Positions 1 to 64,000 of a DNA stretch of 64,000 nucleotides are shown one piece after another (positions within the stretch are counted from its first letter, which is position 1; each line of letters opens with the position of its first letter). Both the position numbers and the translations under genes were made by a program. The stretch is from Spirochaetales bacterium (GTDB lineage: Bacteria > Spirochaetota > Spirochaetia > JABEVK01). The notes beneath the pieces are model-generated. The model worked only from the letters and a program-made list of their open reading frames with translations, searched no databases and was not told where the DNA came from. The DNA lies in NCBI GenBank assembly GCA_037142615.1, contig JBAXAI010000008.1, forward strand, positions 1 to 64,000, given 5' to 3'.

Positions 1-53
1 GACGGATCGCTGTCGCGATCCTTACCCCTGACGGATCGCTGTCGCGATCCTTA
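1..53. repeat. Two direct copies (period 29 bp) of a 24-bp palindromic unit GACGGATCGCTGTCGCGATCCTTA
   Basis: Identical 24-mers at 1-24 and 30-53, separated by CCCCT. Each folds as GGATCGC-tgtc-GCGATCC. The array may be truncated by the window edge. Confidence 0.85.
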
Positions 54-58
54 TGGCT

Positions 59-92
59 GGAGAATACCGGTGGCTCGCCACCGGTATTCTCC
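59..92. other. Perfect 16-bp inverted repeat upstream of pstC (RNA stem-loop or processing/stability element)
   Basis: GGAGAATACCGGTGGC-tc-GCCACCGGTATTCTCC; no U-tract follows. Confidence 0.7.
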
Positions 93-174
93 ACGCCGAC
101 CAAGGTGAATCTTTTCGGACGGTTTTGGTGACAGAACCGTGCGATGAGATTACCCTTACCCTGCAGGAGATCCG

Positions 175-1110
175 ATGTCGAACGAACCCGTTGTCCATTC
201 CGCCAACGTTGCAGGGCTCTTGAGGAGGCGGCTTCGACCGGGGGAAAATGTCATCCAGGTCTTGCTGGTGGCAAGCGCCCTGGTTTCGATCCTCACGACC
301 TTTGGCATTATCGCGGCCCTCTTGGGGGACGCCCTTCGGCTCTTCTTTTACGAAGGATTCAGCTTCTGGGATTTTTTCACCGGCACGTACTGGGATCCTT
401 CGAGCAACCATTTCGGCATCTGGGCGCTCCTCTCGGGGACCTTGATGACCAGCTTGGTTGCGATGGTTGTCGCGGTGCCTGTGGGCATGGCCATCGGAAT
501 CTACCTCAGCGAATATGCTTCGGCCCGGGTCGCGCGGACTCTCAAGCCCGTCCTTGAGATTCTGGCCGGCATCCCCTCCATCGTTTACGGGTATTTTGCG
601 ATCAACTTTGTCACACCATCGCTCCAGGCCATCATGGGTGACCTGATCAAACCACTCAACGCGTTGTCGGCGGGAATGGTGATGGGCATCCTCATCCTTC
701 CGCTGATAGCTTCGATGGCCGAAGACGCGCTCGGCGCCGTACCCAAGAGTCTCAAGCAGGCTGGGTTCGCCATGGGGGCAACCAAGCTCGAAGTGGCCCT
801 GCAGATCACCCTGCCCGCCGCAACCAGTGGCATTGTGGCGGCGATCATCCTCGGCCTGTCGCGCGCTATCGGTGAAACGATGATCGTGGCGTTGGCCGCA
901 GGTTCGTTCCCGCGGGTCAACCTGAATCCCCTTGGTTCCGTCGACACAATGACGGGCTACATCGTCCGCACCTCTGGCGGTGACATTCCCCAGAGCGGCA
1001 TCGAGTACATCAGTATCTTCGCGATCGGGTTGACCCTCTTTGTGATCACCCTCGGCTTGAACATCATCAGCCGACGCATCATCGAACACTTCCGGGAGGT
1101 GTACGAATGA
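175..1110 (+). CDS. pstC: Phosphate ABC transporter permease PstC
   Basis: Motifs AIGIYLSEYA, EILAGIPSIVYG, SRAIGETMIV; SD CAGGAG; operon with pstA/pstB. Confidence 0.95.
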   Translation: MSNEPVVHSANVAGLLRRRLRPGENVIQVLLVASALVSILTTFGIIAALLGDALRLFFYEGFSFWDFFTGTYWDPSSNHFGIWALLSGTLMTSLVAMVVAVPVGMAIGIYLSEYASARVARTLKPVLEILAGIPSIVYGYFAINFVTPSLQAIMGDLIKPLNALSAGMVMGILILPLIASMAEDALGAVPKSLKQAGFAMGATKLEVALQITLPAATSGIVAAIILGLSRAIGETMIVALAAGSFPRVNLNPLGSVDTMTGYIVRTSGGDIPQSGIEYISIFAIGLTLFVITLGLNIISRRIIEHFREVYE

Positions 1111-2387
1111 GCGAGCTCTTCGTCCGCGACAATGACCAGGTCGATTTTGCCCCCAACGTGGCGGGCCGAAAGGCTCGCGCGGGCCTCTGGAACGTGATTT
1201 TTTTGGCGGCCACCCTGGTGGGAGTGCTCTCCTTGGTTGCTCTCGTCACCTCGTTGCTGGATTCCTGTTTTGGTTACGTGATCGTTCAAGACGCCTACGC
1301 GTGGGCCGATGTTGCCACTGATCCGACGAAGAAACTCGAGGACTTGTCGCAGACCGAACTGGTCACCCTGATCCGAAGCACCGCTGAAGCTGACCTGACA
1401 GACCTCACCCTCGGCCGGCTCAAGTTTCTCGAGATGGACAGAACGTTGGAAGTTCGAACCTCGGAGGACCTGCGATCGCTGGTCCGCAAGGAAATTCTCA
1501 AGTCCGAGATTAAGAAGTCGTGGTCCCTTACCGAGTCGCTTTTGCAGGCGAACGAAATCGCGAACCTTCAGAAGTCCAAGTATCCCGAGGGTCAGCTGGC
1601 GTTTCGTTCCTGGTTGACGCCGAACTTCCTCACCCAGCCACAAACGGGCGGCAAAGCCGAGACAAACGGCCTGCGCGGCGCCATCATCGGTTCGATGTGG
1701 ATCATCCTCATCGCTATTGTCGTCGCCTTTCCGATCGGTATCGGTTCCGCCATTTATCTGGAAGAATACGCCACCAACAACTGGCTGAACCGGCTGATCC
1801 AAACCAACATTTACAATCTGGCCGGAGTGCCATCGATCATTTACGGCATGCTGGGCTTGGCGGTGTTCGTGCGGCTGGCCGAACCCCTGACTTCGGGATC
1901 GCTGTTCGGAGTGCAAGACGTGAACGGACGCACGGTGTTCTCAGCAGGCCTGACCCTGGGGATTTTGATTCTTCCCATTATCATCATCAACGCTCAGGAA
2001 GCTCTCAAAGCGATTCCCAACTCGCTGAGGTACTCCTCGTACGGGGTCGGGGCCACGAAATGGCAGACAGTCTGGCACCATGTGATCCCGGCGTCCCTGG
2101 ACAGAATTCTTACCGGTACGGTTTTCGGCATCAGCCGGGCCATCGGCGAGACTGCCCCTTTGGTCGTGATCGGAGCCTCGGCCTTCTTGACGCTCGACCC
2201 GAGCGGGCTGTTCAGCAAGTTCACCGCCCTCCCCATCCAGATTTTCACCTGGAGCCAGATGGCCGTACCCGAGTTCAAGCACACGGCCGCCGCGGCAATC
2301 ATCGTTTTGCTCGTCCTCTTGCTCGGTCTCAATACTGTCGCCATCATCTTCCGTAACCGGATCAAACAATCCAAGGATGCCCTATGA
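1107..2387 (+). CDS. pstA: Phosphate ABC transporter permease PstA with a long extracytoplasmic insert
   Basis: [31 protein letters not shown]; ATGA overlap with pstC. Confidence 0.95.
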
Positions 2388-3145
2388 ACCCGGAAACCAG
2401 CGCCGGCCTCGATCTCAAAGGTGTGAACATCTTCTACGGTGACTTTCACGCCGTTCACAATCTCTCGATGACCTTTCAGAGTCGGGAAATCACGGCCCTC
2501 ATTGGGCCTTCGGGCTGTGGCAAGTCGACCTTGCTGCGTTCGCTCAACCGGATGAATGACCTCATTCCGTCGTCTCGAACCGAGGGGGAGGTCATTTTCC
2601 ACGGCAAGAACATCTACGACGCCGACGTTGACCCGGTACAGGTTCGCCGCTGGATCGGCATGGTATTCCAAAAGCCGAACCCTTTTCCCAAGACCATCTT
2701 TGAAAACGTGGCGTGGGGTGCCCGCATCAACGGCTACAAGGGCGACATGGAAGAACTGGTCGTCACCAGCATCCAACGCGTGGCGCTCTGGGACGAGGTA
2801 AAAGACAAGCTCCAAAAACCCGCGCTCGCGCTCTCGGGTGGTCAGCAGCAGCGCCTGTGCATTGCACGCACCATCGCGGTAAAACCCGAAATCATCCTGA
2901 TGGACGAACCGACTTCGGCGCTCGACCCCATCAGCACGGCCAAGATCGAAGACTTGCTCGACGAGCTCAAAAAGAGCTACACCATCATCATTGTCACCCA
3001 CAACATGCAGCAGGCCGGGCGTGTCAGCGACAAAGCCGCGTTCATGCTTACCGGCGTCATGGAAGAGTTCGGTCCGACCGACCAGATCTTCTTCAATCCC
3101 AAAAACCCCAAGACCGAAGCCTACATTTCCGGCCGCTTCGGCTGA
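2384..3145 (+). CDS. pstB: Phosphate ABC transporter ATPase PstB
   Basis: Walker [43 protein letters not shown]-terminal YISGRFG. Confidence 0.97.
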
Positions 3146-3158
3146 ACCAGGAGCCACC

Positions 3159-3806
3159 ATGCGCGAACACTTCACCCAGGAAATCCTGGGCATCAACCAG
3201 GACATGCAGAAAATGTCCGTTCTTGTCGAGGAGAACATCCGCCGTTCGCTCAAGGCGCTCACGTCGCAGGATGCCAAGCTCGCCAAAGAGGCGATCGCGG
3301 CCGACGCCAAGGTGAACGAACTGGAACTGGCCATCACCGACCGCTGCGTGCTGTTCATCGCCAAGGAGCAACCGGTTGCCGGTGACCTGCGGCACATCGT
3401 GGCCTGCCTCAAGGCCGTGAGCGATATCGAACGCATCGGCGACTACGCCGTGCACGCCGCCAAACGCGCCAAAGAACTGGCCGACGAAAAGTACATCAAA
3501 CCTCTGGTCGACATTCCCAAAATGCTGACGTTGGGGCTTGAGATGTGCCGCGACGGCGTGGGCTCGCTGGTGAACCACGATAGAGCCCTCGCCATTGCGA
3601 CGGCAGCCCGCGACGCCGATATGGACAACCTCAACAAACAGGTCAACCGGGAACTGCTGGCGCTGATGTTCGAAGACAAAGACAACATCAAGCAAGCCAC
3701 CAAGCTGCAGTTTCTCAGCCGGATTCTTGAACGGATGGGAGACCATGCCGTGACCATCTGCAGTTGGGCGCTGTACTCGGTCGATGGCGAGCACAGCGAA
3801 CTGTAG
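3159..3806 (+). CDS. phoU: Phosphate signalling regulator PhoU
   Basis: QPVAGDLR, ERIGDY and ERMGDHA repeats; start moved to ATG 3159 after SD CAGGAG. Confidence 0.95.
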   Translation: MREHFTQEILGINQDMQKMSVLVEENIRRSLKALTSQDAKLAKEAIAADAKVNELELAITDRCVLFIAKEQPVAGDLRHIVACLKAVSDIERIGDYAVHAAKRAKELADEKYIKPLVDIPKMLTLGLEMCRDGVGSLVNHDRALAIATAARDADMDNLNKQVNRELLALMFEDKDNIKQATKLQFLSRILERMGDHAVTICSWALYSVDGEHSEL

Positions 3807-3818
3807 AGGGAGCGCGGC

Positions 3819-4511
3819 ATGGCCTACGGCAAGATCCTGGTGGTGGAAGACAATCCCGACATCCTCGAACTCGTCGCCTACAACCTCGAGGCCCAGGGCT
3901 ACGAGGTGCTTCGCGCGGGCACCGGCGAAAACGGTCTGGCGCGTGCGCGCAAAGAGGCCCCTGATCTGGTCGTTCTCGACGTGATGCTGCCGGGAATCAA
4001 CGGCCTCGACGTGTGCCGCAAACTCAAACAGGACGAGGCGACGCGCAAGATTCCGGTGATCCTGCTGACGGCCAAGAGCGAAGACTCCGACATCATCAGC
4101 GGGCTTGAACTCGGCGCCGACGATTACATCACCAAACCGTTCTCGCCCAAGGTGCTCATCGCCCGCGCCCGCGCCCTGCTGCGGCGGCTGTCGGAAGACA
4201 CCGGCGAAGTCGCCGGATCACTTCAGGTTCACGGCATTTTCCTCGATGTGGACCGCCACGAGGTTTTGGTCGACGGCGTGGACGCGCAGTTGTCGGCCAC
4301 CGAGTTCGCCATTCTGCGCCATTTCATGGAGCACCCGGGCCGGGTTTTTTCGCGCGGGCAGATCATTGATGCCGTCCGTGGTGGCAACTATCCGGTGACG
4401 GAGCGCTCCGTGGACGTGCAGATCCTGGGCCTTCGCAAGCACCTGGGGAGTCAGGGCCAGCACGTCGAAACCGTCCGGGGGGTAGGCTACCGACTCCGGA
4501 GCCTCTCGTGA
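3819..4511 (+). CDS. phoB: OmpR-family response regulator PhoB
   Basis: REC (LDVMLPG, GADDYITKPFS) plus winged HTH (ETVRGVGYR); pst context. Confidence 0.9.
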   Translation: MAYGKILVVEDNPDILELVAYNLEAQGYEVLRAGTGENGLARARKEAPDLVVLDVMLPGINGLDVCRKLKQDEATRKIPVILLTAKSEDSDIISGLELGADDYITKPFSPKVLIARARALLRRLSEDTGEVAGSLQVHGIFLDVDRHEVLVDGVDAQLSATEFAILRHFMEHPGRVFSRGQIIDAVRGGNYPVTERSVDVQILGLRKHLGSQGQHVETVRGVGYRLRSLS

Positions 4512-6289
4512 AACTCTCAGGATGGCGGCTTGGACTGTCGCTTGCGTTGGGAGTCGTGGTTGTACAGGGTCTCCTCGTAGGTTATCTGGCCAACCGAGCG
4601 CGCGCCAGCGGGCTGGAAAGCCTGCTTTCGTCTTTGGCAACCACTGCCGACCTTCTGGCGCAAACCCGCCACTCCGAACTTCTGGCCGCGTTGGCCGGAT
4701 CTCGTGCACAGGGACTGTCGGACTTGACGCCGGGGCCGGGGCAGCAACTGAGCCTGCTCGACGCCGAGGGGCGGCTCGTGCGGGAGGCGGCCAAGGACTC
4801 CCAGGTCATGCAAGACCCGTCACCCGCACCAGAGCTCGACGCAGCCCGGACCTCATCCCTTGGAAAGGCCCTTCGCTACTCGGCTGTCGAGGGCCGGGAG
4901 CTCCTCTTCGTGGCGGTGGCCTTGCGGAACGAGAACCAACTGGTTGGCTTTGTCAGGGTTTCGGCTTCCCCTGCCCCGGTCGATCAAGCGTTGGGTCAAC
5001 TCGTAGTCGTGTTCCTCGGGGTCACCTCGCTTCTGTTTCTCGGAATTGGTGCCATCGCGCTTACGGTGGGCCGGCGTTTTGACAGCCGGCTGGAGGCCCT
5101 TTCGGCCGGGGCTTCCCAGTTCGCCCAAGGTCAACGACCCGCCGCGCTGTTCTTGACCCGGCCGGCAAGCCTGCGCCAACTTTCGTTGAACCTGAACTCG
5201 CTCTACGACCGAGTCGACGCCCGCTTGAGTCAGCTGGGCGATGAAAAAAACGAGTTGATGGCCATCCTGGCCGGCATGGTCGAAGCTGTCGTCGTACTCG
5301 ACGCTCACCTGGTCGTCAAGACCATGAATCCGTCGGCGCGGCGCCTGTTTCCGGGCACGCGGGTCCCCGAAGGACTGAGTCTCATCGAAGCAGTCCGCAA
5401 CTCCGCGCTTGATGACCTAGCCCGGGACCTGCTCAAGGGGCCGGAAGACCAGCGACGAACGGAATTGCCGCTGGCGGAGCGCCAAATCACGCTACAGGTG
5501 CAGGGTGCAGCGCTCAGATCGTCCACAGGTACCACCTGGGGACTTGTGCTGGTCATGAGCGACATCACCCAGCTCAAGCGGCTGGAAATCATGCGCCGGG
5601 ACTTCGTAGCCAACGTGTCCCACGAACTCAAGACCCCCCTGACGACGATCCGCGGCTACGTGGAAACCCTGCGCGAGGGAGCCTTGGCCGACCCGGAGCG
5701 CGCCGAAACGTTTCTGTCGGTCATCGAGCGTCAGGCTGATCGCCTTGCCCTCATTGTCGACGACCTGCTCATCCTCACCCGACTGGAAAACAGCCCCCCC
5801 GAAGAAGGGGAACTGCGCTCGGTTGACCTCGACGAACTGGTCGAGACCGTGCTGGCCTCGTTTGCCGACCGGGCAAAAAAGTTGCGACTCAAACTCGTTC
5901 ACCAGCGGTCCGAAGTCCTCGCCGTCCTGCCTGTCTTCCCGCTGCTCCTGGAACAGGCGCTGGGAAACCTGCTCGACAACTCGCTGAAGTTCTGTTCAGC
6001 CGGCGCTGTCGTCACCGTCACTGTCTCGAGTGAGCGAGGCGAATGTCAGGTGGAAGTCCGTGACAACGGGCCGGGGATCGCTGAAGGCGACCAGCAACGC
6101 GTCTTCGAACGGTTCTACCGTACCGAGGCCAGCCGAACCATCGACGGAACGGGCCTGGGCCTGGCTCTTGTGAAGCACATCGTGCTCCTTCACCACGGAA
6201 CCGTGACGCTTTCGAGCCCACCGCCGGGCCGCCGCAAAGGCACGTCGTTCTTGCTGTCGTTTGCTCAGGCGGACCCGGCAGGCAGATAG
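4508..6289 (+). CDS. phoR: Sensor histidine kinase PhoR
   Basis: Two TM segments, PAS, H-box RRDFVANVSHELKTPL, G-boxes DNGPGI and GTGLGL. Confidence 0.9.
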   Translation: MKLSGWRLGLSLALGVVVVQGLLVGYLANRARASGLESLLSSLATTADLLAQTRHSELLAALAGSRAQGLSDLTPGPGQQLSLLDAEGRLVREAAKDSQVMQDPSPAPELDAARTSSLGKALRYSAVEGRELLFVAVALRNENQLVGFVRVSASPAPVDQALGQLVVVFLGVTSLLFLGIGAIALTVGRRFDSRLEALSAGASQFAQGQRPAALFLTRPASLRQLSLNLNSLYDRVDARLSQLGDEKNELMAILAGMVEAVVVLDAHLVVKTMNPSARRLFPGTRVPEGLSLIEAVRNSALDDLARDLLKGPEDQRRTELPLAERQITLQVQGAALRSSTGTTWGLVLVMSDITQLKRLEIMRRDFVANVSHELKTPLTTIRGYVETLREGALADPERAETFLSVIERQADRLALIVDDLLILTRLENSPPEEGELRSVDLDELVETVLASFADRAKKLRLKLVHQRSEVLAVLPVFPLLLEQALGNLLDNSLKFCSAGAVVTVTVSSERGECQVEVRDNGPGIAEGDQQRVFERFYRTEASRTIDGTGLGLALVKHIVLLHHGTVTLSSPPPGRRKGTSFLLSFAQADPAGR

Positions 6290-8556
6290 ACCCGGAAGAG
6301 CGTGCCCTTGCCGGGTTCCGACTCGACTTCCACAACGCCGCCGTGCTTCTTGACCACCGAAAAACAAATCGAAAGACCCAAGCCCGTGCCAGAAGGTTTG
6401 GTCGTGAAGAACGGGTCGAAGATCCGGGGGAGCACAGACGAAGGAATCCCGGGTCCGGTGTCCCTAACTTCAATGACCACATAGTCCCCTACGGGGAGGT
6501 CAGAATCCGGGTGTTCAAAGGCGGGTCTGTTCTCGAGGTGTACGGTTACCAGGCCCTTTCCGGGCTCCAGGACCTGCTTGGCGTTGAGAACGAGGTTCTC
6601 GAACACCTGCCCGATTTGACCCTCGTTCCCAAAAACCGGCCACAGGTCCTTGGGAGACTCCACTTTCCAGGTAATCCCCGAGCTTCCCAAGACAAACTCG
6701 AGCGTCTGATTCAGGTTCTCAAGAAGCCGGAAGTTGTGTTTCGTGGGTTGTCCACCCTTGGCAAACGTCAATAACTGCTGGGTAAGCGCACGCGCCCGCT
6801 CAAAGGGTCCGAGCGCATTGTCGAGGTACTGGCCCACCAGTTCAGCCGACTCGGTGTTCATGCGGGCCAACTGGAGAAAGCCGAACATTCCGGTGAGCAA
6901 GTTGTTGAAGTCGTGAGCGATGCCACCGGCGAGAAGGCCGATCGATTCGAGCTTCTCTGACTGTCTGAGCCGTTCCTCGATGCGCTCCCTCTGCGAAACG
7001 TCGCGAAGCAGCATGACCCGACCCCGGATTTCCCCGCCCGCGTCAAGAAGGTCCGAAACGTGGGTCTCCAGATGCAAACTCCGGCCGTCGGGCAAGTCGA
7101 GGGTCCAGGGCGTCAACGTGTCCCTGGCCTCCCACGGAAGCCGGAGGTCAAGCTCGGACCAGTGCCTGCCAACGGTCTGGCTGTCGGACCAGTCGAGCAG
7201 AGTCTGCGTCGTGCGGTTGATCAGGATGACCTGGCCTTCCTCGCCGATGGCAATCACGCCGTCACCGATATTTTCAAGCGTTACCGCGAGCAACTCCTGC
7301 TCACGCTGCAGCGTTTCCTGGAGCTTGTGCTGCGGGGTCACATCGATGGCGAGTCCCGTCCACACTACGGCGCCGTCCGACTGCTCCTGAGGAAACGAAG
7401 TCGCCAACGTCCAGACCGTTGAACCGTTAGGGCGAATCAGCCGGAACTCCAGCGAAAAGACCGTCAGGTTGCGGGCAGACTCGTCGAGTGCCGCTCGAAA
7501 CCGACCGAGGTCCTGAGGATGCACAGCCCCCTGAACAAGGTGAAAGTTAGCCATCACCTGCTCGGGGGTGAAGGGGACAAAGAGGTCGATTCCTGGGCTC
7601 AGGTACTGAAAACTCCACTTCCCGGCCCTTCGCACCAACTTGTAGAACAGTCCCGGGAGCAAGTTCGTCATGTCTTGGAGAAACTGGTCGGCTTCATGTC
7701 GCCGTTCCTCGGCCAGGCGCGTGTCGAGAGCCCAAGCCAAGTCATGCGCCATTTCTCCCAAGAGGCCCACTTCCTCGGGGGTGAAGACTCCTTCTTCCTG
7801 CGAGTAAAAGCTCAAACAGCCCCAAAGTTTCCCATCCACGGTCAAAGGAAAAACCCCGGAGGAACGGAAGCCTCCGCGATCGGTCAAGAGGTTCTCGATT
7901 ACCTCCTGGCCACTTTCCAGCGCCCTCTTCTCCTGAGTCAGTCGAGGTTCCAGCCCGTGCTCGAGCAGCGCCGAACGGGAAGTCGCCACCGTGACAAGCC
8001 GGTCTTCCCAACGCTGGAGCACCCTCACCAGCGAGTACTGCCCGAAGCGGGTGGCGATTCCACAGACCTCCTGAAGCAACAACGGTGAGCCCAAACTCCG
8101 AAAGATTGCTTTGTTGAAGCTGGAATGAATCTGGTGAACCCGGCCCAACCGCGCGAGCTGGATCTCGGCACGCAACCGGGCCAGACGAAGCGAACCCTCA
8201 CGAATCCCTCGCTCAATCGCCAGCGGAAGGCGCTCAAGACTATCTTTGAACACACAATCACTGGCGCCGGCTCGGATCAAATCCACCGCAGGCGAAGCGT
8301 CCGGGCCAGCAAGCACGATGAGCGGCGGCGGTACTGCCAACGCCTGAACGACCTTCAACACTTCGAGCGCCGAAAACCCTGGAAGGGTGTGCTCACAAAG
8401 CAGAAAATCCCAGCCGTCAGAGGCGTGCAAACGGACGGCCTCAAGGCTGGCGATCCTCTGGTGCTCGGCCACGTAGCCTGCCCCTCGCAGGCAGCTCAAG
8501 ACAAGATTTTCGTCTTCGGCCAAGTCTTGGATAAGCAGAAACCGTACCACTGACAT
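6265..8556 (-). CDS. Soluble sensor kinase: REC(pseudo)-GAF-PAS-PAS-HisKA-HATPase
   Basis: AGGIAHDFNNLL H-box, FDPFFTTK, GTGLGLS; N-terminal receiver-like domain. Confidence 0.9.
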   Translation of the reverse strand: MSVVRFLLIQDLAEDENLVLSCLRGAGYVAEHQRIASLEAVRLHASDGWDFLLCEHTLPGFSALEVLKVVQALAVPPPLIVLAGPDASPAVDLIRAGASDCVFKDSLERLPLAIERGIREGSLRLARLRAEIQLARLGRVHQIHSSFNKAIFRSLGSPLLLQEVCGIATRFGQYSLVRVLQRWEDRLVTVATSRSALLEHGLEPRLTQEKRALESGQEVIENLLTDRGGFRSSGVFPLTVDGKLWGCLSFYSQEEGVFTPEEVGLLGEMAHDLAWALDTRLAEERRHEADQFLQDMTNLLPGLFYKLVRRAGKWSFQYLSPGIDLFVPFTPEQVMANFHLVQGAVHPQDLGRFRAALDESARNLTVFSLEFRLIRPNGSTVWTLATSFPQEQSDGAVVWTGLAIDVTPQHKLQETLQREQELLAVTLENIGDGVIAIGEEGQVILINRTTQTLLDWSDSQTVGRHWSELDLRLPWEARDTLTPWTLDLPDGRSLHLETHVSDLLDAGGEIRGRVMLLRDVSQRERIEERLRQSEKLESIGLLAGGIAHDFNNLLTGMFGFLQLARMNTESAELVGQYLDNALGPFERARALTQQLLTFAKGGQPTKHNFRLLENLNQTLEFVLGSSGITWKVESPKDLWPVFGNEGQIGQVFENLVLNAKQVLEPGKGLVTVHLENRPAFEHPDSDLPVGDYVVIEVRDTGPGIPSSVLPRIFDPFFTTKPSGTGLGLSICFSVVKKHGGVVEVESEPGKGTLFRVYLPAGSA

Positions 8557-8568
8557 GGCTACCTCTGG

Positions 8569-9612
8569 TCAAAGTGTCGGGGAAGTCTCGGCTTTCGGCA
8601 AGGGGGCGGGTCGATACGCCGTTGTATCAAGAGTTTCGTCGTCAAAAAGGCGCATTCCTGCTTCCAGAACCGCGCTCATCGGCTCGAAGGACTTGTAGGG
8701 TGGGCTCAGGAGTTGTCGCCACTTCCTGGCACCCCGAAAACCGGCGAACAAGTCGGTCATATGTCGGAAGATCTTGTGGGGTGCCAGACCGCGAGCTTCC
8801 CACTCGTCCATGTAGAGAATCATCGCCTGCAACACCGACCGGCGGGTGATGGGCTGCGAGGGCGGTCCAAACGCGTGGTTTTCGGCAACGGTCAGAAAGT
8901 AGGGATCCTCGTAGGCGGCGCGGCCAAGCATCACGCCATCGACCTTGCCCGAGTGACTCACAAGAGCTTCCAGGGAGCGGATACCGCCGTTGATCTCGAT
9001 GCACAAATGCGGAAAGTCCTGCTTGAGCAGGTAGACATCGTCGTAGCGCAGCGGCGGGATTTCGCGGTTCTGACGGGGATCGAGGCCCTCAAGAATAGCA
9101 ATGCGGGCATGAATGATGAAGCGGTCGGCGCCTGCGTCGGCACACAGCGACACAAACTCAGCCATTTCCTCGTAAGTTTCGCGGCGCACGCCATGGCCTT
9201 CGATGCCGATGCGGTGTTTGACTGTCACGGGCTTGGATGTGGAGTCTTTCATGGCTTTGACGAGGTCGGCCACGACACCCGGCTCACCCATCAGGCAAGC
9301 CCCGAAGTGCGCATTCTGAACCTTGTCGGACGGGCAGCCGCAGTTCAAGTTGATTTCATCATACGGCCAAGCTTCGGCCTTGCGAACCGAAGCCGCGACA
9401 TCGGTGGTGCTGTCACCAGCAATCTGCAGAGCGAGCGGCTTTTCACGGGGGTCAAAGTCAAGAATCTGCTCGGACTTTCCCCTCAACACAGCACCCGTGG
9501 TCTGCATTTCGGTATAGAGCAAGGATCGCAGTGCCAATTGGCGATGGAAGAACCGGCAGTGCCGGTCCGTCCAATCCACCATGGGGGCTACAGAAAGAAG
9601 CGGTCGGGTCAT
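8569..9612 (-). CDS. dusA: tRNA-dihydrouridine(20/20a) synthase DusA
   Basis: SVAPMVDWTDRHCR, INLNCGCPS, VTVKHRIG, NREIPPLRYD, GVMLGRAAY. Confidence 0.93.
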   Translation of the reverse strand: MTRPLLSVAPMVDWTDRHCRFFHRQLALRSLLYTEMQTTGAVLRGKSEQILDFDPREKPLALQIAGDSTTDVAASVRKAEAWPYDEINLNCGCPSDKVQNAHFGACLMGEPGVVADLVKAMKDSTSKPVTVKHRIGIEGHGVRRETYEEMAEFVSLCADAGADRFIIHARIAILEGLDPRQNREIPPLRYDDVYLLKQDFPHLCIEINGGIRSLEALVSHSGKVDGVMLGRAAYEDPYFLTVAENHAFGPPSQPITRRSVLQAMILYMDEWEARGLAPHKIFRHMTDLFAGFRGARKWRQLLSPPYKSFEPMSAVLEAGMRLFDDETLDTTAYRPAPLPKAETSPTL

Positions 9613-9875
9613 TCCCGGGGGGGGCGAGGCTTGTTAACGGCCTCGTTGACCCTCAGGCGGCGTCCCTCGAACTCTTTGCCGTCGAGATCCGCAATAGCCT
9701 GGGTGGCGGCTTCGGCGGCGGCCATTTCGACGAAGGCGAACCCTCGTGGTTGACCAGTTTCCCGATCGGTGACCAAGGAAACTCCTGCCACTTCCCCGTA
9801 CCGGGAAAACAGACCCTGCAGGCCTTCTGCGGTTGTCCTGTAGTTCAAATTACCAACATAAATCTTCTTACCCAT
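9609..9875 (-). CDS. Single-RRM RNA-binding protein
   Basis: RNP2 IYVGNL and RNP1 RGFAFVEM. Confidence 0.95.
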   Translation of the reverse strand: MGKKIYVGNLNYRTTAEGLQGLFSRYGEVAGVSLVTDRETGQPRGFAFVEMAAAEAATQAIADLDGKEFEGRRLRVNEAVNKPRPPRE

Positions 9876-9911
9876 GAGAAAATCCTTGAGAGTGAGATAT
9901 CGCTTTTATAA

Positions 9912-10481
9912 TCAAAAGAACGACGTCTGTCCACCGGGATTCAACTTCTTGAGGCAGGCCAGAAAGACCTCCATGCAGACCCGGGCATCATCTTCGGCGC
10001 GGTGGGCCTCGAGGGCCTTCACGCCCAGATCGAGGGCCAGGGACTGGAGTTTGTAGTTTTGCCGTCCTGGCCAGGCCCGTCGGCTCATGGGCTGTGTATC
10101 GATGAAGTCGTTGGCCAGCATAGGATTGCCTTGCCGCCTGAGCGAAGCGGTGACAAACCCCAAGTCAAACTGGGCATTGTGAGCGACCAAGACTGAGGAA
10201 CCCACGAACTCGACAAAGGCCGGCAGCACGGCCTCGATGCCGGGTTTGCCTTCGAGCATGGCATCGGTGATGCCGTTGACGGCGCTGGCTCCCGGGGGCA
10301 TGGCGAGGCCCGGTTGAACAAGCGCGCTGAAGCGGGCCGTCTCCCGACCATCGATGAACTTGACAGCACCGATTTCGACGATCCTGTCGTACTGCGGCGA
10401 AAGACCGGTGGTCTCCAGGTCGAAAGCGACGAAGACCGTCTGGGGATTCTGCAGAGACTCATAGTCAGTTCGTTCGCCCAT
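9912..10481 (-). CDS. DnaQ-like (DEDDh) 3'-5' exonuclease
   Basis: FDLETTG, VAHNAQFD, HRAEDDA; start placed at the ATG overlapping the pgm stop. Confidence 0.9.
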   Translation of the reverse strand: MGERTDYESLQNPQTVFVAFDLETTGLSPQYDRIVEIGAVKFIDGRETARFSALVQPGLAMPPGASAVNGITDAMLEGKPGIEAVLPAFVEFVGSSVLVAHNAQFDLGFVTASLRRQGNPMLANDFIDTQPMSRRAWPGRQNYKLQSLALDLGVKALEAHRAEDDARVCMEVFLACLKKLNPGGQTSFF

Positions 10482-12226
10482 CAGTTGATCCAGCCGTCGA
10501 GGGCCTTTTTGAGGGTTTCCACTTGCTCCGCCACCTGTTTGCGGGCCGCTTCGAGCGCCAGGCCAGCGGGGGCACTGCACGAGGCATAGAACTTGATTTT
10601 GGGCTCCGTTCCCGAAGGCCTCACCGTGACCACAGAGCCATCGGCCAGATGAAACTGCACCACATCGCTCGAAGGCAGATCGATGTCTCTCGTGATCTTG
10701 CCGTCGGCGGTGCGCGTCGTCGACGCCTGGAAATCCAACAACCGTGTCAAGTCAACGCCGCCAACCTGCTGCGGAGGACTCTCCCGAAGGGCTTTCATGA
10801 AGTCCTTCATCGTCTGCAGACCCGCCTGCCCCTTGAAGGTCTTCGAGATCAGCACCTCCTGAAAGTAGCCAAAACGCGCGTAGAGTTCGTTCAGCGCTTC
10901 CATCACCGAATGGCCCCTGGAGGCGTGATACAGAGCCATTTCAATGGTGACGGCCGCGGTCGAAATCGCGTCCTTGTCGCGCACCGCTGTCCCGAAGAGG
11001 AAGCCATAACTTTCCTCGCCGCCGAACACGTAGGTCTGGCCTTCGCTCCCGGCTTCGAACTGACGGATCTTTTCACCGATGTACTTGAAGCCTGTCAACA
11101 CCCGGTAGGTCGTAGCGCCGTAGCTCTCAGCGATGCGGTTGTGCAGTTCTGTGGTGACAATCGTATTGATGAACACCGGCTTCGCTGGCATCCGGTTGGT
11201 TTCTTTCAAGGTGAGAAAAATGTAATCGACGAGAAGCGTCCCGAGTTGGTTGCCGTTGAGCAGCACCCAACTGCCCTTGTCTGGCACGCCAATCCCAATG
11301 CGATCGGCATCGGGGTCGGTGCCCAAAATAAGACCGGCGCCAACCTTAGTTCCAAGGTCGATGGCCATCTGCATCGCGGAGTGCTCTTCGGGGTTGGGGG
11401 AGGTGACCGTGGGGAAGTTCCCGTCGGCCACAGCCTGTTCGGGGACGGGAACGAGGTCGAGCCCCAGTTCGCTCATGATCCGTGGAAGCAGCGTGATCCC
11501 TGTGCCATGCAGGGGCGTGTAGACCACCTTCAGGCTCTTGCCGTGAGTTCGGAACAGTTCCGGGCGAAGCGACTGACTTTTCACCATCGCGCGGTAGGGC
11601 CCATCGATCTGTTCGTCAATGTAAACCAAGAGCCCCTGCGACAATGCCGCTTCCTTGGTCAGGGTCTTGAACTGCCCGTTGACCTTGCCGACCTCGGTGA
11701 TGATCCCCTGATCATGGGGAGGAAGCACTTGGGCCCCGTCGTTCCAGTACACCTTGTAGCCGTTGTACTCGGGAGGGTTGTGGCTCGCGGTCACCACGAT
11801 GCCGGTCGTCGTCTTCAACTGACGCACCGCGAACGACAACTCCGGAGTAGGCCGCAGCGCGGTGAACAACCAGGTCTTGATCCCGTTGGCACACAGAACC
11901 AGCGCGGCCTCCAAGGCGAACAGGTCGGAGTAGTTGCGCGAGTCGTGGGCAATCACCGCCGAATGCGGGCCGGGCCCAGTCGAGTTGACGTAGTTGGCCA
12001 AGCCCTGAGTCGCGGAGCGGACCATGTAGGGATTCATGCGGTTGGTGCCGCCTCCCAAGGTGCCGCGCAGACCTCCGGTACCAAAACTCAGGGCAGCATA
12101 AAAACGTTCGTTGAGTTCGCTCCAGTTGGAGGCCTTCAGTTGGTCCTCCACGTCTTTTCGGAACACCGGATGTTGCTCGCGGTCCAGATAGGACTTGGCG
12201 GCAGCGGTCAGTTGGTCGTTGGTCAT
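10481..12226 (-). CDS. pgm: Phosphoglucomutase/phosphomannomutase
   Basis: FGTGGLRG, TASHNP, DPDADR, GEESYG, RPSGTEPKIKFY; SD GGAGGG before ATG 12226. Confidence 0.93.
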   Translation of the reverse strand: MTNDQLTAAAKSYLDREQHPVFRKDVEDQLKASNWSELNERFYAALSFGTGGLRGTLGGGTNRMNPYMVRSATQGLANYVNSTGPGPHSAVIAHDSRNYSDLFALEAALVLCANGIKTWLFTALRPTPELSFAVRQLKTTTGIVVTASHNPPEYNGYKVYWNDGAQVLPPHDQGIITEVGKVNGQFKTLTKEAALSQGLLVYIDEQIDGPYRAMVKSQSLRPELFRTHGKSLKVVYTPLHGTGITLLPRIMSELGLDLVPVPEQAVADGNFPTVTSPNPEEHSAMQMAIDLGTKVGAGLILGTDPDADRIGIGVPDKGSWVLLNGNQLGTLLVDYIFLTLKETNRMPAKPVFINTIVTTELHNRIAESYGATTYRVLTGFKYIGEKIRQFEAGSEGQTYVFGGEESYGFLFGTAVRDKDAISTAAVTIEMALYHASRGHSVMEALNELYARFGYFQEVLISKTFKGQAGLQTMKDFMKALRESPPQQVGGVDLTRLLDFQASTTRTADGKITRDIDLPSSDVVQFHLADGSVVTVRPSGTEPKIKFYASCSAPAGLALEAARKQVAEQVETLKKALDGWIN

Positions 12227-12248
12227 GGATGCGCTCCCTCCTTCCGTT

Positions 12249-12935
12249 TTAGCCCAGAATCGCCGTCGTTTCCAGCCATTGCCGAAAGGAAAGCACGTCG
12301 TCAAAAACAAAATCAGCCCCGGCCGCCAGAAGTTCCTCGCGCCCGCGAAAGCCCCAAGCAGCACCACAGGCCAGAGTACCGGCGCGGGTCGCGGTTTCGA
12401 TGTCTACATCGGAGTCACCCAGGTACACCGCCTGCGAGGGCAAGACGCCCCAGCCCTCCAAAAGTTTGCGCAACGAGGTCGGGTCGGGTTTGTGGGGTAC
12501 GCCCGGCTTCGCTCCGATGACAGCCTGAAACCTCTGTCCCGGGAGCAGGGCTCCAACAACCTGAAGCGTCATGGCGTGATCCTTGTTGGAAAGCACACCC
12601 AGCGGAATCCGCCCAGCAAGGGAATCCACAAGCTCCACAATGCCAGGATACAAAGTACTTTCTACCGGATGGCGCCGGTAGTCCTGGCGCAGTTCAGCGA
12701 GCACCGTCTCGGTTTCCTTTTCGGAAAAGGGATGGTCGGCGGTGGCCGAGGCCAGCAAGGAACCCAAGCCCCACCCTACCATCTGACGGAACTCGGCCAG
12801 AGAGCGTGGTGGCCTTTGGTGGCGGGCCAAGACGCCATTGACCGACGAGGCAATATCCACAAGACTGTCGACCAAGGTTCCGTCGAGATCGAAGACGAGG
12901 CCTTTGACGAGGGGCCGTTCATTGAGCTTCCGCAT
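12249..12935 (-). CDS. HAD hydrolase (phosphoglycolate phosphatase-like)
   Basis: FDLDGTLVDS, KPDP, YLGDSDVD. Confidence 0.88.
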   Translation of the reverse strand: MRKLNERPLVKGLVFDLDGTLVDSLVDIASSVNGVLARHQRPPRSLAEFRQMVGWGLGSLLASATADHPFSEKETETVLAELRQDYRRHPVESTLYPGIVELVDSLAGRIPLGVLSNKDHAMTLQVVGALLPGQRFQAVIGAKPGVPHKPDPTSLRKLLEGWGVLPSQAVYLGDSDVDIETATRAGTLACGAAWGFRGREELLAAGADFVFDDVLSFRQWLETTAILG

Positions 12936-12973
12936 GAGGCATGGTGCCCAGATTCCACCACGAGAGGCAAGCG

Positions 12974-13732
12974 ATGTCGAAAAAAAGACCCCTGAAATCC
13001 GGGGCCGAAGCGTTTGAAGCGCACTTTGCTCAACTTTTTGGCGATAGGTGGCCCTCGCTACGTCTGGCGCTCGCCCAGCCCTCCGAGCCGCAGGCTCTGG
13101 TCGATGGCCTGCTCCAGGCCTACTATCTCGACGCGGCGTCCGTCAGGGCTGCCAAGGCACTCGGTGTGCAACCAGGCGACAAGGTCCTTGACCTCTGTGC
13201 TGCCCCGGGTGGAAAAACCCTGGTGCTGGCTCAAGCCTTGGCTGGAACAGGGAGCCTCACCTCGAACGATTTGAGTTCGGACCGCCGGGCGCGCCTGCAC
13301 CGGGTTGTTGACGAACACCTGCCGCCCGCATGGCGCAACAACTTGCGCATCACCGGGCGCGATGCAACCCGCTGGGGCTTGTACGAGCAAAACTGCTACG
13401 ACAGGATTCTGCTGGATGCCCCCTGCTCGAGCGAGCGGCACGTGGTGCAGTCGCCCAAGCATCTCGAGCTGTGGACACTCCATCGCACCAAGTCGCTTGC
13501 CCAGCAAGGCCTGGCCTTACTGTGCGCTGCGCTCGAGGCACTCAAACCTGATGGTGTGCTTGTATACTCCACGTGTTCGATCTCGCCCACGGAGAATGAG
13601 GAAGTCCTCGACCGCTTTGAAGGCAAACGAAAGGGCCTGTGGAAGCTGGAAGAACTCTCGATGGAGTCGCCGGATACCCATGACGGGGCGGGGCCGTTGT
13701 TTTGGGCCCGGCTCCGAAAACTACCGGTCTAA
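12974..13732 (+). CDS. RsmB/NOP/RsmF-family RNA m5C methyltransferase
   Basis: DLCAAPGGKT, DAPCS, YSTCS, ENE motifs; start after GAGAGG. Confidence 0.9.
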   Translation: MSKKRPLKSGAEAFEAHFAQLFGDRWPSLRLALAQPSEPQALVDGLLQAYYLDAASVRAAKALGVQPGDKVLDLCAAPGGKTLVLAQALAGTGSLTSNDLSSDRRARLHRVVDEHLPPAWRNNLRITGRDATRWGLYEQNCYDRILLDAPCSSERHVVQSPKHLELWTLHRTKSLAQQGLALLCAALEALKPDGVLVYSTCSISPTENEEVLDRFEGKRKGLWKLEELSMESPDTHDGAGPLFWARLRKLPV

Positions 13733-14724
13733 ACGTACTCCCGCAACTCTCGGATCATCTTGAGGCTGCGGAGTTTGGTGATCGCCTTCTCTTGTATCTG
13801 CCGGACACGCTCGCGGGTAATCCCCAGCATTTTTCCGGTCTCTTCGAGGGTCAAAGGCCCTTCGCCACCGAGTCCAAAACGCAATTGCAGGATACGCATT
13901 TCCCGCTCGCTCAGTTGCTGGAGAACCGAACCCAAGGTGTCCTGCAACGTCAGGGTAAACACATTCTCGAAGGGCTCAGCGATGGATTCGTCCCTGATCA
14001 GATCCGAAAGTCTCGTGACGCTGTCCTCATCCACGGTTCCGTCAAGCGAAGCGGTATCCTGGGAAATCTTGATGATCTCCTTGATCTTGTCCTCGCTCAC
14101 GTTCATGTACTCGGCGAGTTCCACGTTGGAAGGATCCCGACCCAATTCCTGCGTCAGATGTTTGGCGACAAAGTAACATTTCTTGATCGTATTGAGCATG
14201 TGAATCGGAATCCGGATGACCCGGCCCTTGTCGGCCAGACTCTTGATGATAGCCTGCCGAATCCACCAGGTTCCGTAGGTGGAAAACCTGCAACCTTTGG
14301 TATAGTCGAAACGTTCAACGGCCTCGATCAGACCGATGTTGCCTTCATCAATCAGATCGAGCAACGACAGACCGCGGTGCTGATACTTCTTGGCAATACT
14401 GACCACGAGCCTCAGGTTGGCGTTGATCATGCGGTTCTTCAGCGCGAGAAGACGAATTTCCTTTTGGCGGATGGGCGCCCGCATCTCTTCTGGTAGGTCC
14501 GAAGGGTCGCGCCCTTCCAAGAGAGCTCTCATCTCACCCTTTGCGACTTGAATGCTTTCACCGATTTCTTGCTCTTGAGCGACGTTCAGCAGGGGAAAGC
14601 GGGAAATTTGTTTCAGATACAGAGCCAAGGGGTCGGATTCACTGCCGTCGCCTCCGCCCTGGTCGGTTTCTGGGATCATCAGGATTCTGTCTTCGGAATC
14701 AAGGACGTTCTCGCGAACCTTCAT
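13729..14724 (-). CDS. Sigma-70 family factor lacking region 1.1 (RpoS-like)
   Basis: ANLRLVVSIAKKY, GCRFSTYGTWWIRQ, TLEETG and TRERVRQI; 331 aa. Confidence 0.9.
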   Translation of the reverse strand: MKVRENVLDSEDRILMIPETDQGGGDGSESDPLALYLKQISRFPLLNVAQEQEIGESIQVAKGEMRALLEGRDPSDLPEEMRAPIRQKEIRLLALKNRMINANLRLVVSIAKKYQHRGLSLLDLIDEGNIGLIEAVERFDYTKGCRFSTYGTWWIRQAIIKSLADKGRVIRIPIHMLNTIKKCYFVAKHLTQELGRDPSNVELAEYMNVSEDKIKEIIKISQDTASLDGTVDEDSVTRLSDLIRDESIAEPFENVFTLTLQDTLGSVLQQLSEREMRILQLRFGLGGEGPLTLEETGKMLGITRERVRQIQEKAITKLRSLKMIRELREYV

Positions 14725-14799
14725 AGTTCTACCTGCCAGGAATGATAGGATAACGCCCGAGGGACGCCTAGTCAAGAAAAATATCCATTACCTCTTATG

Positions 14800-15498
14800 T
14801 CAAAGCCGGGAAGCCTGTGCTGGATCCAAGGCCGCTCCATCCTTGGACACAAAGAACAGCAATCGTTCCGTCGTTCTCGCCGAGGTCTTTCCCAGCGCCT
14901 GCCCCTTGGTCACCTTTTGGCCCCACTTAAGTGAGGAGTCCTCGAAGTTTCCGTAGCCGAAGAGCACTTTCGCCGCACTTTCCACCAGAATTACTTTGCC
15001 GACCCCCCGGTACTCCCCTGTGAACACCACTGTTCCATCGCTGACAGATACGAAGTCAGACCCCGGCAACAGGAACGATACCGACTTCAGTTTGCCGCCA
15101 TCGGGACGGGCCGAAGCTTCCAGGGGCCAAAATCCCTTCTTGGGCACAACGGACCTCGAGGGTATCCAAAGGGTGCCCCCGGCCCTCAACGCCTTGCCAT
15201 CCTCGAGGGCATTCAGCGCCAGGATATCGGCAACCTCGACACCCCACTTGCGGGCGAGCGAATACAGTGTCTCACCTGCAGCTACAACATGCCTCTCGGG
15301 CAATTTGAGCTTCTGCCCCGGAGTCAGACGCTTCCAGTCGAAGGTCGGATCAATCGCCTTCCAAGACTCGACGGAAACATGAAACTTCGCTGTGAGAGTT
15401 GCTAAAGATTCCCCCTTGAGGACGAGGTAATCCTCTGCAGCAAGGAACCTGAGGAGTAGGGAAAAAAAAAGAAGGCCGGAAACCTTTCTCAGGTCCAT
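14800..15498 (-). CDS. Exported LysM-LysM-(degenerate M23/LytM) protein, NlpD-like
   Basis: Signal peptide, two LysM repeats (GESLATLT, GETLYSLARKWGV) and an M23-like tail without the His ligands. Confidence 0.75.
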   Translation of the reverse strand: MDLRKVSGLLFFSLLLRFLAAEDYLVLKGESLATLTAKFHVSVESWKAIDPTFDWKRLTPGQKLKLPERHVVAAGETLYSLARKWGVEVADILALNALEDGKALRAGGTLWIPSRSVVPKKGFWPLEASARPDGGKLKSVSFLLPGSDFVSVSDGTVVFTGEYRGVGKVILVESAAKVLFGYGNFEDSSLKWGQKVTKGQALGKTSARTTERLLFFVSKDGAALDPAQASRL

Positions 15499-15542
15499 GC
15501 CTTCCTTTTCGGTCCGGAGAGACCCGAAACTTAAACAGATAA

Positions 15543-15616
15543 TGGGAAATGGCGGACTCGAACCGTCGACCCCTACCATGTCAAGGTAGTGCTCTAACCA
15601 ACTGAGCTAATTCCCC
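15543..15616 (-). tRNA. tRNA-Val (anticodon GAC); CCA not encoded
   Basis: Reverse complement GGGGAATTAGCTCAGTTGGTTAGAGCACTACCTTGACATGGTAGGGGTCGACGGTTCGAGTCCGCCATTTCCCA folds to a cloverleaf; anticodon stem CTACC/GGTAG. Confidence 0.97.
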
Positions 15617-15626
15617 AAGCTAAGAT

Positions 15627-15656
15627 AACATAAAATGGATGAGTCTGGCCTGTCAA
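15627..15656 (-). promoter_or_regulatory. Putative sigma-70 promoter of tRNA-Val
   Basis: TTGACA-N18-TATGTT on the minus strand just upstream of the tRNA. Confidence 0.5.
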
Positions 15657-15671
15657 GCCACCACAGAACGG

Positions 15672-16109
15672 CTATTGGAGCGAGCTCACAATGCGCTCGA
15701 GTACCTTCTTGCGGTCGAGCGGTTTGACAATATAGTTCTTGGCTCCGAGCAGAAGCGACTGCTTGACAAGGTCCTGCTTTCCGAGCGCGCTGATCATCAC
15801 GACACGAGCGTTCTTGTCAAACTCCATGATCTTCTCGAGGGCGGTTACGCCGTCCATGCGCGGCATGGTGATGTCCATGGTCACGACATCGACATTGGGG
15901 AACAGTTCCTTGTATTTTTCCAAGCCGGCTTCGCCGTCCGCTGCGGTTCCAACGACTTCAAATCCTTCCGAGCTAAGGATTTGTCCGATCTGTTTAGTGA
16001 CAAACATAGAGTCGTCGACGACCAGAACCCGGTAGGAGGTACCATCTTCACGCCTTCCGTCAGGTTCACGCTCATTGATCGATGGAAAATCAACTTTGGT
16101 CTTCATCAT
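15672..16109 (-). CDS. cheY: Chemotaxis response regulator CheY (spirochaete type with N-terminal extension)
   Basis: VLVVDDS, MDITMP, YIVKP; last gene of the cheA-cheW-cheX operon. Confidence 0.93.
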   Translation of the reverse strand: MMKTKVDFPSINEREPDGRREDGTSYRVLVVDDSMFVTKQIGQILSSEGFEVVGTAADGEAGLEKYKELFPNVDVVTMDITMPRMDGVTALEKIMEFDKNARVVMISALGKQDLVKQSLLLGAKNYIVKPLDRKKVLERIVSSLQ

Positions 16110-16117
16110 TCCACCTT

Positions 16118-16582
16118 CTACGAGCGTTCGCGGACAGCGACGTTGATTTCAATGCTGCCGTGGGGCGTTTCCATGGGCACGATCAGCGCTTCCACTTCCT
16201 GATCGGAGACTTCCATGTTGTCGCCCGTAATCAGGGCGGGCGGCGTCAAGTCAAACCGAAATCCGAGTTCATGGAGCTTGGTTACCGCCTGTGCCGTGAT
16301 CATGTTTGCCAGCTCACTGATCGTCGCTTTGACAAGGTCGTCAAGCTCAGCAAGTTCTTCCATGTTCATGACCGAGGCGATCTTGATGGCCGTCTGTTTC
16401 GACATGTCAAACAGCACCCGCCCCTCAACCTCACCGGCCAAGCCGACGATGGCAGCAACGCCCATCACGGATTTGGTCGCGGACTTCAGGAAAAGATTTC
16501 CGCGCTTCACATCCGTTGCCAAAACCTCGGTGAGAACATTGTAGGCGGCTTCCACGAAGGGATTGATGTACTCGACGCGCAT
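16118..16582 (-). CDS. cheX: CheY-P phosphatase CheX
   Basis: MRVEYINPF start, ELANM motif, LTPP. Confidence 0.95.
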   Translation of the reverse strand: MRVEYINPFVEAAYNVLTEVLATDVKRGNLFLKSATKSVMGVAAIVGLAGEVEGRVLFDMSKQTAIKIASVMNMEELAELDDLVKATISELANMITAQAVTKLHELGFRFDLTPPALITGDNMEVSDQEVEALIVPMETPHGSIEINVAVRERS

Positions 16583-16608
16583 GTTAACTCCTCTGACTGT
16601 TCTTCACG

Positions 16609-17922
16609 TTAGATTTTCTGGTACAGGGACCATGGGGCTTGGCCAATGGACTTCCATTCTTCATGGTTCACGACTTCGTTGGAACCGACGAGCAGATAGC
16701 CGCCGCTACGAACCTTTTCTGAGATCTCGCCGAGAATCTTGTCCTGGTCGTTGGGCTTCTGAAACGACAGCACGTCGCGCATCACCACCAGATGAATCTG
16801 AGCAAAAGGATTCATGTTGTTGATGTCGTGAAACTCAAAAAGTACGCGGTTCTTGATGTCGGCGTGGAATTGGAGTCCGTTCTTGGTCGGGACGGTAAAC
16901 TCCTTCCAAGCCAAGTCCAACTCATCTTCGTCCAGGATCAGACTGGGTGCGGTCGAAATGTTGAGCAGGTCAAGGTCGTTGGCCCAGATCTTGTAGGTGC
17001 TGTCCCGGAAGCAAGTCTGCATCAGCATTGCCAGACTGTACGTCTCGTAGCCTCGACCGCAACCCGGGTTCCAGATGACGAGGTTATTTCCCTCGAACTT
17101 GAGGGACTTCGCAAGCTCATTGACGGCTTCGGCCGACCAGAGTTGACCGGTGAACGGGGAATAGAAGTTCGAAAGGAACTCCTCGCCGTCATCTTTCTGG
17201 GTGAACTGAAAATCGAGGTTCTTGGCTTTGCGCGAGTCTTTCCAAGACTGGAGCCGCGTTTGGACCCAAGGCGTATTGAACGGGGTCACATAGAATTGAT
17301 TGAATGTCGACAAGTTCTCGCTGATGAACTTGAAGTCCAGACTCACGGCCTGAGGCGCCGCAGCTTCGATTTCGGTGGCTTCGGCGTCTTCTGCGACAGC
17401 CGGGGACGCCACTGGCGGGGGAGCAACTTCCTCTGGCTGTCCAAAGATGCGGTCAACATCCAAGATGATGTAGAGTCGGTTGTCGTTTTCCACAACTCCG
17501 CTGATATACTTGATGTTGATGTCGCCGAAGATCGGATGGGGCGGCTGAATTGCATCCGACGAGATGCCGACGACCTTCTCGATGGTATCGACAATGATGC
17601 CAAGCACCAACGAATCCAGCCTGAGAATGATGATGTTCTCGAGGCTCGAGGACTCCTTGGACTCGGCAGGAAGGTTGAACATAATCCGGAGGTCGATCAC
17701 GGGGATGATATCGCCACGAAGGTTGTCGACCCCCTTCACGTAAAGCGGCGTATTGGGAACCTTGGTGAAGTTGCCAGCCTTTCGGATTTCTTTGACTTTT
17801 AGAATGTTGATTCCGTAGTCTCGCCCCGAAAGGGTAAAAGAGATCATTTTGAAGTCAATCTTCTTCAGCTTGTCGCTTTCTTTCGTTCCTTTGACAAGGG
17901 GGTCCAGTTTAGCTGTGCTCAT
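16609..17922 (-). CDS. cheW: CheW fused to a CheR-like C-terminal domain
   Basis: CheW motif NLRGDIIPVIDLR; CheR-like WNPGCGRGYETYSLA and RDVLSF. Confidence 0.92.
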   Translation of the reverse strand: MSTAKLDPLVKGTKESDKLKKIDFKMISFTLSGRDYGINILKVKEIRKAGNFTKVPNTPLYVKGVDNLRGDIIPVIDLRIMFNLPAESKESSSLENIIILRLDSLVLGIIVDTIEKVVGISSDAIQPPHPIFGDINIKYISGVVENDNRLYIILDVDRIFGQPEEVAPPPVASPAVAEDAEATEIEAAAPQAVSLDFKFISENLSTFNQFYVTPFNTPWVQTRLQSWKDSRKAKNLDFQFTQKDDGEEFLSNFYSPFTGQLWSAEAVNELAKSLKFEGNNLVIWNPGCGRGYETYSLAMLMQTCFRDSTYKIWANDLDLLNISTAPSLILDEDELDLAWKEFTVPTKNGLQFHADIKNRVLFEFHDINNMNPFAQIHLVVMRDVLSFQKPNDQDKILGEISEKVRSGGYLLVGSNEVVNHEEWKSIGQAPWSLYQKI

Positions 17923-17931
17923 ATCGTTTTC

Positions 17932-20301
17932 CTATCGGCTTCGATTCTCGCGGCGTTGGCGTTCCAACCGTTCGTTTCGCATTCCCAGATCCAACAACTG
18001 GCTCACATCGATAATCAACGATACCTTGCCGTCCCCCAGGATCGTGGCGCCCGCAATGCCCGGAGAGGCCGTGTAACGATCCTTGAGCGGCTTGATGACC
18101 ACGTCTTCTTCACCAATCAGCGAATCGACGATCAGACCCATCTTTTTGTCTCCGCTCCCAACGACAACCACGTAGTGATAGCCGTTGCCCTCGTCGGCTG
18201 GTATGCCAAACAGGCGGTTGAGTCTCAAAAGAGAAATGACGTCCTTGCGAACGTTGAAGACTTCGTAGTTGTCGATGATCTTGATGTCTGCCGGACGAAT
18301 GCGATGGCTATCGACAACGGAGGTGATCGGAATAGCGTAAACTTCGTTGCCAACGCGAACCAGCAGGCCCTGAATGATTGCCAGTGTCAGCGGCAACTTG
18401 ATGGTAAACTTGGAGCCCTTGCCCTTTTCGGACCAGATGCTCACGTTGCCGTTCAGTTTTTCGATCTGCTTTCGAACAACATCAAGACCGACACCCCGAC
18501 CGGAAATGCTGGTAATCGAGGCCGCCGTCGAGAATCCGGCTTCAAAAATCAAATTGAAGGCCTCAAGGTCGGTCAAGGTCTTGCTCGGATGAATCAGTCC
18601 CTTGTCGACCGCCTTCTGTTTGACCACTTCGACATCGATACCGTTTCCGTCATCACCGATCTCGATGATGATCATGTTTCCTTCGTTACGGGCAGCAAGA
18701 ACGACACGACCCTCTTCGGGCTTGCCTCGTTCGCGGCGAACTTCCGGCGATTCAATCCCATGATCGATGGAGTTGCGTACGCAGTGAATGAGCGGATCGA
18801 GAAGATCCTCGATCACTGACTTGTCCAACTCGGTTTCCTCGCCCTCGATAACGAGGTTGATTTTTTTGTTCAGGGTCTTGGAGAGGTCTCGAACAAGCCG
18901 AGGGAATCGAGAAAAGATCTGCGCGATGGGAACCATTCGGATCCGAAGAACGCCTTCATGAAGCTCCCCGATAATCCGGCCGAGGTTTTGCGAAGTGCTT
19001 CTGAAGACTCCGACGGTGGATTTCAGCCTGGCCTCGATCGGGTCGAACGTGGTGAAGAGCTTGGCAAAGTCGTCGTTGATCTCTTTCTTGAGATCCTTGA
19101 CCGACTTGCCCTTCTGGATCTCCTCGACGTATTGGGGAAATCGGTCGAATAATTCCTTCAAGCGATCCTTGTAGTACGCTTCGGAGGTCTGCATCTCGCC
19201 CAGGACTTCCATGAAGTGGGTTGAAATCTGATTGAATGTGGCCTTGTTGATGACAGTCTCGCTGACCAGATTGAGCAGGTTGTCGATACGCTTGGAATCC
19301 ACTCTCAGAATGGAACCAGAATTGCTTTGGGCCGCCTTTTTGTGGTCGCCCTGGGGGAGCAAAGCGGAAACCCCGCGATCTTCGTCGACCACTTCGGACA
19401 CGGGAGGAGCCGCAGGAACGGAGGAACCGGCTGAGGCACCCGACGGAGCGGCCTGAGCGACCTTGTTTGCGGCGGGCGTCACGTTCGCCTTGGGCTTGAC
19501 GACCTCGACTGTATCGTCAGTCAACTCGGTGATTTCGACGGTCAGCGTGACTTCGCGGATAGTACAACGCCGCTCCACCTCGTCAAGCGGCTTCTTCAGC
19601 AGGCAGTAGTACTCCACCACCGGCCAAAAAGCATCCTCGTAAAGTTTGTCGAACTCAGGGACGGTCTTCAGCACGGTACCGAGTCCCTTGAGAACCGAGA
19701 AGACCTGAATGCCCCCAACCGAGTTCATGGGATTTTTCTCATCGAAGCCCACCGTGACCTGATACACTTTTTCGCCGGCAGCGGCTTCCTTGAGCTCGAG
19801 CAGATCGTATTCGGTGAGGGACTTGGACGAGGAGGCCTTGACGGCTTTGACGGCGGCGGGCGCGGCCTTGACGGGTGCGGCAACGACGGTTTTCTTGGCA
19901 ACCGCACCAGGGAGGAACGACTTGAGGCTCGACTTGAGATTCCCGACGTCTTGTGAATAGACCCGACCCTGCAGGCGCTCATCCAGCATGGCTTTGACCA
20001 CATCGATGGACTGGAGCAAGATGTCAACAAGTCGTTCTGTCATCTTGACGGCACCGCTGCGAATCTCGTCGAGCACATCTTCGACCACATGAGTAAACTC
20101 AGATAGCTCAAACATTTGCACCGTAGCAGCACCACCCTTGAGAGTGTGCGCGGCGCGGAAAATCTCATCGACGGCATCTTTGTTGGCGGGATCGTTTTCG
20201 AGAACAAGGACGTTCTGTTCAAGAACATCGACCTGACCTTGAGCCTCGCCAAAAAAATCCTTGAGAAGTTCCTCGTTGTTGGGATCGAGATAGTCGCTCA
20301 T
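17932..20301 (-). CDS. cheA: Chemotaxis histidine kinase CheA
   Basis: Hpt FRAAHTLKG, RNSIDHGIE, SGRGVGLDVV, C-terminal CheW domain. Confidence 0.97.
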   Translation of the reverse strand: MSDYLDPNNEELLKDFFGEAQGQVDVLEQNVLVLENDPANKDAVDEIFRAAHTLKGGAATVQMFELSEFTHVVEDVLDEIRSGAVKMTERLVDILLQSIDVVKAMLDERLQGRVYSQDVGNLKSSLKSFLPGAVAKKTVVAAPVKAAPAAVKAVKASSSKSLTEYDLLELKEAAAGEKVYQVTVGFDEKNPMNSVGGIQVFSVLKGLGTVLKTVPEFDKLYEDAFWPVVEYYCLLKKPLDEVERRCTIREVTLTVEITELTDDTVEVVKPKANVTPAANKVAQAAPSGASAGSSVPAAPPVSEVVDEDRGVSALLPQGDHKKAAQSNSGSILRVDSKRIDNLLNLVSETVINKATFNQISTHFMEVLGEMQTSEAYYKDRLKELFDRFPQYVEEIQKGKSVKDLKKEINDDFAKLFTTFDPIEARLKSTVGVFRSTSQNLGRIIGELHEGVLRIRMVPIAQIFSRFPRLVRDLSKTLNKKINLVIEGEETELDKSVIEDLLDPLIHCVRNSIDHGIESPEVRRERGKPEEGRVVLAARNEGNMIIIEIGDDGNGIDVEVVKQKAVDKGLIHPSKTLTDLEAFNLIFEAGFSTAASITSISGRGVGLDVVRKQIEKLNGNVSIWSEKGKGSKFTIKLPLTLAIIQGLLVRVGNEVYAIPITSVVDSHRIRPADIKIIDNYEVFNVRKDVISLLRLNRLFGIPADEGNGYHYVVVVGSGDKKMGLIVDSLIGEEDVVIKPLKDRYTASPGIAGATILGDGKVSLIIDVSQLLDLGMRNERLERQRRENRSR

Positions 20302-20408
20302 ATCAATTCAAGATTCATACAGAAGTTTCTTTAAGTCAAGGGAGATTTTTTTTTGAATTTCCCTGCCAAGAGGGCCGAAATACACTAAAATGACCTCGGG
20401 AGTCTTGC

Positions 20409-21269
20409 ATGCTCAAACGTGTGTTTTCCGCGCTTTTTTTCCTCTCTGTTGCGGTATTTCTGTCGGCCACAACCCTCGAATCCGGGGTTACAATGACAAA
20501 CCTTTTCTGGTCCGACACCCGTGGTGCCGATGTGGCCGGCTTCACCCAGACCGGTGCTGATCTCTTTTGGCAGGTTGCGGGCTCGGTGAGTCAGGACCTC
20601 TCGGACGGGGTGCAATTCCAAGGCGGTATCGAAGAGGATCCTGTGCTCAAGCGGCGGGTGTACGCTCGCCTCGGCTTTGACATGGAAAGCCTTACGATCC
20701 GCTTCACGCCCTTTCTTGGCGTACTCAACACGACACAGAAATGGTTCAACCCTGGGCTCGAAGCGTCGGTGGGTTACACTTTTCCGGGGCTGGGTTCGCT
20801 GACCGGGGGCTTTTCGACGAGCTTTGCTCCTTTGTCGAAGGTCGGAGACTACTACCTGTCGTCGGAATACGCCTCGTTGGTGGTGTTTCTGGACAATGGA
20901 ATCCTGACCCTTTCGGTGGACGACAGGTCTTCGATCGTGCGCAAGACAAGTCTATTGGATGTGCAGAACTACCTGACCGCGTACAGGCTCGATACCGAAC
21001 TGTTTGTCAAGAACTTCCCGGTCCGGACGGCGATCATCCTTGGGTACCAAACCGCAGGCCGAAGCTACATCGCGACGACACCGAACGAAACACCGCTGAA
21101 CTCGATCCTCGTAGGGATGCGGCTAATGGTGAACTTTGGAACCTTCCTTTCGGTTTATGGCGAGGGAGTCGGTTCCGTGTTCAACTTCGGTACCCTTGAC
21201 ACCAAGGTGGCGGTGCCCGATTCTTCTATGCTGTACCAAGTTCAGTCCGGCATCAAGTTTCACTACTAG
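20409..21269 (+). CDS. Hypothetical exported protein, probable outer-membrane beta-barrel
   Basis: Signal peptide, amphipathic beta-strand pattern, C-terminus YQVQSGIKFHY ending in an aromatic residue. Confidence 0.6.
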   Translation: MLKRVFSALFFLSVAVFLSATTLESGVTMTNLFWSDTRGADVAGFTQTGADLFWQVAGSVSQDLSDGVQFQGGIEEDPVLKRRVYARLGFDMESLTIRFTPFLGVLNTTQKWFNPGLEASVGYTFPGLGSLTGGFSTSFAPLSKVGDYYLSSEYASLVVFLDNGILTLSVDDRSSIVRKTSLLDVQNYLTAYRLDTELFVKNFPVRTAIILGYQTAGRSYIATTPNETPLNSILVGMRLMVNFGTFLSVYGEGVGSVFNFGTLDTKVAVPDSSMLYQVQSGIKFHY

Positions 21270-21293
21270 GAGGCGGTTTCCACCGTCAAAACC

Positions 21294-22280
21294 TTGACCT
21301 TCGATGAACTGCACCAGTACCTGACAACTCATGATAAGTACTTGTTGTTGAGCCACGCCGATCCTGATGGTGACGCGATCGGCAGCCAGATAGGTCTGCA
21401 TGAAATTCTGACCCAACTTGGAAAAAACGTGCTGGTGCTGAACGCCGACGCCAGTTCTGCGAAGTTCATGGCGTTTGATACCGCCAAGATAATTCGCAGT
21501 CTGGAGGAAGGAGCCCTCCCCCCTAACGACCTGTCGCAAAGGATCCTGGTTCTTCTGGACACGTCTGACTACCAGCACACACATGCGGCGAAAGATGTCC
21601 TGCTTCCTTTTGGCAAGGAAGTGTTGATCATTGACCACCACACGCCCCCGTCGCAGTTGCCACGGCTGGCTTACATAGACGACACGGCGGCCGCGTCGAG
21701 CCAGATTGTTTTTGAATTGGCCCAACGGTCCGGGCTCACCCTTTCGAAGGGAGCCGCGGCCGCTTTGTTCATGGGCATCGTGTATGACACCGGAAGCTTC
21801 ATTTACCCCAAGACCTCACCCGTGACCTTTGACACGGCACGTTGTCTGGTTGAGCTCGGGGTCAAGCCCATCGAAATCCATTCCGCGCTCTACGAGACGA
21901 TTGAACCGTCGCGGATGCGCTTGCTGGCTCTGGTACAGTCCACCCTGACGCTTTCGCACGACGAACGGACCGCATTTCAGCTGGTTACCCAGGAAATGCT
22001 TGCCAAGACAGGTTCTGCCATCGAACACACGGAGAACTTCATCAACTACCCGCTCAAATGCACCACGGTCCTCGTGTCGGTGCTGATGAAGGAGGTGGCC
22101 CCCGGCAAGTTCCGTTGTTCACTCCGGTCCAAAGGCGTTGTAGATATTTCGGGGCTAGCCCTCTCTCAGGGAGGTGGAGGTCACAGAACCGCCGCTGGGT
22201 TCCCCTGCCCGCTCCTCCCACTCGATCAACTCATCGACTGGATTCTCCAGGCCGTTGTCAGCTTGTACCCGAAGGACTGA
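21294..22280 (+). CDS. nrnA: DHH/DHHA1 phosphoesterase (NrnA-like oligoribonuclease/pAp phosphatase)
   Basis: HADPDGDAIGS, IDHH, YDTGSF, SLRS, GGGGH. Confidence 0.88.
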   Translation: MTFDELHQYLTTHDKYLLLSHADPDGDAIGSQIGLHEILTQLGKNVLVLNADASSAKFMAFDTAKIIRSLEEGALPPNDLSQRILVLLDTSDYQHTHAAKDVLLPFGKEVLIIDHHTPPSQLPRLAYIDDTAAASSQIVFELAQRSGLTLSKGAAAALFMGIVYDTGSFIYPKTSPVTFDTARCLVELGVKPIEIHSALYETIEPSRMRLLALVQSTLTLSHDERTAFQLVTQEMLAKTGSAIEHTENFINYPLKCTTVLVSVLMKEVAPGKFRCSLRSKGVVDISGLALSQGGGGHRTAAGFPCPLLPLDQLIDWILQAVVSLYPKD

Positions 22281-22286
22281 CCAGCC

Positions 22287-23738
22287 GTGAAACACATTCC
22301 CTCGATGCTCGTCTTCTTCTGCCTGCTGACGTCGTGCGTTCCTGCGAGACAGGAGTCTGCCTCGTCGCAGTTCAATGCACCCAGCGGTTCACAGGGGGTC
22401 CCCGCTGGCGACGGACTAACGGCCGCCGACGCTCTGGAGCAACCCAAGATCCCCGTGCCAGCCGACCACAAGGTCCTCAAGGTGCTCAGCGTCAACCTCG
22501 ATAACGATCCAGAAGAAGAACAGGTCATGCTGCTGCAGGCCAAAGCCAATCTCAGCCTGCCCATCTCAGTGAGGATTGCCGACTACGATGTGCAACGAAA
22601 GACCTATTACCTTGCCTGGGAAACCGATGTTCTGGCCAGCGCTAGCCAGCCGTTCGATGTGAGAGTTCAGTCGCTGATTTCGGCCTCGCAGCAGGAACTC
22701 GTGGTACGGGGAGTTGCAGAGTCCGGTCATCCCTCGCTGGACATTTTCCGCCTTGCGACCGCGGGAACAGGACTGGGCCTGCAATACGTCCGAGTCTTCA
22801 GTCAGGTGAGTTTGGGAACGATTGACTTGGACACCACGGCGACGGGTTTCAGCAGTGTCCCGGTGATCGCCGAGGAAGCAGACAAGAGTTCTCCTAACCC
22901 GCTGGACACGGTGAAGACGATTTGGGAGTGGCGGTTTCAGAAGTCCCGCTACGAAGTCGTGCGGACCGAGCACTTCCGAAGGGAAAAACCAGCCGATGCA
23001 ACGCTCGAGAAGCTGTTTTCGGGCGACACCGCGGGTCTAGAGGGGTTTCTGCAAGGGCCGTGGGTAAAAACTCTCACAGAAAAGAAGGAACCGCCGCTGC
23101 TGCTGTTTATCGACACCGAGGGCCGGGAGCTTGTGTTTGCAACCGCGTCAGCCCAGGAGGTGTATCACTGGGAGCAGTCGACCCGGACGTTGAGGAATGC
23201 CCTCTACATTTCTGGAAGCAACGACCTGATCTCGCTGATCAAACTGCAGATCAACGTAGCTGTTACCGGTGGCGACGCCATTGAAGTCGGAGCACCTGAT
23301 GGTCCGAACTGGTCGGGGAGCTACACCCGACTGAGTGACTCGGCGGCCCGCGCCCTCACGGGGACTAGTGCTTCGGAAGACCAGACGGCGAAAGCTCCCA
23401 AAGGGTTATACCGCAACGACAAGGGTGACCAATTCAACTTCCAGTTCCCCGAGGTGCAGTTGGTGCTCGGAGGAACCGCCTATTCCGGGTTTGGTGCGCT
23501 CCATACCTTCGCTGGAACCACGGTGCTCCAAATCAAAGTTCCGGGAATTGACGGCAAGGCCGTGCTCTCCAAGGCCTATTCCTTCCTGCTCACTGAAGAA
23601 CCTACCAGCGGACGCGTAGTTCGTACAATCCGGTTGCAGGAAGGCAAGTTGACCATTTCGGGCTGGATTCCTAACTCGTCGGATGCCCTGCGCCTGGAAC
23701 AGGTGGAGGTGCTGTCATCGAGTGGTAACAGCCGCTAG
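22287..23738 (+). CDS. Spirochaetal lipoprotein, pallilysin-related adhesin-like
   Basis: Lipobox LLTSC. NLDNDPEEEQ, YYLAWET and F/L-x-G-P-W segments resemble this family from memory. Confidence 0.6.
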   Translation: MKHIPSMLVFFCLLTSCVPARQESASSQFNAPSGSQGVPAGDGLTAADALEQPKIPVPADHKVLKVLSVNLDNDPEEEQVMLLQAKANLSLPISVRIADYDVQRKTYYLAWETDVLASASQPFDVRVQSLISASQQELVVRGVAESGHPSLDIFRLATAGTGLGLQYVRVFSQVSLGTIDLDTTATGFSSVPVIAEEADKSSPNPLDTVKTIWEWRFQKSRYEVVRTEHFRREKPADATLEKLFSGDTAGLEGFLQGPWVKTLTEKKEPPLLLFIDTEGRELVFATASAQEVYHWEQSTRTLRNALYISGSNDLISLIKLQINVAVTGGDAIEVGAPDGPNWSGSYTRLSDSAARALTGTSASEDQTAKAPKGLYRNDKGDQFNFQFPEVQLVLGGTAYSGFGALHTFAGTTVLQIKVPGIDGKAVLSKAYSFLLTEEPTSGRVVRTIRLQEGKLTISGWIPNSSDALRLEQVEVLSSSGNSR

Positions 23739-24356
23739 CGACGGCTCAAAACCTTGATCCTTGAGCTGCTTCAGGTCGATCGAAGCGCTATGGCTTAGCA
23801 CAAAAATGGCCTGCAGGCGTTCTTTCTTGACAACACGGTCTTCGACCCAGGCGACCCAGCCCTTTTCCGCAAGCATATCCAGCAACGTACGGGCATGCGA
23901 CCAGTCGCGAAAGGCGCCGAGTTGAAGTCGCGCGTACGAGGCAACGGAAGCTGGGAAAAGCCCGGAAGGGTCGGCAAGTATTTTCCAGCCGACCGGAACT
24001 TTCCAGGGCGCAATGCCACCGCCAGTCAGGCGCTTGTGCACGCTCTCGCCCGCCTTTTTGGCCTCTGTGGTGCCCATTGCCAACAGTTGCAGGCCAAGGT
24101 CCCACGCTTCCTCGGTTCGCCCCAGACTGACCGAAAGCCAAGCCAGCTTGGACAAAAGGAAAACGCGAAGTTGACGGGCGGCCGGGGAATCGTCGGCGCC
24201 GAAGTCGCGGGATAGCAGGGCCACATGGTAGGCCGACCAGGCCTCGGGAAGGCGCCCCTCCAGTTCGAGCCGGACTGAATCGTGGGCGGGTGATAGCGGT
24301 TGAGCTTCCAGGCCTTGCAGCGCCAGCAAAACAACCAGCGCCCCCACACGGATCAT
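23715..24356 (-). CDS. Exported protein with a C-terminal SPOR-like domain
   Basis: Signal peptide; LQLGAFRDWSHA...L..KG SPOR motif; ATGA overlap with the upstream gene. Confidence 0.65.
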   Translation of the reverse strand: MIRVGALVVLLALQGLEAQPLSPAHDSVRLELEGRLPEAWSAYHVALLSRDFGADDSPAARQLRVFLLSKLAWLSVSLGRTEEAWDLGLQLLAMGTTEAKKAGESVHKRLTGGGIAPWKVPVGWKILADPSGLFPASVASYARLQLGAFRDWSHARTLLDMLAEKGWVAWVEDRVVKKERLQAIFVLSHSASIDLKQLKDQGFEPSLAAVTTR

Positions 24357-24691
24357 TTTCTGTCCCGGATCACCTTGACGATTGTCCAGATGCCGCCACC
24401 GAGCAGCGCAAACCCGCTCAAGCGGAGCAGAAGTTCGGCCAAGCCACCGACAAACGGAACCCCCGAGGCGGCTGTCAGCACCCCTGCAGCCATGGCGACC
24501 ACCCCCAGAAGAAAGGAGTTCGGCTTCTGGAACAGCTTCCATCCCCCGTAAAGGACCGCCGCGCCGAGTCCGAGCGCGATCAGCGGCGAATGAGCCAATC
24601 CGGCAAGAACCAGGGCTCCAAGCCCTCCGGCAATTCCACCGGCTCCCAGAACCACCTTGGTGCGGTTTTCACGCTTCATCAAATCGCTCAT
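24353..24691 (-). CDS. Small Gly-rich membrane protein
   Basis: Three to four hydrophobic segments; SD GGGAG before ATG 24691. Confidence 0.7.
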   Translation of the reverse strand: MSDLMKRENRTKVVLGAGGIAGGLGALVLAGLAHSPLIALGLGAAVLYGGWKLFQKPNSFLLGVVAMAAGVLTAASGVPFVGGLAELLLRLSGFALLGGGIWTIVKVIRDRK

Positions 24692-24705
24692 ACGTTGTTT
24701 CTCCC

Positions 24706-25959
24706 TTAGTGCCGAAAGCTCCGCTGGCCGGTAAAGACCATGGTCGCTCCGACTTCGTTGCAGGCTTGGATCACTTCCCAATCGCGAATGGACCCGCCCG
24801 GCTGAACCACGGCTCGTACGCCCTCCCGCAGGCCAACGTCTACGCCATCACGGAAAGGGAAGAAAGCATCACTGACCATCACCGAGCCAGGAATACCGCC
24901 GCGGGCTTCCTTGACCTCAGTTTCAAGATCGTTTTTTTGACGACCCTCCGTCAAGGCGTTAAACGCGGTTCGGTGCCGTTCCCAGCACAGCCGGTCAGCG
25001 AGTTTCCGGTAGGCCTTGTCACGGGCGATTTCGGCGACCCCCACGCGGTCCTGTTCGCCGGTGCCGATACCGACCGTGACGCCGTTCTTCACGTACAACA
25101 CAGAATTGCTGGTGACGCCGGCCTCGACCAACCAGCCAAACAGCATGTCTTCGAGTTCGGCTTGCGTCGGTTGACGCTCCACGCGGTAGTCTTTGCCCTT
25201 GGAGGACGCCTGGGCGGGGAGGAAATCGGTGGTTCGCCGAGCCTGGGGAACAAAAGACCACTGCGCGACGACCCCGCCGTCGATGAGGCTCTTGAGGTCG
25301 AGGACGGGCTTGGCGACGAAGTCCTGCAGTCGGGCGATGTTGCGGATTTCCAGGACCCGGATGTTGGGCTTGGTGGCAAACAAAGCCATCACGCCGGGGG
25401 CGAACGAGGGGGCTACGACCACCTCGACGTAGCCTTCCAAGATGACTTTGGTGGTGGCAAGGTCGAGCTCACGGTTGACGACCACACAACCGCCGAACGC
25501 CGCGACACGATCGGCGAAGTAAGCCTTGGTGTAGGCTTCCAACAGGTCGGCCCCGATGGCGACGCCGCAGGGGTTGTTGTGCTTGATAATGAGGGCGCAG
25601 GCGGTGTGGGAGAAATAGCGCAGGATATTCAGGCCGGCGTCAGCGTCGGTCAGATTGGTCTTGCCGGGGTGCTTGCCCGACTGAAGCAACTCCACGGCCG
25701 AGACCAAAGTGTTCCGGGGCCCCAAGCTGACCACGTCGCCCAATTGCAGATTCCCGGCCACCAACCGGTATAGGGCAGCTTCCTGGTCGGGGTTTTCCCC
25801 GTAGCGCAAACCGCGCTCCTCACCTTCGATGGTCCAAGTGGCCTTTTCGTAGACCATTGACTGCCGCTCAGAACCCTCACCGAAGGCGATTTCCAGCTTG
25901 CGGGGGAAACTGTCGCCCAAGATCGTCTTGTAGGCTTTGGTCAGATCGGGAACACTCAT
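24706..25959 (-). CDS. purH: PurH C-terminal half (AICAR transformylase domain) as a separate gene
   Basis: LRYGENPDQ, IIKHNNPCGVA, AFGG, SDAFFPFRDG, QPGGSIRD, FTGQRSFRH. Confidence 0.9.
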   Translation of the reverse strand: MSVPDLTKAYKTILGDSFPRKLEIAFGEGSERQSMVYEKATWTIEGEERGLRYGENPDQEAALYRLVAGNLQLGDVVSLGPRNTLVSAVELLQSGKHPGKTNLTDADAGLNILRYFSHTACALIIKHNNPCGVAIGADLLEAYTKAYFADRVAAFGGCVVVNRELDLATTKVILEGYVEVVVAPSFAPGVMALFATKPNIRVLEIRNIARLQDFVAKPVLDLKSLIDGGVVAQWSFVPQARRTTDFLPAQASSKGKDYRVERQPTQAELEDMLFGWLVEAGVTSNSVLYVKNGVTVGIGTGEQDRVGVAEIARDKAYRKLADRLCWERHRTAFNALTEGRQKNDLETEVKEARGGIPGSVMVSDAFFPFRDGVDVGLREGVRAVVQPGGSIRDWEVIQACNEVGATMVFTGQRSFRH

Positions 25960-26642
25960 GGTCTGCCTCCCAGCGAATACGGGGCGGCGGGGTCAAACTC
26001 TCGGGAGGTCAGCCAGGTGCTGATGGCGGTATCGTAGGCAGCGGTGTGGGCGAACGCCTTTCGGGCGAGCTCAAAGCGGGTCTTCAGGCCAAGCCGCCCG
26101 CGTGAGGCTTTGAGCTCGGCGAGCAGGTGGGAATAGTCGGCTGGGTCGCAGACCGACCCGACGCGGAGGAAGTTCTTGGCGCTGGCACGAAGCATCGTGG
26201 GCCCCCCGATGTCGATGTTGGCGCGGGCGTCCTCGAGCGTCACGCCGGCGGCCGCAACGGTCTGTTGGAAAGGATACAAGTTGACAACCACCAGGTCGAA
26301 CTCGAGGCATCCGGTGCGCTTGAGGTCGGCCCGATGAACGTCGTTGTAGGTCTCGCTCAAGAGCCCCATGTAGATTTTAAAATCGAGGGTTTTCACGAGT
26401 CCGCCTTGCATTTCGGGTTGGCCCGTGTAGTCTGACACTTGGAAAAGCGTGCCCTCAGCGGCCTCACCGAGGACCACCTGCAATTGCGCGTAGGTGCCGC
26501 CCGTGGAGTAGAAGCGAATCCCAGGGTTGATTTCGGCCAACCCCTGCACGAAGGCGGCCAGTCCTGTTTTATCGGAAACACTGAGCAGGACGTTCCGCAC
26601 CGGAACAGCGTCGTCAATTTGGGTCACGCGATTGAGTGCCAT
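25956..26642 (-). CDS. purH: PurH N-terminal half (MGS-like IMP cyclohydrolase domain) as a separate gene
   Basis: LSVSDKTGL, STGGT, VKTL, VVNLYPF, NIDIGGPTMLRASAKN. Confidence 0.9.
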   Translation of the reverse strand: MALNRVTQIDDAVPVRNVLLSVSDKTGLAAFVQGLAEINPGIRFYSTGGTYAQLQVVLGEAAEGTLFQVSDYTGQPEMQGGLVKTLDFKIYMGLLSETYNDVHRADLKRTGCLEFDLVVVNLYPFQQTVAAAGVTLEDARANIDIGGPTMLRASAKNFLRVGSVCDPADYSHLLAELKASRGRLGLKTRFELARKAFAHTAAYDTAISTWLTSREFDPAAPYSLGGRP

Positions 26643-26645
26643 GCT

Positions 26646-28238
26646 TCACCTCTGTTTTTGGGAGCGCTTCAGCCGGGTCAAGAGCCCGGTGGTATCCTTG
26701 TAGTCGTCTTGAAGGGCCAAAACTTGTTCCCAGGCCTGCCTGGCCAGTTCGGGCTGACCGAGATTGTAGCGGACGAGGCCCAGAAAGTACCAGCCTTTTG
26801 GCTCGCGGGGCTCAAAGCCGATGGCCTTTTCAAAGTGGCGGGCCGCTTCACGGTCGCGCCCAAGGTGTGCACAGGCCTGGCCCGCCAGCAGACGCAAATC
26901 GGCGGCGTCGGCGCCGGTTTCGAGAAGGCCCTCCACCGAGGTAAGTGCCTGCTCAAAACGGCGGGCTGCCAAGTTTGCCCGGGCTTCCAGCAGGAACTCG
27001 GGGTGGCCAGAGGCAGTGGACTCGGGAAGGTCAAACACGACCAAAGTGCGGTCATCATTGGGGGGGTTCGTACCATAGAACTTGTCGACGGCGGCGACAA
27101 GGTCCAACACGGTCTGGCGCGAGGACTTGCCCCCTTGCCGCCGCAGGAACTGTTCGAGCCTTTCGTTGCCGAAAAACTCTCCCTGCTCGGAACGGGCCTC
27201 GGTGATGCCGTCGGTAAAGAGCAAGACCTTGCTGCCGGGTTCGAGCTGGTACGCTTTTGAGTTGTAGGTGGCCTCGGAGAACACGCCAAGGATAGTTCCT
27301 TCGCAACCGTCGCCCAGTTTGGTGAGCGAACCCGAGGCGGCGTGCCAGCACAGTGCGCTGTCATGACCAGCCACAGCAACTGACAAAATTCGGGTCTCGA
27401 GGTCAAGCACACCATAGAGCGCGGTCATGAAGAACCCGGTATCGGTGATAATGGCGGCCATGGCGCGGTTGACGTGGTCGAGTACTTTGTCGGCTTCCAG
27501 GAAACGCTTGGTGTAGTACTCGAAGTAAGCCTTGACCATGGTTGTGATCAGCGACGAGGGAACCCCGTGCCCGGACACGTCGGCAATCAGAATGCCGATG
27601 TGGCGCTCGTCGATGCTGAAGTGGTCAAAGTAGTCCCCGCCGAGCTCTTCGGACGGGATCGAAACACCGAACATCTCGAACCCGGGGAGCTCGGGAAACT
27701 GGGTCGGGATGATGGCTTTCTGCACGCTCTTGGCAATCTCGAGCTCATTGGTCATCTTCGTCTTGTAGTTTTCCAGGATGCTGTTCTGTTCGCCGAGCTT
27801 GCGCGTGGCCGTATCGAGCGCGTTGGTCACCTGGATGAAGTTGTCGAAGCTGGATTCCATCACTTTGTCGAAGGCTTTTCGGTTGGTTACGTCCTGCACG
27901 ACCAGCGCCAGGAAACTCACCCCCGCGTCTGTAACCAATCCTCCGGAAAAATGGAGCGTCGCCTTTTCGTCCGGGCTGCGGAACAGGGTGAGTTCCAGAT
28001 CGTCGAACGACGACTCCTCGGCCGAGAGCACCTTTTGTCGCACCCGCGCGTTCACGTCGGACGAAGGAAAAAGGACATCGTAGAAGCCCTGGCCGAGGAG
28101 CTCAGCCGGCTGCGTCCCCGTGATCGCGGCCAGCTTGGCGTTGACAGACAAAACTCGTCCTGTCGGGTCAAGCAAGGCCAGACCCAAAGGGAACTGGTCG
28201 AAGAGGAACGAAAGCCGATCAGGGGCAGGCGAAGGCAT
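26646..28238 (-). CDS. PAS-SpoIIE/PP2C phosphatase-TPR protein (RsbU-like)
   Basis: GGDYFD, ADVSGHGVP, FTDGITEA, DDRT; N-terminal PAS, C-terminal TPRs. Confidence 0.9.
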   Translation of the reverse strand: MPSPAPDRLSFLFDQFPLGLALLDPTGRVLSVNAKLAAITGTQPAELLGQGFYDVLFPSSDVNARVRQKVLSAEESSFDDLELTLFRSPDEKATLHFSGGLVTDAGVSFLALVVQDVTNRKAFDKVMESSFDNFIQVTNALDTATRKLGEQNSILENYKTKMTNELEIAKSVQKAIIPTQFPELPGFEMFGVSIPSEELGGDYFDHFSIDERHIGILIADVSGHGVPSSLITTMVKAYFEYYTKRFLEADKVLDHVNRAMAAIITDTGFFMTALYGVLDLETRILSVAVAGHDSALCWHAASGSLTKLGDGCEGTILGVFSEATYNSKAYQLEPGSKVLLFTDGITEARSEQGEFFGNERLEQFLRRQGGKSSRQTVLDLVAAVDKFYGTNPPNDDRTLVVFDLPESTASGHPEFLLEARANLAARRFEQALTSVEGLLETGADAADLRLLAGQACAHLGRDREAARHFEKAIGFEPREPKGWYFLGLVRYNLGQPELARQAWEQVLALQDDYKDTTGLLTRLKRSQKQR

Positions 28239-28244
28239 CGCCCT

Positions 28245-29135
28245 TCAGAGCTCCACCGGAAGTCCGCGGCGGAGGCAGGCCGCGCGCACGGTGTTGGCCA
28301 TCAACATCGTGATGGTCATTGGTCCGACGCCGCCGGGCACAGGTGTCACGAACGAGGCTTTTTGAGCGATGGGTTCATAGTCGGTATCACCGACCAGCCG
28401 GAAGCCCGAGGCACGTGAGGAGTCTGGAACCCGGTTGACTCCGACGTCGATGACGCACGCACCTTCGCGGATCATGTCGGCGGTGACCATGCCCGGACGC
28501 CCGGCGGCGACAATGACAATGTCGGCCCTCAGGGTATGGGCTTTCAGGTCCCGGGTCTTGGTATGGCAGACGGTGACAGTGCAGTGATACGGGGCCTGCA
28601 TGAGCAGCAGGGCCACCGGTTTGCCGACGATGTTGCTGCGACCGACCACCACGACTTCGGCGCCCGGAAGAGGGACTCCTGTTTTTTCGAGGATCTTGAC
28701 GACGCCGAACGGCGTGCAAGAAACAAAGGTTTCCTGCCCTTGAAGCAAGCGGCCGAGCGAAACCGGATGAAACCCATCGACGTCCTTGGACGGGTCAATG
28801 GCGCTGATGACCTTGTCAGGGTTGATGGCCTTGGGCAGCGGGAGTTGGACCAGGATTCCGTCCACCGCGTCGTCGGCGTTCAAGTCGGTCACGAGGTTCA
28901 GCAGGTCCCGCTCGGTCATTGTGGCCGGGAAGCGCAGGGTTTTGGACACCATGCCCAGCTCGAGGCAGGCTTTTTCTTTGCCGCGAACGTAGGAATCACT
29001 CGCAGGATCGTCGCCCACCAGGACGACCGTCAGGCCCGGTTGGACGCCCTGAGACTTCAACTGCTCCAGGCGCCGCGCCAGCGACTGACGAACTTCCTGC
29101 GACAGGTTCTTTCCCGAAATGACAGTTGCGGCCAT
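28245..29135 (-). CDS. folD: Bifunctional methylene-THF dehydrogenase/cyclohydrolase
   Basis: GILVQLPLP, KDVDGFHP, GRSNIVGKP, TPVPGGVGPMT. Confidence 0.96.
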   Translation of the reverse strand: MAATVISGKNLSQEVRQSLARRLEQLKSQGVQPGLTVVLVGDDPASDSYVRGKEKACLELGMVSKTLRFPATMTERDLLNLVTDLNADDAVDGILVQLPLPKAINPDKVISAIDPSKDVDGFHPVSLGRLLQGQETFVSCTPFGVVKILEKTGVPLPGAEVVVVGRSNIVGKPVALLLMQAPYHCTVTVCHTKTRDLKAHTLRADIVIVAAGRPGMVTADMIREGACVIDVGVNRVPDSSRASGFRLVGDTDYEPIAQKASFVTPVPGGVGPMTITMLMANTVRAACLRRGLPVEL

Positions 29136-29266
29136 GTAACGATTCCTCTCTGCGGGTGTTTGCTCCGTTATACTGCATTTAGGTCTGGCCGCAAAGGCTG
29201 TCGTCGGGTCGCCTTGATTTTTTCGGCGGAAATGCCACAATGGCAGCACTTTCAAAGAGGTTCTTT

Positions 29267-29860
29267 GTGAAACACGCTTGTTTGCCTTTGGCGGCCCTGT
29301 GGGCCGTGCTCGCCTTGACCCCCGCCTCCGCGCAGGATCAGGTGCTGACTTTTGATCATCGCGTTGCCGGCGACCGGGCCATGACCCTGCAGATGGGTCC
29401 GATTCTTCCCTTGTTCTTCCAGAGTCTGGCCGGGACGATTTCGGCGACCCAGTTGACCCCTGGTGGCTCGCTGGCTATCGATGTGGACTTCTACCTCGAC
29501 GACAACCTGCGCCTTGGTGGCGGCATCAAAGGCATGGCGGCCTTCGGGATCAACAACCATACCCTGTTCATGGTCCCTCTGATGTTCCGCACCACCTGGG
29601 AACTCAAGAGCTTCCCCTGGAGCTTTCCGGTAGGCTTTGGTACCGGCTTCGCCTTCACCAGCTACCTGAACCATTCCTGGCTCGATCCGTTTATCCAGCC
29701 CACAGCCGGCGCCTACTGGAACGTCAGCCCAAGTTGGAGTTTCGGTGTTGACCTGAGCTACTGGCTATTGGCCGACCTGTACTTTGGCACCCCACCTGCC
29801 AGTGAATCCCGCTTGGGGAACTTTGCCGAACTTTCCCTCGGCTCGATCTATCACTTTTAG
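29267..29860 (+). CDS. TP0733-like small outer-membrane beta-barrel (OmpW/OprG-like)
   Basis: Signal peptide, about 8 amphipathic strands, C-terminal GNFAELSLGSIYHF; divergent from folD; GTG start after AAGAGG. Confidence 0.7.
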   Translation: MKHACLPLAALWAVLALTPASAQDQVLTFDHRVAGDRAMTLQMGPILPLFFQSLAGTISATQLTPGGSLAIDVDFYLDDNLRLGGGIKGMAAFGINNHTLFMVPLMFRTTWELKSFPWSFPVGFGTGFAFTSYLNHSWLDPFIQPTAGAYWNVSPSWSFGVDLSYWLLADLYFGTPPASESRLGNFAELSLGSIYHF

Positions 29861-29869
29861 GAGACGACT

Positions 29870-31027
29870 ATGAAACTCACCTTCCGGGCGACCCTGATCG
29901 CCCTCGCCGCCTCCGCGCTGATCACTTTGGCTGCCTGCAATCCCGGTACAACAGGCCTGTTTTCATACATTGGCCAGGAAACAAAGGACGTGTCAGGCAG
30001 TCTGACCAAGGCCACCGTCACGTCGATGGCCGAAGACTCCGCCAACTACTACGTGGCCGGCGGAGGTAAACTGTTCTCGCGCACCATTGCGGCGGGTACC
30101 TGGGAAAAGGTCACGATCACCAACCAAAACTGGTATCGGGCGGTCCGCAGCGTGGGGAACACTTCGGTTTACGCCCTCGCCGCTACCGCGATTGACACGG
30201 ATCCCGTCGTATTCTACGGAGCTTCCTGGGCCCCGGTGACGCTGTCTGGCGGTGAGGTGCCCGAAGATCTGGTCCCGGTCGTTGGAAGCGACGGGCACAG
30301 CGTTGTGGCGGTTGTCGTCGTGACGAAAACGACGGTTCAGACCACCAAGACCGCTTTCAACACGGTGTATGTGCTGGGTGACTCGGGCGCTGCGACCCGG
30401 GTCGACCTCGGGGCGGCCTTTGGTGCCGACGTGGGTACCAAGGTTCTCTCGGCGGCGTACGACGGCACCAACATGTACTTGCTCAATGACACAGCGTTGT
30501 TTACGGCAAGTTTCAATCCCGCTTCAGTTGCCGTAGGCTCGTTGACGCAGGTCACCGGCCCGCCCGCGGGTCTCGACTACGCGGCCATTCTTTCGGTGAG
30601 CGGTTCCACTGCGACGCTCGATGGCTTCTATTTGGCCACCAAGAAGCTCAATAGCGCTGGAAGTTCGATCTACCGCAGCACCTCGGGCACCTCTTGGGGT
30701 TCGCCAACGACGCTGGTCACCAACGCCAAGGCCTCGAGCGTCGCTATCGAAGTCACGTCGATGGTGTTTCCAGCGGCCAGTGCCCCCTGCGTCTACGTCG
30801 GCACCGAATCGGCCGGCTATGGCGAATTGACGGCCACAGCGATATCGCCTTGGGCCGCTACACCCGTGGCAACAACCATAACAGGCGGCTACGACGCGAC
30901 GGCATTGCCAACGTCCTACGTTACCTTGCTTTACGTCGCGGCGAATGGCACCAACCCGGTGTTTTTGGGTGCGGATACCCTGGGCCTTTGGGCGCATAGC
31001 GCCGACAACAAGTGGTCGCAGGAATAG
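29870..31027 (+). CDS. Lipoprotein, probable beta-propeller (Tp0136/BB0028-like)
   Basis: Lipobox TLAAC; N-terminus GLFSYIGQE...YYVAGGGKLFSR...W; beta-rich with Trp-ending blades. Confidence 0.6.
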   Translation: MKLTFRATLIALAASALITLAACNPGTTGLFSYIGQETKDVSGSLTKATVTSMAEDSANYYVAGGGKLFSRTIAAGTWEKVTITNQNWYRAVRSVGNTSVYALAATAIDTDPVVFYGASWAPVTLSGGEVPEDLVPVVGSDGHSVVAVVVVTKTTVQTTKTAFNTVYVLGDSGAATRVDLGAAFGADVGTKVLSAAYDGTNMYLLNDTALFTASFNPASVAVGSLTQVTGPPAGLDYAAILSVSGSTATLDGFYLATKKLNSAGSSIYRSTSGTSWGSPTTLVTNAKASSVAIEVTSMVFPAASAPCVYVGTESAGYGELTATAISPWAATPVATTITGGYDATALPTSYVTLLYVAANGTNPVFLGADTLGLWAHSADNKWSQE

Positions 31028-31050
31028 CCTAACTCCCAGGCAAAAGGGAC

Positions 31051-31090
31051 AAAAAAGAGGCTGACCCGTACTTTGGGATCAGCCTCTCTT
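31051..31090 (-). terminator. Intrinsic terminator for amtB-glnK (possibly bidirectional)
   Basis: AGAGGCTGA...TCAGCCTCT stem preceded by A6 (a U-tract on the minus strand), between convergent genes. Confidence 0.7.
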
Positions 31091-31123
31091 CGGTTCTTGC
31101 GCGACAGAACGGGTGACAGGCTC

Positions 31124-31462
31124 CTAGACGGCCTTTTCGCCGCGTTCCTTGGTGCGAACGCGCACCGCATCCTTCACATCGCTGATGAAGATCTTTCCGT
31201 CGCCGACGTTGCCGGTGAACGCGGTGGTCACCACCGCCTCAATGATCTTCTCGACAAGGTCGTCGGTGACGACAGCTTCGATCTTCACCTTGGGGATGAA
31301 CATCAGCTTGTATTCCTTGCCGCGGAACTGCTCCACAATGCCCTTCTGGCGGCCGTGGCCTTCAACCTGGCTCACGGTGATCCCCGAATGTCCGAGGGCC
31401 TCGAGGGCGTCAACAATGTCTTCCAACTTTTCGGGCCGGACAATCGCTTCAATTCGTTTCAT
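31124..31462 (-). CDS. glnK: P-II nitrogen regulator
   Basis: GHGRQKG, FRGKEY T-loop, TGNVGDGKIF; directly downstream of amtB. Confidence 0.93.
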   Translation of the reverse strand: MKRIEAIVRPEKLEDIVDALEALGHSGITVSQVEGHGRQKGIVEQFRGKEYKLMFIPKVKIEAVVTDDLVEKIIEAVVTTAFTGNVGDGKIFISDVKDAVRVRTKERGEKAV

Positions 31463-31477
31463 GTCATACCTCCTGTT

Positions 31478-32908
31478 TTACCTATCGCCTTGCTTTTCGC
31501 CATGCTGGGTCAAGTCCAGGCCAATGACTTCTTCCTGGGGTTCCACACGGACCTTGGTGACCAGGCTCACAATGAAGTAGCACACGAGCGTTCCGATCAC
31601 GGCGAACGCGATAGCGATCAGGATGGAAAGGGCCTGCATGCCCAACTGGGTCCAGTTCCCGTACAAACCACCAGCCGCCGGCGTCACACCGTCGAAATAG
31701 TAGCCGATCGCCGGGTTGGCGAATACACCGGTCAACAACGCGCCCGTGGTGCCGCCGACGGCATGAATACCGAAAGCGTCGAGCGAGTCGTCGTACTTGA
31801 GCGCCTTCTTGATGAAGGCCACGAACACGTAACAGACGATCGAAACCGCGATACCAATCACCAGGGCACCGGTCACATCGACAAAGCCAGAAGCGGGGGT
31901 GATCGCGACCAAGCCCGCCACCACACCGGTCGAAGCACCGATCAAAGTGGGCTTCTTGTGGTGGATGTACTCAATGACAATCCAGGTCAAGGCAGCCATC
32001 GCGGCGGCGGTGTTCGTCACCAGGAAGGCCGAACCAGCCAGACCGTTGGCGGCCACTGCCGACCCGGCGTTGAAGCCGAACCACCCCACCCACAGCATAC
32101 CGGCACCGATGAAGGTGAACCCGATGTTGTTGGGAATGATCGAATCCTTGCCGTAGCGAACCCGGGGCCCGAGCAGAAGAGCCAGAACCAGTGCCGAGAC
32201 ACCGGAGCTGATGTGCACCACCAAACCACCGGCAAAGTCGAGCGTGTTGCTCTTGGGAACGCCGAACAGCGCACCGATCGAGCTTTGCGAGTCAAACACG
32301 CTCAGCCAACCGCCGCCCCAAACCATGTGGGCCAACGGAGCATAGACCACGAGCGACCAAAGAGCCGAGAAGAGGATCCAGGCCGTGATGCTCATGCGTT
32401 CCACCACAGCACCCGAAATCAGGGCGACGGTGATGATGGCAAACATCAGCTGGAACATCGAAAAGACATTCTCAGGAATCAGATACCACGTCGAGTCGCG
32501 CGTCACCCCGTTCAGGAAGAGCTTCGAAAAGTCCCCCAAAATACCCGGAATGATTTCCTTGGCGCTGAAGGCCATGGAGTATTGCGCCACCACCCAGACG
32601 ATGCTCACCACGACGGCAGAAGCCATCGAGTAATACATCGTCGACAGGATGTTCTTGCGGCGGACCATGCCACCGTAGAACAAGGCCAAGCCGGGTACAG
32701 TCATGAGCAGAACCAACGCCGCCGAAGTCAACATCCAGGCGGTGTCACCCGCTCCGTGTGCCGAGGTGATCGAGGCCTTCAGTCCGTCGAGATCTGCGTT
32801 GGTCAGCGCTGCGACCGCCGCAGGGTCAGGCTTGGCGTCCTGTGCGAAACCCAAGAGCGGGGTTCCTACCAGGGCTGCCACCAGCACCAGTTTTAACAAT
32901 CGTTTCAT
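31478..32908 (-). CDS. amtB: Ammonium transporter
   Basis: DTAWML, PGLALFYGGMVR, DFAGGLVVH, WFGFNAGS, DDSLDAFGIH; SD AGGAGGAGG. Confidence 0.96.
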   Translation of the reverse strand: MKRLLKLVLVAALVGTPLLGFAQDAKPDPAAVAALTNADLDGLKASITSAHGAGDTAWMLTSAALVLLMTVPGLALFYGGMVRRKNILSTMYYSMASAVVVSIVWVVAQYSMAFSAKEIIPGILGDFSKLFLNGVTRDSTWYLIPENVFSMFQLMFAIITVALISGAVVERMSITAWILFSALWSLVVYAPLAHMVWGGGWLSVFDSQSSIGALFGVPKSNTLDFAGGLVVHISSGVSALVLALLLGPRVRYGKDSIIPNNIGFTFIGAGMLWVGWFGFNAGSAVAANGLAGSAFLVTNTAAAMAALTWIVIEYIHHKKPTLIGASTGVVAGLVAITPASGFVDVTGALVIGIAVSIVCYVFVAFIKKALKYDDSLDAFGIHAVGGTTGALLTGVFANPAIGYYFDGVTPAAGGLYGNWTQLGMQALSILIAIAFAVIGTLVCYFIVSLVTKVRVEPQEEVIGLDLTQHGEKQGDR

Positions 32909-33215
32909 TTCCTCCTCCTTAGGTAGGTCTGGCATCAACATACCAAGAGTTCGTTCCCTGCGAAATACCAAAATGTCGCAATCATATCAGCAGGACCTCA
33001 CTTACTACATATTTGTACTATTTCCCGTGCATTCTTCCTCTTGGAAGTAATCCCAGCCGAATCGACCCACAGTTCTTTTTGGAATAACAACTTAGTTGAA
33101 GTTCGTTTTCGGTCGGGCAACACACTTTGGAAGCTTCTGAGCGGAAATACCCTTGAAATACGTATACATCCGTTGGTGGTTTTTCGCGGAAGTTTTTTGG
33201 GTGGGGGGCTTTTCC

Positions 33216-33244
33216 TTGAATTGCCGGGAGGTCAGGGCTACACT
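33216..33244 (+). promoter_or_regulatory. Putative sigma-70 promoter, 8 nt before the ATG (near-leaderless)
   Basis: TTGAAT-N17-TACACT. Confidence 0.55.
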
Positions 33245-33252
33245 GTAGACCT

Positions 33253-34140
33253 ATGATCAAGGGTTTTACCAATCGAGAACCACAGGACGGCAAACTGGCT
33301 CTCACCAACGGGGGATCGTTGTCCCTGTTCTTTCTGGGGGTCGGCGGCGCGTTCTCGAAGCGTCACTACCAGACCAACCTCTTGGTGGTGAAGGGCGAAG
33401 ACCACTTGATGGTGGATTGCGGCACCAAAACCCCCCAGGCCTTCTTTGAGCTCGGGCTTCCCATCGCCCACGTCAAAAACTTCTTCCTGACGCATTCGCA
33501 CGCTGACCACATCGGCGGCCTCGAAGAAGTGATGCTCATCGCCCGCTACGGAACCAACACCCGACCCCACGTGTGGATCACCGAGGCCTATCAATCTTCG
33601 CTGTGGGACATGAGCCTTCGCGGAGGGAGCGCCTTCAACGAGGAGACGGCAGGCAAGAACCTCACCTTTGGCGACATGTGGCAGGTCCACCGCCCTGGAT
33701 GGCTCAAGAACTACCCCCGGGAAACCTGGGAGTTCGACGTTGGTGGTATCAACTTCAAGGCCTTTCGCACCATGCACTTTCCGGGCAATTCCTCCAGTTG
33801 GGTCGATAGCGCCTGGAGTACCGGCCTGGTGATCGACAACCGGATCTTCTATTCGGGCGATACCAAGTTTGACCGGGATCTTGTGCTGAGTTTCGACGCA
33901 CTGTTCCCCATCGAGACTTACTTCCACGACTGTCAGTTCTTGCCGCCGGGGGGAGTTCACGCGTCCATCGAGGAACTCAAGACGCTGCCACCCAAGATCA
34001 AGGCGAAGATGGTGTTGATGCACTACGGGGACGACTGGGAGAAGAAGGAGTCACTGGTGGCTGACTACGGTTTCCGGGGCCTCGCCCGCCAGTGGTCCTG
34101 GTATGACTACGCCAAGGCAAGCAAGGCCGGCAAGGCGTAA
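33253..34140 (+). CDS. MBL-fold metallohydrolase (RNase Z/phosphodiesterase-like)
   Basis: VDCG, THSHADHIGG, YSGDT, VHAS, MHYGD. Confidence 0.88.
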   Translation: MIKGFTNREPQDGKLALTNGGSLSLFFLGVGGAFSKRHYQTNLLVVKGEDHLMVDCGTKTPQAFFELGLPIAHVKNFFLTHSHADHIGGLEEVMLIARYGTNTRPHVWITEAYQSSLWDMSLRGGSAFNEETAGKNLTFGDMWQVHRPGWLKNYPRETWEFDVGGINFKAFRTMHFPGNSSSWVDSAWSTGLVIDNRIFYSGDTKFDRDLVLSFDALFPIETYFHDCQFLPPGGVHASIEELKTLPPKIKAKMVLMHYGDDWEKKESLVADYGFRGLARQWSWYDYAKASKAGKA

Positions 34141-34760
34141 ACATCGTCCATCGATTCCACCAAGACGCCACCTGAGCCCCGCGAAACCGGCACTTCGAGG
34201 TCGACAGGGTAGCGATCACCGATGGCCACCACTTGGGTCGGAGCCAGGTCGAGCGCGCTGTAGGCCAGGTCGAACGCCCGAGGGTGCGGCTTCGAGTGCC
34301 CGCTCTCGTCCAACCCGATGATGCGCGGAAAGTACTTTTCGACTCCGAGCGCCACCAAGGTTCGCCGGGCGATATCGGCGGGGTTGTTCGTCACCAGCAC
34401 CAGTTTGGCCCGGGATTCCAGCTGTTCCAAAGCGGCGATGAGCCGTTCGTCGCGCACCAGGTAGTCTTCCGGCCGAATGGCGCGGCGCCGCAGTTCTACA
34501 CTTTGGGCAATAGGCACGCCAAGCGCGCCCAGCAGCGTGTTCCCGAAACTGGGCTTTTTGCCAGCGTTGGCAGCGCGGAAGTCCGCGTCCCAGGCGTCGA
34601 TCGCGGTTTCGAGGTCAGCAACGGTTCGGCCGAGGTCTTGGGCCAGCAGCACAACTTGATTTTTGAGCTGGGAAGAATAATAGTCGTCGTGGCGATAGAG
34701 CGTGAGGTCCATGTCGAAGATCAGGCCGCGTACGGCGGCGCCGAGGTTGTAGGTAACCAT
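34107..34760 (-). CDS. HAD-family hydrolase
   Basis: IFDMDLTLY, TN, KPHP, IGDRYPVD. Confidence 0.85.
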   Translation of the reverse strand: MVTYNLGAAVRGLIFDMDLTLYRHDDYYSSQLKNQVVLLAQDLGRTVADLETAIDAWDADFRAANAGKKPSFGNTLLGALGVPIAQSVELRRRAIRPEDYLVRDERLIAALEQLESRAKLVLVTNNPADIARRTLVALGVEKYFPRIIGLDESGHSKPHPRAFDLAYSALDLAPTQVVAIGDRYPVDLEVPVSRGSGGVLVESMDDVYALPALLALA

Positions 34761-34761
34761 T

Positions 34762-35760
34762 GTGAATTCCGAATTTCATTACTATACGACGTGGTTCCTG
34801 GCGGTCAAGGCAGGGTTTTCGGACCCGGAAGCAGCTCGACTGTCGTGGGCTTGTCAGTATACCGACCACCACAACCGCGCAGTGGTTATCCGCCACCCCC
34901 GAGGTGTGCTGGAGTCGCGGCCTTCGCAAAACTACTCCTTTTGGGAAGATTCGGTGATTCAGGAGGCCTACCTACCGTTCCACTTCTTCCCCTCGTGGGA
35001 GCCGATGTCCAGCGTTCGTATTGACGGGCTGGTCTCGCCGCGCGATGTGCGGCCCAACAGTCCGGGCGTGAAGGCATTGCTGGTCGCCGCGCTGCGCACC
35101 CGAAATCTGGAACGGATCGGCATCGCCCTGCATACTTTTGCCGACAGTTGGGCCCATCAGAACTTCACCGCGTGGGCTGAGGACTTCAACCGCCTGCCGA
35201 CCGGCGCACGGGTGGACCCGTCGCAGGGCCTGCCGGCCCCCGGTCATTCGCAGGCCGGCTGGCAACCCGACGAGTGGCTTACCGAGTGGACGGACTCCCG
35301 CTTGAACGAGAGCCGGATTGTCAACCGCGTTCGCTATCTGGACTGCGCAGGGAAGATTTACCGCTACCTGTGCGTGTTTCGGGGTCGCGAGTTTGCCGAT
35401 CAAAGCGCCGTACTGGCCGAGCTCGAGACCTACATTCTGGCCGGACGCGGGCGCGATACAACGGCCGAGCGTATGCTAGATCTGGTTATTGCTTGCAGCA
35501 TGGAACCTTACGACCGGGATGGTCCGGTCGGGCGCGCCGTCGAGTTGCCTGTGGAAGACGAAAGCCCGTTGCCTGCGCTCGACCACATCCGTCACCTCGG
35601 CCGGGAATTGTGGAACCGTACCGGTCTGGCGGCCCCGAGAGAACTGACGGCCAAGCCCGGCTTCGAGGACAGCGCTTACGCGTCTTGGCTGCGCGCGGCT
35701 GACGAGCATCGGTCGTTGGCGCTCGGTCTGGTGCGGGAAAACTCGGGGTCGATTCTATGA
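34762..35760 (+). CDS. DUF6765-like protein (putative His/Asp zinc site)
   Basis: N-terminal FHYY...AGF...QYTD, PFHF, GIALHTFADSWAHQNF, GH. Confidence 0.7.
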   Translation: MNSEFHYYTTWFLAVKAGFSDPEAARLSWACQYTDHHNRAVVIRHPRGVLESRPSQNYSFWEDSVIQEAYLPFHFFPSWEPMSSVRIDGLVSPRDVRPNSPGVKALLVAALRTRNLERIGIALHTFADSWAHQNFTAWAEDFNRLPTGARVDPSQGLPAPGHSQAGWQPDEWLTEWTDSRLNESRIVNRVRYLDCAGKIYRYLCVFRGREFADQSAVLAELETYILAGRGRDTTAERMLDLVIACSMEPYDRDGPVGRAVELPVEDESPLPALDHIRHLGRELWNRTGLAAPRELTAKPGFEDSAYASWLRAADEHRSLALGLVRENSGSIL

Positions 35761-37094
35761 TCAAACTGCTGCTGCTTCTGCTGACCCTGTCCTCACCTCT
35801 CCTGGAGGCTCAGTCGTCGCTGGAAACAGGACTGGTCCTGCCCGAGGGCTTTCAGGGGCTCGTTCCGCTGCCGCCAAGCCAAGGAAATTATCGGCTGGAG
35901 GTGCTCTCGGGGCCGGGGCTCATTCCCGAGGCTCACGTCGAACGCTCCCTTCCAGAGGGCTGGCTCGCAGTGGCCGGCAACACCCGGCCCGACGGGTCCC
36001 GCCAGTCCAGGATCGACTTGACGGCGCGGGGAGAGACCTTGCGCGTTCGTTTTCCGACAGCGCTCAGGGCGCAGGCTACGCTGACCTGGCGTCCCTTGGG
36101 TTTTGCGACACTCCAGAGTCAACTCCAGGAAACCTTTTCGGGAGCACTCGCGCAGACCACAGCCCTCAGAGCCCGCGTCTTGTCGGTTCCGCCCGTCTTT
36201 TCGCTCGCTCGCACCGTTCTGGATGCGCAGGGCTCCGCGTGGACGGTACTCGCGTCGGCGGACCGGCGAAGCGTTCAACTGTGGTCCCCCAACCGGGGCT
36301 CAGCGATCGGTGACCCGCTTTTTGCCCCCCAGGGCTGGACAGAAATGAAACTGACCTTGGATGCCGAAGGACGGCTCCTGTTGTTGTTGGAGGCGCCTGC
36401 TGGAGCTTCCAACAGCAGCCTGTTCACCTGGACCGGGTCGGCTTGGGCCGCCGAAGCTTTTCCTGCGGCCTGGACGGGACCCTTTTCGTGGACCAAAGGC
36501 CCGACCCTTTGGGGAATAGCGGGCACAGCAACGGGCCGAAGTGTACGGCTGGAATCGGCGCGCTGGTTGTCGCCGGGTTGGGGGCGTATCCGGAGTGAGG
36601 CGGAACTCAGCACCCCCGCGTACCGCTTGGCAGAAACCGCTCAGGCGCTGTTTCTCGCTCTGCCGGGCCCCAGCGGGGGAATCTCGCGCCGCCTGACGGC
36701 CCCAAACTCGGTGTGGACAGCTCTCGGTGGACCGCAGTTCGCTTCCCTGCCGCTGCTGGGAACGCTGGACGAGGCTTTGGCAGTGCTTGGTCAGGGCACG
36801 GGCAATGGGATGCAGATCTGGTCGACCGCAGGCTGGCAAACCTTCGACCTTCCTTCCCGCCCGTTGCGGCTCTCGAACGGACCGGGGGTCCTGTTAGGCT
36901 GGACGGAAAGCCGGGATCTGCTTCAATTCGATGGTGTCGGTTGGAGGACGCCACTGGCGCTGTCCTCTCTGACCCCTGCGCCCGGTCCTTGGGAGGCCGA
37001 GTTCCTGCCTCCGGAGCCGGGGGCAAAGTCAGGAACCCTGGTGCTTTCCAGGGCTACCGAGACGCGGCGCCTCGACCTCTACGACTTGCCTTAA
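35757..37094 (+). CDS. Hypothetical exported Trp/Gly-rich protein (possible beta-propeller)
   Basis: Signal peptide; ATGA overlap with the upstream gene; repeated W-x-G-x-x-W motifs. Confidence 0.6.
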   Translation: MIKLLLLLLTLSSPLLEAQSSLETGLVLPEGFQGLVPLPPSQGNYRLEVLSGPGLIPEAHVERSLPEGWLAVAGNTRPDGSRQSRIDLTARGETLRVRFPTALRAQATLTWRPLGFATLQSQLQETFSGALAQTTALRARVLSVPPVFSLARTVLDAQGSAWTVLASADRRSVQLWSPNRGSAIGDPLFAPQGWTEMKLTLDAEGRLLLLLEAPAGASNSSLFTWTGSAWAAEAFPAAWTGPFSWTKGPTLWGIAGTATGRSVRLESARWLSPGWGRIRSEAELSTPAYRLAETAQALFLALPGPSGGISRRLTAPNSVWTALGGPQFASLPLLGTLDEALAVLGQGTGNGMQIWSTAGWQTFDLPSRPLRLSNGPGVLLGWTESRDLLQFDGVGWRTPLALSSLTPAPGPWEAEFLPPEPGAKSGTLVLSRATETRRLDLYDLP

Positions 37095-37114
37095 CCGGCC
37101 CTCCGGGGTACACT
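37086..37114 (+). promoter_or_regulatory. Putative sigma-70 promoter, 8 nt before the ABC-F ATG
   Basis: TTGCCT-N17-TACACT; no SD before ATG 37123. Confidence 0.5.
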
Positions 37115-37122
37115 CCGTTCCC

Positions 37123-38757
37123 ATGATCACCGCCACCAACATTTCTCTGGCCTTCGGCAAACGCTTTCTGTTCAAAGAAGTTAACCTCAAGTTCACTCCC
37201 GGCAACTGCTACGGGCTGATCGGAGCCAACGGCGCCGGCAAGTCAACCTTCCTGAAAATTCTCTCGGGGGAGATCGAGCCGGACTCGGGCGAGGTGACCA
37301 TTCCTCCCAACTACCGGCTGGCGGTGCTGGGTCAGGACCAGTTCGCGTACGACGAATACACGGTGCTCAATACCGTGATCGTGGGTCACGCGAAGCTCTG
37401 GTCAGTCATGCAGGAACGCGAGGCCCTGTACGCCAAGGATGACCTGAACGACGACGAGGGCATGCGGGTGGCCGAGCTCGAAGGTGAGTTTGCCGAGATG
37501 GGCGGTTGGGAAGCCGAAAGTGAGGCCGGAACCCTGCTCGACGGCCTGGGAATTTCCGAAAACTCACACGCCAAGCTGATGCGCGATCTTGACCCCAGCG
37601 AAAAAGTGCGGGTGCTTCTGGCTCAGGCGCTGTTTGGCAACCCCGATGTGCTGCTGCTCGACGAACCCACCAACCACCTTGACCTCGAGTCGATCACCTG
37701 GCTCAACAACTTCCTTGAGAACTTTCCCAACACCGTGATCGTGGTCAGCCACGACCGGCACTTCCTCAACCAGGTGTGCACGCACATTGCCGACGTCGAT
37801 TACGGCGCGATCAACCTTTACGTGGGCAACTACGACTTCTGGTACCAAATGAGCCAAATGCTGGTCCGGCAAAAGAAAGAAGAAAAGAGGCGCTCGGAAG
37901 ACAAGGCTGCGGAGCTCAAGGCCTTCATCGCCCGCTTTGCTTCGAACGCTTCCAAAGCGAGGCAAGCGACAAGCCGTCAGAAACTGCTGGAGAAGCTGGA
38001 CCTAGACAGTCTCAAGCCGTCGAGCCGCAAGTTCCCCTACATTGGCTTCAAGGCCGAGCGAGAGTGCGGCAAGGTGATCGTCACCGTGAAAAACCTTTGC
38101 AAGACCATCGAAGGCGTCAAGGTGCTCGACAACATCAGTTTCACCATCGAAACCGGCGAAAAGGCCGCCTTTCTGGGTGACAGCCAGAAGAAGACCGCCC
38201 TGTTTGAGATTCTTGGCGGCGAGCTGGCAGCCGACTCCGGGACCATTGAGTGGGGCCAAACGATTCTCAAGACGTACTTTCCCAACGACAACAGCCGGTA
38301 CTTCCAGAGCGACATGAGCCTGGTCGAATGGCTGGCTCAGTACAGCAAGGAGCAGGACGAGACCTACCTCCGTGGTTTCCTGGGGCGCATGCTGTTTTCG
38401 GGCGACGAGGCCCTCAAGCCTGTCAACGTGCTCTCGGGGGGCGAAAAGGTTCGCTGCATGATGAGCAAGATGATGATGGTGGGCGCCAACCTGCTGATTC
38501 TCGACGAGCCGACCAACCACCTTGACCTCGAATCGATCACCACCCTCAACACCGCCATGAACGAGTTCACCGAGGTCATTCTGTTCACCAGCCACGACCA
38601 CGAACTCAACGCCACGGCGGCCAACCGCATCATCGAGTTCACGCCCATGGGCATGATCGACCGCAAGATCACCTTCGAAGAGTACTTGGCCAGCGCCGAG
38701 GTGCGTAAACTCCGCGACACTCATTACCATGGACACGTGCGGTTGACGCTGGACTGA
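37123..38757 (+). CDS. ABC-F ribosome-associated ATPase (YbiT/YkpA-like)
   Basis: Two ABC domains (GANGAGKST, DEPTNHLD twice), linker ARFASNASKARQATSR, no TM segments. Confidence 0.92.
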   Translation: MITATNISLAFGKRFLFKEVNLKFTPGNCYGLIGANGAGKSTFLKILSGEIEPDSGEVTIPPNYRLAVLGQDQFAYDEYTVLNTVIVGHAKLWSVMQEREALYAKDDLNDDEGMRVAELEGEFAEMGGWEAESEAGTLLDGLGISENSHAKLMRDLDPSEKVRVLLAQALFGNPDVLLLDEPTNHLDLESITWLNNFLENFPNTVIVVSHDRHFLNQVCTHIADVDYGAINLYVGNYDFWYQMSQMLVRQKKEEKRRSEDKAAELKAFIARFASNASKARQATSRQKLLEKLDLDSLKPSSRKFPYIGFKAERECGKVIVTVKNLCKTIEGVKVLDNISFTIETGEKAAFLGDSQKKTALFEILGGELAADSGTIEWGQTILKTYFPNDNSRYFQSDMSLVEWLAQYSKEQDETYLRGFLGRMLFSGDEALKPVNVLSGGEKVRCMMSKMMMVGANLLILDEPTNHLDLESITTLNTAMNEFTEVILFTSHDHELNATAANRIIEFTPMGMIDRKITFEEYLASAEVRKLRDTHYHGHVRLTLD

Positions 38758-38766
38758 GTTGGAAGG

Positions 38767-40758
38767 CTACACTTCGGCGAAAGTGAGCACTTCCCGGCGC
38801 GCGTCGGCGGCGACGACCTTGAGGGTCAGCGCGCCGCCGAGGGGGTGCTTGCGGGTGAGTTTGACCAAAGCGCGGTAACCCAAATCGGTCAGCAGGACCT
38901 GTGCTTGCGCTTCGTCGTCGCGGAACCACCCGACGATGACCGCCGGCCAGGTCTTTCCTTTTTGGCGGGCCAAATACTCGGTGATCCAGTAGCGGTCGGC
39001 GTTGCGCTCCAGACGGGCAGACTGCGCGTTCAAAGGATCGAGTTCAGCGGCCAAGGTGGCCAACGCTTCCGAGTCCAACGGGGGAACTTCACCTGCGGCC
39101 GCGGCCTTGAGCTGCCGGTGTACGGCCAAGTCGCCGTAGCGCCGGATGGGACTGGTCGCCTGAACGTAGCTCGGTAGGCCAAGGCCCGCGTGGGGACCGG
39201 CTTCCTGCGACAACAACGAACGCGTCATCGTCACGATCTTGCCAAACTCGCGGGCGGGTCCTTCGGGCAGGTGGCTCACGTCGACCGGGTCACCGGCGCG
39301 TTGCACCCGGTACAGCACGGGAATCTGTTTTTCCGCCGCAAAACGGGCTGCCGCTTCACCGGCCAGCACCATGAACTCGGCCACCCAATCCCGGGCAGCC
39401 TCGGCGGCGTAAACACCTACGTTTACCGTTCCTGCAGACAGATCAACTTTCACTTCCGACTCGGGGAGGTGGATCATCACCGCGCCCTGAGCGATTCGCC
39501 ACGCCTCACGCAAGCGGGCTGCGGTGGCGAGCGCGACGAGCAGTGGGTCACCCGCCGAAGCGAGCTCCTGGGCCTGCTGGTAGTTCAACCTGCGGTCGAC
39601 GCGGATGGTACTCGCCTCCACGGTGAGGTCGATCAACGCCCCGTCGGCGCCCAGCACACAACCGAAGCTCAGCGCGGCGCTTTCGACACCTGGCCTGAGG
39701 CTGAAAGGACCTTCGGCAAGGACAGGGGGAAACATGGTGAATCGGCCCGAGGGCAAGTACACCGTGGTGCCCCGACGGCGGGCTTCCAGGTCGAGAGCCG
39801 AATCGCGGGCAACCCAGTGTCCGGGGTCCGCAATGTGGATCCAGTACTTCAGCCTGCCGTCAGATAGCGTCTCAAGCGCCAAGGCGTCGTCCACCTCGGT
39901 CGTGGTGTCGTCGTCGATGGTCAGGCTGGCAAGGGCTGTCAGGTCGATCCGCGAACCGGAGTCCGGCGGTGCCCGGAGCAAAGACAACGCGGCAGCCTCC
40001 AACTCGGGTTCGAAGGCCGGGCTGAGACCCGCTCGAAGCACATCGAGGTTCTCGTGACGGTGCCAAAGCCCGAGGTCCACCAAAAACTGAAGGGCCGAGG
40101 CTTCGGTTTGAGGCCGGCCGGCCAGCTTGAGCAGATCCAGAGCGGCGTGCTTGTCCGCAGCCTCTTCGCCGAACAAAGCCAGCTTCTTCACGGCCTCGAA
40201 GCGTTCCAAGTCCTGGGGCTCCAGGTGGGAAGTTTTGTCGGCAAGGCGTGCTTCGAGGCGGCCGGCCAGTTCGGCCTGCAGCTTCTCTTTGGAGGCCAAG
40301 GCCGACTGTTGCTTGCGCAATTCCTCAACCTGACCAGCGGAACGGGCCTCAAAGCGCCCGCCTTTTTCCTTGAAAAACAACCGGTCGGCCTCAAGACTGG
40401 TGAAAAGTGCCCACGCCCGCTCGCCGGTGAGCGAATCCCACAGACAGCCGCCCAAAACCTCCAGCGAATACGGTCCTGGACCATCCGTCGAGAGGAGCTC
40501 CCAAACGGTAGCCAGATCCACGTCGCCCAGACAACCCTTGGCCTTCGTGGCCCAATCGTTCAGGCCCGAAGCGGTGACCCAAGGTTTGGGGTCGAGTTTC
40601 CATTCAGTCGTTGAGAACACGATATCGCGCTGTGCGACGGTGAGGCTGTTGCCAAAAGTGTCGGTAACGCGAAGCGAGTTCTTGCCTTCGGGACCCTCCA
40701 CGACGGCGAGACGTGGATGACCCTTGACAGGAAAAGAAACTACCGCGCCTTTTTCCAT
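38767..40758 (-). CDS. rnb: RNB-domain exoribonuclease (RNase II family)
   Basis: TIDDDTTTEVDDAL catalytic motif, HIADP, HAGLG, TSPIRRYGDL. Confidence 0.88.
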   Translation of the reverse strand: MEKGAVVSFPVKGHPRLAVVEGPEGKNSLRVTDTFGNSLTVAQRDIVFSTTEWKLDPKPWVTASGLNDWATKAKGCLGDVDLATVWELLSTDGPGPYSLEVLGGCLWDSLTGERAWALFTSLEADRLFFKEKGGRFEARSAGQVEELRKQQSALASKEKLQAELAGRLEARLADKTSHLEPQDLERFEAVKKLALFGEEAADKHAALDLLKLAGRPQTEASALQFLVDLGLWHRHENLDVLRAGLSPAFEPELEAAALSLLRAPPDSGSRIDLTALASLTIDDDTTTEVDDALALETLSDGRLKYWIHIADPGHWVARDSALDLEARRRGTTVYLPSGRFTMFPPVLAEGPFSLRPGVESAALSFGCVLGADGALIDLTVEASTIRVDRRLNYQQAQELASAGDPLLVALATAARLREAWRIAQGAVMIHLPESEVKVDLSAGTVNVGVYAAEAARDWVAEFMVLAGEAAARFAAEKQIPVLYRVQRAGDPVDVSHLPEGPAREFGKIVTMTRSLLSQEAGPHAGLGLPSYVQATSPIRRYGDLAVHRQLKAAAAGEVPPLDSEALATLAAELDPLNAQSARLERNADRYWITEYLARQKGKTWPAVIVGWFRDDEAQAQVLLTDLGYRALVKLTRKHPLGGALTLKVVAADARREVLTFAEV

Positions 40759-41408
40759 TTCACTTTCGGGTCAACCATGAGATAGGCGTACCCAGTGGAC
40801 ATATCTTCGTTGTGGATCAGCACGCCCTTGATCCCGTCGGGGACCCTGAGTTTGACACTGGCGAAGTTCAAGACCTTTTTCACTCCGGCCAGCAGCACCT
40901 TGGTGCAGATCTCCTGAGCCTCGTGGGGTGGCACGGAGAGAATGGCAATTGTCACGGGATTCTTGCCCAGGAAGGGAGTCAGTTCGTCGATGTCACGCAC
41001 TTTGATGCCGTGGTATTTTTTGCCGACTTTGACCGGGTCGTTGTCGAACGCAGCGACGATGTTGAGGCCGTTCATGCGGAACTCGGCGTAGCCCAGCAAG
41101 GCGGTGCCCAGGTTTCCGCAGCCGATGATGATGGCGGGGTTGGTCTGATCCCAGCGAAGGAATCGCTCCAGGGCGGCGATCAGGTCTTTGACCACGTAGC
41201 CGACGCGTGGCTTTCCGACGATTCCGGTCACGGCAAGGTCTTTTCGCACCTGAATGGGCTCCAGGATGAGCTCTTCGGCGATCGTGGTTCCCGAAATGAC
41301 TAGAACTCCGTCCTTTTCGGCCTGCCGGACAATCTGCAGGTACGCAGGCAGTCGGAGGGTGGTGGGTTTGCTCGTCGCTTCCCTGTCTACGGTTCTGGAT
41401 CGTTTCAT
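40740..41408 (-). CDS. rex: Redox-sensing transcriptional repressor Rex
   Basis: RLPAYL, QVRKDL, G..RVGY, GCGNLGTAL Rossmann motif, LNFA. Confidence 0.93.
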   Translation of the reverse strand: MKRSRTVDREATSKPTTLRLPAYLQIVRQAEKDGVLVISGTTIAEELILEPIQVRKDLAVTGIVGKPRVGYVVKDLIAALERFLRWDQTNPAIIIGCGNLGTALLGYAEFRMNGLNIVAAFDNDPVKVGKKYHGIKVRDIDELTPFLGKNPVTIAILSVPPHEAQEICTKVLLAGVKKVLNFASVKLRVPDGIKGVLIHNEDMSTGYAYLMVDPKVKWKKAR

Positions 41409-41435
41409 GATTCTTTCACTTCCCTCCTACTAGAT

Positions 41436-42680
41436 TTAAAGGTTTAGCTCGATCTTGGCAAGGAGTTTCCGGGCAACCTCGGCCTTGCTTGCTTTGTCGA
41501 GACGTTCATGGTTCCCCTTGGCGTCGACAACCAGCAGTGAATTGGTGTCGGTACCAAACCCTTCTCCCGGCTTGCTGTCGTCGTTGGCAGCGATAAGGTC
41601 ACCCCCGGCCTGCGCCAACCGCGAAGTGGCGTCGGTCAGGAGGTCGGCTTCCGAGAGCCCGCTTTGAGCCCGGAAGACCACCAGATAGGTTGCTTTGTTC
41701 CAGCCCTTCACCTGATCGACGATTTTGGGCGTGGGCCGAAACTCGACCACCAGGTTGCCCGAACTGGTAGGGAGCTTCGTGGCCGAAGGGGCTACCGGCG
41801 TCCAGTCGCCCACGGCGGCGCAAGCGATGAACACTCGGGGACGCTCGGCTTCGACCAGCTTTCGGCAGGCGGCTTCCATGGCGGCAGAGGTTTCGGCGAC
41901 GACCAGTTCGACACCTGGGGGAACCGGAACCGAGAGCTTCCCCGAGACCACGATGACCCGCGCCCCCAAACGGAGCGCCGCCTCGGCAAGAGCCAGCCCC
42001 ATCCGGCCCGTCGAGTTGTTGGTGACAACCCGGATCGGATCGAGGTACTCGACAGTGCGCCCGGCGGTGATGATGACGGTTTGCCCCGCGAGTTTTCCGC
42101 TGGCAGGAACAAGGGCCTCCCGCACGGCCTGCAGAATCTCATCGTTGTCGGCGATCTTGGCCTTGCCTTCTTCCACCCGGGGGCCCAGCACGCGGATGCC
42201 GGCGCCTTCCAGACGCGCCAGGTTCGCCACCACGAAAGGGTGGGCATACATCGACTGGTGCATCGCCGGCACTACCAGCACGGGAAGGCCTTCGCCAAAG
42301 GCGGTGGTCACAAAAGTTGTCACCGGGGTGTCGTCGATGCCCGAAGCGATCTTGCCGACCGTGTTGGCGGTGGCCGGCGCGATCAAGAGCAAGTCTGCGT
42401 GCACCTTGACGTTTCCCACCAGGCTGACATGTTCAATCTGGCCGGTCAATTCGGTGATGGGCTTGTGGCCCGTGGCCCATTCCAGCAAGTTGGGATGGAC
42501 AAGCTGCGTGGCTGCGTGGCTCATTACGGGGTAAACTTGGGCGCCGTGGCGCATCAGCAGGCGGGCGAGGTCGACGCTTCGCACCGCAGCTACCGAACCG
42601 GTCACACCGAGCACGATGGTCTTGCCGGCGAGGCTTTGGCTCAGCGACCCGACAATATCGACCGAAGGGTGTTCGTTCAT
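41436..42680 (-). CDS. coaBC: Bifunctional phosphopantothenoylcysteine decarboxylase/synthetase, archaeal-like sequence
   Basis: GVTGSVAA, APATANTVGK, PAMHQSMY, TAG.T.EYLDPIR.VTNNSTGRMG, AAVGD, AND. Confidence 0.95.
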   Translation of the reverse strand: MNEHPSVDIVGSLSQSLAGKTIVLGVTGSVAAVRSVDLARLLMRHGAQVYPVMSHAATQLVHPNLLEWATGHKPITELTGQIEHVSLVGNVKVHADLLLIAPATANTVGKIASGIDDTPVTTFVTTAFGEGLPVLVVPAMHQSMYAHPFVVANLARLEGAGIRVLGPRVEEGKAKIADNDEILQAVREALVPASGKLAGQTVIITAGRTVEYLDPIRVVTNNSTGRMGLALAEAALRLGARVIVVSGKLSVPVPPGVELVVAETSAAMEAACRKLVEAERPRVFIACAAVGDWTPVAPSATKLPTSSGNLVVEFRPTPKIVDQVKGWNKATYLVVFRAQSGLSEADLLTDATSRLAQAGGDLIAANDDSKPGEGFGTDTNSLLVVDAKGNHERLDKASKAEVARKLLAKIELNL

Positions 42681-43822
42681 CCAGCTACCTCCTGCAGGTC
42701 AGCGAGAAACTCTTTGAGAACACTCCGGGTCACGTGCGGCATGACAACAACGCGGAAACTATGCTGCCAGGTCGACAGCGCCCATCCTTTTTCGCGCAGC
42801 GAGGCCACCAGCAGAGGCGTCGGCATGTGCGTGCTGCGAACCCCGACCACGTTCACCTGGGGTTCGGCCAGCACCGGCTCCACACCCGAAATCTGGGTAA
42901 GGGCCTGCGTGAGGAAGCGCGAGAGTTCCATGGCTTCGGCGACGATGGCCGTGTAGCCGGGCACCCCGAGGTGTTTCATGACGGCCCAGACCGCTGCAAC
43001 CGCCGCCCCGGAGCGGGTGCCAACGAGGGTGTTTTGGCGCAATCGCCCGCCGGAAAGGTACTGAACGTCGGTCGCCGCCGTCCGTGCCAGCGTAGCATCC
43101 TTCCACAGGATCATGCCCGAGGGAATGGGCCCGCGCCCCATTTTGTGGGGGTCGGCCGTCAGGCTGCTCAGGCCCTCGGGCCACGAATACAACTCCGAGG
43201 CTCGGTTTTCAGGCAAAAAAGGAAGCACGAAGCCGCCGAACGAGGCGTCGAGATGAAAATACAACCCGTGGCGAAGGGCTAACGCGGCCAAGGCACCAAT
43301 GTCGTCGATGGCTCCCCACGCCGTCGTCCCGGCGATGCCGATCACGGCCAGGGTCTGGGGTGTGATGGCAGCTTCCATGCGGTCGAGGCGAACCCGGCCC
43401 CGGTCGTCGACGGGAACTCTCACGAGGTTGAGACCCATGAACGACGCGGCTTTGTCGAACGAATAGTGGGCCGAGGCCGGCAGAAGCACCTCGCGCTTAC
43501 CGGGCGACAACAGTCTCGCGGTCCAGAGGGCCAACAGGTTGGCCTCGGTTCCTCCGGTGACAATGCGTCCCGCCGCCAAGGGGTTGCCCCACCAAGTGCC
43601 CAGCAGTGAGCAGGCTTCGCGCTCCAGTTCAGCCAGACCGGGCACCAGCCCTTCGTCACCGATGTTGGTCTCGAGGGCCCGCATAAAGGCCTGTTCGGCC
43701 ACCGGGTGTGGCCGCGAGCACATCGATCCCAGAATCTTGCCCGAGGCGAAGGTCCAATCCCCGGCAAGCCTCCGGTCGAGTTCTTCCAGCACGGCTCGCG
43801 AAGAGTCCGCTCCGAGGCTAAT
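42677..43822 (-). CDS. mfnA: PLP-dependent group II decarboxylase of MfnA/GAD type; probable aspartate 1-decarboxylase (start uncertain: ATT 43822 or GTG 43792)
   Basis: GKILGSMC.PHP, TGGTEAN, SAHYSFDKA, HLDASFGGF, PLP lysine in ADPHKMG, GTRSGA, RVVVMPHV. Confidence 0.88.
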   Translation of the reverse strand: MSLGADSSRAVLEELDRRLAGDWTFASGKILGSMCSRPHPVAEQAFMRALETNIGDEGLVPGLAELEREACSLLGTWWGNPLAAGRIVTGGTEANLLALWTARLLSPGKREVLLPASAHYSFDKAASFMGLNLVRVPVDDRGRVRLDRMEAAITPQTLAVIGIAGTTAWGAIDDIGALAALALRHGLYFHLDASFGGFVLPFLPENRASELYSWPEGLSSLTADPHKMGRGPIPSGMILWKDATLARTAATDVQYLSGGRLRQNTLVGTRSGAAVAAVWAVMKHLGVPGYTAIVAEAMELSRFLTQALTQISGVEPVLAEPQVNVVGVRSTHMPTPLLVASLREKGWALSTWQHSFRVVVMPHVTRSVLKEFLADLQEVAG

Positions 43823-44603
43823 GATAGGACTCCTTGTCGGCTGGGTACGTCCCCGAGCGCACGTCGGCCGAAAACTCGCCCAAAACCGACTTGATGGCGT
43901 CACCCACATGGAGGTAGCGATCGGGAACAAACTTGGCCTTGCGGTGACTGTTGAGGTGCAGCAGGTCGTGGAACACCAGAACCTGGCCGCTGGTGTGCGC
44001 TCCGGCCCCGATGCCAATCGTCGGCAGACCAAGACCCCGCGTCACCGACTCTCCGAGCGACAGAGGAACACATTCCAGCACCACCGAAAAGCAACCCGCC
44101 GCGGCAAGGTCACGGGCGTCGGCGTCGATCGCGGCAGCGTCGGCAGCGTCTTTGCCCTGCACCTTGAACGAACCTGCCGTCTGGGGCAACAAACCCAAGT
44201 GACCCATCACCGGGATTCCGCTGGCGAGGATAGCCCTGGCGATGCCTGGAGCATTGCCCTCAAACTTGACCGCATCGGCCCCGCTGGCCATCAGCAGCTT
44301 GGACGACTCCACGGCCGCCTCGGGGGTATCGTAGGAGTGCAAGGGAAGGTCGGCGACAATCGGGATCACTTTGCGCCCCCGCGCGGCCATCCGGGTGTGG
44401 TACATCATGTGCTCGAGTGTCACGGCCGAGGTGGAATCGCGGCCCTGCTCGACCATGCCGAGGCTGTCACCCACCAGGATCAGGTCGGCGCCGGCGGCTT
44501 CGACCAGCTCGGCCTGCCACGCGTCGTAGGCGGTCAGAACGACGAGCTTGTGACCGGCCTTCCAGGCGTCCAGAAACGGCTGCAAACGCGGTGTAGAAAT
44601 CAC
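43818..44603 (-). CDS. panB: Ketopantoate hydroxymethyltransferase
   Basis: LTAYD, LVGDSLGMV, GHLGLLPQ, VLECVP, IGIGAG, GQVLVFHDLL; GTG start overlapping the pps stop after GGAG. Confidence 0.95.
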   Translation of the reverse strand: MISTPRLQPFLDAWKAGHKLVVLTAYDAWQAELVEAAGADLILVGDSLGMVEQGRDSTSAVTLEHMMYHTRMAARGRKVIPIVADLPLHSYDTPEAAVESSKLLMASGADAVKFEGNAPGIARAILASGIPVMGHLGLLPQTAGSFKVQGKDAADAAAIDADARDLAAAGCFSVVLECVPLSLGESVTRGLGLPTIGIGAGAHTSGQVLVFHDLLHLNSHRKAKFVPDRYLHVGDAIKSVLGEFSADVRSGTYPADKESYH

Positions 44604-45370
44604 TTTTGTTCTCCTGCCAGGGCGTAGAGCCGGTCGGCCATGAACTTCAGGGCTTTTGCGAGATTGGCCCGGTTGTCCCAGGCACCCCAAAGTGCCTCAA
44701 GCTCGCCCCGGGGCCGGTTCTTGAGAGCCCCCGCTTCGCTGACCAGCAGAGGCAGCGCCCGCAGGATGTTGTCGACGATGGTCAAGTGCGACATCTTCGA
44801 GGTACGCGAAAGCGGGTTCAGGTCGATGGTCAGCACCGTCTTGCCGAGCTTGACCAGAGCCTCGGTTCGGTCCCCGTCTTCCAGCGGCACCAACACGGTG
44901 TCGGCGATGAGAATTCCTCGCGGCGACACGATGCGACGCGCGTGCTGAAGCTCATCGATCACAGCGCTGGCGTCGTCACCCACCCCGAGCACCTCGGTGG
45001 CCCCGGCGGCCCGCAGCGCGGCCTCGACCGCTTCTTCCCGTCCAGGCTTGCGGTAGAACAGGTTGACCTCGAGCCGGGCACCGGTGACTTTGGAAAGCTC
45101 AACGAGTTCGGCGGCCACCAGAGCGGCGGCGTTGCCGTTCACCGAGATGACAGGATGGGACGAGAGCAGCAGTTTCGCGGCAGCGGCGCGGCACGCTTCG
45201 CGGCCAAAATCGGCCGTTGCTTCACCCAAAAAGTAGTCCAGCGACTCACCCCTTCCGTGAGCGATCAGACCGGATTCGGTGACGACCAGGGAATGCAGTC
45301 CCTCGACGATCTTTTCGCGGCTCATCAACGAGGCGTAGCGCGGATGGCTGGTCGGAATCTCAATCAGCAT
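44600..45370 (-). CDS. Archaeal-type phosphopantothenate synthetase (4-phosphopantoate--beta-alanine ligase, COG1701/DUF137)
   Basis: IPTSHPRYASL..RE, GLIAHGRGE..DY, SVNGN, EVNLFYR, VPLEDGDRTEAL, IDLNPLSRT, TIVDNI.RA. Confidence 0.93.
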   Translation of the reverse strand: MLIEIPTSHPRYASLMSREKIVEGLHSLVVTESGLIAHGRGESLDYFLGEATADFGREACRAAAAKLLLSSHPVISVNGNAAALVAAELVELSKVTGARLEVNLFYRKPGREEAVEAALRAAGATEVLGVGDDASAVIDELQHARRIVSPRGILIADTVLVPLEDGDRTEALVKLGKTVLTIDLNPLSRTSKMSHLTIVDNILRALPLLVSEAGALKNRPRGELEALWGAWDNRANLAKALKFMADRLYALAGEQK

Positions 45371-46256
45371 GCAAAAGCCTCCCGCCCTGCAAGTCGAGCT
45401 GCGAAGAAAAAACGGTGCCTGAGCCCAACAAACGGAACGCCGCGAGCGCGCGCTCGGCGTCGAAACTCTCTACGAGGGTAAACAACCCATCGCCGAACAT
45501 CAGCATGGGAGCGGTGAACCCTTTGTCGGCGAGCAGGGTCTGGCAGCCGGTCAGCCGACCGCTGACGAGCTGCGTCTGGCGGCCAAAGCGAACCGAGAGT
45601 TCCAAGAAATGTTTCCACGACGGAGCGTCGAGCAGGGCCTGCCGAAAGGCCTCGCCTTCCCTGTTGACCGCCTCGCGGATGGCAGGGTTTCCCAGCATGG
45701 CCGAGGTGGCCAGCGGGCCCAAAACCAGGAAGACGGCGGTCAGACCGTCCGGAGTGGGCAGCGGTTGCACACGCCCCACCCCGGGTGCCCCTGGCTCGAG
45801 ACTGGCCTTGAAGCCGCCGTGGGCTTCACCCAGAACGGTTCCCAGGCCGGTTCCGCATTCAATTTCGGCCAGATGGGCCAGAGCCCCGGCCTGATCGGTC
45901 GAAAGTGGAGACCCCGCCAGGCCGTTGAGAGCCAGCGCAAGCGACAGCGCTCCGGCTCCCGAAGTGCCAAAACCGCAACCCACGGGGAGCGTCGTTTGGT
46001 GCTCGATGGCCACCGGTTGCGTCCAATTGGCCCTGGAGCGAAACAGGCGCAACACTGCGAGGGAAACCGGCGCATCGTCGAGAGTCTTGCCGCCAAGCTT
46101 CACAGAATCGGATTCTGCCGAAAAGACTTGGGTCTCAACCCCGAGGGCAAGGCTGAACCCCGCGCCGAGCGAACCGTGGTGAAGGGGGTCCGAATGGGGT
46201 CGAATCGAGAAGAACCCCGTGACATGACCGGGAGAAAAGGCGCGGGAAGAATGCAT
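45360..46256 (-). CDS. Archaeal-type pantoate kinase (GHMP kinase, COG1829)
   Basis: N-terminal AFSPGHVTGFF, GSLGAG, GHMP loop PVGCGFGTSGAGAL, AH.AE....TGLG, PGAPG; adjacent to PPS. Confidence 0.88.
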   Translation of the reverse strand: MHSSRAFSPGHVTGFFSIRPHSDPLHHGSLGAGFSLALGVETQVFSAESDSVKLGGKTLDDAPVSLAVLRLFRSRANWTQPVAIEHQTTLPVGCGFGTSGAGALSLALALNGLAGSPLSTDQAGALAHLAEIECGTGLGTVLGEAHGGFKASLEPGAPGVGRVQPLPTPDGLTAVFLVLGPLATSAMLGNPAIREAVNREGEAFRQALLDAPSWKHFLELSVRFGRQTQLVSGRLTGCQTLLADKGFTAPMLMFGDGLFTLVESFDAERALAAFRLLGSGTVFSSQLDLQGGRLLHAD

Positions 46257-46340
46257 GTAGTACCTTGGAACCCATGGTATTGTAAAAAGTTCCGTTTGAG
46301 AAGTGCGGGATTTTGCCGAAACTGGGAACAGGAGTCCTGT

Positions 46341-46856
46341 ATGAACCGTATGCTGGCCGTTGTGGTGTTTGTCGGGTGCAGCCTTTCCCCGCTGGCTTCC
46401 CAAGACTTGCCCGCCTCAGACCCGACCACCCTCACCGTGGCGCCGTCGGATCAGGTGAAGTACCCCGAAGCAAAGGACATCCTCAACCCCCTGCCTCCCC
46501 CGGCGCCCAAGGTAGTACCCAAAGCGGCACCCAAAGCAGCCGACAAACCCGTGGTCCCGGTGGTCAAGGTGGTTCCCGGTGGTCCGCTGCTGGCTTCGGC
46601 TCCGATTCCGGCCGTGGCTCCCGTGGCCGCCAAACCCGTGCCGCTTCATGGCTGGTTCATCGTGTGGTCGCTTTCGGGCTCCGCCGAGGCCGTGCAGACC
46701 TGGGTGGAGGGACTCCAAGCCGCCGTGCCCGCGTTGCCTGTGAAGGTTTCCGGCAAAGGTGCGGCGTGGACCGTAGAACTCGGTCCTGTCGATGCTCAAT
46801 CGCTCGACGCCGCGTGGGCCGTTCCGGGAGCTCGTCCCCGCCTCATCAAGAAGTAG
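46341..46856 (+). CDS. Exported Pro/Lys/Val-rich protein with a SPOR-like C-terminal domain
   Basis: SD CAGGAG, signal peptide, low-complexity linker, WTVELGP. Confidence 0.6.
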   Translation: MNRMLAVVVFVGCSLSPLASQDLPASDPTTLTVAPSDQVKYPEAKDILNPLPPPAPKVVPKAAPKAADKPVVPVVKVVPGGPLLASAPIPAVAPVAAKPVPLHGWFIVWSLSGSAEAVQTWVEGLQAAVPALPVKVSGKGAAWTVELGPVDAQSLDAAWAVPGARPRLIKK

Positions 46857-47325
46857 AGGAACCTCGCCGGCTGGTCAAACGGACGAGTGTCATGAAAGTG
46901 GCGTCGAAGGTTCGGACAAAACGGTCCCACTCCTTTTTTCCGTAGACCGCCGTCGATTCCGGTTTGAGCCCTGCCGCGTTCAAGCCCGCCATAAAATCCC
47001 TCACGGACAGGCGCTCACGGATGTTTTCGGCCGTATAAAGCGCGCCCCGGTCGTTAAGAACGGCCACACCCAGTTCCACCAACCGCGAAGCCAGGGGAAT
47101 GTCGCGGGTGACAACGAGGTCGCCCGGTAGAGCCCTCGCAACCAGGGCGTCGTCGGCCGCGCCTTCGGTAGCCGCCACGACTTCCATCGTAATCGCGAGG
47201 TCCGCACGAAACGGAATGGGCCGGTTGGCAAAGCAGGTCACGGGCACCCCTTCGCGGCGACCAGCCTTGGCAACGACCTCGCGTACCGCGCGTGGGCAAC
47301 TGTCCCCATCAATCAGAACTTGCAT
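46846..47325 (-). CDS. YaiI/YqxD (DUF188) family protein
   Basis: IDGDSCP, AADD, VVTRDIPLA, RG..YT.ENI.ERL..RD. Confidence 0.9.
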   Translation of the reverse strand: MQVLIDGDSCPRAVREVVAKAGRREGVPVTCFANRPIPFRADLAITMEVVAATEGAADDALVARALPGDLVVTRDIPLASRLVELGVAVLNDRGALYTAENIRERLSVRDFMAGLNAAGLKPESTAVYGKKEWDRFVRTFDATFMTLVRLTSRRGSSTS

Positions 47326-47400
47326 ACGTCATCCTACGTTCGAGGCAAGACCTTGGCCAACCCCCTTTCTTTTTGGTGCGAGGGCCGTTAGCATGGCGAC

Positions 47401-49488
47401 ATGGATTTGGAAGCCTTTCGTCAGGCCTACCCTGCCCTCACCGACCTGCGCGAAGCGACCGAGTTTCTGCTCGCTTTTTCGGAAGACGCGATGCAGGACT
47501 GCCCGGACGACTTGGCGCCCTTGGTAGAGGCTGCCAGGCTCTCGTGCCGTTCGGCTGGTCTTGTGGGCCTGGCCGCTCTGTGTGACCGCCTGCTGGGCTG
47601 GTTCGACGTTGACCGTTCCGACTACCCCTCGGCCCTGATAAGGTTTGAAAGGGCTCAGGGTGACTTTTTGGCCTTGGGTGACGAAGCGGGGCGCCTCAAG
47701 GCGCTGAACGGTATCGCCAGCGTGCATAGCGCCCAAGGACGGTTCGAGGCTGCTATCTCTATCTATCGAGAGGCTTTAGCCTTGGCCGAGCAAAGCGGGG
47801 ACCGTCATCAGGCTGTGCTGCTCACTGCCAATCTGGGCTCGTCGCTCAACGATTTGGGCCAGCACGCCGAGGCCGAACCCTACCTGCACCAGGCCGCATT
47901 TTCGGGCTTGCTGTCGCGCCTCAACGAGGCCCTGATCCTTACCGAGTTGGCCAAGTCCTGCCGCAAGCAAGGAAAGCGTGACGAGGCGCAGACTCTCCTG
48001 ATCCGCTCGGTGACGGCCTCGAGGGAAGGGCATTTCCAGTCCACCTTGGCCATTGCGCTGGGTCTGCTCGGCGAATTGATGGTCGAAGCCGGCGAGGCTG
48101 GTGCTACCTCACTGCTCGAAGAGGCCCGCCTGGTCGCGCTCGCAGCTGGCGACCGGGCCGCCGAAACCATGGCCACCCTCGCCCTCGGGCGCAACGAACT
48201 GACGGCTCGGCCCTTGATAGCCCTCGGGCTGTTTGAGCTTTCCTTGGCAACCAGTCTGGAAATTGGGGCCCGCCACCTGGAAATCGAGGCGTACGAGGGC
48301 CTGGCTGCCGCCAACAAGGCCTTGGGCCGCTGGAAGAAGGCCTTCAGCGCTTATGAGGCCTTCCACGCGCTTTCCAAGCTGCTTCGTGACGACAACGTGC
48401 TCAAACAGCTCGACCATCTGAAGGCCGACCAGGCCCGCAAAGAAACGGAACTCTACCAGGAACAGCTTCGCGTCATGGGACTTCTGGGTGAGATTGGCCA
48501 GAAGATCAGCGCCACCCTCGACCTGGAGTCCATTCTTCACATTGTCGATGAGTCGATCGGTTCGCTGATGTCGGCCGATGTGTTTGGTATGGGCCTGTAC
48601 GACGAAGCAAGCGATACCATTGACTACCAGCTGTTCCGCGAGGCCGGCCGCCCGGTCAAACCGTTCCGCTCTCCCGTCAACGGCGACTCGTTTTCTTCGT
48701 GGTGCATCCGGCACCGCGAAGACATCCTCATGGGTGACATGGAAAAAGAACACGGCCGTTACACCAAGGTGCTGACTTTTCCCATTGCGACAGCCGAAGC
48801 CACCGGCAAGTTGACGCGCTCGGGACTCTTCCTCCCGCTGATCGCCGAAGGCCGGGTGGTCGGTGTTCTTTCCGCCCAAAGTTACCAACTCAATGCGTAT
48901 ACCGAGCGCGAGTTGGCGGCGCTCAAGACGCTGGCGGCCTCGATCGCGATCGCGATTGAAAACGCCCGGCTGTTCAAGCAGGTAAACCAGTTGGCCACGG
49001 TAGACTCGTTGACCGGGGCTTCGACCCGCCGCTACCTGTTTTCGCGCACTGAACAGGAGTTTCAGGGCTACCTGAGGCAACAACAGCCCCTGGCGCTGGT
49101 GATGATTGACCTCGACCACTTCAAGAGCCTCAACGACACTTGGGGCCATGCGGTAGGCGATCAGGTGCTGGCCGCCTTTGGCGCCCTGGTGATGACCAGC
49201 AAGAGACCCCACGATATCTTCGGGCGCTACGGGGGTGAGGAGTTCGCCCTGGTCCAAACCGGAACCACGCTCGAAGGTGCCCGCAAGTCGGCCGAGCGCC
49301 TGTGCCGCCAAGTTCGTCAGATGCCACTGGAGCCGGCCAAAGGGCAGGCTCTCAAGGTAACCGCCAGCTTCGGTGTGACAGCCTTCCATCCCGATGACGC
49401 CGACGTCACTTTGGTATTCAGCCGGGCGGACGAGGCCCTGTACGAGGCCAAACAGACCGGGCGCAACCGTGTCGCTGTCCGTCCTTGA
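47401..49488 (+). CDS. TPR-GAF-GGDEF diguanylate cyclase
   Basis: DLDHFK..ND..GH..GD, I-site RPHD, GRYGGEEF, ADEALYEAK..GRN. Confidence 0.92.
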   Translation: MDLEAFRQAYPALTDLREATEFLLAFSEDAMQDCPDDLAPLVEAARLSCRSAGLVGLAALCDRLLGWFDVDRSDYPSALIRFERAQGDFLALGDEAGRLKALNGIASVHSAQGRFEAAISIYREALALAEQSGDRHQAVLLTANLGSSLNDLGQHAEAEPYLHQAAFSGLLSRLNEALILTELAKSCRKQGKRDEAQTLLIRSVTASREGHFQSTLAIALGLLGELMVEAGEAGATSLLEEARLVALAAGDRAAETMATLALGRNELTARPLIALGLFELSLATSLEIGARHLEIEAYEGLAAANKALGRWKKAFSAYEAFHALSKLLRDDNVLKQLDHLKADQARKETELYQEQLRVMGLLGEIGQKISATLDLESILHIVDESIGSLMSADVFGMGLYDEASDTIDYQLFREAGRPVKPFRSPVNGDSFSSWCIRHREDILMGDMEKEHGRYTKVLTFPIATAEATGKLTRSGLFLPLIAEGRVVGVLSAQSYQLNAYTERELAALKTLAASIAIAIENARLFKQVNQLATVDSLTGASTRRYLFSRTEQEFQGYLRQQQPLALVMIDLDHFKSLNDTWGHAVGDQVLAAFGALVMTSKRPHDIFGRYGGEEFALVQTGTTLEGARKSAERLCRQVRQMPLEPAKGQALKVTASFGVTAFHPDDADVTLVFSRADEALYEAKQTGRNRVAVRP

Positions 49489-49550
49489 CCCAGCGGTGTT
49501 GAACTCCGTATGATTATGCGTCTGAAACCCCCGTTATCAAGGAGAATCTG

Positions 49551-51215
49551 ATGTCCCAGTCTGCCCTTCAAAAGGCCCGTTACGCCTACCAGCCCAAGCT
49601 GCCCCCCGCCCTGCGCGGTGAGGTGAACAGCATCGCCGTCAAGCTCGGCGCCGCCACCACTTCGGTGGCCAACCAGAAGGAACTGAAAGACCTTTTCCCC
49701 CACACCTATGGTGCGCCCTTGGCTCAGGTGGGTGCGGGAACGAACGCTGGAGCGTCCAAGAAGCTGACTCTTGCGGTGGTGCTCTCCGGCGGCCAGGCTC
49801 CCGGTGGCCATAATGTCATCGCAGGGGTGTATGACGGCCTCAAGAAGGGCAACAAGGCGAGTCGGTTGTTGGGCGCCCAGGGTGGCCCCAAGGGCCTGAT
49901 CGACGGCAAGTTCACGGAAATCACCGACAAGTTCATGGACGAATACCGCAACACCGGCGGCTTTGACATGATCGGCTCAGGCCGCGACAAGATTGAAAAG
50001 CCCGAGGATCTGGAAAAAGTGGTGGCCGTGATCAAGGCCAATGCCATCGACGGCGTCGTGGTGATCGGCGGCGACGACAGCAACACCAATGCCGCCGTGC
50101 TGGCCGAGTACTTCCGCGCCAACAAAGTGAGCGCCAGCGTGGTCGGTTGCCCCAAGACCATCGACGGAGACCTGAAAAACGAGCACATCGAAACCAGCTT
50201 CGGCTTCGACACCGCCTGCAAAACCTACAGCGAACTCATCGGCAACATCGGCCGCGACGCCAATTCCGCCAAAAAGTACTGGCACTTCATCAAGCTCATG
50301 GGCCGCAGCGCGAGCCACATCACCCTGGAGTGCGGTCTGCAGACGCAAGCCAACCTGACGCTGATAGGTGAAGAAGTCGCCGCCAACAAAAGTACCCTCG
50401 ATGCCATCATCGAGCAGGTAGCGGGCGTCGTCGCCAAACGCGCCGAAAAGGGCAACAACTTCGGCATGGTCCTCATTCCCGAAGGGCTCATCGAGTTCAT
50501 TCCCGAAGTCGGGGCACTGATCTCGCAGCTTAGCGACGTGCTGGCCCACGACCATGATGGGGCCAACGAGTTCGAGAAGGCGCCCAATCTCGGCGCTCAG
50601 CTTGGGTGGCTCGAGAAGAAGCTGACCAACGCCAACATGGGCGTGTTGGCGTCGCTTCCGGCCGATATCCAGCGCCAACTGTTCTTGGACCGCGATAGCC
50701 ACGGCAATGTGCAGGTGAGCCTCATCGAAACCGAAAAACTGGTCATCGAAATGGTCAAGCGGAAACTCAAAGTTTGGTCAGCCGAGGGCAAGTATAAGGG
50801 CAAGTTCGCAGCCCTGAGCCATTTCTTCGGGTACGAAGGGCGCTGCGCGTTCCCGTCGAACTTCGACGCCGACTACTGCTACAGCCTGGGCTTCAACGCC
50901 TTCGTGCTTTTCAGCGCCGGGCTCACCGGCTACCTGAGCTCGGTGAAGAACACCCACAAGAGCGCCGACCAATGGACCTGCGGCGGGGTGCCGATCACGA
51001 TGATGATGAACCTCGAGCAACGCCACGGCAAACCCAAGCCGGTCATCAAGAAGGCTCTGGTGGAACTGGATGGTAAACCCTTCCTGTACCTGAAGAAGCA
51101 CCGCGAAGCGTGGGCCACCGAGACCTCCTACCTCTTCCCGGGGGCCATCCAGTACTACGGCCCGCCCGAAGTGTGCGACCAGCCTACCAAGACCCTTTTG
51201 CTGGAACAGAACTAG
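49551..51215 (+). CDS. pfp: Pyrophosphate-dependent phosphofructokinase (long type)
   Basis: SGGQAPGGHNV, GGDDSNTNAA, PKTIDGDLK, MGRSASH, GYEGR. Confidence 0.96.
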   Translation: MSQSALQKARYAYQPKLPPALRGEVNSIAVKLGAATTSVANQKELKDLFPHTYGAPLAQVGAGTNAGASKKLTLAVVLSGGQAPGGHNVIAGVYDGLKKGNKASRLLGAQGGPKGLIDGKFTEITDKFMDEYRNTGGFDMIGSGRDKIEKPEDLEKVVAVIKANAIDGVVVIGGDDSNTNAAVLAEYFRANKVSASVVGCPKTIDGDLKNEHIETSFGFDTACKTYSELIGNIGRDANSAKKYWHFIKLMGRSASHITLECGLQTQANLTLIGEEVAANKSTLDAIIEQVAGVVAKRAEKGNNFGMVLIPEGLIEFIPEVGALISQLSDVLAHDHDGANEFEKAPNLGAQLGWLEKKLTNANMGVLASLPADIQRQLFLDRDSHGNVQVSLIETEKLVIEMVKRKLKVWSAEGKYKGKFAALSHFFGYEGRCAFPSNFDADYCYSLGFNAFVLFSAGLTGYLSSVKNTHKSADQWTCGGVPITMMMNLEQRHGKPKPVIKKALVELDGKPFLYLKKHREAWATETSYLFPGAIQYYGPPEVCDQPTKTLLLEQN

Positions 51216-51232
51216 GACGAAGGATCACGGTC

Positions 51233-51886
51233 GTGCTGGAATACATCCACCGCCAGAATATTGACGACCGTGTCCTGAAACGGGCGGTGCGGGTCCTCCG
51301 CGAAGGGGGACTCGTCGCCTTCCCCACCGATACCAGTTGGAGTGTGGCCTGCGACATCAAGTCGCGGGCCGGGGTGGAAAAACTCCGCAAGCTCAAAAAC
51401 ACCAACGACTTCACGCCCACCGTGATGACCACCGGCTTCACCCAGTGGAATGAGTACGTGGACTTGGACAATCGGGCCTACCGGCTGGTCAAGGACTACG
51501 CGCCGGGGCCTTTTGTGTTTGTTTTTCCGGCCAAGCCCCACTTGAAGAACCACTTGGGGCCCAAAAGGTTGGAAGTGGGGTTGCGCATCCCCGACCACCC
51601 CGTTCCGCTGGCGCTGGTGTCGGCGCTCGAAAATCCGCTGCTGAGCATCACCTGCACCCGCAAGTTCTCGCAGCCCGGCTGGTGGGACGACGCCTTTGCG
51701 CAGGAGTACCTGTTCGAGTCGGGCAACGAGCTCGACGACATCACCGCCATCGACCTGATTCTCGATACCGGCGAGCTGCTTCCCATGGTGCTGGCAACGG
51801 TCGTCGACATGACGGGAGCTGAACCCTTGGTCCTCCGTCGAGGCGTCGGCGAGATCGACTTGGAGCTGGCCTCGCCTGCCTCCTGA
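51233..51886 (+). CDS. Sua5/YciO/YrdC family protein (YciO-like)
   Basis: GGLVAFPTDT, PGPF, VGLRIPDHP, TVVD, LRRG.G; GTG after AAGGA. Confidence 0.85.
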   Translation: MLEYIHRQNIDDRVLKRAVRVLREGGLVAFPTDTSWSVACDIKSRAGVEKLRKLKNTNDFTPTVMTTGFTQWNEYVDLDNRAYRLVKDYAPGPFVFVFPAKPHLKNHLGPKRLEVGLRIPDHPVPLALVSALENPLLSITCTRKFSQPGWWDDAFAQEYLFESGNELDDITAIDLILDTGELLPMVLATVVDMTGAEPLVLRRGVGEIDLELASPAS

Positions 51887-51895
51887 AAAAGAGGC

Positions 51896-51924
51896 TTGAC
51901 TTTTCATAGCCACTAGCCGATATT
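51896..51924 (+). promoter_or_regulatory. Putative sigma-70 promoter driving an intergenic transcript
   Basis: TTGACT-N17-GATATT. Confidence 0.5.
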
Positions 51925-51929
51925 GGTAA

Positions 51930-52076
51930 ATGGAACGAGAAAAAGGATCATCAGGCTGGGCGGAAAGCGAGAATGACCTGGAATGATCTTTTGTAGAACG
52001 ATTCGCACCTGAGGTCTTTTTCTTTTTCCAGGACTAACCGCCATCCCCCGAAAGGGCCGTGAGGCGGTTTTTTTTT
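51930..52076 (+). ncRNA. Candidate structured small RNA (family unassigned)
   Basis: Lies between a promoter and a terminator; the 5' arm 51931-51955 is complementary to both 51977-51992 and 52008-52030. Confidence 0.45.
52036..52076 (+). terminator. Intrinsic terminator
   Basis: AACCGCC...GGCGGTT stem with an internal CCC-GAAA-GGG hairpin, followed by T9. Confidence 0.75.
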
Positions 52077-52099
52077 GCCCTGCGACTGAAGGCTCAGCC

Positions 52100-52807
52100 T
52101 CAGTTTCCACTTTCGTAAGTGACGAGTTCCAGCGTGCGCAGGGGCGACCCTGGGCCACCCAAGGGGCCTTCGCTGCGGATCAGCAGGTGTGGTGCCGCTG
52201 CGGCAAACCACAGCCTGGTTTTGCCCACAAACGGTCCATAAATGCCGGTCAGGCCGACTTCCACCGGCAGACAGTCCCACGACTTGCCTCCCACCGTGAC
52301 TTTCTGCACCGCGAGGACGTTGAGCTCGAGCGAGTAATCGCCGCTCGACGCGTTGGCACCCAAAAACACCAAGCGCGCGTGTGACACCCGCTCGAAGGGA
52401 AAACCCCGCAGCGCAAAGACGAGCGACGAAAGATCAGCAATCACGAGTTCATCGCTGGCGGCGCTGTGCAGATTCTGCAGGAACTCCGTCTGCCGGCGAA
52501 TCACGGCGTCTTTGGTTCGGGTGGTGGCGTCGATGGCAACCGGGAACAAGGTCTTCGGTTCAAAGCGGACGGCCGTGTCGCCTTCTGCTGCTTTGGTTGT
52601 CCATTCAAGCCAGCTTTTTCCGGAGTCGGAACGGCGTTTGAGCGCCATTTCTACGGTGTTCGTCGTTTTGTTCACCTGCTCGCGATAAACCATGCGCTCG
52701 CTTGCCGGAAAGCCGGGGTCCGACAGGGTGATTTCGGCAAAAGCGGGGGCAACGAGGCAGGAAGTAACAAGGCAAGCCAACAGAACAACGCGGCGAACAA
52801 GTTTCAT
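52100..52807 (-). CDS. Hypothetical exported beta-rich protein (DUF3108-like)
   Basis: Signal peptide ending AFA; KVTVGG.SWDC and RLWF....PHLL motifs. Confidence 0.65.
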   Translation of the reverse strand: MKLVRRVVLLACLVTSCLVAPAFAEITLSDPGFPASERMVYREQVNKTTNTVEMALKRRSDSGKSWLEWTTKAAEGDTAVRFEPKTLFPVAIDATTRTKDAVIRRQTEFLQNLHSAASDELVIADLSSLVFALRGFPFERVSHARLVFLGANASSGDYSLELNVLAVQKVTVGGKSWDCLPVEVGLTGIYGPFVGKTRLWFAAAAPHLLIRSEGPLGGPGSPLRTLELVTYESGN

Positions 52808-52827
52808 CCCTGCAAGATCGCTTCGGA

Positions 52828-54792
52828 TCAGGGCGAGGTCAAGACCCGGAAGGTCAGATTCGCCGGGCGAAACACAACCGTGTAGGTGACGCCGGGCGTG
52901 GTGGCGAGTTGGAAGTTATCGTCGGAGGTGCCGTCACTGACAACCGAGGCCGACGCTGCAAGCGTGGACCCCGCAGGAACGGGCGTCGAGGCGTCGTAGG
53001 TGGCGCTGGCAAAGGGCCACGCGGTCGTCCAGCCCTGGGAACCAAACTTGAACGTGACCCACCCCCCCGCCGGAGCAACAAAAGACCGTGAAAGGGTTCC
53101 CGTGCCGTCGTCGGCCAGCAACTGAGAGTCATCCCAGGGTTTTGTGGTCATCGACCCGCGCAAGTACAGCGGCCCGTCAGTGGCACGCTCTACCAACGCC
53201 CCGGGCGTATCGAGCGCGTAAACGCGCAGGGCATACGGCGGCAGGTTGCGCACGGTCAGGGTGCCCGCGCCCGCCACCTTGTCGTCGGTCCCGAACACCG
53301 TCGTGACGGAAACAAAGCCTCCGGGAACTGTGAGGAGCGGCGAGGCCAAATTGCCTAGATTGGCCACGACCAGCGCCCGAGCCCCGGTGCAACCCGTGAG
53401 GAGAAACGCCACAATATCGGCGGCCGAGCTCACGGTTACCCCTTGGATGGCCGGGTCGGTGTACGCTCCCAGCGCGGTGCGCAGGTGAAGCAGTTGACTG
53501 TGCCAGGTCCACAGCGAGTCGGAGGCCAACGCTTGGGCGACTTCGGAGGACCAATTGAACGCCTGCCGAAGGTTGAGGTCGTTGCCGGCCGCCCCGGTCA
53601 TCCCGATCTCGTTGCCGTAGTACACGATCGGCGTCCCCCGCCCCAAGATTGACAAAGCGGCGGCGAGTTGGGCTTTTTCGGGCTGGCCGGCCCACAGGGT
53701 AGCGGGCCGGTCAACCACATTGTCGTGGTTCGACTGGAACACACCGAAGGCGCTGCCGGCCGGCAGCGACGCATTGTCGTCCACCAGGTGACTCAGCAGC
53801 GCCGACGCGCCTCCCGAGGTCAAGTTGTCGCGCAGGGTGTAGGGCCAAATAAAGTCGAGCGCCACATGGAACTCGGGAACACCCCCATTGTTGAGGTAGC
53901 TGCGCACGTTGTTCAGGTCGCCGTCCCAGTTTTCGGCCATCATGAACTTGGCGTAGCCCTGGCTCGTGTACGAGTCCAGGAGTGACCTCAGGTTGTCGAA
54001 AAACGTGTGGGTTTCGGGCTGGTCTTTGAAGTCGCCGTTGGGACCTTCCACCAGGTACTTCACGGCGTCGATGCGCAGGCCGTCGAAGCCAAAGTTCAGC
54101 CATCGGGTGACCACATTGCGCATTTCGGTGACGACCTCGGTATTGCGGTAGTCTAGGTCTGGCATAGAGTTGCTGAACAGGCCGTAGTAGTAGGGCCCCG
54201 CTCCCCACCAGGGGCCGCCCGAAGCGAACGCCGTCCAGCCCGAGGGCTTGGTGGTGCGCCAAACGTACCAGTCCTTGTGGGTCGTGAACCACGGTGACTG
54301 GTTGCTGGTGTGGTTGGGCACAAAGTCAAAAAGCACCCGCAGTCCCTTCGCGTGCGCCGCCAGCAGCAAGTGAGCCAGGTCGTCCCGGGTTCCGAACAGC
54401 GGGGCCACGGTGTCATAGTCAAGGGTATCGTAGCCGTGTTTGTTCCCGCTGCCGGTCGTCAGTGTGGTTGCCTTGAAGATCGGCGACAGCCAAAGCGTGT
54501 TGACGCCCAGGCTGGCGAAATACCCTGCGTTGACCTTGGCCGTCAGGCCGTTGAGGTCGCCGGTGCCGTCGCCGTTGCTGTCGGCAAACGAGGCCACCCA
54601 CAGGTGGTAAATGGCCGTGTTGGAGCGCTCCCAGCCCGCAGCGGCTCCCAGTGATTGACTCGCGGGAGTCAACGCGGGGTCGGGAACCACGGGTTCGGTC
54701 GACGTGGGTAAGTTCCCAGCGGGAACAGGCGCCCCGCAGGACGCGAACATCAGCCACAGCAACAGTACGAACGTGAAGCGCAACAGGTTCAT
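52828..54792 (-). CDS. GH13 alpha-amylase lipoprotein with a C-terminal starch-binding-like module
   Basis: Lipobox FASC; DSNGDGTGD, HGYD, DFVPNH, catalytic RIDAVKY, AENW, NHD; tail LYLRGS...W...FKF. Confidence 0.92.
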   Translation of the reverse strand: MNLLRFTFVLLLWLMFASCGAPVPAGNLPTSTEPVVPDPALTPASQSLGAAAGWERSNTAIYHLWVASFADSNGDGTGDLNGLTAKVNAGYFASLGVNTLWLSPIFKATTLTTGSGNKHGYDTLDYDTVAPLFGTRDDLAHLLLAAHAKGLRVLFDFVPNHTSNQSPWFTTHKDWYVWRTTKPSGWTAFASGGPWWGAGPYYYGLFSNSMPDLDYRNTEVVTEMRNVVTRWLNFGFDGLRIDAVKYLVEGPNGDFKDQPETHTFFDNLRSLLDSYTSQGYAKFMMAENWDGDLNNVRSYLNNGGVPEFHVALDFIWPYTLRDNLTSGGASALLSHLVDDNASLPAGSAFGVFQSNHDNVVDRPATLWAGQPEKAQLAAALSILGRGTPIVYYGNEIGMTGAAGNDLNLRQAFNWSSEVAQALASDSLWTWHSQLLHLRTALGAYTDPAIQGVTVSSAADIVAFLLTGCTGARALVVANLGNLASPLLTVPGGFVSVTTVFGTDDKVAGAGTLTVRNLPPYALRVYALDTPGALVERATDGPLYLRGSMTTKPWDDSQLLADDGTGTLSRSFVAPAGGWVTFKFGSQGWTTAWPFASATYDASTPVPAGSTLAASASVVSDGTSDDNFQLATTPGVTYTVVFRPANLTFRVLTSP

Positions 54793-54835
54793 CGGGTTAC
54801 CACCGGCCCTAAACTACGCCCGACAGGCACCGAAG

Positions 54836-54925
54836 TTCAACCGGTTTAGACAACTTTGGAGAATTTGCCTGCGCGCTGCCGAAAGTCGTGTTTTCATGAT
54901 TCAACCGGTTTATTAAATCGGTTCA
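54836..54925. promoter_or_regulatory. Cluster of LacI-family-like operators in the divergent amylase/OMP intergenic region
   Basis: TTCAACCGGTTTA at 54836-54848 and 54900-54912 (exact repeat with palindromic core AACCGGTT), plus AATCGGTT at 54916-54923. Confidence 0.7.
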
Positions 54926-54966
54926 CGGGCGAGCTGCTTACGAAGCTTGCTCTTTCGGAGGAATAT

Positions 54967-56961
54967 GTGATCAGACGAGCGAGCTTGACAACTCTCTGCC
55001 TATTGATGGCGGGGTTGCTGTTTGCCGAGGTCCGCATCAAGGACCTGGACGGGACCAACGTGGAAATCACGTTTACCTACAAGGATGACAAAGCCTCGGA
55101 AATGGGAGTCATCGGCAGTCTTGATAACTGGACCGTTCCCGGCGAAGCGATGGAAAAGAACGCCGATGGCCTGTGGGAAAAGACCATCAAGGCCTTGGCG
55201 ACCGATGAGATCCAGTACAAGTTTTACTCCAAGGGCTCGTGGATCTTCGACGAAAAGTCCCCCGACAAAAAAGACGATGGGTACGGCGCGTTCAACGGCC
55301 TCATCGTGGTGGCCGACATCCTCAGTGGCGTCACCCCGGCAGTACCGGGCGCCGCGCCAGTCACTGTGGCAGGCGTCGCGGTGGTCAACACCTACCCCAG
55401 CAAGCTCAGCTTCGGCATGACAGCCGTCGTCGGTTCAAAAACAACTTTCGCCACCCAGGGCATGGTCGACAAGACCGTCAAAGGCCTGGAAACCGACACC
55501 ACAGGCCTGTACGGGCGAATGACCTGGAACTTCAACGGTACGCTGATGCCGGGCATGACTGTGTTCTTCAATGGAACGGCCTTTGACAAGTACGTTCCCT
55601 TGTGGCAACAGGATTCCACCGGTTTGGTGTCGCCGACGCTGGACCAGAGTGTGGCAGCCCTGGTGAGCGGCCTGTTGGCCAACCCGATCAACTACCTGGG
55701 CGGTGCCAACCCGTCGCTCACTTCGCTCAAAACCGGTATCGAGACACCGCTGCTCAAAATCGAAACCGGTACCGGACAGGCTGCGCCGACCAAGCACAAC
55801 CCGGTGCTGTGGGACACCTTGACCTCGACCAACGCCAACGACGGCTACCTGCGCTTCGACTTGGGGTCAGACCTGCGCAAATGGGGCCCCTTGACCCTTG
55901 ATGCCAACCTCACGCCGAATCGCATCCAGGGCAATCTGGCGGCTTTTGGCTGGATCACTGCGAACGTGGAAAGCTCCACGGTAGACTTCACCTACGCCGC
56001 AAAATCGGCCACCTCGACCGATGTCGCCGCTTTTTTCGACAAAGTCTACGCGCAGGACTTTGCTGCGGGGGTCAAGTCCAGCTTGTTTGGCATTGACCTT
56101 TGGGCCCAGGGCTTGGTGAACGTGTTCAGCGAAAGCCCGTTCGACCCCCTCACGCAATCGGCCGGTGAAGTGAAGCTGGGCTGGAACGGTCCCAAAGACA
56201 TTCTCGATGTCAGCGCCGCCTACCGCTATACGGGCACCATGGCCACCATGATCTTTGGCAACAACAACGATGGCACGGGAACCCAGGGCACCCAGCGCGT
56301 GGCTGTCACCCTGTTCAGCAAGCCGCTCGACAACCTGAAACTGGGTGTCGATGGCAACGGAGTTCTCACCACCGCCAAACTGGCCCAGAACGCGGTCGAG
56401 TTTTACGCCAAGCCCTACTTGGAGCTTCAACTGGCACCCTACCTGGGCAAGACTGCGACCTTAAACGCCTACGCTAAAATGAATTACAACTTGACCGACG
56501 GTGCCACCTACGTTGAAAAGGGGTCGGCGGGACCGTTCATCCTGGGCGAAGGTGGAGCCAAGTTCTGGTTCGCCGACCCGATTCCGGGGGTCTTTACCGG
56601 CGTAGACACCTTTTTGGGCGTGAACAACTGGGACAAGACCAAGGTGTTCACCTCGCTGGTCACCAGCTGGAAACTGCCGGGCAATGGCGAGATCGATGTG
56701 GGAACGGGCCTGCGAACCGTGCGCGACACGGCAGCAGCCTCGGTGTCTACGGCCAACAATGCGGTTGGGTTCGCCTTGGGCGGCTCACTCAAGTTGCCGT
56801 TTCCGGAACTCAAGAGTCCGTTGCTCTACGGAGCCTTCACCTGGAACATGGACCCCTTCGGCGAAGGGTATTACAGCCTGAGCGATTACATCACCAGCGG
56901 GGGCGCTGCCCAAAGCGACGGCAAGTCGCAACTGCGCGCCTTCCTCAAGTGGGAGTTCTAA
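54967..56961 (+). CDS. Exported protein: CBM48/AMPK-beta-like glycogen-binding domain plus probable outer-membrane beta-barrel (paralogue 1)
   Basis: GTG after GGAGG, signal peptide, VIGSLDNW...GLWEK...YKFYSKGSWIFD, amphipathic strands, C-terminus LRAFLKWEF. Confidence 0.75.
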   Translation: MIRRASLTTLCLLMAGLLFAEVRIKDLDGTNVEITFTYKDDKASEMGVIGSLDNWTVPGEAMEKNADGLWEKTIKALATDEIQYKFYSKGSWIFDEKSPDKKDDGYGAFNGLIVVADILSGVTPAVPGAAPVTVAGVAVVNTYPSKLSFGMTAVVGSKTTFATQGMVDKTVKGLETDTTGLYGRMTWNFNGTLMPGMTVFFNGTAFDKYVPLWQQDSTGLVSPTLDQSVAALVSGLLANPINYLGGANPSLTSLKTGIETPLLKIETGTGQAAPTKHNPVLWDTLTSTNANDGYLRFDLGSDLRKWGPLTLDANLTPNRIQGNLAAFGWITANVESSTVDFTYAAKSATSTDVAAFFDKVYAQDFAAGVKSSLFGIDLWAQGLVNVFSESPFDPLTQSAGEVKLGWNGPKDILDVSAAYRYTGTMATMIFGNNNDGTGTQGTQRVAVTLFSKPLDNLKLGVDGNGVLTTAKLAQNAVEFYAKPYLELQLAPYLGKTATLNAYAKMNYNLTDGATYVEKGSAGPFILGEGGAKFWFADPIPGVFTGVDTFLGVNNWDKTKVFTSLVTSWKLPGNGEIDVGTGLRTVRDTAAASVSTANNAVGFALGGSLKLPFPELKSPLLYGAFTWNMDPFGEGYYSLSDYITSGGAAQSDGKSQLRAFLKWEF

Positions 56962-56965
56962 CAAG

Positions 56966-57454
56966 ATGAAATCAAAAACGCATTTTCTGGCGGGGTGGGC
57001 CACCCTGCTTCTGACCTTGGGGCTGCTGACCAGCTGCGACCACGTGCTCCACAACGGCACTTCGATGGCGATCAGCCAGGTCAAGCTCATCGGGCTGCCG
57101 TCGTCGCCCTACGCGGCCGGCACCTCGATGGTGTTCAGCTACAACACCGGCAACGGCTGGATTCATGACCAGGATTCGACGTTCACCGATGCCAAGTACT
57201 CGGCGAAAGTTCTGGCGGACGGCTCGTGGACTCTGAACTTCAGCCCGGCGTTGCTCCTGACGGCTTCGCAACTGCAATACCTGCTGATCGACGCGGGCAA
57301 AAACTGGAACACGATGAAAATCACCAAAAAGATCAGTGGCCAAAGCGGAATCGGCGACGACGGCTTGATGGATAACCTTTGGTCTGGTGCCAGCGCGCCT
57401 ACCTCGCTGGTCGGAACCGTCAGCGGCAGCGACGTGACGTGGGTGTGGCAGTGA
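56966..57454 (+). CDS. Small lipoprotein (beta-sandwich, possibly carbohydrate-binding)
   Basis: Lipobox LLTSC; Trp-rich beta domain. Confidence 0.7.
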   Translation: MKSKTHFLAGWATLLLTLGLLTSCDHVLHNGTSMAISQVKLIGLPSSPYAAGTSMVFSYNTGNGWIHDQDSTFTDAKYSAKVLADGSWTLNFSPALLLTASQLQYLLIDAGKNWNTMKITKKISGQSGIGDDGLMDNLWSGASAPTSLVGTVSGSDVTWVWQ

Positions 57455-57468
57455 GAAGGAACATGACC

Positions 57469-59436
57469 ATGAAGAAACTGATTCTGATGTTGGGAGCCAC
57501 CCTGATGGTTGGCGGTTTGGCCACAGCCGAAATCGCGCTCAAGGACAAGGGCAGCGGCCAGGTGGAAATCACCTTTACCTACAAAGACGACAAAGCCAGC
57601 GAAATGGGTGTGATCGGCACCCTGGACAACTGGACAGTTCCCGGTGAGGCCATGGAACGCAATGCTGCCGGTCTGTGGGAAAAAACCATCACCGCGCTCG
57701 CCACCGACGAGATCCAGTACAAGTTCTATTCCAAGGGCAGCTGGATTTTTGACGAAAGGGCCCCCGACAAAAAGGACGACGGCTACGGTGCGTTCAATGG
57801 GTTGATCGTGGTGGCCGACATTTTGTCGGGCGTTACCCCGGCCGTTCCCGGTACGGCACCCGTTGTTGTCGCCAAGGCCAAGGGCAAGCCTGGTCGACCC
57901 AAGGCGTCCTTTGGTACCCAAACTTGGGTGGCCAGCGACACGCAGTTCGACACCACGGGCGGCTTTGCGCCGACGGTGTCTGCTCTCGATGCCTACTCAC
58001 TATGGAAGTTCCAGGGAGACCTGATTCCGAACGTGCCTGGTTACTTGGAGTTGACAGCGTTCAACGGCGCTCCACAGCTTTACAATTCGGGAACCGCTGC
58101 TGGTTCGACAAAACTGGAATGGCTGGACGGCCTCAAGAATCTGGCGACCGGTGTGGGCTTCAACCCGTTTTATTACCTAGGCGGCAATGCGCGGCCCCAC
58201 CTCGACAAGTTCCGGATCGGCATCGAAACACCGTGGGTGAATTACGAGACCGGTTACAAGGGAACGATTCTGCCGGGTCACCAGTCAGTCTTGTGGGAGA
58301 CGGTTGGTGCCCCTGTTGCAGACAGCGGCTACACGCAGCTTTCCCTGGGAAAAAGCCTTCAGACCTGGGGAGACCTGGAGTTGAGTGGCGGCGTCCTGCC
58401 GAACTTCAGCTCGAGTGTCATCGGCAAGTTTGGCTTGTTCAGTTGGCTGTCGGCCTCGTTCGAAGGGTTCACTGCCGATGTCGCCTATGAACTGCGATCA
58501 CTTTCCGGCACCGATCCGACCCAGTTTCTGGTGGATCCTGCCCGTCAGGACTGGATTGTTGGCGGTTCCGCTGTGGCAGACGGTTGGTCACTGAAGTTCA
58601 ACGGCCTGTATTCGCTCTACATTCCCGGCACGACGGTTGATCTTCAAGCGTTCAATCTCAAGTCGGCCTTTCAAGTCGAAGGCGGGTATACCGACTACTA
58701 CGGCGACTCACAAACCCTCGTGGGCCTTTCGTATCGCGGAAGCAGCGCCGCCAACATGCTGTATGTGGCCAACAATGCGGTGCTTGGCCTGCCTGGATCT
58801 GCCATGGTCAGCGTCAAGGGCTTTCAAAACTTCGGCTACGAGGCAACGGTTAACTACGATGCCAGCGTTGTTACGGCGGTAACCAACATCGCAAGCAACA
58901 ACATCGGCCTCACGCTGACACCCGATCTCAGGCTGAACCTGGACGTTCTGACCTCAAACGCCCTGAAGTGGAAACTCGACCTATACGCCCAGTTGGCGTC
59001 GAATACGAAGGGTGCCTTGGTCTCGTTGCCCGTGGCAGGGCTCGTGGCCCACTCCGACGAAATTGACTTGTACTACCGCTGGGATGCTTCCGATACCACA
59101 AACAACGTGCTGTTCAACTCGGTGTTAGGGCAAGTTCGTTTTGGGCCGCTGGCCTTGCAGTTGGGTGGTGCACTGCGTACCGGCGCGAGTTCGGGCAGCC
59201 CCTTCGGTGCCACCGCAGGGCTCACGTTCAACGTGGATGCCCCAGCTGCCAAGAATCCCGTGCTCTACAGCAACTTTGTGTATGGCATGGACCCGTATGC
59301 CTCGAGTTCCACTGCAAGCAGCTTCAACCTCACCAACTACGGCATTCCCGGTGGCCCGAACCAAAGCATCGACAGCAACTGGGCAACGTCCAAGACCACC
59401 AGCGCACTCCGCATTGGCTTGTCTTGGAACTTCTAG
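57469..59436 (+). CDS. Exported protein: CBM48-like domain plus probable outer-membrane beta-barrel (paralogue 2)
   Basis: SD AAGGA, signal peptide, N-domain 91/97 aa identical to paralogue 1, C-terminus LRIGLSWNF. Confidence 0.75.
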   Translation: MKKLILMLGATLMVGGLATAEIALKDKGSGQVEITFTYKDDKASEMGVIGTLDNWTVPGEAMERNAAGLWEKTITALATDEIQYKFYSKGSWIFDERAPDKKDDGYGAFNGLIVVADILSGVTPAVPGTAPVVVAKAKGKPGRPKASFGTQTWVASDTQFDTTGGFAPTVSALDAYSLWKFQGDLIPNVPGYLELTAFNGAPQLYNSGTAAGSTKLEWLDGLKNLATGVGFNPFYYLGGNARPHLDKFRIGIETPWVNYETGYKGTILPGHQSVLWETVGAPVADSGYTQLSLGKSLQTWGDLELSGGVLPNFSSSVIGKFGLFSWLSASFEGFTADVAYELRSLSGTDPTQFLVDPARQDWIVGGSAVADGWSLKFNGLYSLYIPGTTVDLQAFNLKSAFQVEGGYTDYYGDSQTLVGLSYRGSSAANMLYVANNAVLGLPGSAMVSVKGFQNFGYEATVNYDASVVTAVTNIASNNIGLTLTPDLRLNLDVLTSNALKWKLDLYAQLASNTKGALVSLPVAGLVAHSDEIDLYYRWDASDTTNNVLFNSVLGQVRFGPLALQLGGALRTGASSGSPFGATAGLTFNVDAPAAKNPVLYSNFVYGMDPYASSSTASSFNLTNYGIPGGPNQSIDSNWATSKTTSALRIGLSWNF

Positions 59437-59448
59437 AGTCTTTGAAAC

Positions 59449-59512
59449 CATGACTGGGGTACACCGGGCCTTGTCCGGTGTCCAGCATGAAACTCCCGCA
59501 CAACCTGCGGGA
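59449..59512 (+). other. Intercistronic stem-loops without a U-tract
   Basis: CATGACTGG..ACACCGGGC-ctt-GTCCGGTGTCCAGCATG and TCCCGCA-caacc-TGCGGGA. Confidence 0.55.
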
Positions 59513-59526
59513 TTCAGGAGCACGAT

Positions 59527-61082
59527 ATGAATCGTCTTTTCTTGGCTATGTTGTCGTTGCTGGCAGTCATTGGTCTGGCCAGTTGTGACCTTCTTGGTCC
59601 TGGTACTGACCCCGGTACCGGCGGCACCACAGATATTTTCTTGGGAACGGGAACCGGCGGTGGCACTTCCGGTTGGTGGATCAAGGGGAGCTTTGATGGC
59701 TGGGTTGGCGTGGATGACAAAGCTGTGATTGGCAGCAACACAGTCCATTTGCTTAGTGTTGACGCTGTCAACCCAAACCTCCTCAGTTTCGAGATGACAA
59801 AGGCTACTTTGGGCCTTCGCCAAGACGACTATAAGTTCGTCTTGATGGGTCCAGACCCTGCCGGTGTCGCTGCAGATCGGATCAAGTTCAACTTTGTGTT
59901 TGATGCAACAACGACAAAGTTTGCCGACAACACCGTTTACACTCTTGTTCCTTCAACAACAACGGGCACATCCGACATCGTGTTCACCGCGAGTGCCACG
60001 AGCTATACCATCTTGGTCGATACCACTGACCCGGCCGCCCCAAGAGTCAAGTTGATTCCTGGAAGCTCAGCATCGACTGCGTACACGGAACTGGAAATTG
60101 CGGACGGACTTAACCTCAAGGGCAGTGTTTTCGACGGTAGCTGGACCGCCCACACAACGGCCTCCGAAGCGGTTACTGGCACGAAAGACGCCGTATATGA
60201 TGCAACAGCCCATACGGTCACTTGGGACAACTTGAAGATTACCAAGGCCGGTGGAGCTTTCGGAATAGACTCCTTGAACGGCTGGCTCGTAGTTCCCGAC
60301 ACCGTTGCAAGCAGCTCAGCCGCTGTCGTGAATGTTATGACCGGAACTGGTAGCAATCCGACTCTCACAGGAACCCCGACTGATTTCTCCGATACGGTCT
60401 ATACCTTTGTCGTAACAATCGATTACACCAAAACCGTCGCACTTGGGCGTTACAGTCTATCGATTGCTGTCAAGACTCTCGGGACAACGGCATGGCCTGC
60501 GATCGATCCGTTGACCGTCACCATTGATATGACGAATGGTGCCGGAAACGGCGATTCTTGGGGAGCTCAACTGGGGCAAATCTCAACAGCGGTTTCCGGA
60601 TCGAACCTTTTGGTAAAAATAACGTTCGCCAAGAGAGACGCGGGTGGCGGTAACAACGTCTGGCTCTTGACAACGCGGATATAGCAACTGGAAGTACTGA
60701 TGTAACCAACGACGTATTTGCAGGTTGGGGAAATATCGGTATGACCACGAGCAGCAACCTGAACTATGATTTCATGGCTTGGGGTAGCAACGCTGGCAAA
60801 ACATCCCCTGGTTTTGGGTATGCTGGTGCAAAGACAATCATCACTGGCACGGCTACTGATGTGAAGTCGACTGTAGTGGTTGTTGAAGAGTCCGCAACAT
60901 CGACCCTTTGGTTCCAGATTCCCAAGACGGCACTCCAACTCGACGCGACACACAACCATCTGCAAGCAGTCGTGTTGTTTGGCCAAAACGGGGATATCCA
61001 TTCCATGATCCCGGCGACAACAAACGACGCCGCTTTCACTTCGTTTAGTACTGTCGCAACCCAAACAATTTCGGGCTTGTAG
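59527..61082 (+). pseudogene. Multi-domain lipoprotein with SusE/F-like starch-binding modules, split by a -1 frameshift near 60667 (ORFs 59527-60684 and 60741-61082)
   Basis: Lipobox LASC; WWIKGSFDGW...YKF and LKGSVFDGSW modules. The downstream frame is open from 60654 and reads DNADIATGSTDVTNDVFAGWGNIG into MTTSSNLNYDF. Confidence 0.7.
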
Positions 61083-61089
61083 CACTCCC

Positions 61090-61159
61090 CCCGCCAGAGC
61101 GACTGGCGGGTTTCTCTGACTTTCGACCGGCAGGACAAGTTCCTGCCGGTCTTTTTTTT
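61090..61159 (+). terminator. Tandem hairpins; the second is a strong intrinsic terminator
   Basis: CCCGCCAG-agcga-CTGGCGGG, then GACCGGCAGGA-caagt-TCCTGCCGGTC followed by T8. Confidence 0.85.
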
Positions 61160-61173
61160 CCTCGGCGCACTCC

Positions 61174-61207
61174 TTGACTTGGGGATATGTGCACACGTAT
61201 CCTGTGT
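61174..61207 (+). promoter_or_regulatory. TA operon promoter with an overlapping inverted repeat
   Basis: TTGACT-N18-TATCCT-N6-ATG; ACAC-N7-GTGT spans the -10 element. Confidence 0.55.
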
Positions 61208-61209
61208 AA

Positions 61210-61434
61210 ATGAAGAACATCACGCTCTCTATCGACGATGACCTTTTGAAGTTGGGCCGCGAGTACGCGCGTACCCAGCACCAGTCTTTCAACGTGCTGG
61301 TTCGCAGGCTCCTGGAACAAACGGTTACCAAAAAGAGTTCGTCTTGGCTCGACGAAACCTTTGTCTACATCGACAAAAACATCGATTCCCGGGTCGGCAT
61401 CACGTGGTCACGGGACGAACTGTACCGTGGCTAA
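61210..61434 (+). CDS. vapB: RHH-type antitoxin (DUF6364/VapB-like)
   Basis: MKNITLSIDDDLL...REYA, C-terminal WSRDELY; overlaps the PIN toxin gene. Confidence 0.82.
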   Translation: MKNITLSIDDDLLKLGREYARTQHQSFNVLVRRLLEQTVTKKSSSWLDETFVYIDKNIDSRVGITWSRDELYRG

Positions 61435-61867
61435 GGTCTTTCTTGATACCAACCTTCTGCTCTACACCGTCGACAAGCAAGATCCTGACAAGCACGAGCA
61501 AGCCCGCCGGGTGTTAAAGAGGATCACTTGCGACCACGTTGCGGTGATTTCAACGCAGGTGCTGCAAGAGTTCTATAGCGCCGCCACGTCGAAACTGAAG
61601 CTTGACAAGATGGTCGCCAAGCACTTGCTCCACAGCTTCGCAAACCTCGAAACCGTCGTGGCCGATCTCGCTCTGATTGAACAGGCCGTCGACATCAGTG
61701 CCCTGTTTCAACTTTCGTTTTGGGACTCTTTGGTAGTTGCCGCCGCTGAACGAGGCAACTGCTCGTATATGGTCACGGAAGACCTCAACGATGGGCAGAG
61801 TATTCGCGGCGTTCAGGTGGTGAATCCTTTCAAGAACCCAGACTTTGCCTTTGCCGACCGGAGGTGA
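61427..61867 (+). CDS. vapC: PIN-domain toxin VapC
   Basis: FLDTN, STQVLQEF, SFWDSL, TEDL.DG; GTG start. Confidence 0.88.
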   Translation: MAKVFLDTNLLLYTVDKQDPDKHEQARRVLKRITCDHVAVISTQVLQEFYSAATSKLKLDKMVAKHLLHSFANLETVVADLALIEQAVDISALFQLSFWDSLVVAAAERGNCSYMVTEDLNDGQSIRGVQVVNPFKNPDFAFADRR

Positions 61868-61931
61868 GAAAATACCCGTGCTCCGGACGAAGCCAGCGCT
61901 ATCGCGGACGCCCGTGGACTATAATTGAGCC

Positions 61932-62939
61932 ATGCGACTCAAGATCAGCACCTTCAACGCTCAGAACCTCATCCTCCCCGGGGTGAACTTTTACGGTACC
62001 TCGCGTACCAGCCCCGACGACTACATGGCCAAGTGCCAATGGATCGCGGGCCAGCTCAACCGGATGGACGCCGATCTCGTCGGCTTTCAGGAAGTGTTTC
62101 ACCGCGCCGCGCTCGAAAACACCCTCCGAATCTCGGGCCAGTACGCCCACGCCGAGATTCTCACCGAGCCCGAAACCCAGCTGACTCCCCGCGTGGCGCT
62201 GGTCAGCCGCTTGCCGGTTCGACGTTTCGAATGGATCAGCGAGTTTCCGGCTGAAGCCCACCTCGACGCCCTCGGGGTGCCCCTGCCCTTCACGCGCTTC
62301 CACCGGCCCATTCTCAAGGCGTGGATCGCGCTACCGAACGGGGTCGACACCGTGGTCTTCGTGGTGCACCTCAAATCAAAGCGGCCCATGGTGCCCGAAG
62401 GACGACCGCGCCACGATCCGGCCGAAGAGGCCCGCGGCATGGCCCGGTCGCTGATTCTGCGGGCCTGCGAGGCGGCCGCGCTCCGGTTACTGGTTCTGGC
62501 CGAGATTCAAGACACCAACACACCGGTCATTCTGATGGGAGACCTCAACGACTCGACCCATTCGGTGACCAATGACATTCTGCAGGGCCGCATCCCGCAG
62601 CGGAACTTTCCCCAGGACGTGAAAAAGACCCTGTGGGACATCCTGCTGTACAGCTGCGCCGACCTGCAGGCCCGCAAGAGCTACAAAGACGTGTACTACA
62701 CCCACCTGCACGACAGCCATTACGAAAGCCTCGACCACATTTATGTCAGCCAGGAGTTCGTCAACGAGAACCCTGCCCACATCGGGTTTGTGGAGTACAT
62801 GCGCCTGTACAACGATCATTTGCTCGACCCGGCGCTCACCGACGAACCGGCCCCAGTGGAAATCAGCGACCACGGCCAACCCTTGGTTTGCATTCGCTTG
62901 CGCGAGGCCAAGGACCACCGGTTCGGACCCAAAAGCTAG
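61932..62939 (+). CDS. Endonuclease/exonuclease/phosphatase (EEP) family protein
   Basis: TFNAQNL, GFQEV, HLKSK, GDLND, LDHI, SDHG. Confidence 0.9.
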   Translation: MRLKISTFNAQNLILPGVNFYGTSRTSPDDYMAKCQWIAGQLNRMDADLVGFQEVFHRAALENTLRISGQYAHAEILTEPETQLTPRVALVSRLPVRRFEWISEFPAEAHLDALGVPLPFTRFHRPILKAWIALPNGVDTVVFVVHLKSKRPMVPEGRPRHDPAEEARGMARSLILRACEAAALRLLVLAEIQDTNTPVILMGDLNDSTHSVTNDILQGRIPQRNFPQDVKKTLWDILLYSCADLQARKSYKDVYYTHLHDSHYESLDHIYVSQEFVNENPAHIGFVEYMRLYNDHLLDPALTDEPAPVEISDHGQPLVCIRLREAKDHRFGPKS

Positions 62940-62975
62940 TTGCCGATCGGGCCCTAGCGCCGGTATACTGACGGA

Positions 62976-64000
62976 ATGGAATCGTACTTCAAGGAGAGCC
63001 GTGTCGGCATCGGATTCATCGACATCGCCGACTACACTTTTCTTTCCAAGTTCCTGAGCCCCCAGGAAAACCAGACCCTTCTCAACGGTCTGTATTCGGC
63101 CTTTCTCATCGTGCTCCAAAAGCACGGGGGCTCGCTGAACAAGATCGAGGGCGATTCCTTGATGTTCCAGTTCGACGACTTCAGCGACCCCGAGCTCGCC
63201 AACCTCGAAGAAGAAGATCGCCACAATCACATCGTCAAAAACCTGTTCTACACCTGCGTTGAGATGCAGCGGGTGTGCGTGCTGTTCAACAACGCCGAAA
63301 AGGCCTTTTTGGCCAACCATGCCGATCCGGGGATGGCGCTGGCGTTGCAGAGGGCCTTTGCCATCATCGAGGGCCTGCGCGGCCGCAACGAAGTGTCGAA
63401 CGCCATGCACGCGTTTTTTCAGGTGCGGGTGCGCATTGGTGCCAACTACGGCGAGGTCATGCTGGGCAACTTCGGCCCCGAAGGCTACAAACACTGGGAC
63501 GTGATCGGCATGCCCGTCATCGAAGCCAAGCGCATGGAGGCCACCGCCCCGGTGGGAGGCTTGCGCATCAGCGAAAGCTTTTACCACACGCTCGAGTCCA
63601 TCGGCACGGTGAACGACTACTTCGAACGCTTTCGGCGCGAGGCCAGGCTCACCGGCAGCGTGTACGCCAACATCCAAAAGGACGAACTGTTTGCCCGGCG
63701 CAAAGTGGTGATCAGCGAAAAAAAAGGGGCCACGTACTGGACCTACAGCGTGCAGGTGAACTACAAGCTGCCTGAGCACATTGTCGGCCAAGCCCGCAGC
63801 CTGCTTGCCCACGGTCCTTCCGGGGCCGATGGTGTCATCGAGCTGCTCAAGTATTACCGGGGTAACACCTACGTGATCGACGCCCTCGAGGCCCTGTTCC
63901 GCAGCGAAGGGATACGCGTGCGAAAGCACGACCTGCTGTCGTTGATGGCCCCCAAAAAGGCCGCTGAACTGACCGGCGACATCGACAGCCAGTTCAGTCT
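62976..64000 (+). CDS. Class III adenylate/guanylate cyclase domain protein (runs off the window; absent from the ORF track)
   Basis: My translation from ATG 62976 gives GFIDIADYT, NKIEGDSLM, RVRIGANYGEVMLGNFG, WDVIG.PV..AKRME, with no stop seen to the window end. Confidence 0.88.
   Translation, partial: MESYFKESRVGIGFIDIADYTFLSKFLSPQENQTLLNGLYSAFLIVLQKHGGSLNKIEGDSLMFQFDDFSDPELANLEEEDRHNHIVKNLFYTCVEMQRVCVLFNNAEKAFLANHADPGMALALQRAFAIIEGLRGRNEVSNAMHAFFQVRVRIGANYGEVMLGNFGPEGYKHWDVIGMPVIEAKRMEATAPVGGLRISESFYHTLESIGTVNDYFERFRREARLTGSVYANIQKDELFARRKVVISEKKGATYWTYSVQVNYKLPEHIVGQARSLLAHGPSGADGVIELLKYYRGNTYVIDALEALFRSEGIRVRKHDLLSLMAPKKAAELTGDIDSQFS

What the first reader, a model, noticed from the sequence alone, without database searches (positions are those of the whole stretch)
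41436..46256. Complete archaeal-type coenzyme A operon (PoK-PPS-panB-MfnA/ADC-coaBC) in a spirochaete
Seen: five co-oriented genes with overlapping starts and stops (11-bp PoK/PPS overlap, GTGA for PPS/panB, ATGA for mfnA/coaBC), set among clearly spirochaetal genes. Established: bacteria make 4'-phosphopantothenate with PanC then PanK and make beta-alanine with pyruvoyl PanD. Most archaea instead use pantoate kinase (COG1829) then phosphopantothenate synthetase (COG1701), and some use a PLP-dependent GAD/MfnA-type aspartate decarboxylase. The PPS motifs here (HPRY.SL, AHGRGE, SVNGN, EDGDR, IDLNPLSR) are diagnostic. Inference: an inter-domain transfer replaced the bacterial upper CoA pathway with a compact operon that skips free pantothenate. 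Codon style looks like the neighbouring genes, which suggests an old acquisition. I recall only sporadic bacterial exceptions and none in spirochaetes, but could not check this.
Basis: partly seen in the sequence, partly recalled or inferred. Interest (0 to 1): 0.92.

Follow-up and report, generated by a model that had tools for sequence, protein, structure and literature searches.

The report
Archaeal-type coenzyme A operon in spirochaetes
A freshwater spirochaete makes the coenzyme A precursor with a five-gene operon of archaeal type instead of the usual bacterial enzymes, and the same operon turns out to be common in one class of spirochaetes.

Summary
Window 41436-46256 (minus strand) holds five tightly packed genes: pantoate kinase (PoK), phosphopantothenate synthetase (PPS), PanB, an MfnA-type PLP decarboxylase and CoaBC. 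The 96.7%-complete genome has no PanC, PanD, CoaX or CoaA. It keeps bacterial CoaD, CoaE and IlvC.

The block is not an assembly artefact. Contigs from runs of three studies bridge both edges, and relatives share the flanking genes.

The operon's CoaBC is also of archaeal type: bacterial monophyly is rejected, p-AU 0.005. One Thermoproteota genome (G418) has the same five genes in the same order. All spirochaete PoKs fall on one side of a branch (SH-aLRT 98), and codon usage is ameliorated, so the acquisition was probably single and old.

The operon is not rare. PPS occurs in 55 of 301 genomes of the window's class (25 of 135 genera), and in 7 of 401 phylum-wide.

Entoporibacteria (2020) are a published bacterial precedent. 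I found no paper linking PoK or PPS to spirochaetes, although database annotations already carry the names.

A side finding: one small-genome genus keeps PoK and CoaBC but has lost PPS and has no known pantothenate kinase.

The parts
45360..46256 (-). Pantoate kinase (PoK) homologue, 298 aa, a GHMP kinase. First gene of the operon.
   Evidence: the two best NCBIfam hits are pantoate-kinase models (E 4e-33 and 1e-29), both below their equivalog cut-offs; the only PDB match is T. kodakarensis pantoate kinase 6jbc, E 3.8e-29, over residues 5-271. S99, H128 and E131 lie in conserved columns; it clusters with 18 other spirochaete PoKs.
44600..45370 (-). Phosphopantothenate synthetase (4-phosphopantoate--beta-alanine ligase, PPS), 256 aa. 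Its start overlaps the PoK stop by 11 bp.
   Evidence: PF02006 at 228 bits; NF010324 at 333 bits, above the 227 cut-off; matches 3wdk at E 1.6e-71 over the full length, with all motifs shared.
43818..44603 (-). Ketopantoate hydroxymethyltransferase (PanB), 261 aa from a GTG start that overlaps the PPS stop (GTGA).
   Evidence: it groups with the PanB of archaeon G418 (SH-aLRT 95) rather than with ordinary spirochaete PanB; bacterial monophyly is not rejected (p-AU 0.109).
42677..43792 (-). MfnA-type PLP-dependent decarboxylase, inferred to be the aspartate decarboxylase that supplies beta-alanine. About 371 aa. The start is uncertain: GTG 43792 is preferred, ATG 43909 is possible.
   Evidence: TIGR03812 at 374 bits, above the 299 cut-off; best PDB matches are 3f9t and 6jy1, the latter named 'L-tyrosine/L-aspartate decarboxylase'; the DPHKMG lysine motif is kept; among PPS-bearing spirochaetes it is mutually exclusive with PanD.
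41436..42680 (-). Bifunctional CoaBC (PPCS/PPCDC), 414 aa. Its ATG overlaps the mfnA stop (ATGA). Archaeal-type sequence.
   Evidence: it is at most 37% identical to the CoaBC of ordinary spirochaetes; it is 44-49% identical to the nearest Thermoproteota CoaBC; placement in the tree and AU test.
40740..41408 (-). Redox-sensing repressor Rex, 27 nt downstream of coaBC, with an AGGAGG ribosome-binding site. Possibly co-transcribed. The adjacency is conserved only in family f1.
   Evidence: NF003994 at 227 bits; junction sequence. Rex follows coaBC in L009, L010, L011 and L015; no Rex in the 14 loci from other families.
46257..46340 (.). Short divergent intergenic region where the operon promoter must lie (inferred).
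   Evidence: a plus-strand ORF starts at 46341; no sigma-70-like site was found, so the promoter is not identified.

Best explanation
The block is a working operon for the archaeal route to 4'-phosphopantetheine.

Proposed pathway:
- PanB makes ketopantoate.
- A reductase encoded elsewhere, most likely IlvC, makes pantoate.
- PoK phosphorylates pantoate.
- The MfnA-type PLP decarboxylase makes beta-alanine from aspartate.
- PPS joins the two products to give 4'-phosphopantothenate, so free pantothenate is never formed.
- The archaeal-type CoaBC adds and decarboxylates cysteine.
- Bacterial CoaD and CoaE, encoded elsewhere, finish CoA.

Proposed history: the whole five-gene block, in this order, came from an archaeon related to the sampled Thermoproteota genome G418, which is possibly bathyarchaeal. 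It entered an early member of the window's spirochaete class and replaced PanC, PanK, PanD and the bacterial CoaBC. It was then inherited vertically, with lineage-specific rearrangements and losses.

Shown here: gene identities, gene order, absence of the bacterial enzymes, distribution, and tree placement. Inferred: enzyme activities, the decarboxylase's substrate, the identity of the reductase, and the donor.
For: Identities.

Missing bacterial route in G000 (96.7% complete):
- PanC 0, PanD 0 and CoaX 0.
- CoaA model: only a 23.8-bit hit against a cut-off of 235.
- CoaE, CoaD and IlvC are present.
- No PanE/ApbA above cut-off.

Complementarity:
- PanC is in 276 of 401 genomes of the phylum but in none of the 7 with PPS.
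- CoaX is in 0 of 9 further PPS-bearing genomes.
- The MfnA type is present in 5 of 10 PPS-bearing genomes. PanD is present in 3 others. No genome has both.

Archaeal origin:
- The nearest named non-spirochaete PPS are Desulfurococcaceae and Freyarchaeota, at 60-62% identity.
- PoK-PPS-PanB-CoaBC is colinear in 12 of 40 archaeal loci. Locus L083 (G418) has all five genes in the window's order.
- The operon CoaBC forms a clade (SH-aLRT 99) on the archaeal side (97). The tree holding all bacteria together is rejected, p-AU 0.005.
- PanB groups with G418 (SH-aLRT 95).

Single, old acquisition:
- 19 spirochaete PoKs separate from 21 archaeal PoKs at SH-aLRT 98.
- Monophyly of spirochaete PPS is not rejected, p 0.484.
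- The five-gene order occurs in 15 of 36 spirochaete loci, from 5 families.
- GC3 and codon usage of the five genes lie at the 12th to 72nd percentiles of the genome.

Integrity: contigs from runs of three studies bridge both edges without differences.
Against: - No enzyme activity was measured.
- PoK scores far below both curated equivalog cut-offs.
- By alignment, PoK has Thr where T. kodakarensis has Asp143 and Ser where it has Arg155. The Thr variant also occurs in 6 of 21 archaeal PoKs, including G418's.
- The decarboxylase is annotated as a tyrosine decarboxylase, and its substrate cannot be read from the sequence.
- The PPS tree is poorly resolved. Family f9 sits apart on a long branch.
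- For PanB, the tree holding bacteria together is not rejected, p-AU 0.109.
- The AU groups were named after the trees had been seen.
- All trees are 'quick' searches without bootstraps.
- The archaeal sample is one phylum plus a few named proteins. No Euryarchaeota genomes and no bacteria outside Spirochaetota except E. coli were included, so the donor is uncertain.
- Two related MAGs (G404, G405) have neither the MfnA type nor PanD. Their completeness was not reported to me.
Confidence: 0.85

Rival explanations
1. Only PoK and PPS came from archaea. PanB, the decarboxylase and CoaBC are bacterial genes that later gathered around them.
For: For PanB, the tree that holds all bacteria together is not rejected (p-AU 0.109). 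PanB identity to ordinary spirochaete PanB (33-46%) is about the same as to archaeal PanB (36-45%). Family f3 has PoK-PPS alone, with a bacterial-type PanB, a CoaC and a PanD elsewhere.
Against: Archaeon G418 has the same five genes in the same order. The operon CoaBC sits on the archaeal side, and bacterial monophyly is rejected, p 0.005. CoaBC is at most 37% identical to ordinary spirochaete CoaBC but 44-49% identical to the nearest archaeal ones. After spirochaetes, the nearest named decarboxylases are Bathyarchaeota at 48-49% identity and one 'Candidatus Hydrothermota bacterium' protein at 48%.
Confidence: 0.08
2. The block is foreign DNA joined to a spirochaete contig by mis-assembly or mis-binning.
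For: The genome is a 76-contig assembly with 2.24% estimated contamination.
Against: Logan contigs from runs X1, X2 and X3, which belong to three studies, bridge the Rex/coaBC edge. Contigs from X1 and X2 bridge the edge upstream of PoK. None shows any difference. One of these runs may be the source sample. Four named spirochaete MAGs and G159 share the operon, and four of these five loci have Rex next to it. Codon usage is typical of the genome. Closed single-contig spirochaete genomes carry PPS.
Confidence: 0.01
3. The PoK/PPS route is ancestral in this bacterial lineage, inherited from a very early ancestor that had both routes, and was not acquired from archaea.
For: Thomes and Lescure offer this as an alternative for Entoporibacteria (PMC7883664, Discussion). 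The trees here are unrooted, so a clade of spirochaete PoKs facing the archaeal ones does not by itself give a direction.
Against: PPS is confined to one class of the phylum: all 7 hits among 401 genomes are 'same class' or closer. The rest of the phylum largely has PanC, in 276 of 401 genomes. In the PPS, CoaBC and PanB trees the spirochaete sequences lie among Thermoproteota and Asgard sequences, not outside them. Gene order is shared with one particular archaeal genome.
Confidence: 0.04
4. The decarboxylase is a tyrosine decarboxylase, as the databases name it, or another amino-acid decarboxylase unrelated to CoA. Beta-alanine then comes from another source.
For: The matching model, TIGR03812, is named tyrosine decarboxylase MfnA. 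NCBI names the spirochaete homologues the same way. Two relatives (G404, G405) have the operon without this gene and without PanD, so another beta-alanine source may exist in this group.
Against: The gene sits between panB and coaBC with overlapping or short junctions in 15 of 36 spirochaete loci. Among 10 PPS-bearing genomes it is present exactly where PanD is absent: 5 have it, 3 have PanD, and none has both. PDB entries of the same family are named L-tyrosine/L-aspartate decarboxylase. JGI names the homologues tyrosine decarboxylase/aspartate 1-decarboxylase. From memory, not seen here: M. jannaschii MfnA and the T. kodakarensis homologue supply beta-alanine.
Confidence: 0.1

Closest known systems
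Archaeal PoK/PPS route to 4'-phosphopantothenate (Thermococcus kodakarensis TK2141/TK1686; structures 6jbc and 3wdk)
   Same: The same two enzyme families are present, over their full length, with the PPS motifs identical. Phosphorylation before condensation is the inferred order of reactions. A PLP-dependent rather than a pyruvoyl aspartate decarboxylase is used.
   Different: The host is a bacterium, and the last two steps use bacterial CoaD and CoaE. No PanE-type reductase is present; by Shimosaka et al. 2019 (passages) that reductase is the feedback-regulated step in T. kodakarensis. PoK carries Thr and Ser at the columns that align with Tk Asp143 and Arg155. The importance of those two residues is recalled from memory, not checked.
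PoK/PPS in sponge-associated Entoporibacteria (Thomes and Lescure 2020, PMC7883664)
   Same: These are bacteria that have PoK and PPS and lack PanC and PanK. They have bacterial DPCK and PPAT, no classical ketopantoate reductase, and KARI (IlvC) is proposed as the substitute. The pattern is the same as in G000.
   Different: The phylum is different. In the spirochaetes the five genes form one operon whose CoaBC is also of archaeal type, and a decarboxylase is included. The paper describes the Entoporibacteria CoaBC as homologous to E. coli's and does not describe an operon or a decarboxylase. I read parts 1 and 2 of 3 of its text. Its supplements could not be seen and may hold more taxa.
PoK-PPS-PanB-(MfnA)-CoaBC gene clusters of Thermoproteota (sampled genomes, e.g. 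G418 locus L083, Nitrosocosmicus locus L014)
   Same: Gene content and order match. The four-gene order is found in 12 of 40 archaeal loci and in L014. The five-gene order is found in L083. Identity of L083 to the window: PoK 40%, PPS 54%, PanB 44%, MfnA 46%, CoaBC 49%.
   Different: L083 has a gap of about 0.9 kb between PPS and PanB. The spirochaete genes overlap or abut. Codon usage in the window is that of the host.

Membership tests
Phosphopantothenate synthetase (PF02006 / NF010324) | Score above the curated cut-offs over the full length of the model | tested here: met
   PF02006 at 228.3 bits against a cut-off of 26.4, covering profile positions 1-175 of 176. NF010324 at 333.4 bits against 227. 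The archaeal equivalog NF041123 scores 292.6 bits against 300, just below its cut-off.
Phosphopantothenate synthetase (PF02006 / NF010324) | Conserved motifs shared with the solved, biochemically characterised enzyme | tested here: met
   The alignment to 3wdk (E 1.6e-71) shows HPRY, AHGRGE, SVNGN, EDGDRTEAL and DLNPLSR identical. Which of these residues bind substrate was not checked against the structure paper.
Phosphopantothenate synthetase (PF02006 / NF010324) | 4-phosphopantoate--beta-alanine ligase activity | not testable with these tools
   This needs an enzyme assay or complementation.
Pantoate kinase (NF040725 / NF041122; GHMP kinase superfamily) | Score above the curated equivalog cut-off | tested here: not met
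   114.6 bits against 380 and 103.4 bits against 500. Both models are narrow, built for particular archaeal groups. They are still the two best hits, well ahead of mevalonate kinase (25.9), archaeal shikimate kinase (24.8) and homoserine kinase (20).
Pantoate kinase (NF040725 / NF041122; GHMP kinase superfamily) | Full-length similarity to the solved pantoate kinase and conservation of GHMP motif residues | tested here: met
   6jbc is the only PDB match, at E 3.8e-29, covering query residues 5-271. S99, H128 and E131 are conserved in 17 of 17 (E131: 15 E, 2 D) spirochaete sequences and in 20-21 of 21 archaeal sequences.
Pantoate kinase (NF040725 / NF041122; GHMP kinase superfamily) | Residues aligning with Tk Asp143 and Arg155 (their importance is recalled from memory, not verified) | tested here: inconclusive
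   The window has T140 and S152. Thr at the first column occurs in 16 of 17 spirochaete and 6 of 21 archaeal PoKs. Arg at the second column occurs in 11 of 17 spirochaete and 21 of 21 archaeal PoKs. Sequences that lack this Arg have Lys or Arg two residues earlier.
Pantoate kinase (NF040725 / NF041122; GHMP kinase superfamily) | Gene adjacent to PPS | tested here: met
   PoK lies immediately upstream of PPS in the window and in 27 of the other 35 spirochaete loci examined. One locus is cut off before PoK, and 7 loci lack PPS. PoK also lies next to PPS in many archaeal loci.
MfnA-type PLP decarboxylase (TIGR03812) | Score above the cut-off and presence of the PLP-lysine motif | tested here: met
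   373.8 bits against 299.4. The DPHKMG motif aligns with that of 3f9t.
MfnA-type PLP decarboxylase (TIGR03812) | Aspartate 1-decarboxylase activity in the cell | not testable with these tools
   The support is indirect: operon position, and mutual exclusion with PanD.
CoaBC (TIGR00521) | Both domains present (Flavoprotein and DFP), with a score above the cut-off | tested here: met
   354.7 bits against 219.7. PF02441 covers residues 20-189 and PF04127 covers residues 197-384.
PanB (TIGR00222) | Score above the cut-off | tested here: met
   242.4 bits against 207.55. PF02548 scores 275.6 bits.
Bacteria using the archaeal phosphopantothenate route (precedent: Entoporibacteria) | PoK and PPS present while PanC and every known PanK type are absent from the same genome | tested here: met
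   G000: PanC 0, CoaX 0, and CoaA only 23.8 bits against a cut-off of 235. The type II model (PF03630) found nothing, but its control also found nothing, so that search is uninformative. The genome is 96.7% complete.

The most novel reading that the evidence does not exclude
In one genus of small-genome spirochaetes the pantoate kinase homologue has become a pantothenate kinase. That would be a fourth, GHMP-type PanK that feeds salvaged pantothenate to the archaeal-type CoaBC.

The genus is g11 of family f6, with genomes of 1.2-1.8 Mb.
- All 9 genomes keep an intact PoK homologue; 7 full-length copies read are 309 aa.
- In the 7 PPS-less loci inspected, PoK sits directly upstream of CoaBC.
- 8 of the 9 genomes lack PPS.
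- None of the 9 has CoaX or CoaA.
- G145, the one genome checked for these, also lacks PanC and PanB.

Sister genera, and the one g11 genome that has PPS, show PoK-PPS-CoaBC-PanB. So PPS and PanB were cleanly removed while PoK was retained.

From memory of the abstract of Yokooji et al. 2009, which I could not open here: T. kodakarensis PoK has low pantothenate kinase activity. That would make the switch biochemically plausible.
Probability: 0.4. Interest if true: 0.8.

Novelty: new member of a known kind. Interest (0 to 1): 0.62.

Why it matters
PoK and PPS have been described as unique to archaea (Shimosaka et al. 2019, passages) and as a marker that separates the two domains (Thomes and Lescure 2020). 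The only published bacterial exception I found is an uncultured sponge symbiont group.

This work shows a second and much larger bacterial group. About a fifth of the sampled genomes of one spirochaete class carry the route. Several of these are closed genomes, so cultured strains may be available for experiments.

The group did not take only the two marker enzymes. It took a whole five-gene archaeal operon, including CoaBC and the PLP-type aspartate decarboxylase, and it lost the bacterial counterparts. That is a clear case of inter-domain replacement of an essential cofactor pathway by a single operon.

It also raises a regulatory question. These bacteria have neither PanK, which is the bacterial feedback point, nor a PanE-type reductase, which is the archaeal one. 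How CoA synthesis is controlled in them is unknown.

There are practical consequences too. Automated annotations of 'GHMP kinase' and 'tyrosine decarboxylase MfnA' in spirochaetes should be read as CoA pathway genes. Metabolic models that score these organisms as pantothenate auxotrophs are probably wrong.

Tried and rejected
- The simple promoter and terminator scan of 40400-47400 found no sigma-70-like site, and it found fewer terminator-like sites than in shuffled sequence. It says nothing about the transcript.
- The listing of cluster members on 20 PPS cluster representatives gave names for only 2 clusters: Bathyarchaeia and Methanomethylovorans. The PPS backbone could therefore not be labelled this way, and I did not use the third call.
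- The first PPS tree (96 rows) held many fragmentary and long rows. I replaced it with a 70-row tree. The 26 rows dropped were unnamed 50%-cluster representatives.
- The six-term literature search was uninformative because of its ranking. I replaced it with two-term searches.
- The protein atlas only repeated that PPS clusters are 92-96% archaeal.
- Columns that distinguish the PoK-only proteins from the others are confounded by shared descent: the 7 proteins form one subclade. I draw no conclusion on specificity from them.
- I considered and rejected a PoK-PPS fusion in family f3. The long open frames of 502 and 381 aa come from adjacent genes, and my extraction gave separate ORFs of 301 and 252 aa.
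- The papers by Yokooji et al. 2009 and Tomita et al. 2012 are not held. The PoK structure paper did not appear in my search. What I say about T. kodakarensis PoK residues and its low PanK activity is therefore from memory.
- The supplements of PMC7883664 could not be seen. They may list further bacterial taxa.

Full report
**What is in the window**

One search lists five co-oriented minus-strand ORFs between 41436 and 46403. Pfam and NCBIfam scans identify them as follows.

- 45360-46256: a GHMP kinase. Its best matches are the two pantoate-kinase models (114.6 and 103.4 bits), both far below those models' narrow cut-offs.
- 44600-45370: phosphopantothenate synthetase (PF02006 at 228 bits; NF010324 at 333 bits against 227).
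- 43818-44603: PanB (TIGR00222 at 242 bits against 208).
- 42677 to about 43792: an MfnA-type PLP decarboxylase (TIGR03812 at 374 bits against 299).
- 41436-42680: CoaBC (TIGR00521 at 355 bits against 220).

- An 11-bp overlap between PoK and PPS.
- GTGA between PPS and panB.
- ATGA between mfnA and coaBC.

The mfnA start is uncertain. GTG 43792 is preferred and ATG 43909 is possible.

Downstream, rex starts 27 nt after coaBC, behind an AGGAGG site. Upstream, a divergent plus-strand ORF (46341-46856) has no Pfam match. It leaves about 85 nt for the operon promoter, and the simple scan did not find one.

**Similarity to characterised enzymes**

- PoK's only PDB match is T. kodakarensis pantoate kinase 6jbc (E 3.8e-29, residues 5-271).
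- The decarboxylase matches M. jannaschii MfnA (3f9t) and entries named L-tyrosine/L-aspartate decarboxylase. The PLP-lysine motif is kept.

I aligned 17 spirochaete and 21 archaeal PoKs. S99, H128 and E131 lie in conserved columns. The window has Thr and Ser where, by alignment, the T. kodakarensis enzyme has Asp143 and Arg155.

- The Thr is shared by 16 of 17 spirochaete and 6 of 21 archaeal PoKs. Among the archaeal ones are the three that lie closest to the spirochaete clade.
- Sequences lacking the Arg have Lys or Arg two residues earlier.

That these two residues matter is my recollection, not something I checked.

**The rest of the pathway in this genome**

The genome (G000) is 4.27 Mb in 76 contigs, 96.7% complete.

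- No PanC, no pyruvoyl PanD and no type III PanK.
- Only a 23.8-bit hit to the type I PanK model, against a cut-off of 235.
- The type II model found nothing, but its control was also silent, so that search is uninformative.
- Bacterial CoaE (71 bits), CoaD (170 bits) and IlvC (379 bits) are present.
- No PanE/ApbA reductase passes its cut-off.

This pattern is the one reported for Entoporibacteria, where KARI was proposed as the reductase (PMC7883664, parts 1 and 2 of 3 read). The operon's CoaBC is the only full-length CoaBC match in the genome.

**Not an artefact**

Four named spirochaete MAGs and G159 carry the operon, and four of these five loci have rex next to it. The 8-kb stretch is held in 20 freshwater or lake metagenome runs from 10 studies.

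- Logan contigs from X1, X2 and X3, which belong to three studies, bridge the rex/coaBC edge.
- Contigs from X1 and X2 bridge the edge upstream of PoK.
- None of these shows any difference from the window. One of the runs may be the source sample.

GC3 and codon usage of the five genes fall between the 12th and 72nd percentiles of 2414 long ORFs of the genome.

**Distribution**

| Sample | Result |
|---|---|
| 401 genomes of the phylum | PPS in 7, all 'same class' or closer |
| Same 401 genomes | PanC in 276, but in none of the 7 with PPS |
| 301 genomes of the window's class | PPS in 55 (25 of 135 genera) |

Within the class sample:

- PPS is nearly universal in families f1 (10 of 11), f3 (3 of 3), f9 (6 of 6) and f68 (15 of 17).
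- It is in 11 of 20 genomes of f6.
- It also occurs in seven further families.
- Several PPS-bearing genomes are closed.

NCBI-named homologues come from Spirochaetales, Spirochaetia, Spirochaetaceae and Sediminispirochaetaceae MAGs. Some are already named 'pantoate kinase' and others 'GHMP kinase'.

CoaX was found in none of 9 further PPS-bearing genomes.

The decarboxylase and PanD exclude each other. Five of 10 PPS-bearing genomes have the MfnA type, the three f3 genomes have PanD instead, and two MAGs have neither.

**Operon architecture**

I examined 36 spirochaete loci. Fifteen of them, from families f1, f9, f68, f87 and f90, show the window's order PoK-PPS-PanB-MfnA-CoaBC. The variants are:

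- PoK-PPS-PanB-CoaBC in two f1 MAGs.
- PoK-PPS-CoaBC-PanB in f6.
- PoK-PPS-MfnA-CoaBC in f101.
- PoK-PPS-CoaBC in f104, probably also in f97.
- PoK-PPS-PanB-MfnA, or PoK-PPS-MfnA without PanB, in f107.
- PoK-PPS alone in f3, where a bacterial-type PanB lies next to a CoaC about 6 kb away and a PanD lies within 8 kb in the two closed genomes.

**Origin**

After the spirochaete clade, the nearest named PPS are from Desulfurococcaceae and Freyarchaeota, at 60-62% identity. The nearest named decarboxylases are from Bathyarchaeota (48-49%) and one 'Hydrothermota bacterium' (48%).

In a sample of 101 Thermoproteota genomes, 51 have PPS. I inspected 40 archaeal loci.

- Twelve show PoK-PPS-PanB-CoaBC in that order, as does Nitrosocosmicus.
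- Locus L083 (G418) has all five genes in the window's order.
- G418's decarboxylase is 75% identical to a protein named 'Candidatus Bathyarchaeota archaeon'.

All trees below are quick IQ-TREE searches with SH-aLRT support only.

| Protein | Result |
|---|---|
| PoK | 19 spirochaete PoKs separate from 21 archaeal ones at 98 |
| CoaBC | CoaBC of f1, f9 and G145 form a clade (99) on the archaeal side (97), apart from a clade of 24 ordinary spirochaete CoaBCs plus E. coli (100). Holding all bacteria together costs 29.5 log-likelihood units and is rejected, p-AU 0.005 |
| PanB | PanB of f1 and f9 groups with G418 (95); f3 PanB groups with ordinary spirochaete PanB. Bacterial monophyly is not rejected, p-AU 0.109 |
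| PPS | Poorly resolved: f1 and f3 group together (89) and f9 sits on a long branch. One spirochaete clade is not rejected, p 0.484 |

The AU groups were defined after I had seen the trees. The archaeal genomes are from a single phylum plus a few named proteins. The only bacterium outside Spirochaetota is E. coli. The donor therefore remains a hypothesis.

**Best reading**

One old en-bloc transfer brought a five-gene archaeal operon into an early member of this spirochaete class. It displaced PanC, PanK, PanD and the bacterial CoaBC. Vertical descent followed, with rearrangement, partial loss and, in f3, retention or regain of bacterial PanB and PanD. I put this at 0.85 for function and archaeal origin. 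I put it lower for a single event (about 0.7) and for a bathyarchaeal-like donor (about 0.4).

**Literature**

- Shimosaka et al. 2019 (PMC6650551, passages) call PoK and PPS unique to the archaea.
- Thomes and Lescure 2020 describe them in Entoporibacteria as unexpected.
- No paper in the searched library holds 'pantoate kinase' or 'phosphopantothenate synthetase' together with spirochaet*, spirochet* or spiroch*.
- Of the 9 papers since 2020 that mention pantoate kinase (8 listed, titles and abstracts seen), only Thomes and Lescure is, by title and abstract, about the pathway in bacteria.
- A 2025 preprint on spirochaete genome evolution does not mention pantothenate, pantoate or coenzyme A in its main text.
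- Subscription journals and supplements were not searchable.

**A side finding that may be the more novel one**

In genus g11 of family f6 (genomes of 1.2-1.8 Mb):

- All 9 genomes keep a PoK homologue.
- Only 1 of 9 has PPS.
- None has CoaX or CoaA.
- In G145 and six further genomes the kinase gene is directly followed by the archaeal-type CoaBC.
- In these seven genomes the kinase is an intact 309-aa protein.
- The PPS-bearing member of the genus and three sister genomes have PoK-PPS-CoaBC-PanB.
- G145 also lacks PanC and PanB.

A kinase that is retained after its product's only known consumer has gone, sitting next to the enzyme that uses phosphopantothenate, in genomes with no known PanK, suggests a switch to phosphorylating salvaged pantothenate. 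This is untested.

**Verdict**

The system is a new bacterial member of a known kind, the archaeal PoK/PPS route already seen in Entoporibacteria. It is made more interesting by three things:

- the transfer of a whole operon, including CoaBC;
- its breadth within one spirochaete class;
- the PoK-only lineage.

Noticed in passing
L086 (G145:C2:86042-90253) 546-2754; L147-L152: Genus g11 of family f6 keeps an intact PoK homologue directly upstream of the archaeal-type CoaBC. It has lost PPS in 8 of 9 genomes, and none of the 9 has CoaX or CoaA. This could be a PoK-derived pantothenate kinase.
   Followed up: partly
L011 (G404) and L012 (G405): Two close relatives have PoK-PPS-PanB-CoaBC without the decarboxylase, and neither genome has an MfnA-type gene above cut-off or a PanD. 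Their source of beta-alanine is unexplained. Their completeness was not reported to me.
   Followed up: no
L016, L017 (G094, G030), L018 (G230): Family f3 is a mosaic. It has archaeal-type PoK-PPS. In L016 and L017 a bacterial-type PanB lies next to a stand-alone CoaC about 6 kb away. All three genomes have a pyruvoyl PanD, within 8 kb of PoK-PPS in G094 and G030 and about 41 kb away in G230. None has an MfnA-type gene. I did not look for their CoaB.
   Followed up: partly
P0004, P0152, P0005 (proteins): PPS is fused to PanB in proteins of 521-526 aa. One of them is named as from a Bathyarchaeia archaeon. P0005, at 529 aa, also begins with PPS; its other half was not examined. Shimosaka et al. 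2019 list Bathyarchaeota among the archaea without PoK/PPS, which these records contradict.
   Followed up: no
window 45801-45809 (PoK residues 150-152) and aligned columns: There is a correlated swap in PoK. Most sequences have E-x-R. The window, L009 and f3 have K-x-S, and G145 and one MAG have R/K-x-L. The positive charge thus moves two residues along what may be a strand. By the PoK tree this happened more than once.
   Followed up: no
L014 6001-6733 (Nitrosocosmicus): The PPS match is split into two pieces in different frames (6001-6174 and 6191-6733). This is a possible frameshift or sequencing error in that record.
   Followed up: no
window 46341-46856 (+): A 171-aa ORF lies divergent from the operon. 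It has a hydrophobic N-terminus ending in a Cys (possibly a lipoprotein), a Pro/Ala/Val/Lys-rich middle, and no Pfam match.
   Followed up: partly
P0516: An MfnA-type decarboxylase named as from a 'Candidatus Hydrothermota bacterium' is 48% identical to the window's and 60% identical to that of archaeon G418. Other bacterial phyla may also carry parts of this system.
   Followed up: no
window 40740-41408 (-): The redox sensor Rex sits 27 nt downstream of coaBC. The adjacency is conserved in four other f1 loci and in none of the 14 loci from other families. A regulatory link between redox state and CoA synthesis is possible but untested.
   Followed up: partly

Follow-up and report, generated by a model that had tools for sequence, protein, structure and literature searches.

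A candidate outer-membrane alpha-glucan utilisation locus of Spirochaetota with CBM48-bearing 24-stranded barrel proteins and lipoprotein partners

The inspection of a 64,000 nt stretch of DNA from a freshwater spirochaete (Spirochaetales bacterium, JABEVK01; assembly GCA_037142615.1, contig JBAXAI010000008.1, positions 1-64,000; hereafter the window) revealed a locus at 52828-61159 that is likely to be the outer-membrane part of a system for the utilisation of alpha-glucans (starch, glycogen, maltodextrin), of a kind so far seen only in named Spirochaetota, and to work by the mechanism proposed below. This reading is carried by gene content, the fold of barrel A, the CBM48 domains, synteny, a link to alpha-glucan genes and the lack of matches to TonB, TonB-dependent receptors, SusD and LamB. 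The locus contains a GH13 lipoprotein gene divergent from a compact operon that encodes two large proteins (barrels A and B) and two lipoproteins (LP-A and LP-B), with the following features:

52828..54792, minus strand: GH13 alpha-amylase-family lipoprotein, 654 aa; divergent from the operon
54793..54966, no strand: divergent intergenic spacer between the GH13 and barrel A genes, 174 bp
54967..56961, plus strand: barrel A, 664 aa; ends KWEF
56966..57454, plus strand: LP-A, 162 aa; lipobox LLTSC
57463..59436, plus strand: barrel B, ATG start, 657 aa; ends SWNF; paralogue with A-like architecture
59527..60684, plus strand: N-terminal frame of LP-B, a large multi-domain lipoprotein; 385 aa; lipobox GLASC
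60654..61082, plus strand: continuation of LP-B in another frame; 142 codons stop to stop, first ATG at 60741
61125..61151, plus strand: intrinsic terminator closing the operon; 11-bp stem with 8 GC pairs, loop of 5, then T8

The layout given in the initial annotation, a GH13 lipoprotein gene divergent from a four-gene unit closed by a strong terminator, was confirmed, with all genes present. The genes of the operon are separated by gaps of 4, 8 and 90 nt; barrel A starts at a GTG (54967) with GGAGG located 5 nt upstream, and a second hairpin lies at 61090-61110. Both promoters are presumably in the spacer, and one weak sigma-70-like match was found on the minus strand (54991-54962). None of the RNA runs checked contains the stretch of the locus. 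The protein encoded at 52828-54792 belongs to GH13 by a family-level sequence match to the PF00128 (Alpha-amylase) catalytic domain (E 4.6e-69, 234 bits), and DUF3459 was matched as well. It has 197 sequence relatives in the PDB at E <= 1e-10, the best being TreS, alpha-glucosidases and amylase A (E 1e-40 to 1e-45). Its signal peptide ends in LMFASC, which is lipobox-like. The C-terminal ∼115 residues gave no family match and were unrelated to LP-A and LP-B by hhalign.

Barrels A and B share a common plan: a signal peptide, a CBM48-type domain, a Pro/Ala linker of 20-36 residues and a C-terminal part of ∼520 residues. In barrel A these correspond to the signal peptide, the CBM48 domain (about residues 20-114), a Pro/Ala/Val linker (115-145) and a 24-stranded beta-barrel (146-663). 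The two proteins are 41% identical over their full length, with 30% identity in the barrel part and 87% in the CBM part; in the family tree, A and B form separate monophyletic clades (support 100/99). The C-terminal part of barrel A can be confidently modelled as a 24-stranded outer-membrane barrel, the fold evidence being the AF2 model of this protein; barrel B is placed by sequence paralogy. In the model (mean pLDDT 83.4) most of the barrel exceeds 90 and 24 strands extend over residues 146-663, while the CBM48 domain and the linker, which is disordered, are of low confidence (pLDDT 40-79, pTM 0.68). Foldseek returned 244 matches at E <= 0.001, and among the matches listed all were outer-membrane barrels. 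VIA-align found FimD (3ohn_B, Z 16.8, 354 residues aligned) and PapC (Z 16.8), with the polysaccharide exporters AlgE, PelBC and Wzi among the lower-ranking matches. That the closest folds are secretion ushers and not porins is an observation that runs against reading the barrel as a channel. Hydrophobicity alternates in 22 of the 24 strands, and the 42 aligned family members end in F (30), Y (10) or L (2), all having W at position -3. The outer membrane is the predicted location of both proteins. Searched against Pfam, the C-terminal part gave nothing at E <= 0.1; the barrel profile reached a best E of 0.24 against PDB sequences and, against an Msp profile of only two sequences, an hhalign probability of 0.1%. 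The proposal of an undescribed, non-Sus family thus agrees with these searches, and that of a membrane-barrel fold was borne out for barrel A by AF2, Foldseek and VIA-align.

Sequence and model comparisons identify the N-terminal domain of both barrels as a CBM48 / AMPK-beta glycogen-binding module, an assignment that appears real, if weak by Pfam. The matches to PF16561 (E 1.9e-5 and 3e-5) scored 25.2 and 24.6 bits, short of the 26.8-bit cut-off. The module was further matched in PDB sequences to the CBM48 of LSF1 (E 4e-5) and the CBM of AMPK beta2 (E 3e-3), with alignment of the motifs GSxxNW, YKFxxxGxW and GxxNxxxV, which we take to be the CBM48/AMPK-beta signature, and in structures to 8bbp_A (Z 10.4) and 4aef_B (Z 9.9). 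In addition, CBM48/AMPK1_CBM matches were found in 39 of 52 representatives of the barrel family, many of them above the cut-off. The CBM48-like domain of the initial annotation is therefore retained, its weak Pfam scores being backed by PDB, fold and family matches. Surface residues of the sugar-binding type are conserved, which suggests ligand binding over a purely structural role.

LP-A carries a conserved C-x-x-x-LHNG after the lipid cysteine and two invariant tryptophans, W65 and W114 (alignment A7, 32 sequences). It gave no Pfam match, and its profile found SusE in the PDB at a non-significant E of 0.2-0.3. Compared by hhalign with the CBM48 part of the barrel protein, it gave a probability of 69% (E 4.4e-5); LP-A is probably itself a CBM48-like sandwich. 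LP-B had been described as a single open reading frame up to 61082, but alignment to an intact 510-aa orthologue revealed a frame change near 60654-60684, the downstream frame corresponding to the C-terminal domain of the orthologue. This continuation is 40% identical to residues 363-508 of the orthologue (L003:14417-15949), where it is in a single frame. The frameshifted sequence was also present, without gap or difference, in contigs of runs X2 and X3 (another sample). The LP-B protein of the window had no Pfam match and no detectable homology to LP-A. A putative likeness to SusE/SusF, for which PF16411/PF14292 or tandem CBM folds would be the criterion, consists for LP-B of an ESM-Atlas feature lead from the L003 orthologue to a SusF/SusE starch CBM cluster (score 0.94, 178 shared features) and a CBM_20 match in only one of 12 orthologues (E 4.8e-5).

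The barrel family comprises 124 representatives among 1.84 billion proteins, and its named members are all Spirochaetota. Fourteen named spirochaete loci keep the order A, LP-A, B, LP-B to the extent that their contigs cover it: an LP-A orthologue follows barrel A in all 14, and an LP-B orthologue follows barrel B in the 12 loci whose contig extends that far. In seven of nine loci, a GH13 or pullulanase gene is present within 10 kb. In 10 divergent single-copy loci the barrel is always accompanied by a small lipoprotein; alpha-glucan genes adjoin in nine of them, and in three (L030, L031 and L033) so do genes for a solute-binding protein and permeases (MalEFG-like). Two loci of the alpha-glucan type lack neighbouring alpha-glucan genes, L015 having GH3 only and L032 none. 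A sister branch without CBM occurs in GH53 galactan loci, after GH53 galactanases and a LacI regulator, in the order barrel, small lipoprotein, large lipoprotein; the small lipoprotein was found after the barrel in 11 of 12 galactan loci. The sister branch suggests that the barrel module is glycan-locus hardware. GH53 is sometimes fused to the sister-branch barrel (GH53 plus Big_4 in P0120; also L055, L057 and L058), while in unfused galactan loci it has an ordinary signal peptide without an anchor. One family member, P0102, carries two CBM48 domains; N-terminal modules are thus interchangeable across the family. The GH53-barrel fusions could equally argue for surface display of such modules.

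The conserved core is a barrel plus a small lipoprotein, and LP-A is, by synteny, the partner gene common to the whole barrel family. The initial annotation had described two equal barrel-lipoprotein units; the universal unit instead pairs the barrel with the small LP-A type, LP-B being unrelated to it and variable between loci. The three points on which that annotation had staked its reading, a membrane-barrel fold, the lack of a known family and the co-occurrence of homologues with GH13 genes, were all borne out, the first for barrel A and the last in the loci examined here.

The absence of TonB-dependent receptors, SusD and LamB, initially noted for the window, extends to the whole genome (96.7% complete), in which PF00593, PF03544 (TonB), PF02264 (LamB) and PF07980 (SusD) gave no match; positive controls were matched in the search for PF03544 and PF00593. 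The same genome has 18 GH13 matches. Among the window ORFs from 37 kb to the end, no solute-binding protein and no ABC importer were seen.

In the mechanism that we infer, including the direction of transport, the side of the CBM48 and all contacts between the proteins, each large protein would be inserted by BAM to form a 24-stranded, TonB-independent channel for linear alpha-glucan chains. The CBM48 domain, on its flexible linker at the periplasmic side, would bind the incoming chain and so bias its movement inwards. The chain would then be passed to a periplasmic or lipid-anchored GH13 enzyme or pullulanase, and from there to a MalEFG-type importer. LP-A may be an obligate partner to the barrel and serve as a gate, a plug or a substrate-feeding lid, while LP-B and the GH13 lipoprotein would be accessories specific to the substrate, binding and cutting the polymer.

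The side of the membrane that bears the CBM48 domain separates this mechanism from one in which the barrel is an autotransporter-like anchor for self-export, the linker passes through the lumen, and the CBM48 or GH53 module lies outside, tethering the cell to starch granules or cutting polymer, with uptake by the same pore or another route. The Pro/Ala-rich linker, 20-36 residues long and disordered in the model, could span the membrane; the N-terminal module can be exchanged (a single CBM48, a pair of them, or GH53 with Big_4); endo-acting enzymes mostly act on polymer outside cells; and the ushers, the closest folds, pass folded domains outward. The loops of the barrel, however, point the other way. 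Even-numbered strand connections are short (2-9 residues) and almost constant in length, whereas odd-numbered ones are long and variable (sd up to 6.8). In an outer-membrane barrel with an even number of strands, both termini are periplasmic; 24 strands with this alternation of short turns and long loops indicate that strand 1 begins on the side of the C-terminus. By this even-strand rule, and not by its low-confidence position in the model, the CBM48 domain is probably periplasmic, and probably not the surface capture domain initially envisaged. Further, Pfam yielded neither an autotransporter nor a POTRA match, and the plain signal peptide of GH53 in unfused loci fits a periplasmic enzyme; the Dickeya gan locus is a known example of an endo-galactanase working in the periplasm behind a glycoporin. 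Surface display is thus unlikely.

A 24-stranded pore is too wide to stay open and requires a plug, a point that weighs against the channel mechanism and raises the alternative that the lumen is occupied by the CBM48 sandwich or by the small lipoprotein, as it is by the plug in ushers and TonB-dependent receptors and by LptE in LptD, and that the substrate displaces this plug. Ushers are shut by a beta-sandwich of ∼80 residues in the matched solved structures, the small lipoprotein is found family-wide even where the barrel has no CBM, and the conserved LHN motif immediately follows the lipid cysteine of LP-A. A GH53 module of 650 residues in the same place cannot, however, be a plug, and the conserved sugar-binding residues of the CBM48 domain speak for a ligand, which makes an internal plug rather improbable. 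It is very improbable that an exopolysaccharide of the alpha-glucan type is secreted or anchored by the barrels, or that these are outer-membrane proteins of a general structural kind with an incidental glycogen-binding domain: AlgE, PelBC and Wzi do appear among the lower-ranking folds, but the genes nearby code for degradative enzymes and for ABC importers rather than for glycosyltransferases or polymerases, and the sister branch follows GH53 galactanases and a LacI regulator.

The channel mechanism may extend beyond alpha-glucans. We tentatively suggest that Spirochaetota possess their own general, TonB-independent counterpart of PULs, composed of an undescribed 24-stranded barrel and an obligate small CBM-like lipoprotein, to which CBM48 (for alpha-glucan), GH53 (for beta-1,4-galactan, either fused or adjoining) and large lipoproteins specific to the substrate would be added, the N-terminal module lying in the periplasm beneath the pore and serving as a chain ratchet or cutter. 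If true, this would be a form of glycan import distinct from the SusCD pedal-bin and from classical glycoporins.

Comparison with Sus (SusC/SusD, SusE/F, SusG) shows similarities in the combination of a barrel, adjoining lipoproteins, a lipidated GH13 and more alpha-glucan enzymes, in the existence of related loci for another glycan (GH53 galactan), in a SusC-like chain among the fold matches (5t3r_D, Z 13.7) and in the feature-level lead from LP-B to SusE/F CBM proteins. In contrast to SusC, however, the spirochaete barrel has no plug domain, TonB box or PF00593 (nor PF07715) match, has 24 strands instead of 22 and bears its own N-terminal CBM48; its partner is a beta-type lipoprotein of 140 residues, not the TPR-like SusD; the genome has no TonB or SusD match; and transport must be energy-independent. 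A TonB-dependent receptor and a Sus-type PUL were rejected on these grounds and on the absence of Pfam matches in LP-A and LP-B. In the LamB/MalE/MalS system, and in Dickeya with the LamB-like GanL and the periplasmic galactanase GanA, the glycan enters by threading through a channel, and its capture or cutting takes place in the periplasm. The spirochaete locus shares this passive glycoporin logic, with the capturing CBM48 or GH53 fused to or adjoining the channel. It differs in having a 24-stranded monomer-type barrel with lipoprotein partners, against an 18-stranded trimer, and no sequence relation; LamB was rejected, PF02264 being absent from protein and genome and 1mpr_A covering only part of the barrel (Z 12.0).

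FimD and PapC are the best whole-barrel structural matches (354-380 residues aligned, model range 145-664) and have the same number of strands. They show only 7-9% identity, the spirochaete barrel lacks their inserted plug and C-terminal periplasmic domains, and its context is glycan catabolism; with no PF00577 match and neither chaperone nor pilin genes in the neighbourhood, what the two share is the 24-stranded barrel shape only. Msp/Tpr proteins are likewise spirochaete-specific outer-membrane proteins with an N-terminal non-barrel part, and an Msp cluster is among the Atlas feature neighbours (score 0.94). Neither MOSP_N nor MOSP_C was matched, and with the hhalign result given above this assignment was rejected; MOSP_C occurs in two of 81 genomes from the class, neither of them that of the host. 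A type V autotransporter was also rejected, there being no PF03797 or POTRA match and 24 strands instead of 12 or 16. LptD-LptE, which joins a very large barrel to a small lipoprotein, may by analogy be a model for the role of LP-A as obligate partner; no homology to it was detected and its genomic context is different.

Glycan degradation is an important activity of free-living spirochaetes and of those from gut, rumen and termites. To our knowledge, nutrient passage across the spirochaete outer membrane is poorly known, and many spirochaetes lack TonB systems and classical porins. The barrels probably carry starch fragments across the outer membrane without a known Sus or maltoporin, and the locus is a concrete candidate for this step, its barrel family being small, confined to the phylum, tied to a constant lipoprotein partner and found with degradation genes for at least two glycans. 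If confirmed, it could serve as a marker in the search for further glycan utilisation loci of Spirochaetota and would offer a tractable system in which a membrane channel is fused to a carbohydrate-binding or catalytic module. It would then also be a third way of building an outer-membrane glycan importer, alongside the SusCD-type transporters and the LamB-type porins.

The region 52828-61159 was found to comprise two divergent transcription units, with six reading frames in all. The reading frames, the lipobox and the hairpin at 61125-61151 confirmed the arrangement described in the initial annotation, namely a gene for a GH13 lipoprotein divergent from a four-gene unit closed by a terminator. 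The features are:

52828-54792, minus strand: GH13 enzyme, 654 aa (Pfam Alpha-amylase, E 4.6e-69)
54967 (GTG start), plus strand: barrel A, 664 aa, with GGAGG 5 nt 5′ of the start codon
56966-57454, plus strand: LP-A, small lipoprotein, 162 aa, lipobox LLTSC
57463-59436, plus strand: barrel B, 657 aa
59527-60684, plus strand: LP-B, large lipoprotein, 385 aa, lipobox GLASC
61125-61151, plus strand: terminator hairpin (11 bp, GC-rich, then eight T) ending the operon

The spacer between the GH13 gene and the plus-strand unit measures 174 bp, and the intergenic gaps within the four-gene unit 4, 8 and 90 nt. By sequence, the nearest solved relatives of the GH13 enzyme were trehalose synthases, α-glucosidases and amylase A. 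The enzyme is probably lipid-anchored, since its signal peptide ends in LMFASC; its C-terminal domain showed no relation to LP-A or LP-B in hhalign profile comparisons.

The operon is flanked by genes for a GGDEF protein, a phosphofructokinase, a Sua5-family protein, a 235-aa secreted protein, a PIN-domain protein and a nuclease-family protein, none with a visible link to it. The 235-aa secreted protein or lipoprotein (52100-52807, minus strand), which belongs to no known family, is encoded 21 nt downstream of the GH13 gene; no counterpart was detected in the 15 loci searched (L003-L017). A PIN-domain gene adjoins the barrel operon both in the window (61361-61867) and in L032, a locus with a single barrel copy (L032:8055-8528), and a weak PIN match lies downstream in L004 (L004:16585-16767), a locus with both copies; this proximity may be due to chance. 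Farther away, coenzyme A genes follow one another in the same orientation (41436-46403, minus strand), coding for a CoaBC-type flavoprotein (DFP), a PLP-dependent decarboxylase, a PF02006 phosphopantothenate/pantothenate synthetase (E 6e-68) and a GHMP-family kinase. The last two together resemble the archaeal-type phosphopantothenate pathway, which in a bacterium would be unusual.

Barrels A and B each open with a cleavable signal peptide, after which some 95 residues match the CBM48/AMPK-β glycogen-binding module. Their Pfam scores for CBM48 (25.2 and 24.6 bits) fall just below the curated cut-off of 26.8. The domain also matched two known CBM48 modules, that of LSF1, a plant phosphatase (E 4e-5), and that of AMPK β2 (E 3e-3), with the motifs around both CBM48 tryptophans aligning with those modules, and its predicted structure superposed on solved CBM48 domains (8bbp_A, Z 10.4; 4aef_B, Z 9.9). 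A linker of 20-36 residues rich in Pro, Ala and Val follows, and then about 520 residues. One family representative, P0102 (789 aa), carries two tandem CBM48 domains ahead of the barrel.

The C-terminal part, for which the initial annotation had called for a check of the fold, was predicted to be a membrane barrel. An AlphaFold2 model, made for barrel A only from a 42-sequence alignment, had a mean pLDDT of 83.4 overall, with most 10-residue blocks of the barrel at 84-97, and DSSP assigned 24 strands. Foldseek returned 244 matches at E ≤ 0.001, of which those listed were all outer-membrane barrels. A structure search independent of Foldseek placed the 24-stranded usher pores FimD and PapC at the top (Z 16.8; 354-364 residues aligned, spanning model residues 145-664), followed by SusC-like, TonB-dependent and Occ-type barrels; sequence identity to all structural matches was 6-12%. 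A script run on the 42-sequence alignment found hydrophobic/polar alternation in 22 of the 24 strands. Of the 42 sequences, 30 end in F, 10 in Y and two in L, and every one has Trp at position -3, a pattern typical of BAM signals.

The initial annotation knew of no described family with this architecture, and the reading as an undescribed family stands. The barrel part of A and B matched nothing in Pfam or NCBIfam, and a profile of 24 barrel-only sequences retrieved no solved structure from the PDB sequences (best E 0.24) and only 124 proteins at E ≤ 0.001 among 1.84 billion cluster representatives. A spirochaete Msp cluster appeared among the ESM Atlas feature neighbours of the barrel; kinship with Msp/Tpr was rejected at an hhalign probability of 0.1%, obtained with an Msp profile of two sequences only, and MOSP_C had no match in the host genome. 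Another candidate relative, from Eisenbacteria (L017), proved to be a GH13 enzyme with two CBM48 domains and no barrel. The source names on family members are all Spirochaetota, Spirochaetia, Spirochaetales, Treponemataceae, Rectinemataceae or Treponema, and the barrel profile matched 21 of 401 sampled Spirochaetota genomes, the host included (13 of 153 genera). A full-text literature search, with subscription journals and supplements outside its coverage, found nothing on the family; a passage in PMC13749626 concerns 24-stranded TolC-like trimers, not with this barrel family.

The gene order barrel A, LP-A, barrel B was conserved in all 14 named spirochaete contigs, with LP-B next in the 12 that reach that far. 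In a tree built by maximum likelihood from 45 barrels, the A copies fell into one clade and the B copies into another (support 100/99), so the duplication that gave rise to A and B came before these lineages. Within the window, the CBM48 domains of A and B (55024-55380 and 57520-57880) share 87% identity at the protein level and 76% at the DNA level, as against 30% for the barrels. The same holds within each genome of L003-L016, the loci with A and B copies, where the two CBM48 domains are far more alike than the two barrels; they are also closer to each other than orthologous modules are across genomes (53-76%). That this likeness persists although the duplication predates these lineages suggests, from the sequences, gene conversion or a shared constraint on the module.

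As the initial annotation had expected, barrel homologues co-occur with GH13 genes. Pfam searches of the flanks found GH13 enzymes less than 10 kb from the barrels in seven of nine A/B loci, often with a PUD-CBM48-GH13-SpuA_C pullulanase directly upstream. Of the other loci, L005 has GH31 and a weak pullulanase-domain match, and L015 GH3 only. A 973-aa frame without a Pfam match at 1e-5 (L005:6548-9469) occupies the place where the close relative L003 has the pullulanase; it may have been called in the wrong frame or strand. More distant barrel relatives are single copies. Each of the 10 loci inspected (the near-identical L035 and L038 amounting to one observation) has a lipoprotein of 135-196 residues directly after the barrel, and nine have α-glucan genes (GH13, pullulanase or GH57) within about 5 kb; three include a MalE-like binding protein and permeases.

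The small lipoprotein is thus the constant partner gene of the barrel. Word-indexed searches with LP-A and LP-B returned self-matches only, and orthologues were taken by synteny instead. Alignment of 32 small lipoproteins left only the lipid cysteine C24, W65 and W114 invariant, and in 28 of them an LHN motif stands a short way past the cysteine; none matched a Pfam family. Their profile aligned, with moderate confidence, to the barrel protein over its CBM48 part (probability 69%, E 4.4e-5, 114 columns), both invariant tryptophans pairing with the two CBM48 tryptophans. That LP-A might be a lipidated CBM48-like module is only a lead, because the signal peptides supply part of the score. LP-B was rejected as a relative of LP-A, since hhalign aligned the signal peptides only. 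The picture of two like barrel-plus-lipoprotein units therefore needs correcting: LP-A-type proteins are the constant partner, and LP-B is unrelated to them.

LP-B is split by a frameshift at 60654-60684 relative to its intact 510-aa orthologue in L003. The two align up to ...GGNNV(W/Y)LL, and the remainder of the orthologue aligns with the frame 60654-61082, from L(A/L)LDN(A/G)DIATG; such a shift takes one missing base or two additional ones near 60664-60672. At this site, contigs of two further metagenome runs (X2 record 3, from a different study, and X3 record 6) show no difference or gap, so the frameshift is not a one-off assembly error. Most LP-B orthologues are 400-425 aa long and lack the C-terminal domain of the 510-aa protein, and the 385-aa LP-B may therefore still work. 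Its only links to known starch-binding proteins are an ESM Atlas feature match between the L003 orthologue and SusF/SusE CBM proteins (score 0.94, 178 shared features) and a CBM_20 match in one of 12 orthologues; its profile had no match among PDB sequences.

CBM48 was absent from 12 of the 52 family representatives scanned, and a thirteenth (P0120) has GH53 and Big_4 ahead of the barrel. A metagenome scan with this CBM-less branch yielded 31 loci. Reading frames were mapped in 12 of them, and in 11 a 145-169 residue frame follows the barrel, always with a lipobox and an LH[ND]Q motif; a large lipoprotein comes after it. Pfam scans of eight loci placed a GH53 galactanase immediately upstream of the barrel in six, two genes upstream in one and in fusion with it in one; a second GH53 occurs downstream in seven and a LacI regulator in three. 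The order in these β-1,4-galactan loci is GH53, barrel, small lipoprotein, large lipoprotein, second GH53 and, in some, LacI. Fused GH53-barrel frames of 1209-1244 aa were found in L055, L057 and L058, and the fusion's 90% cluster comprises 76 members from many contigs, two named Treponema sp. The large lipoproteins of the galactan loci showed no detectable relation to LP-B (hhalign probability 20%). The same barrel and small lipoprotein thus serve as shared hardware of glycan loci, of which the N-terminal module and the large lipoproteins would be the substrate-specific parts.

The host genome (4.27 Mb, 76 contigs, 96.7% complete) had no match to models for the TonB-dependent receptor barrel, TonB_C, LamB or SusD_RagB, while the control for each gave its match; this bears out genome-wide the absence of a TonB-dependent receptor, SusD and LamB first noticed in the window. 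It has 18 GH13 matches. Another outer-membrane route for α-glucans, not TonB-driven, is therefore needed. Contigs carrying this stretch occur in freshwater and lake metagenomes, from 10 studies in all, with no RNA runs among those listed. The earlier interpretation was right in kind: the locus appears to be a non-Sus outer-membrane α-glucan module of an undescribed family, for whose proteins we infer function, location and contacts. Its account of the repeating unit, of the state of LP-B and of the side of the membrane carrying CBM48 required revision.

CBM48 had been proposed to capture glucan at the cell surface. The barrel A model, with pLDDT 40-79 for CBM48 and linker and a pTM of 0.68, does not place the module on either side. 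The strand connections alternate strictly: even-numbered ones are 2-9 residues long, of near-invariant length across the 42 sequences, and odd-numbered ones are longer and variable (sd up to 6.8). Outer-membrane barrels have long variable loops outside and short turns in the periplasm, so strand 1 would start in the periplasm, like the C-terminus, and CBM48 would hang beneath the pore, where it could retain glucan or hand it over. The linker may instead thread through the wide lumen and display CBM48 at the surface, but the alternation makes surface capture less likely than periplasmic retention or hand-over. A periplasmic N-terminal module also fits the galactan loci, whose unfused GH53 galactanase carries an ordinary signal peptide without an anchor; the Dickeya gan locus is known to combine a glycoporin with an endo-galactanase in the periplasm behind it.
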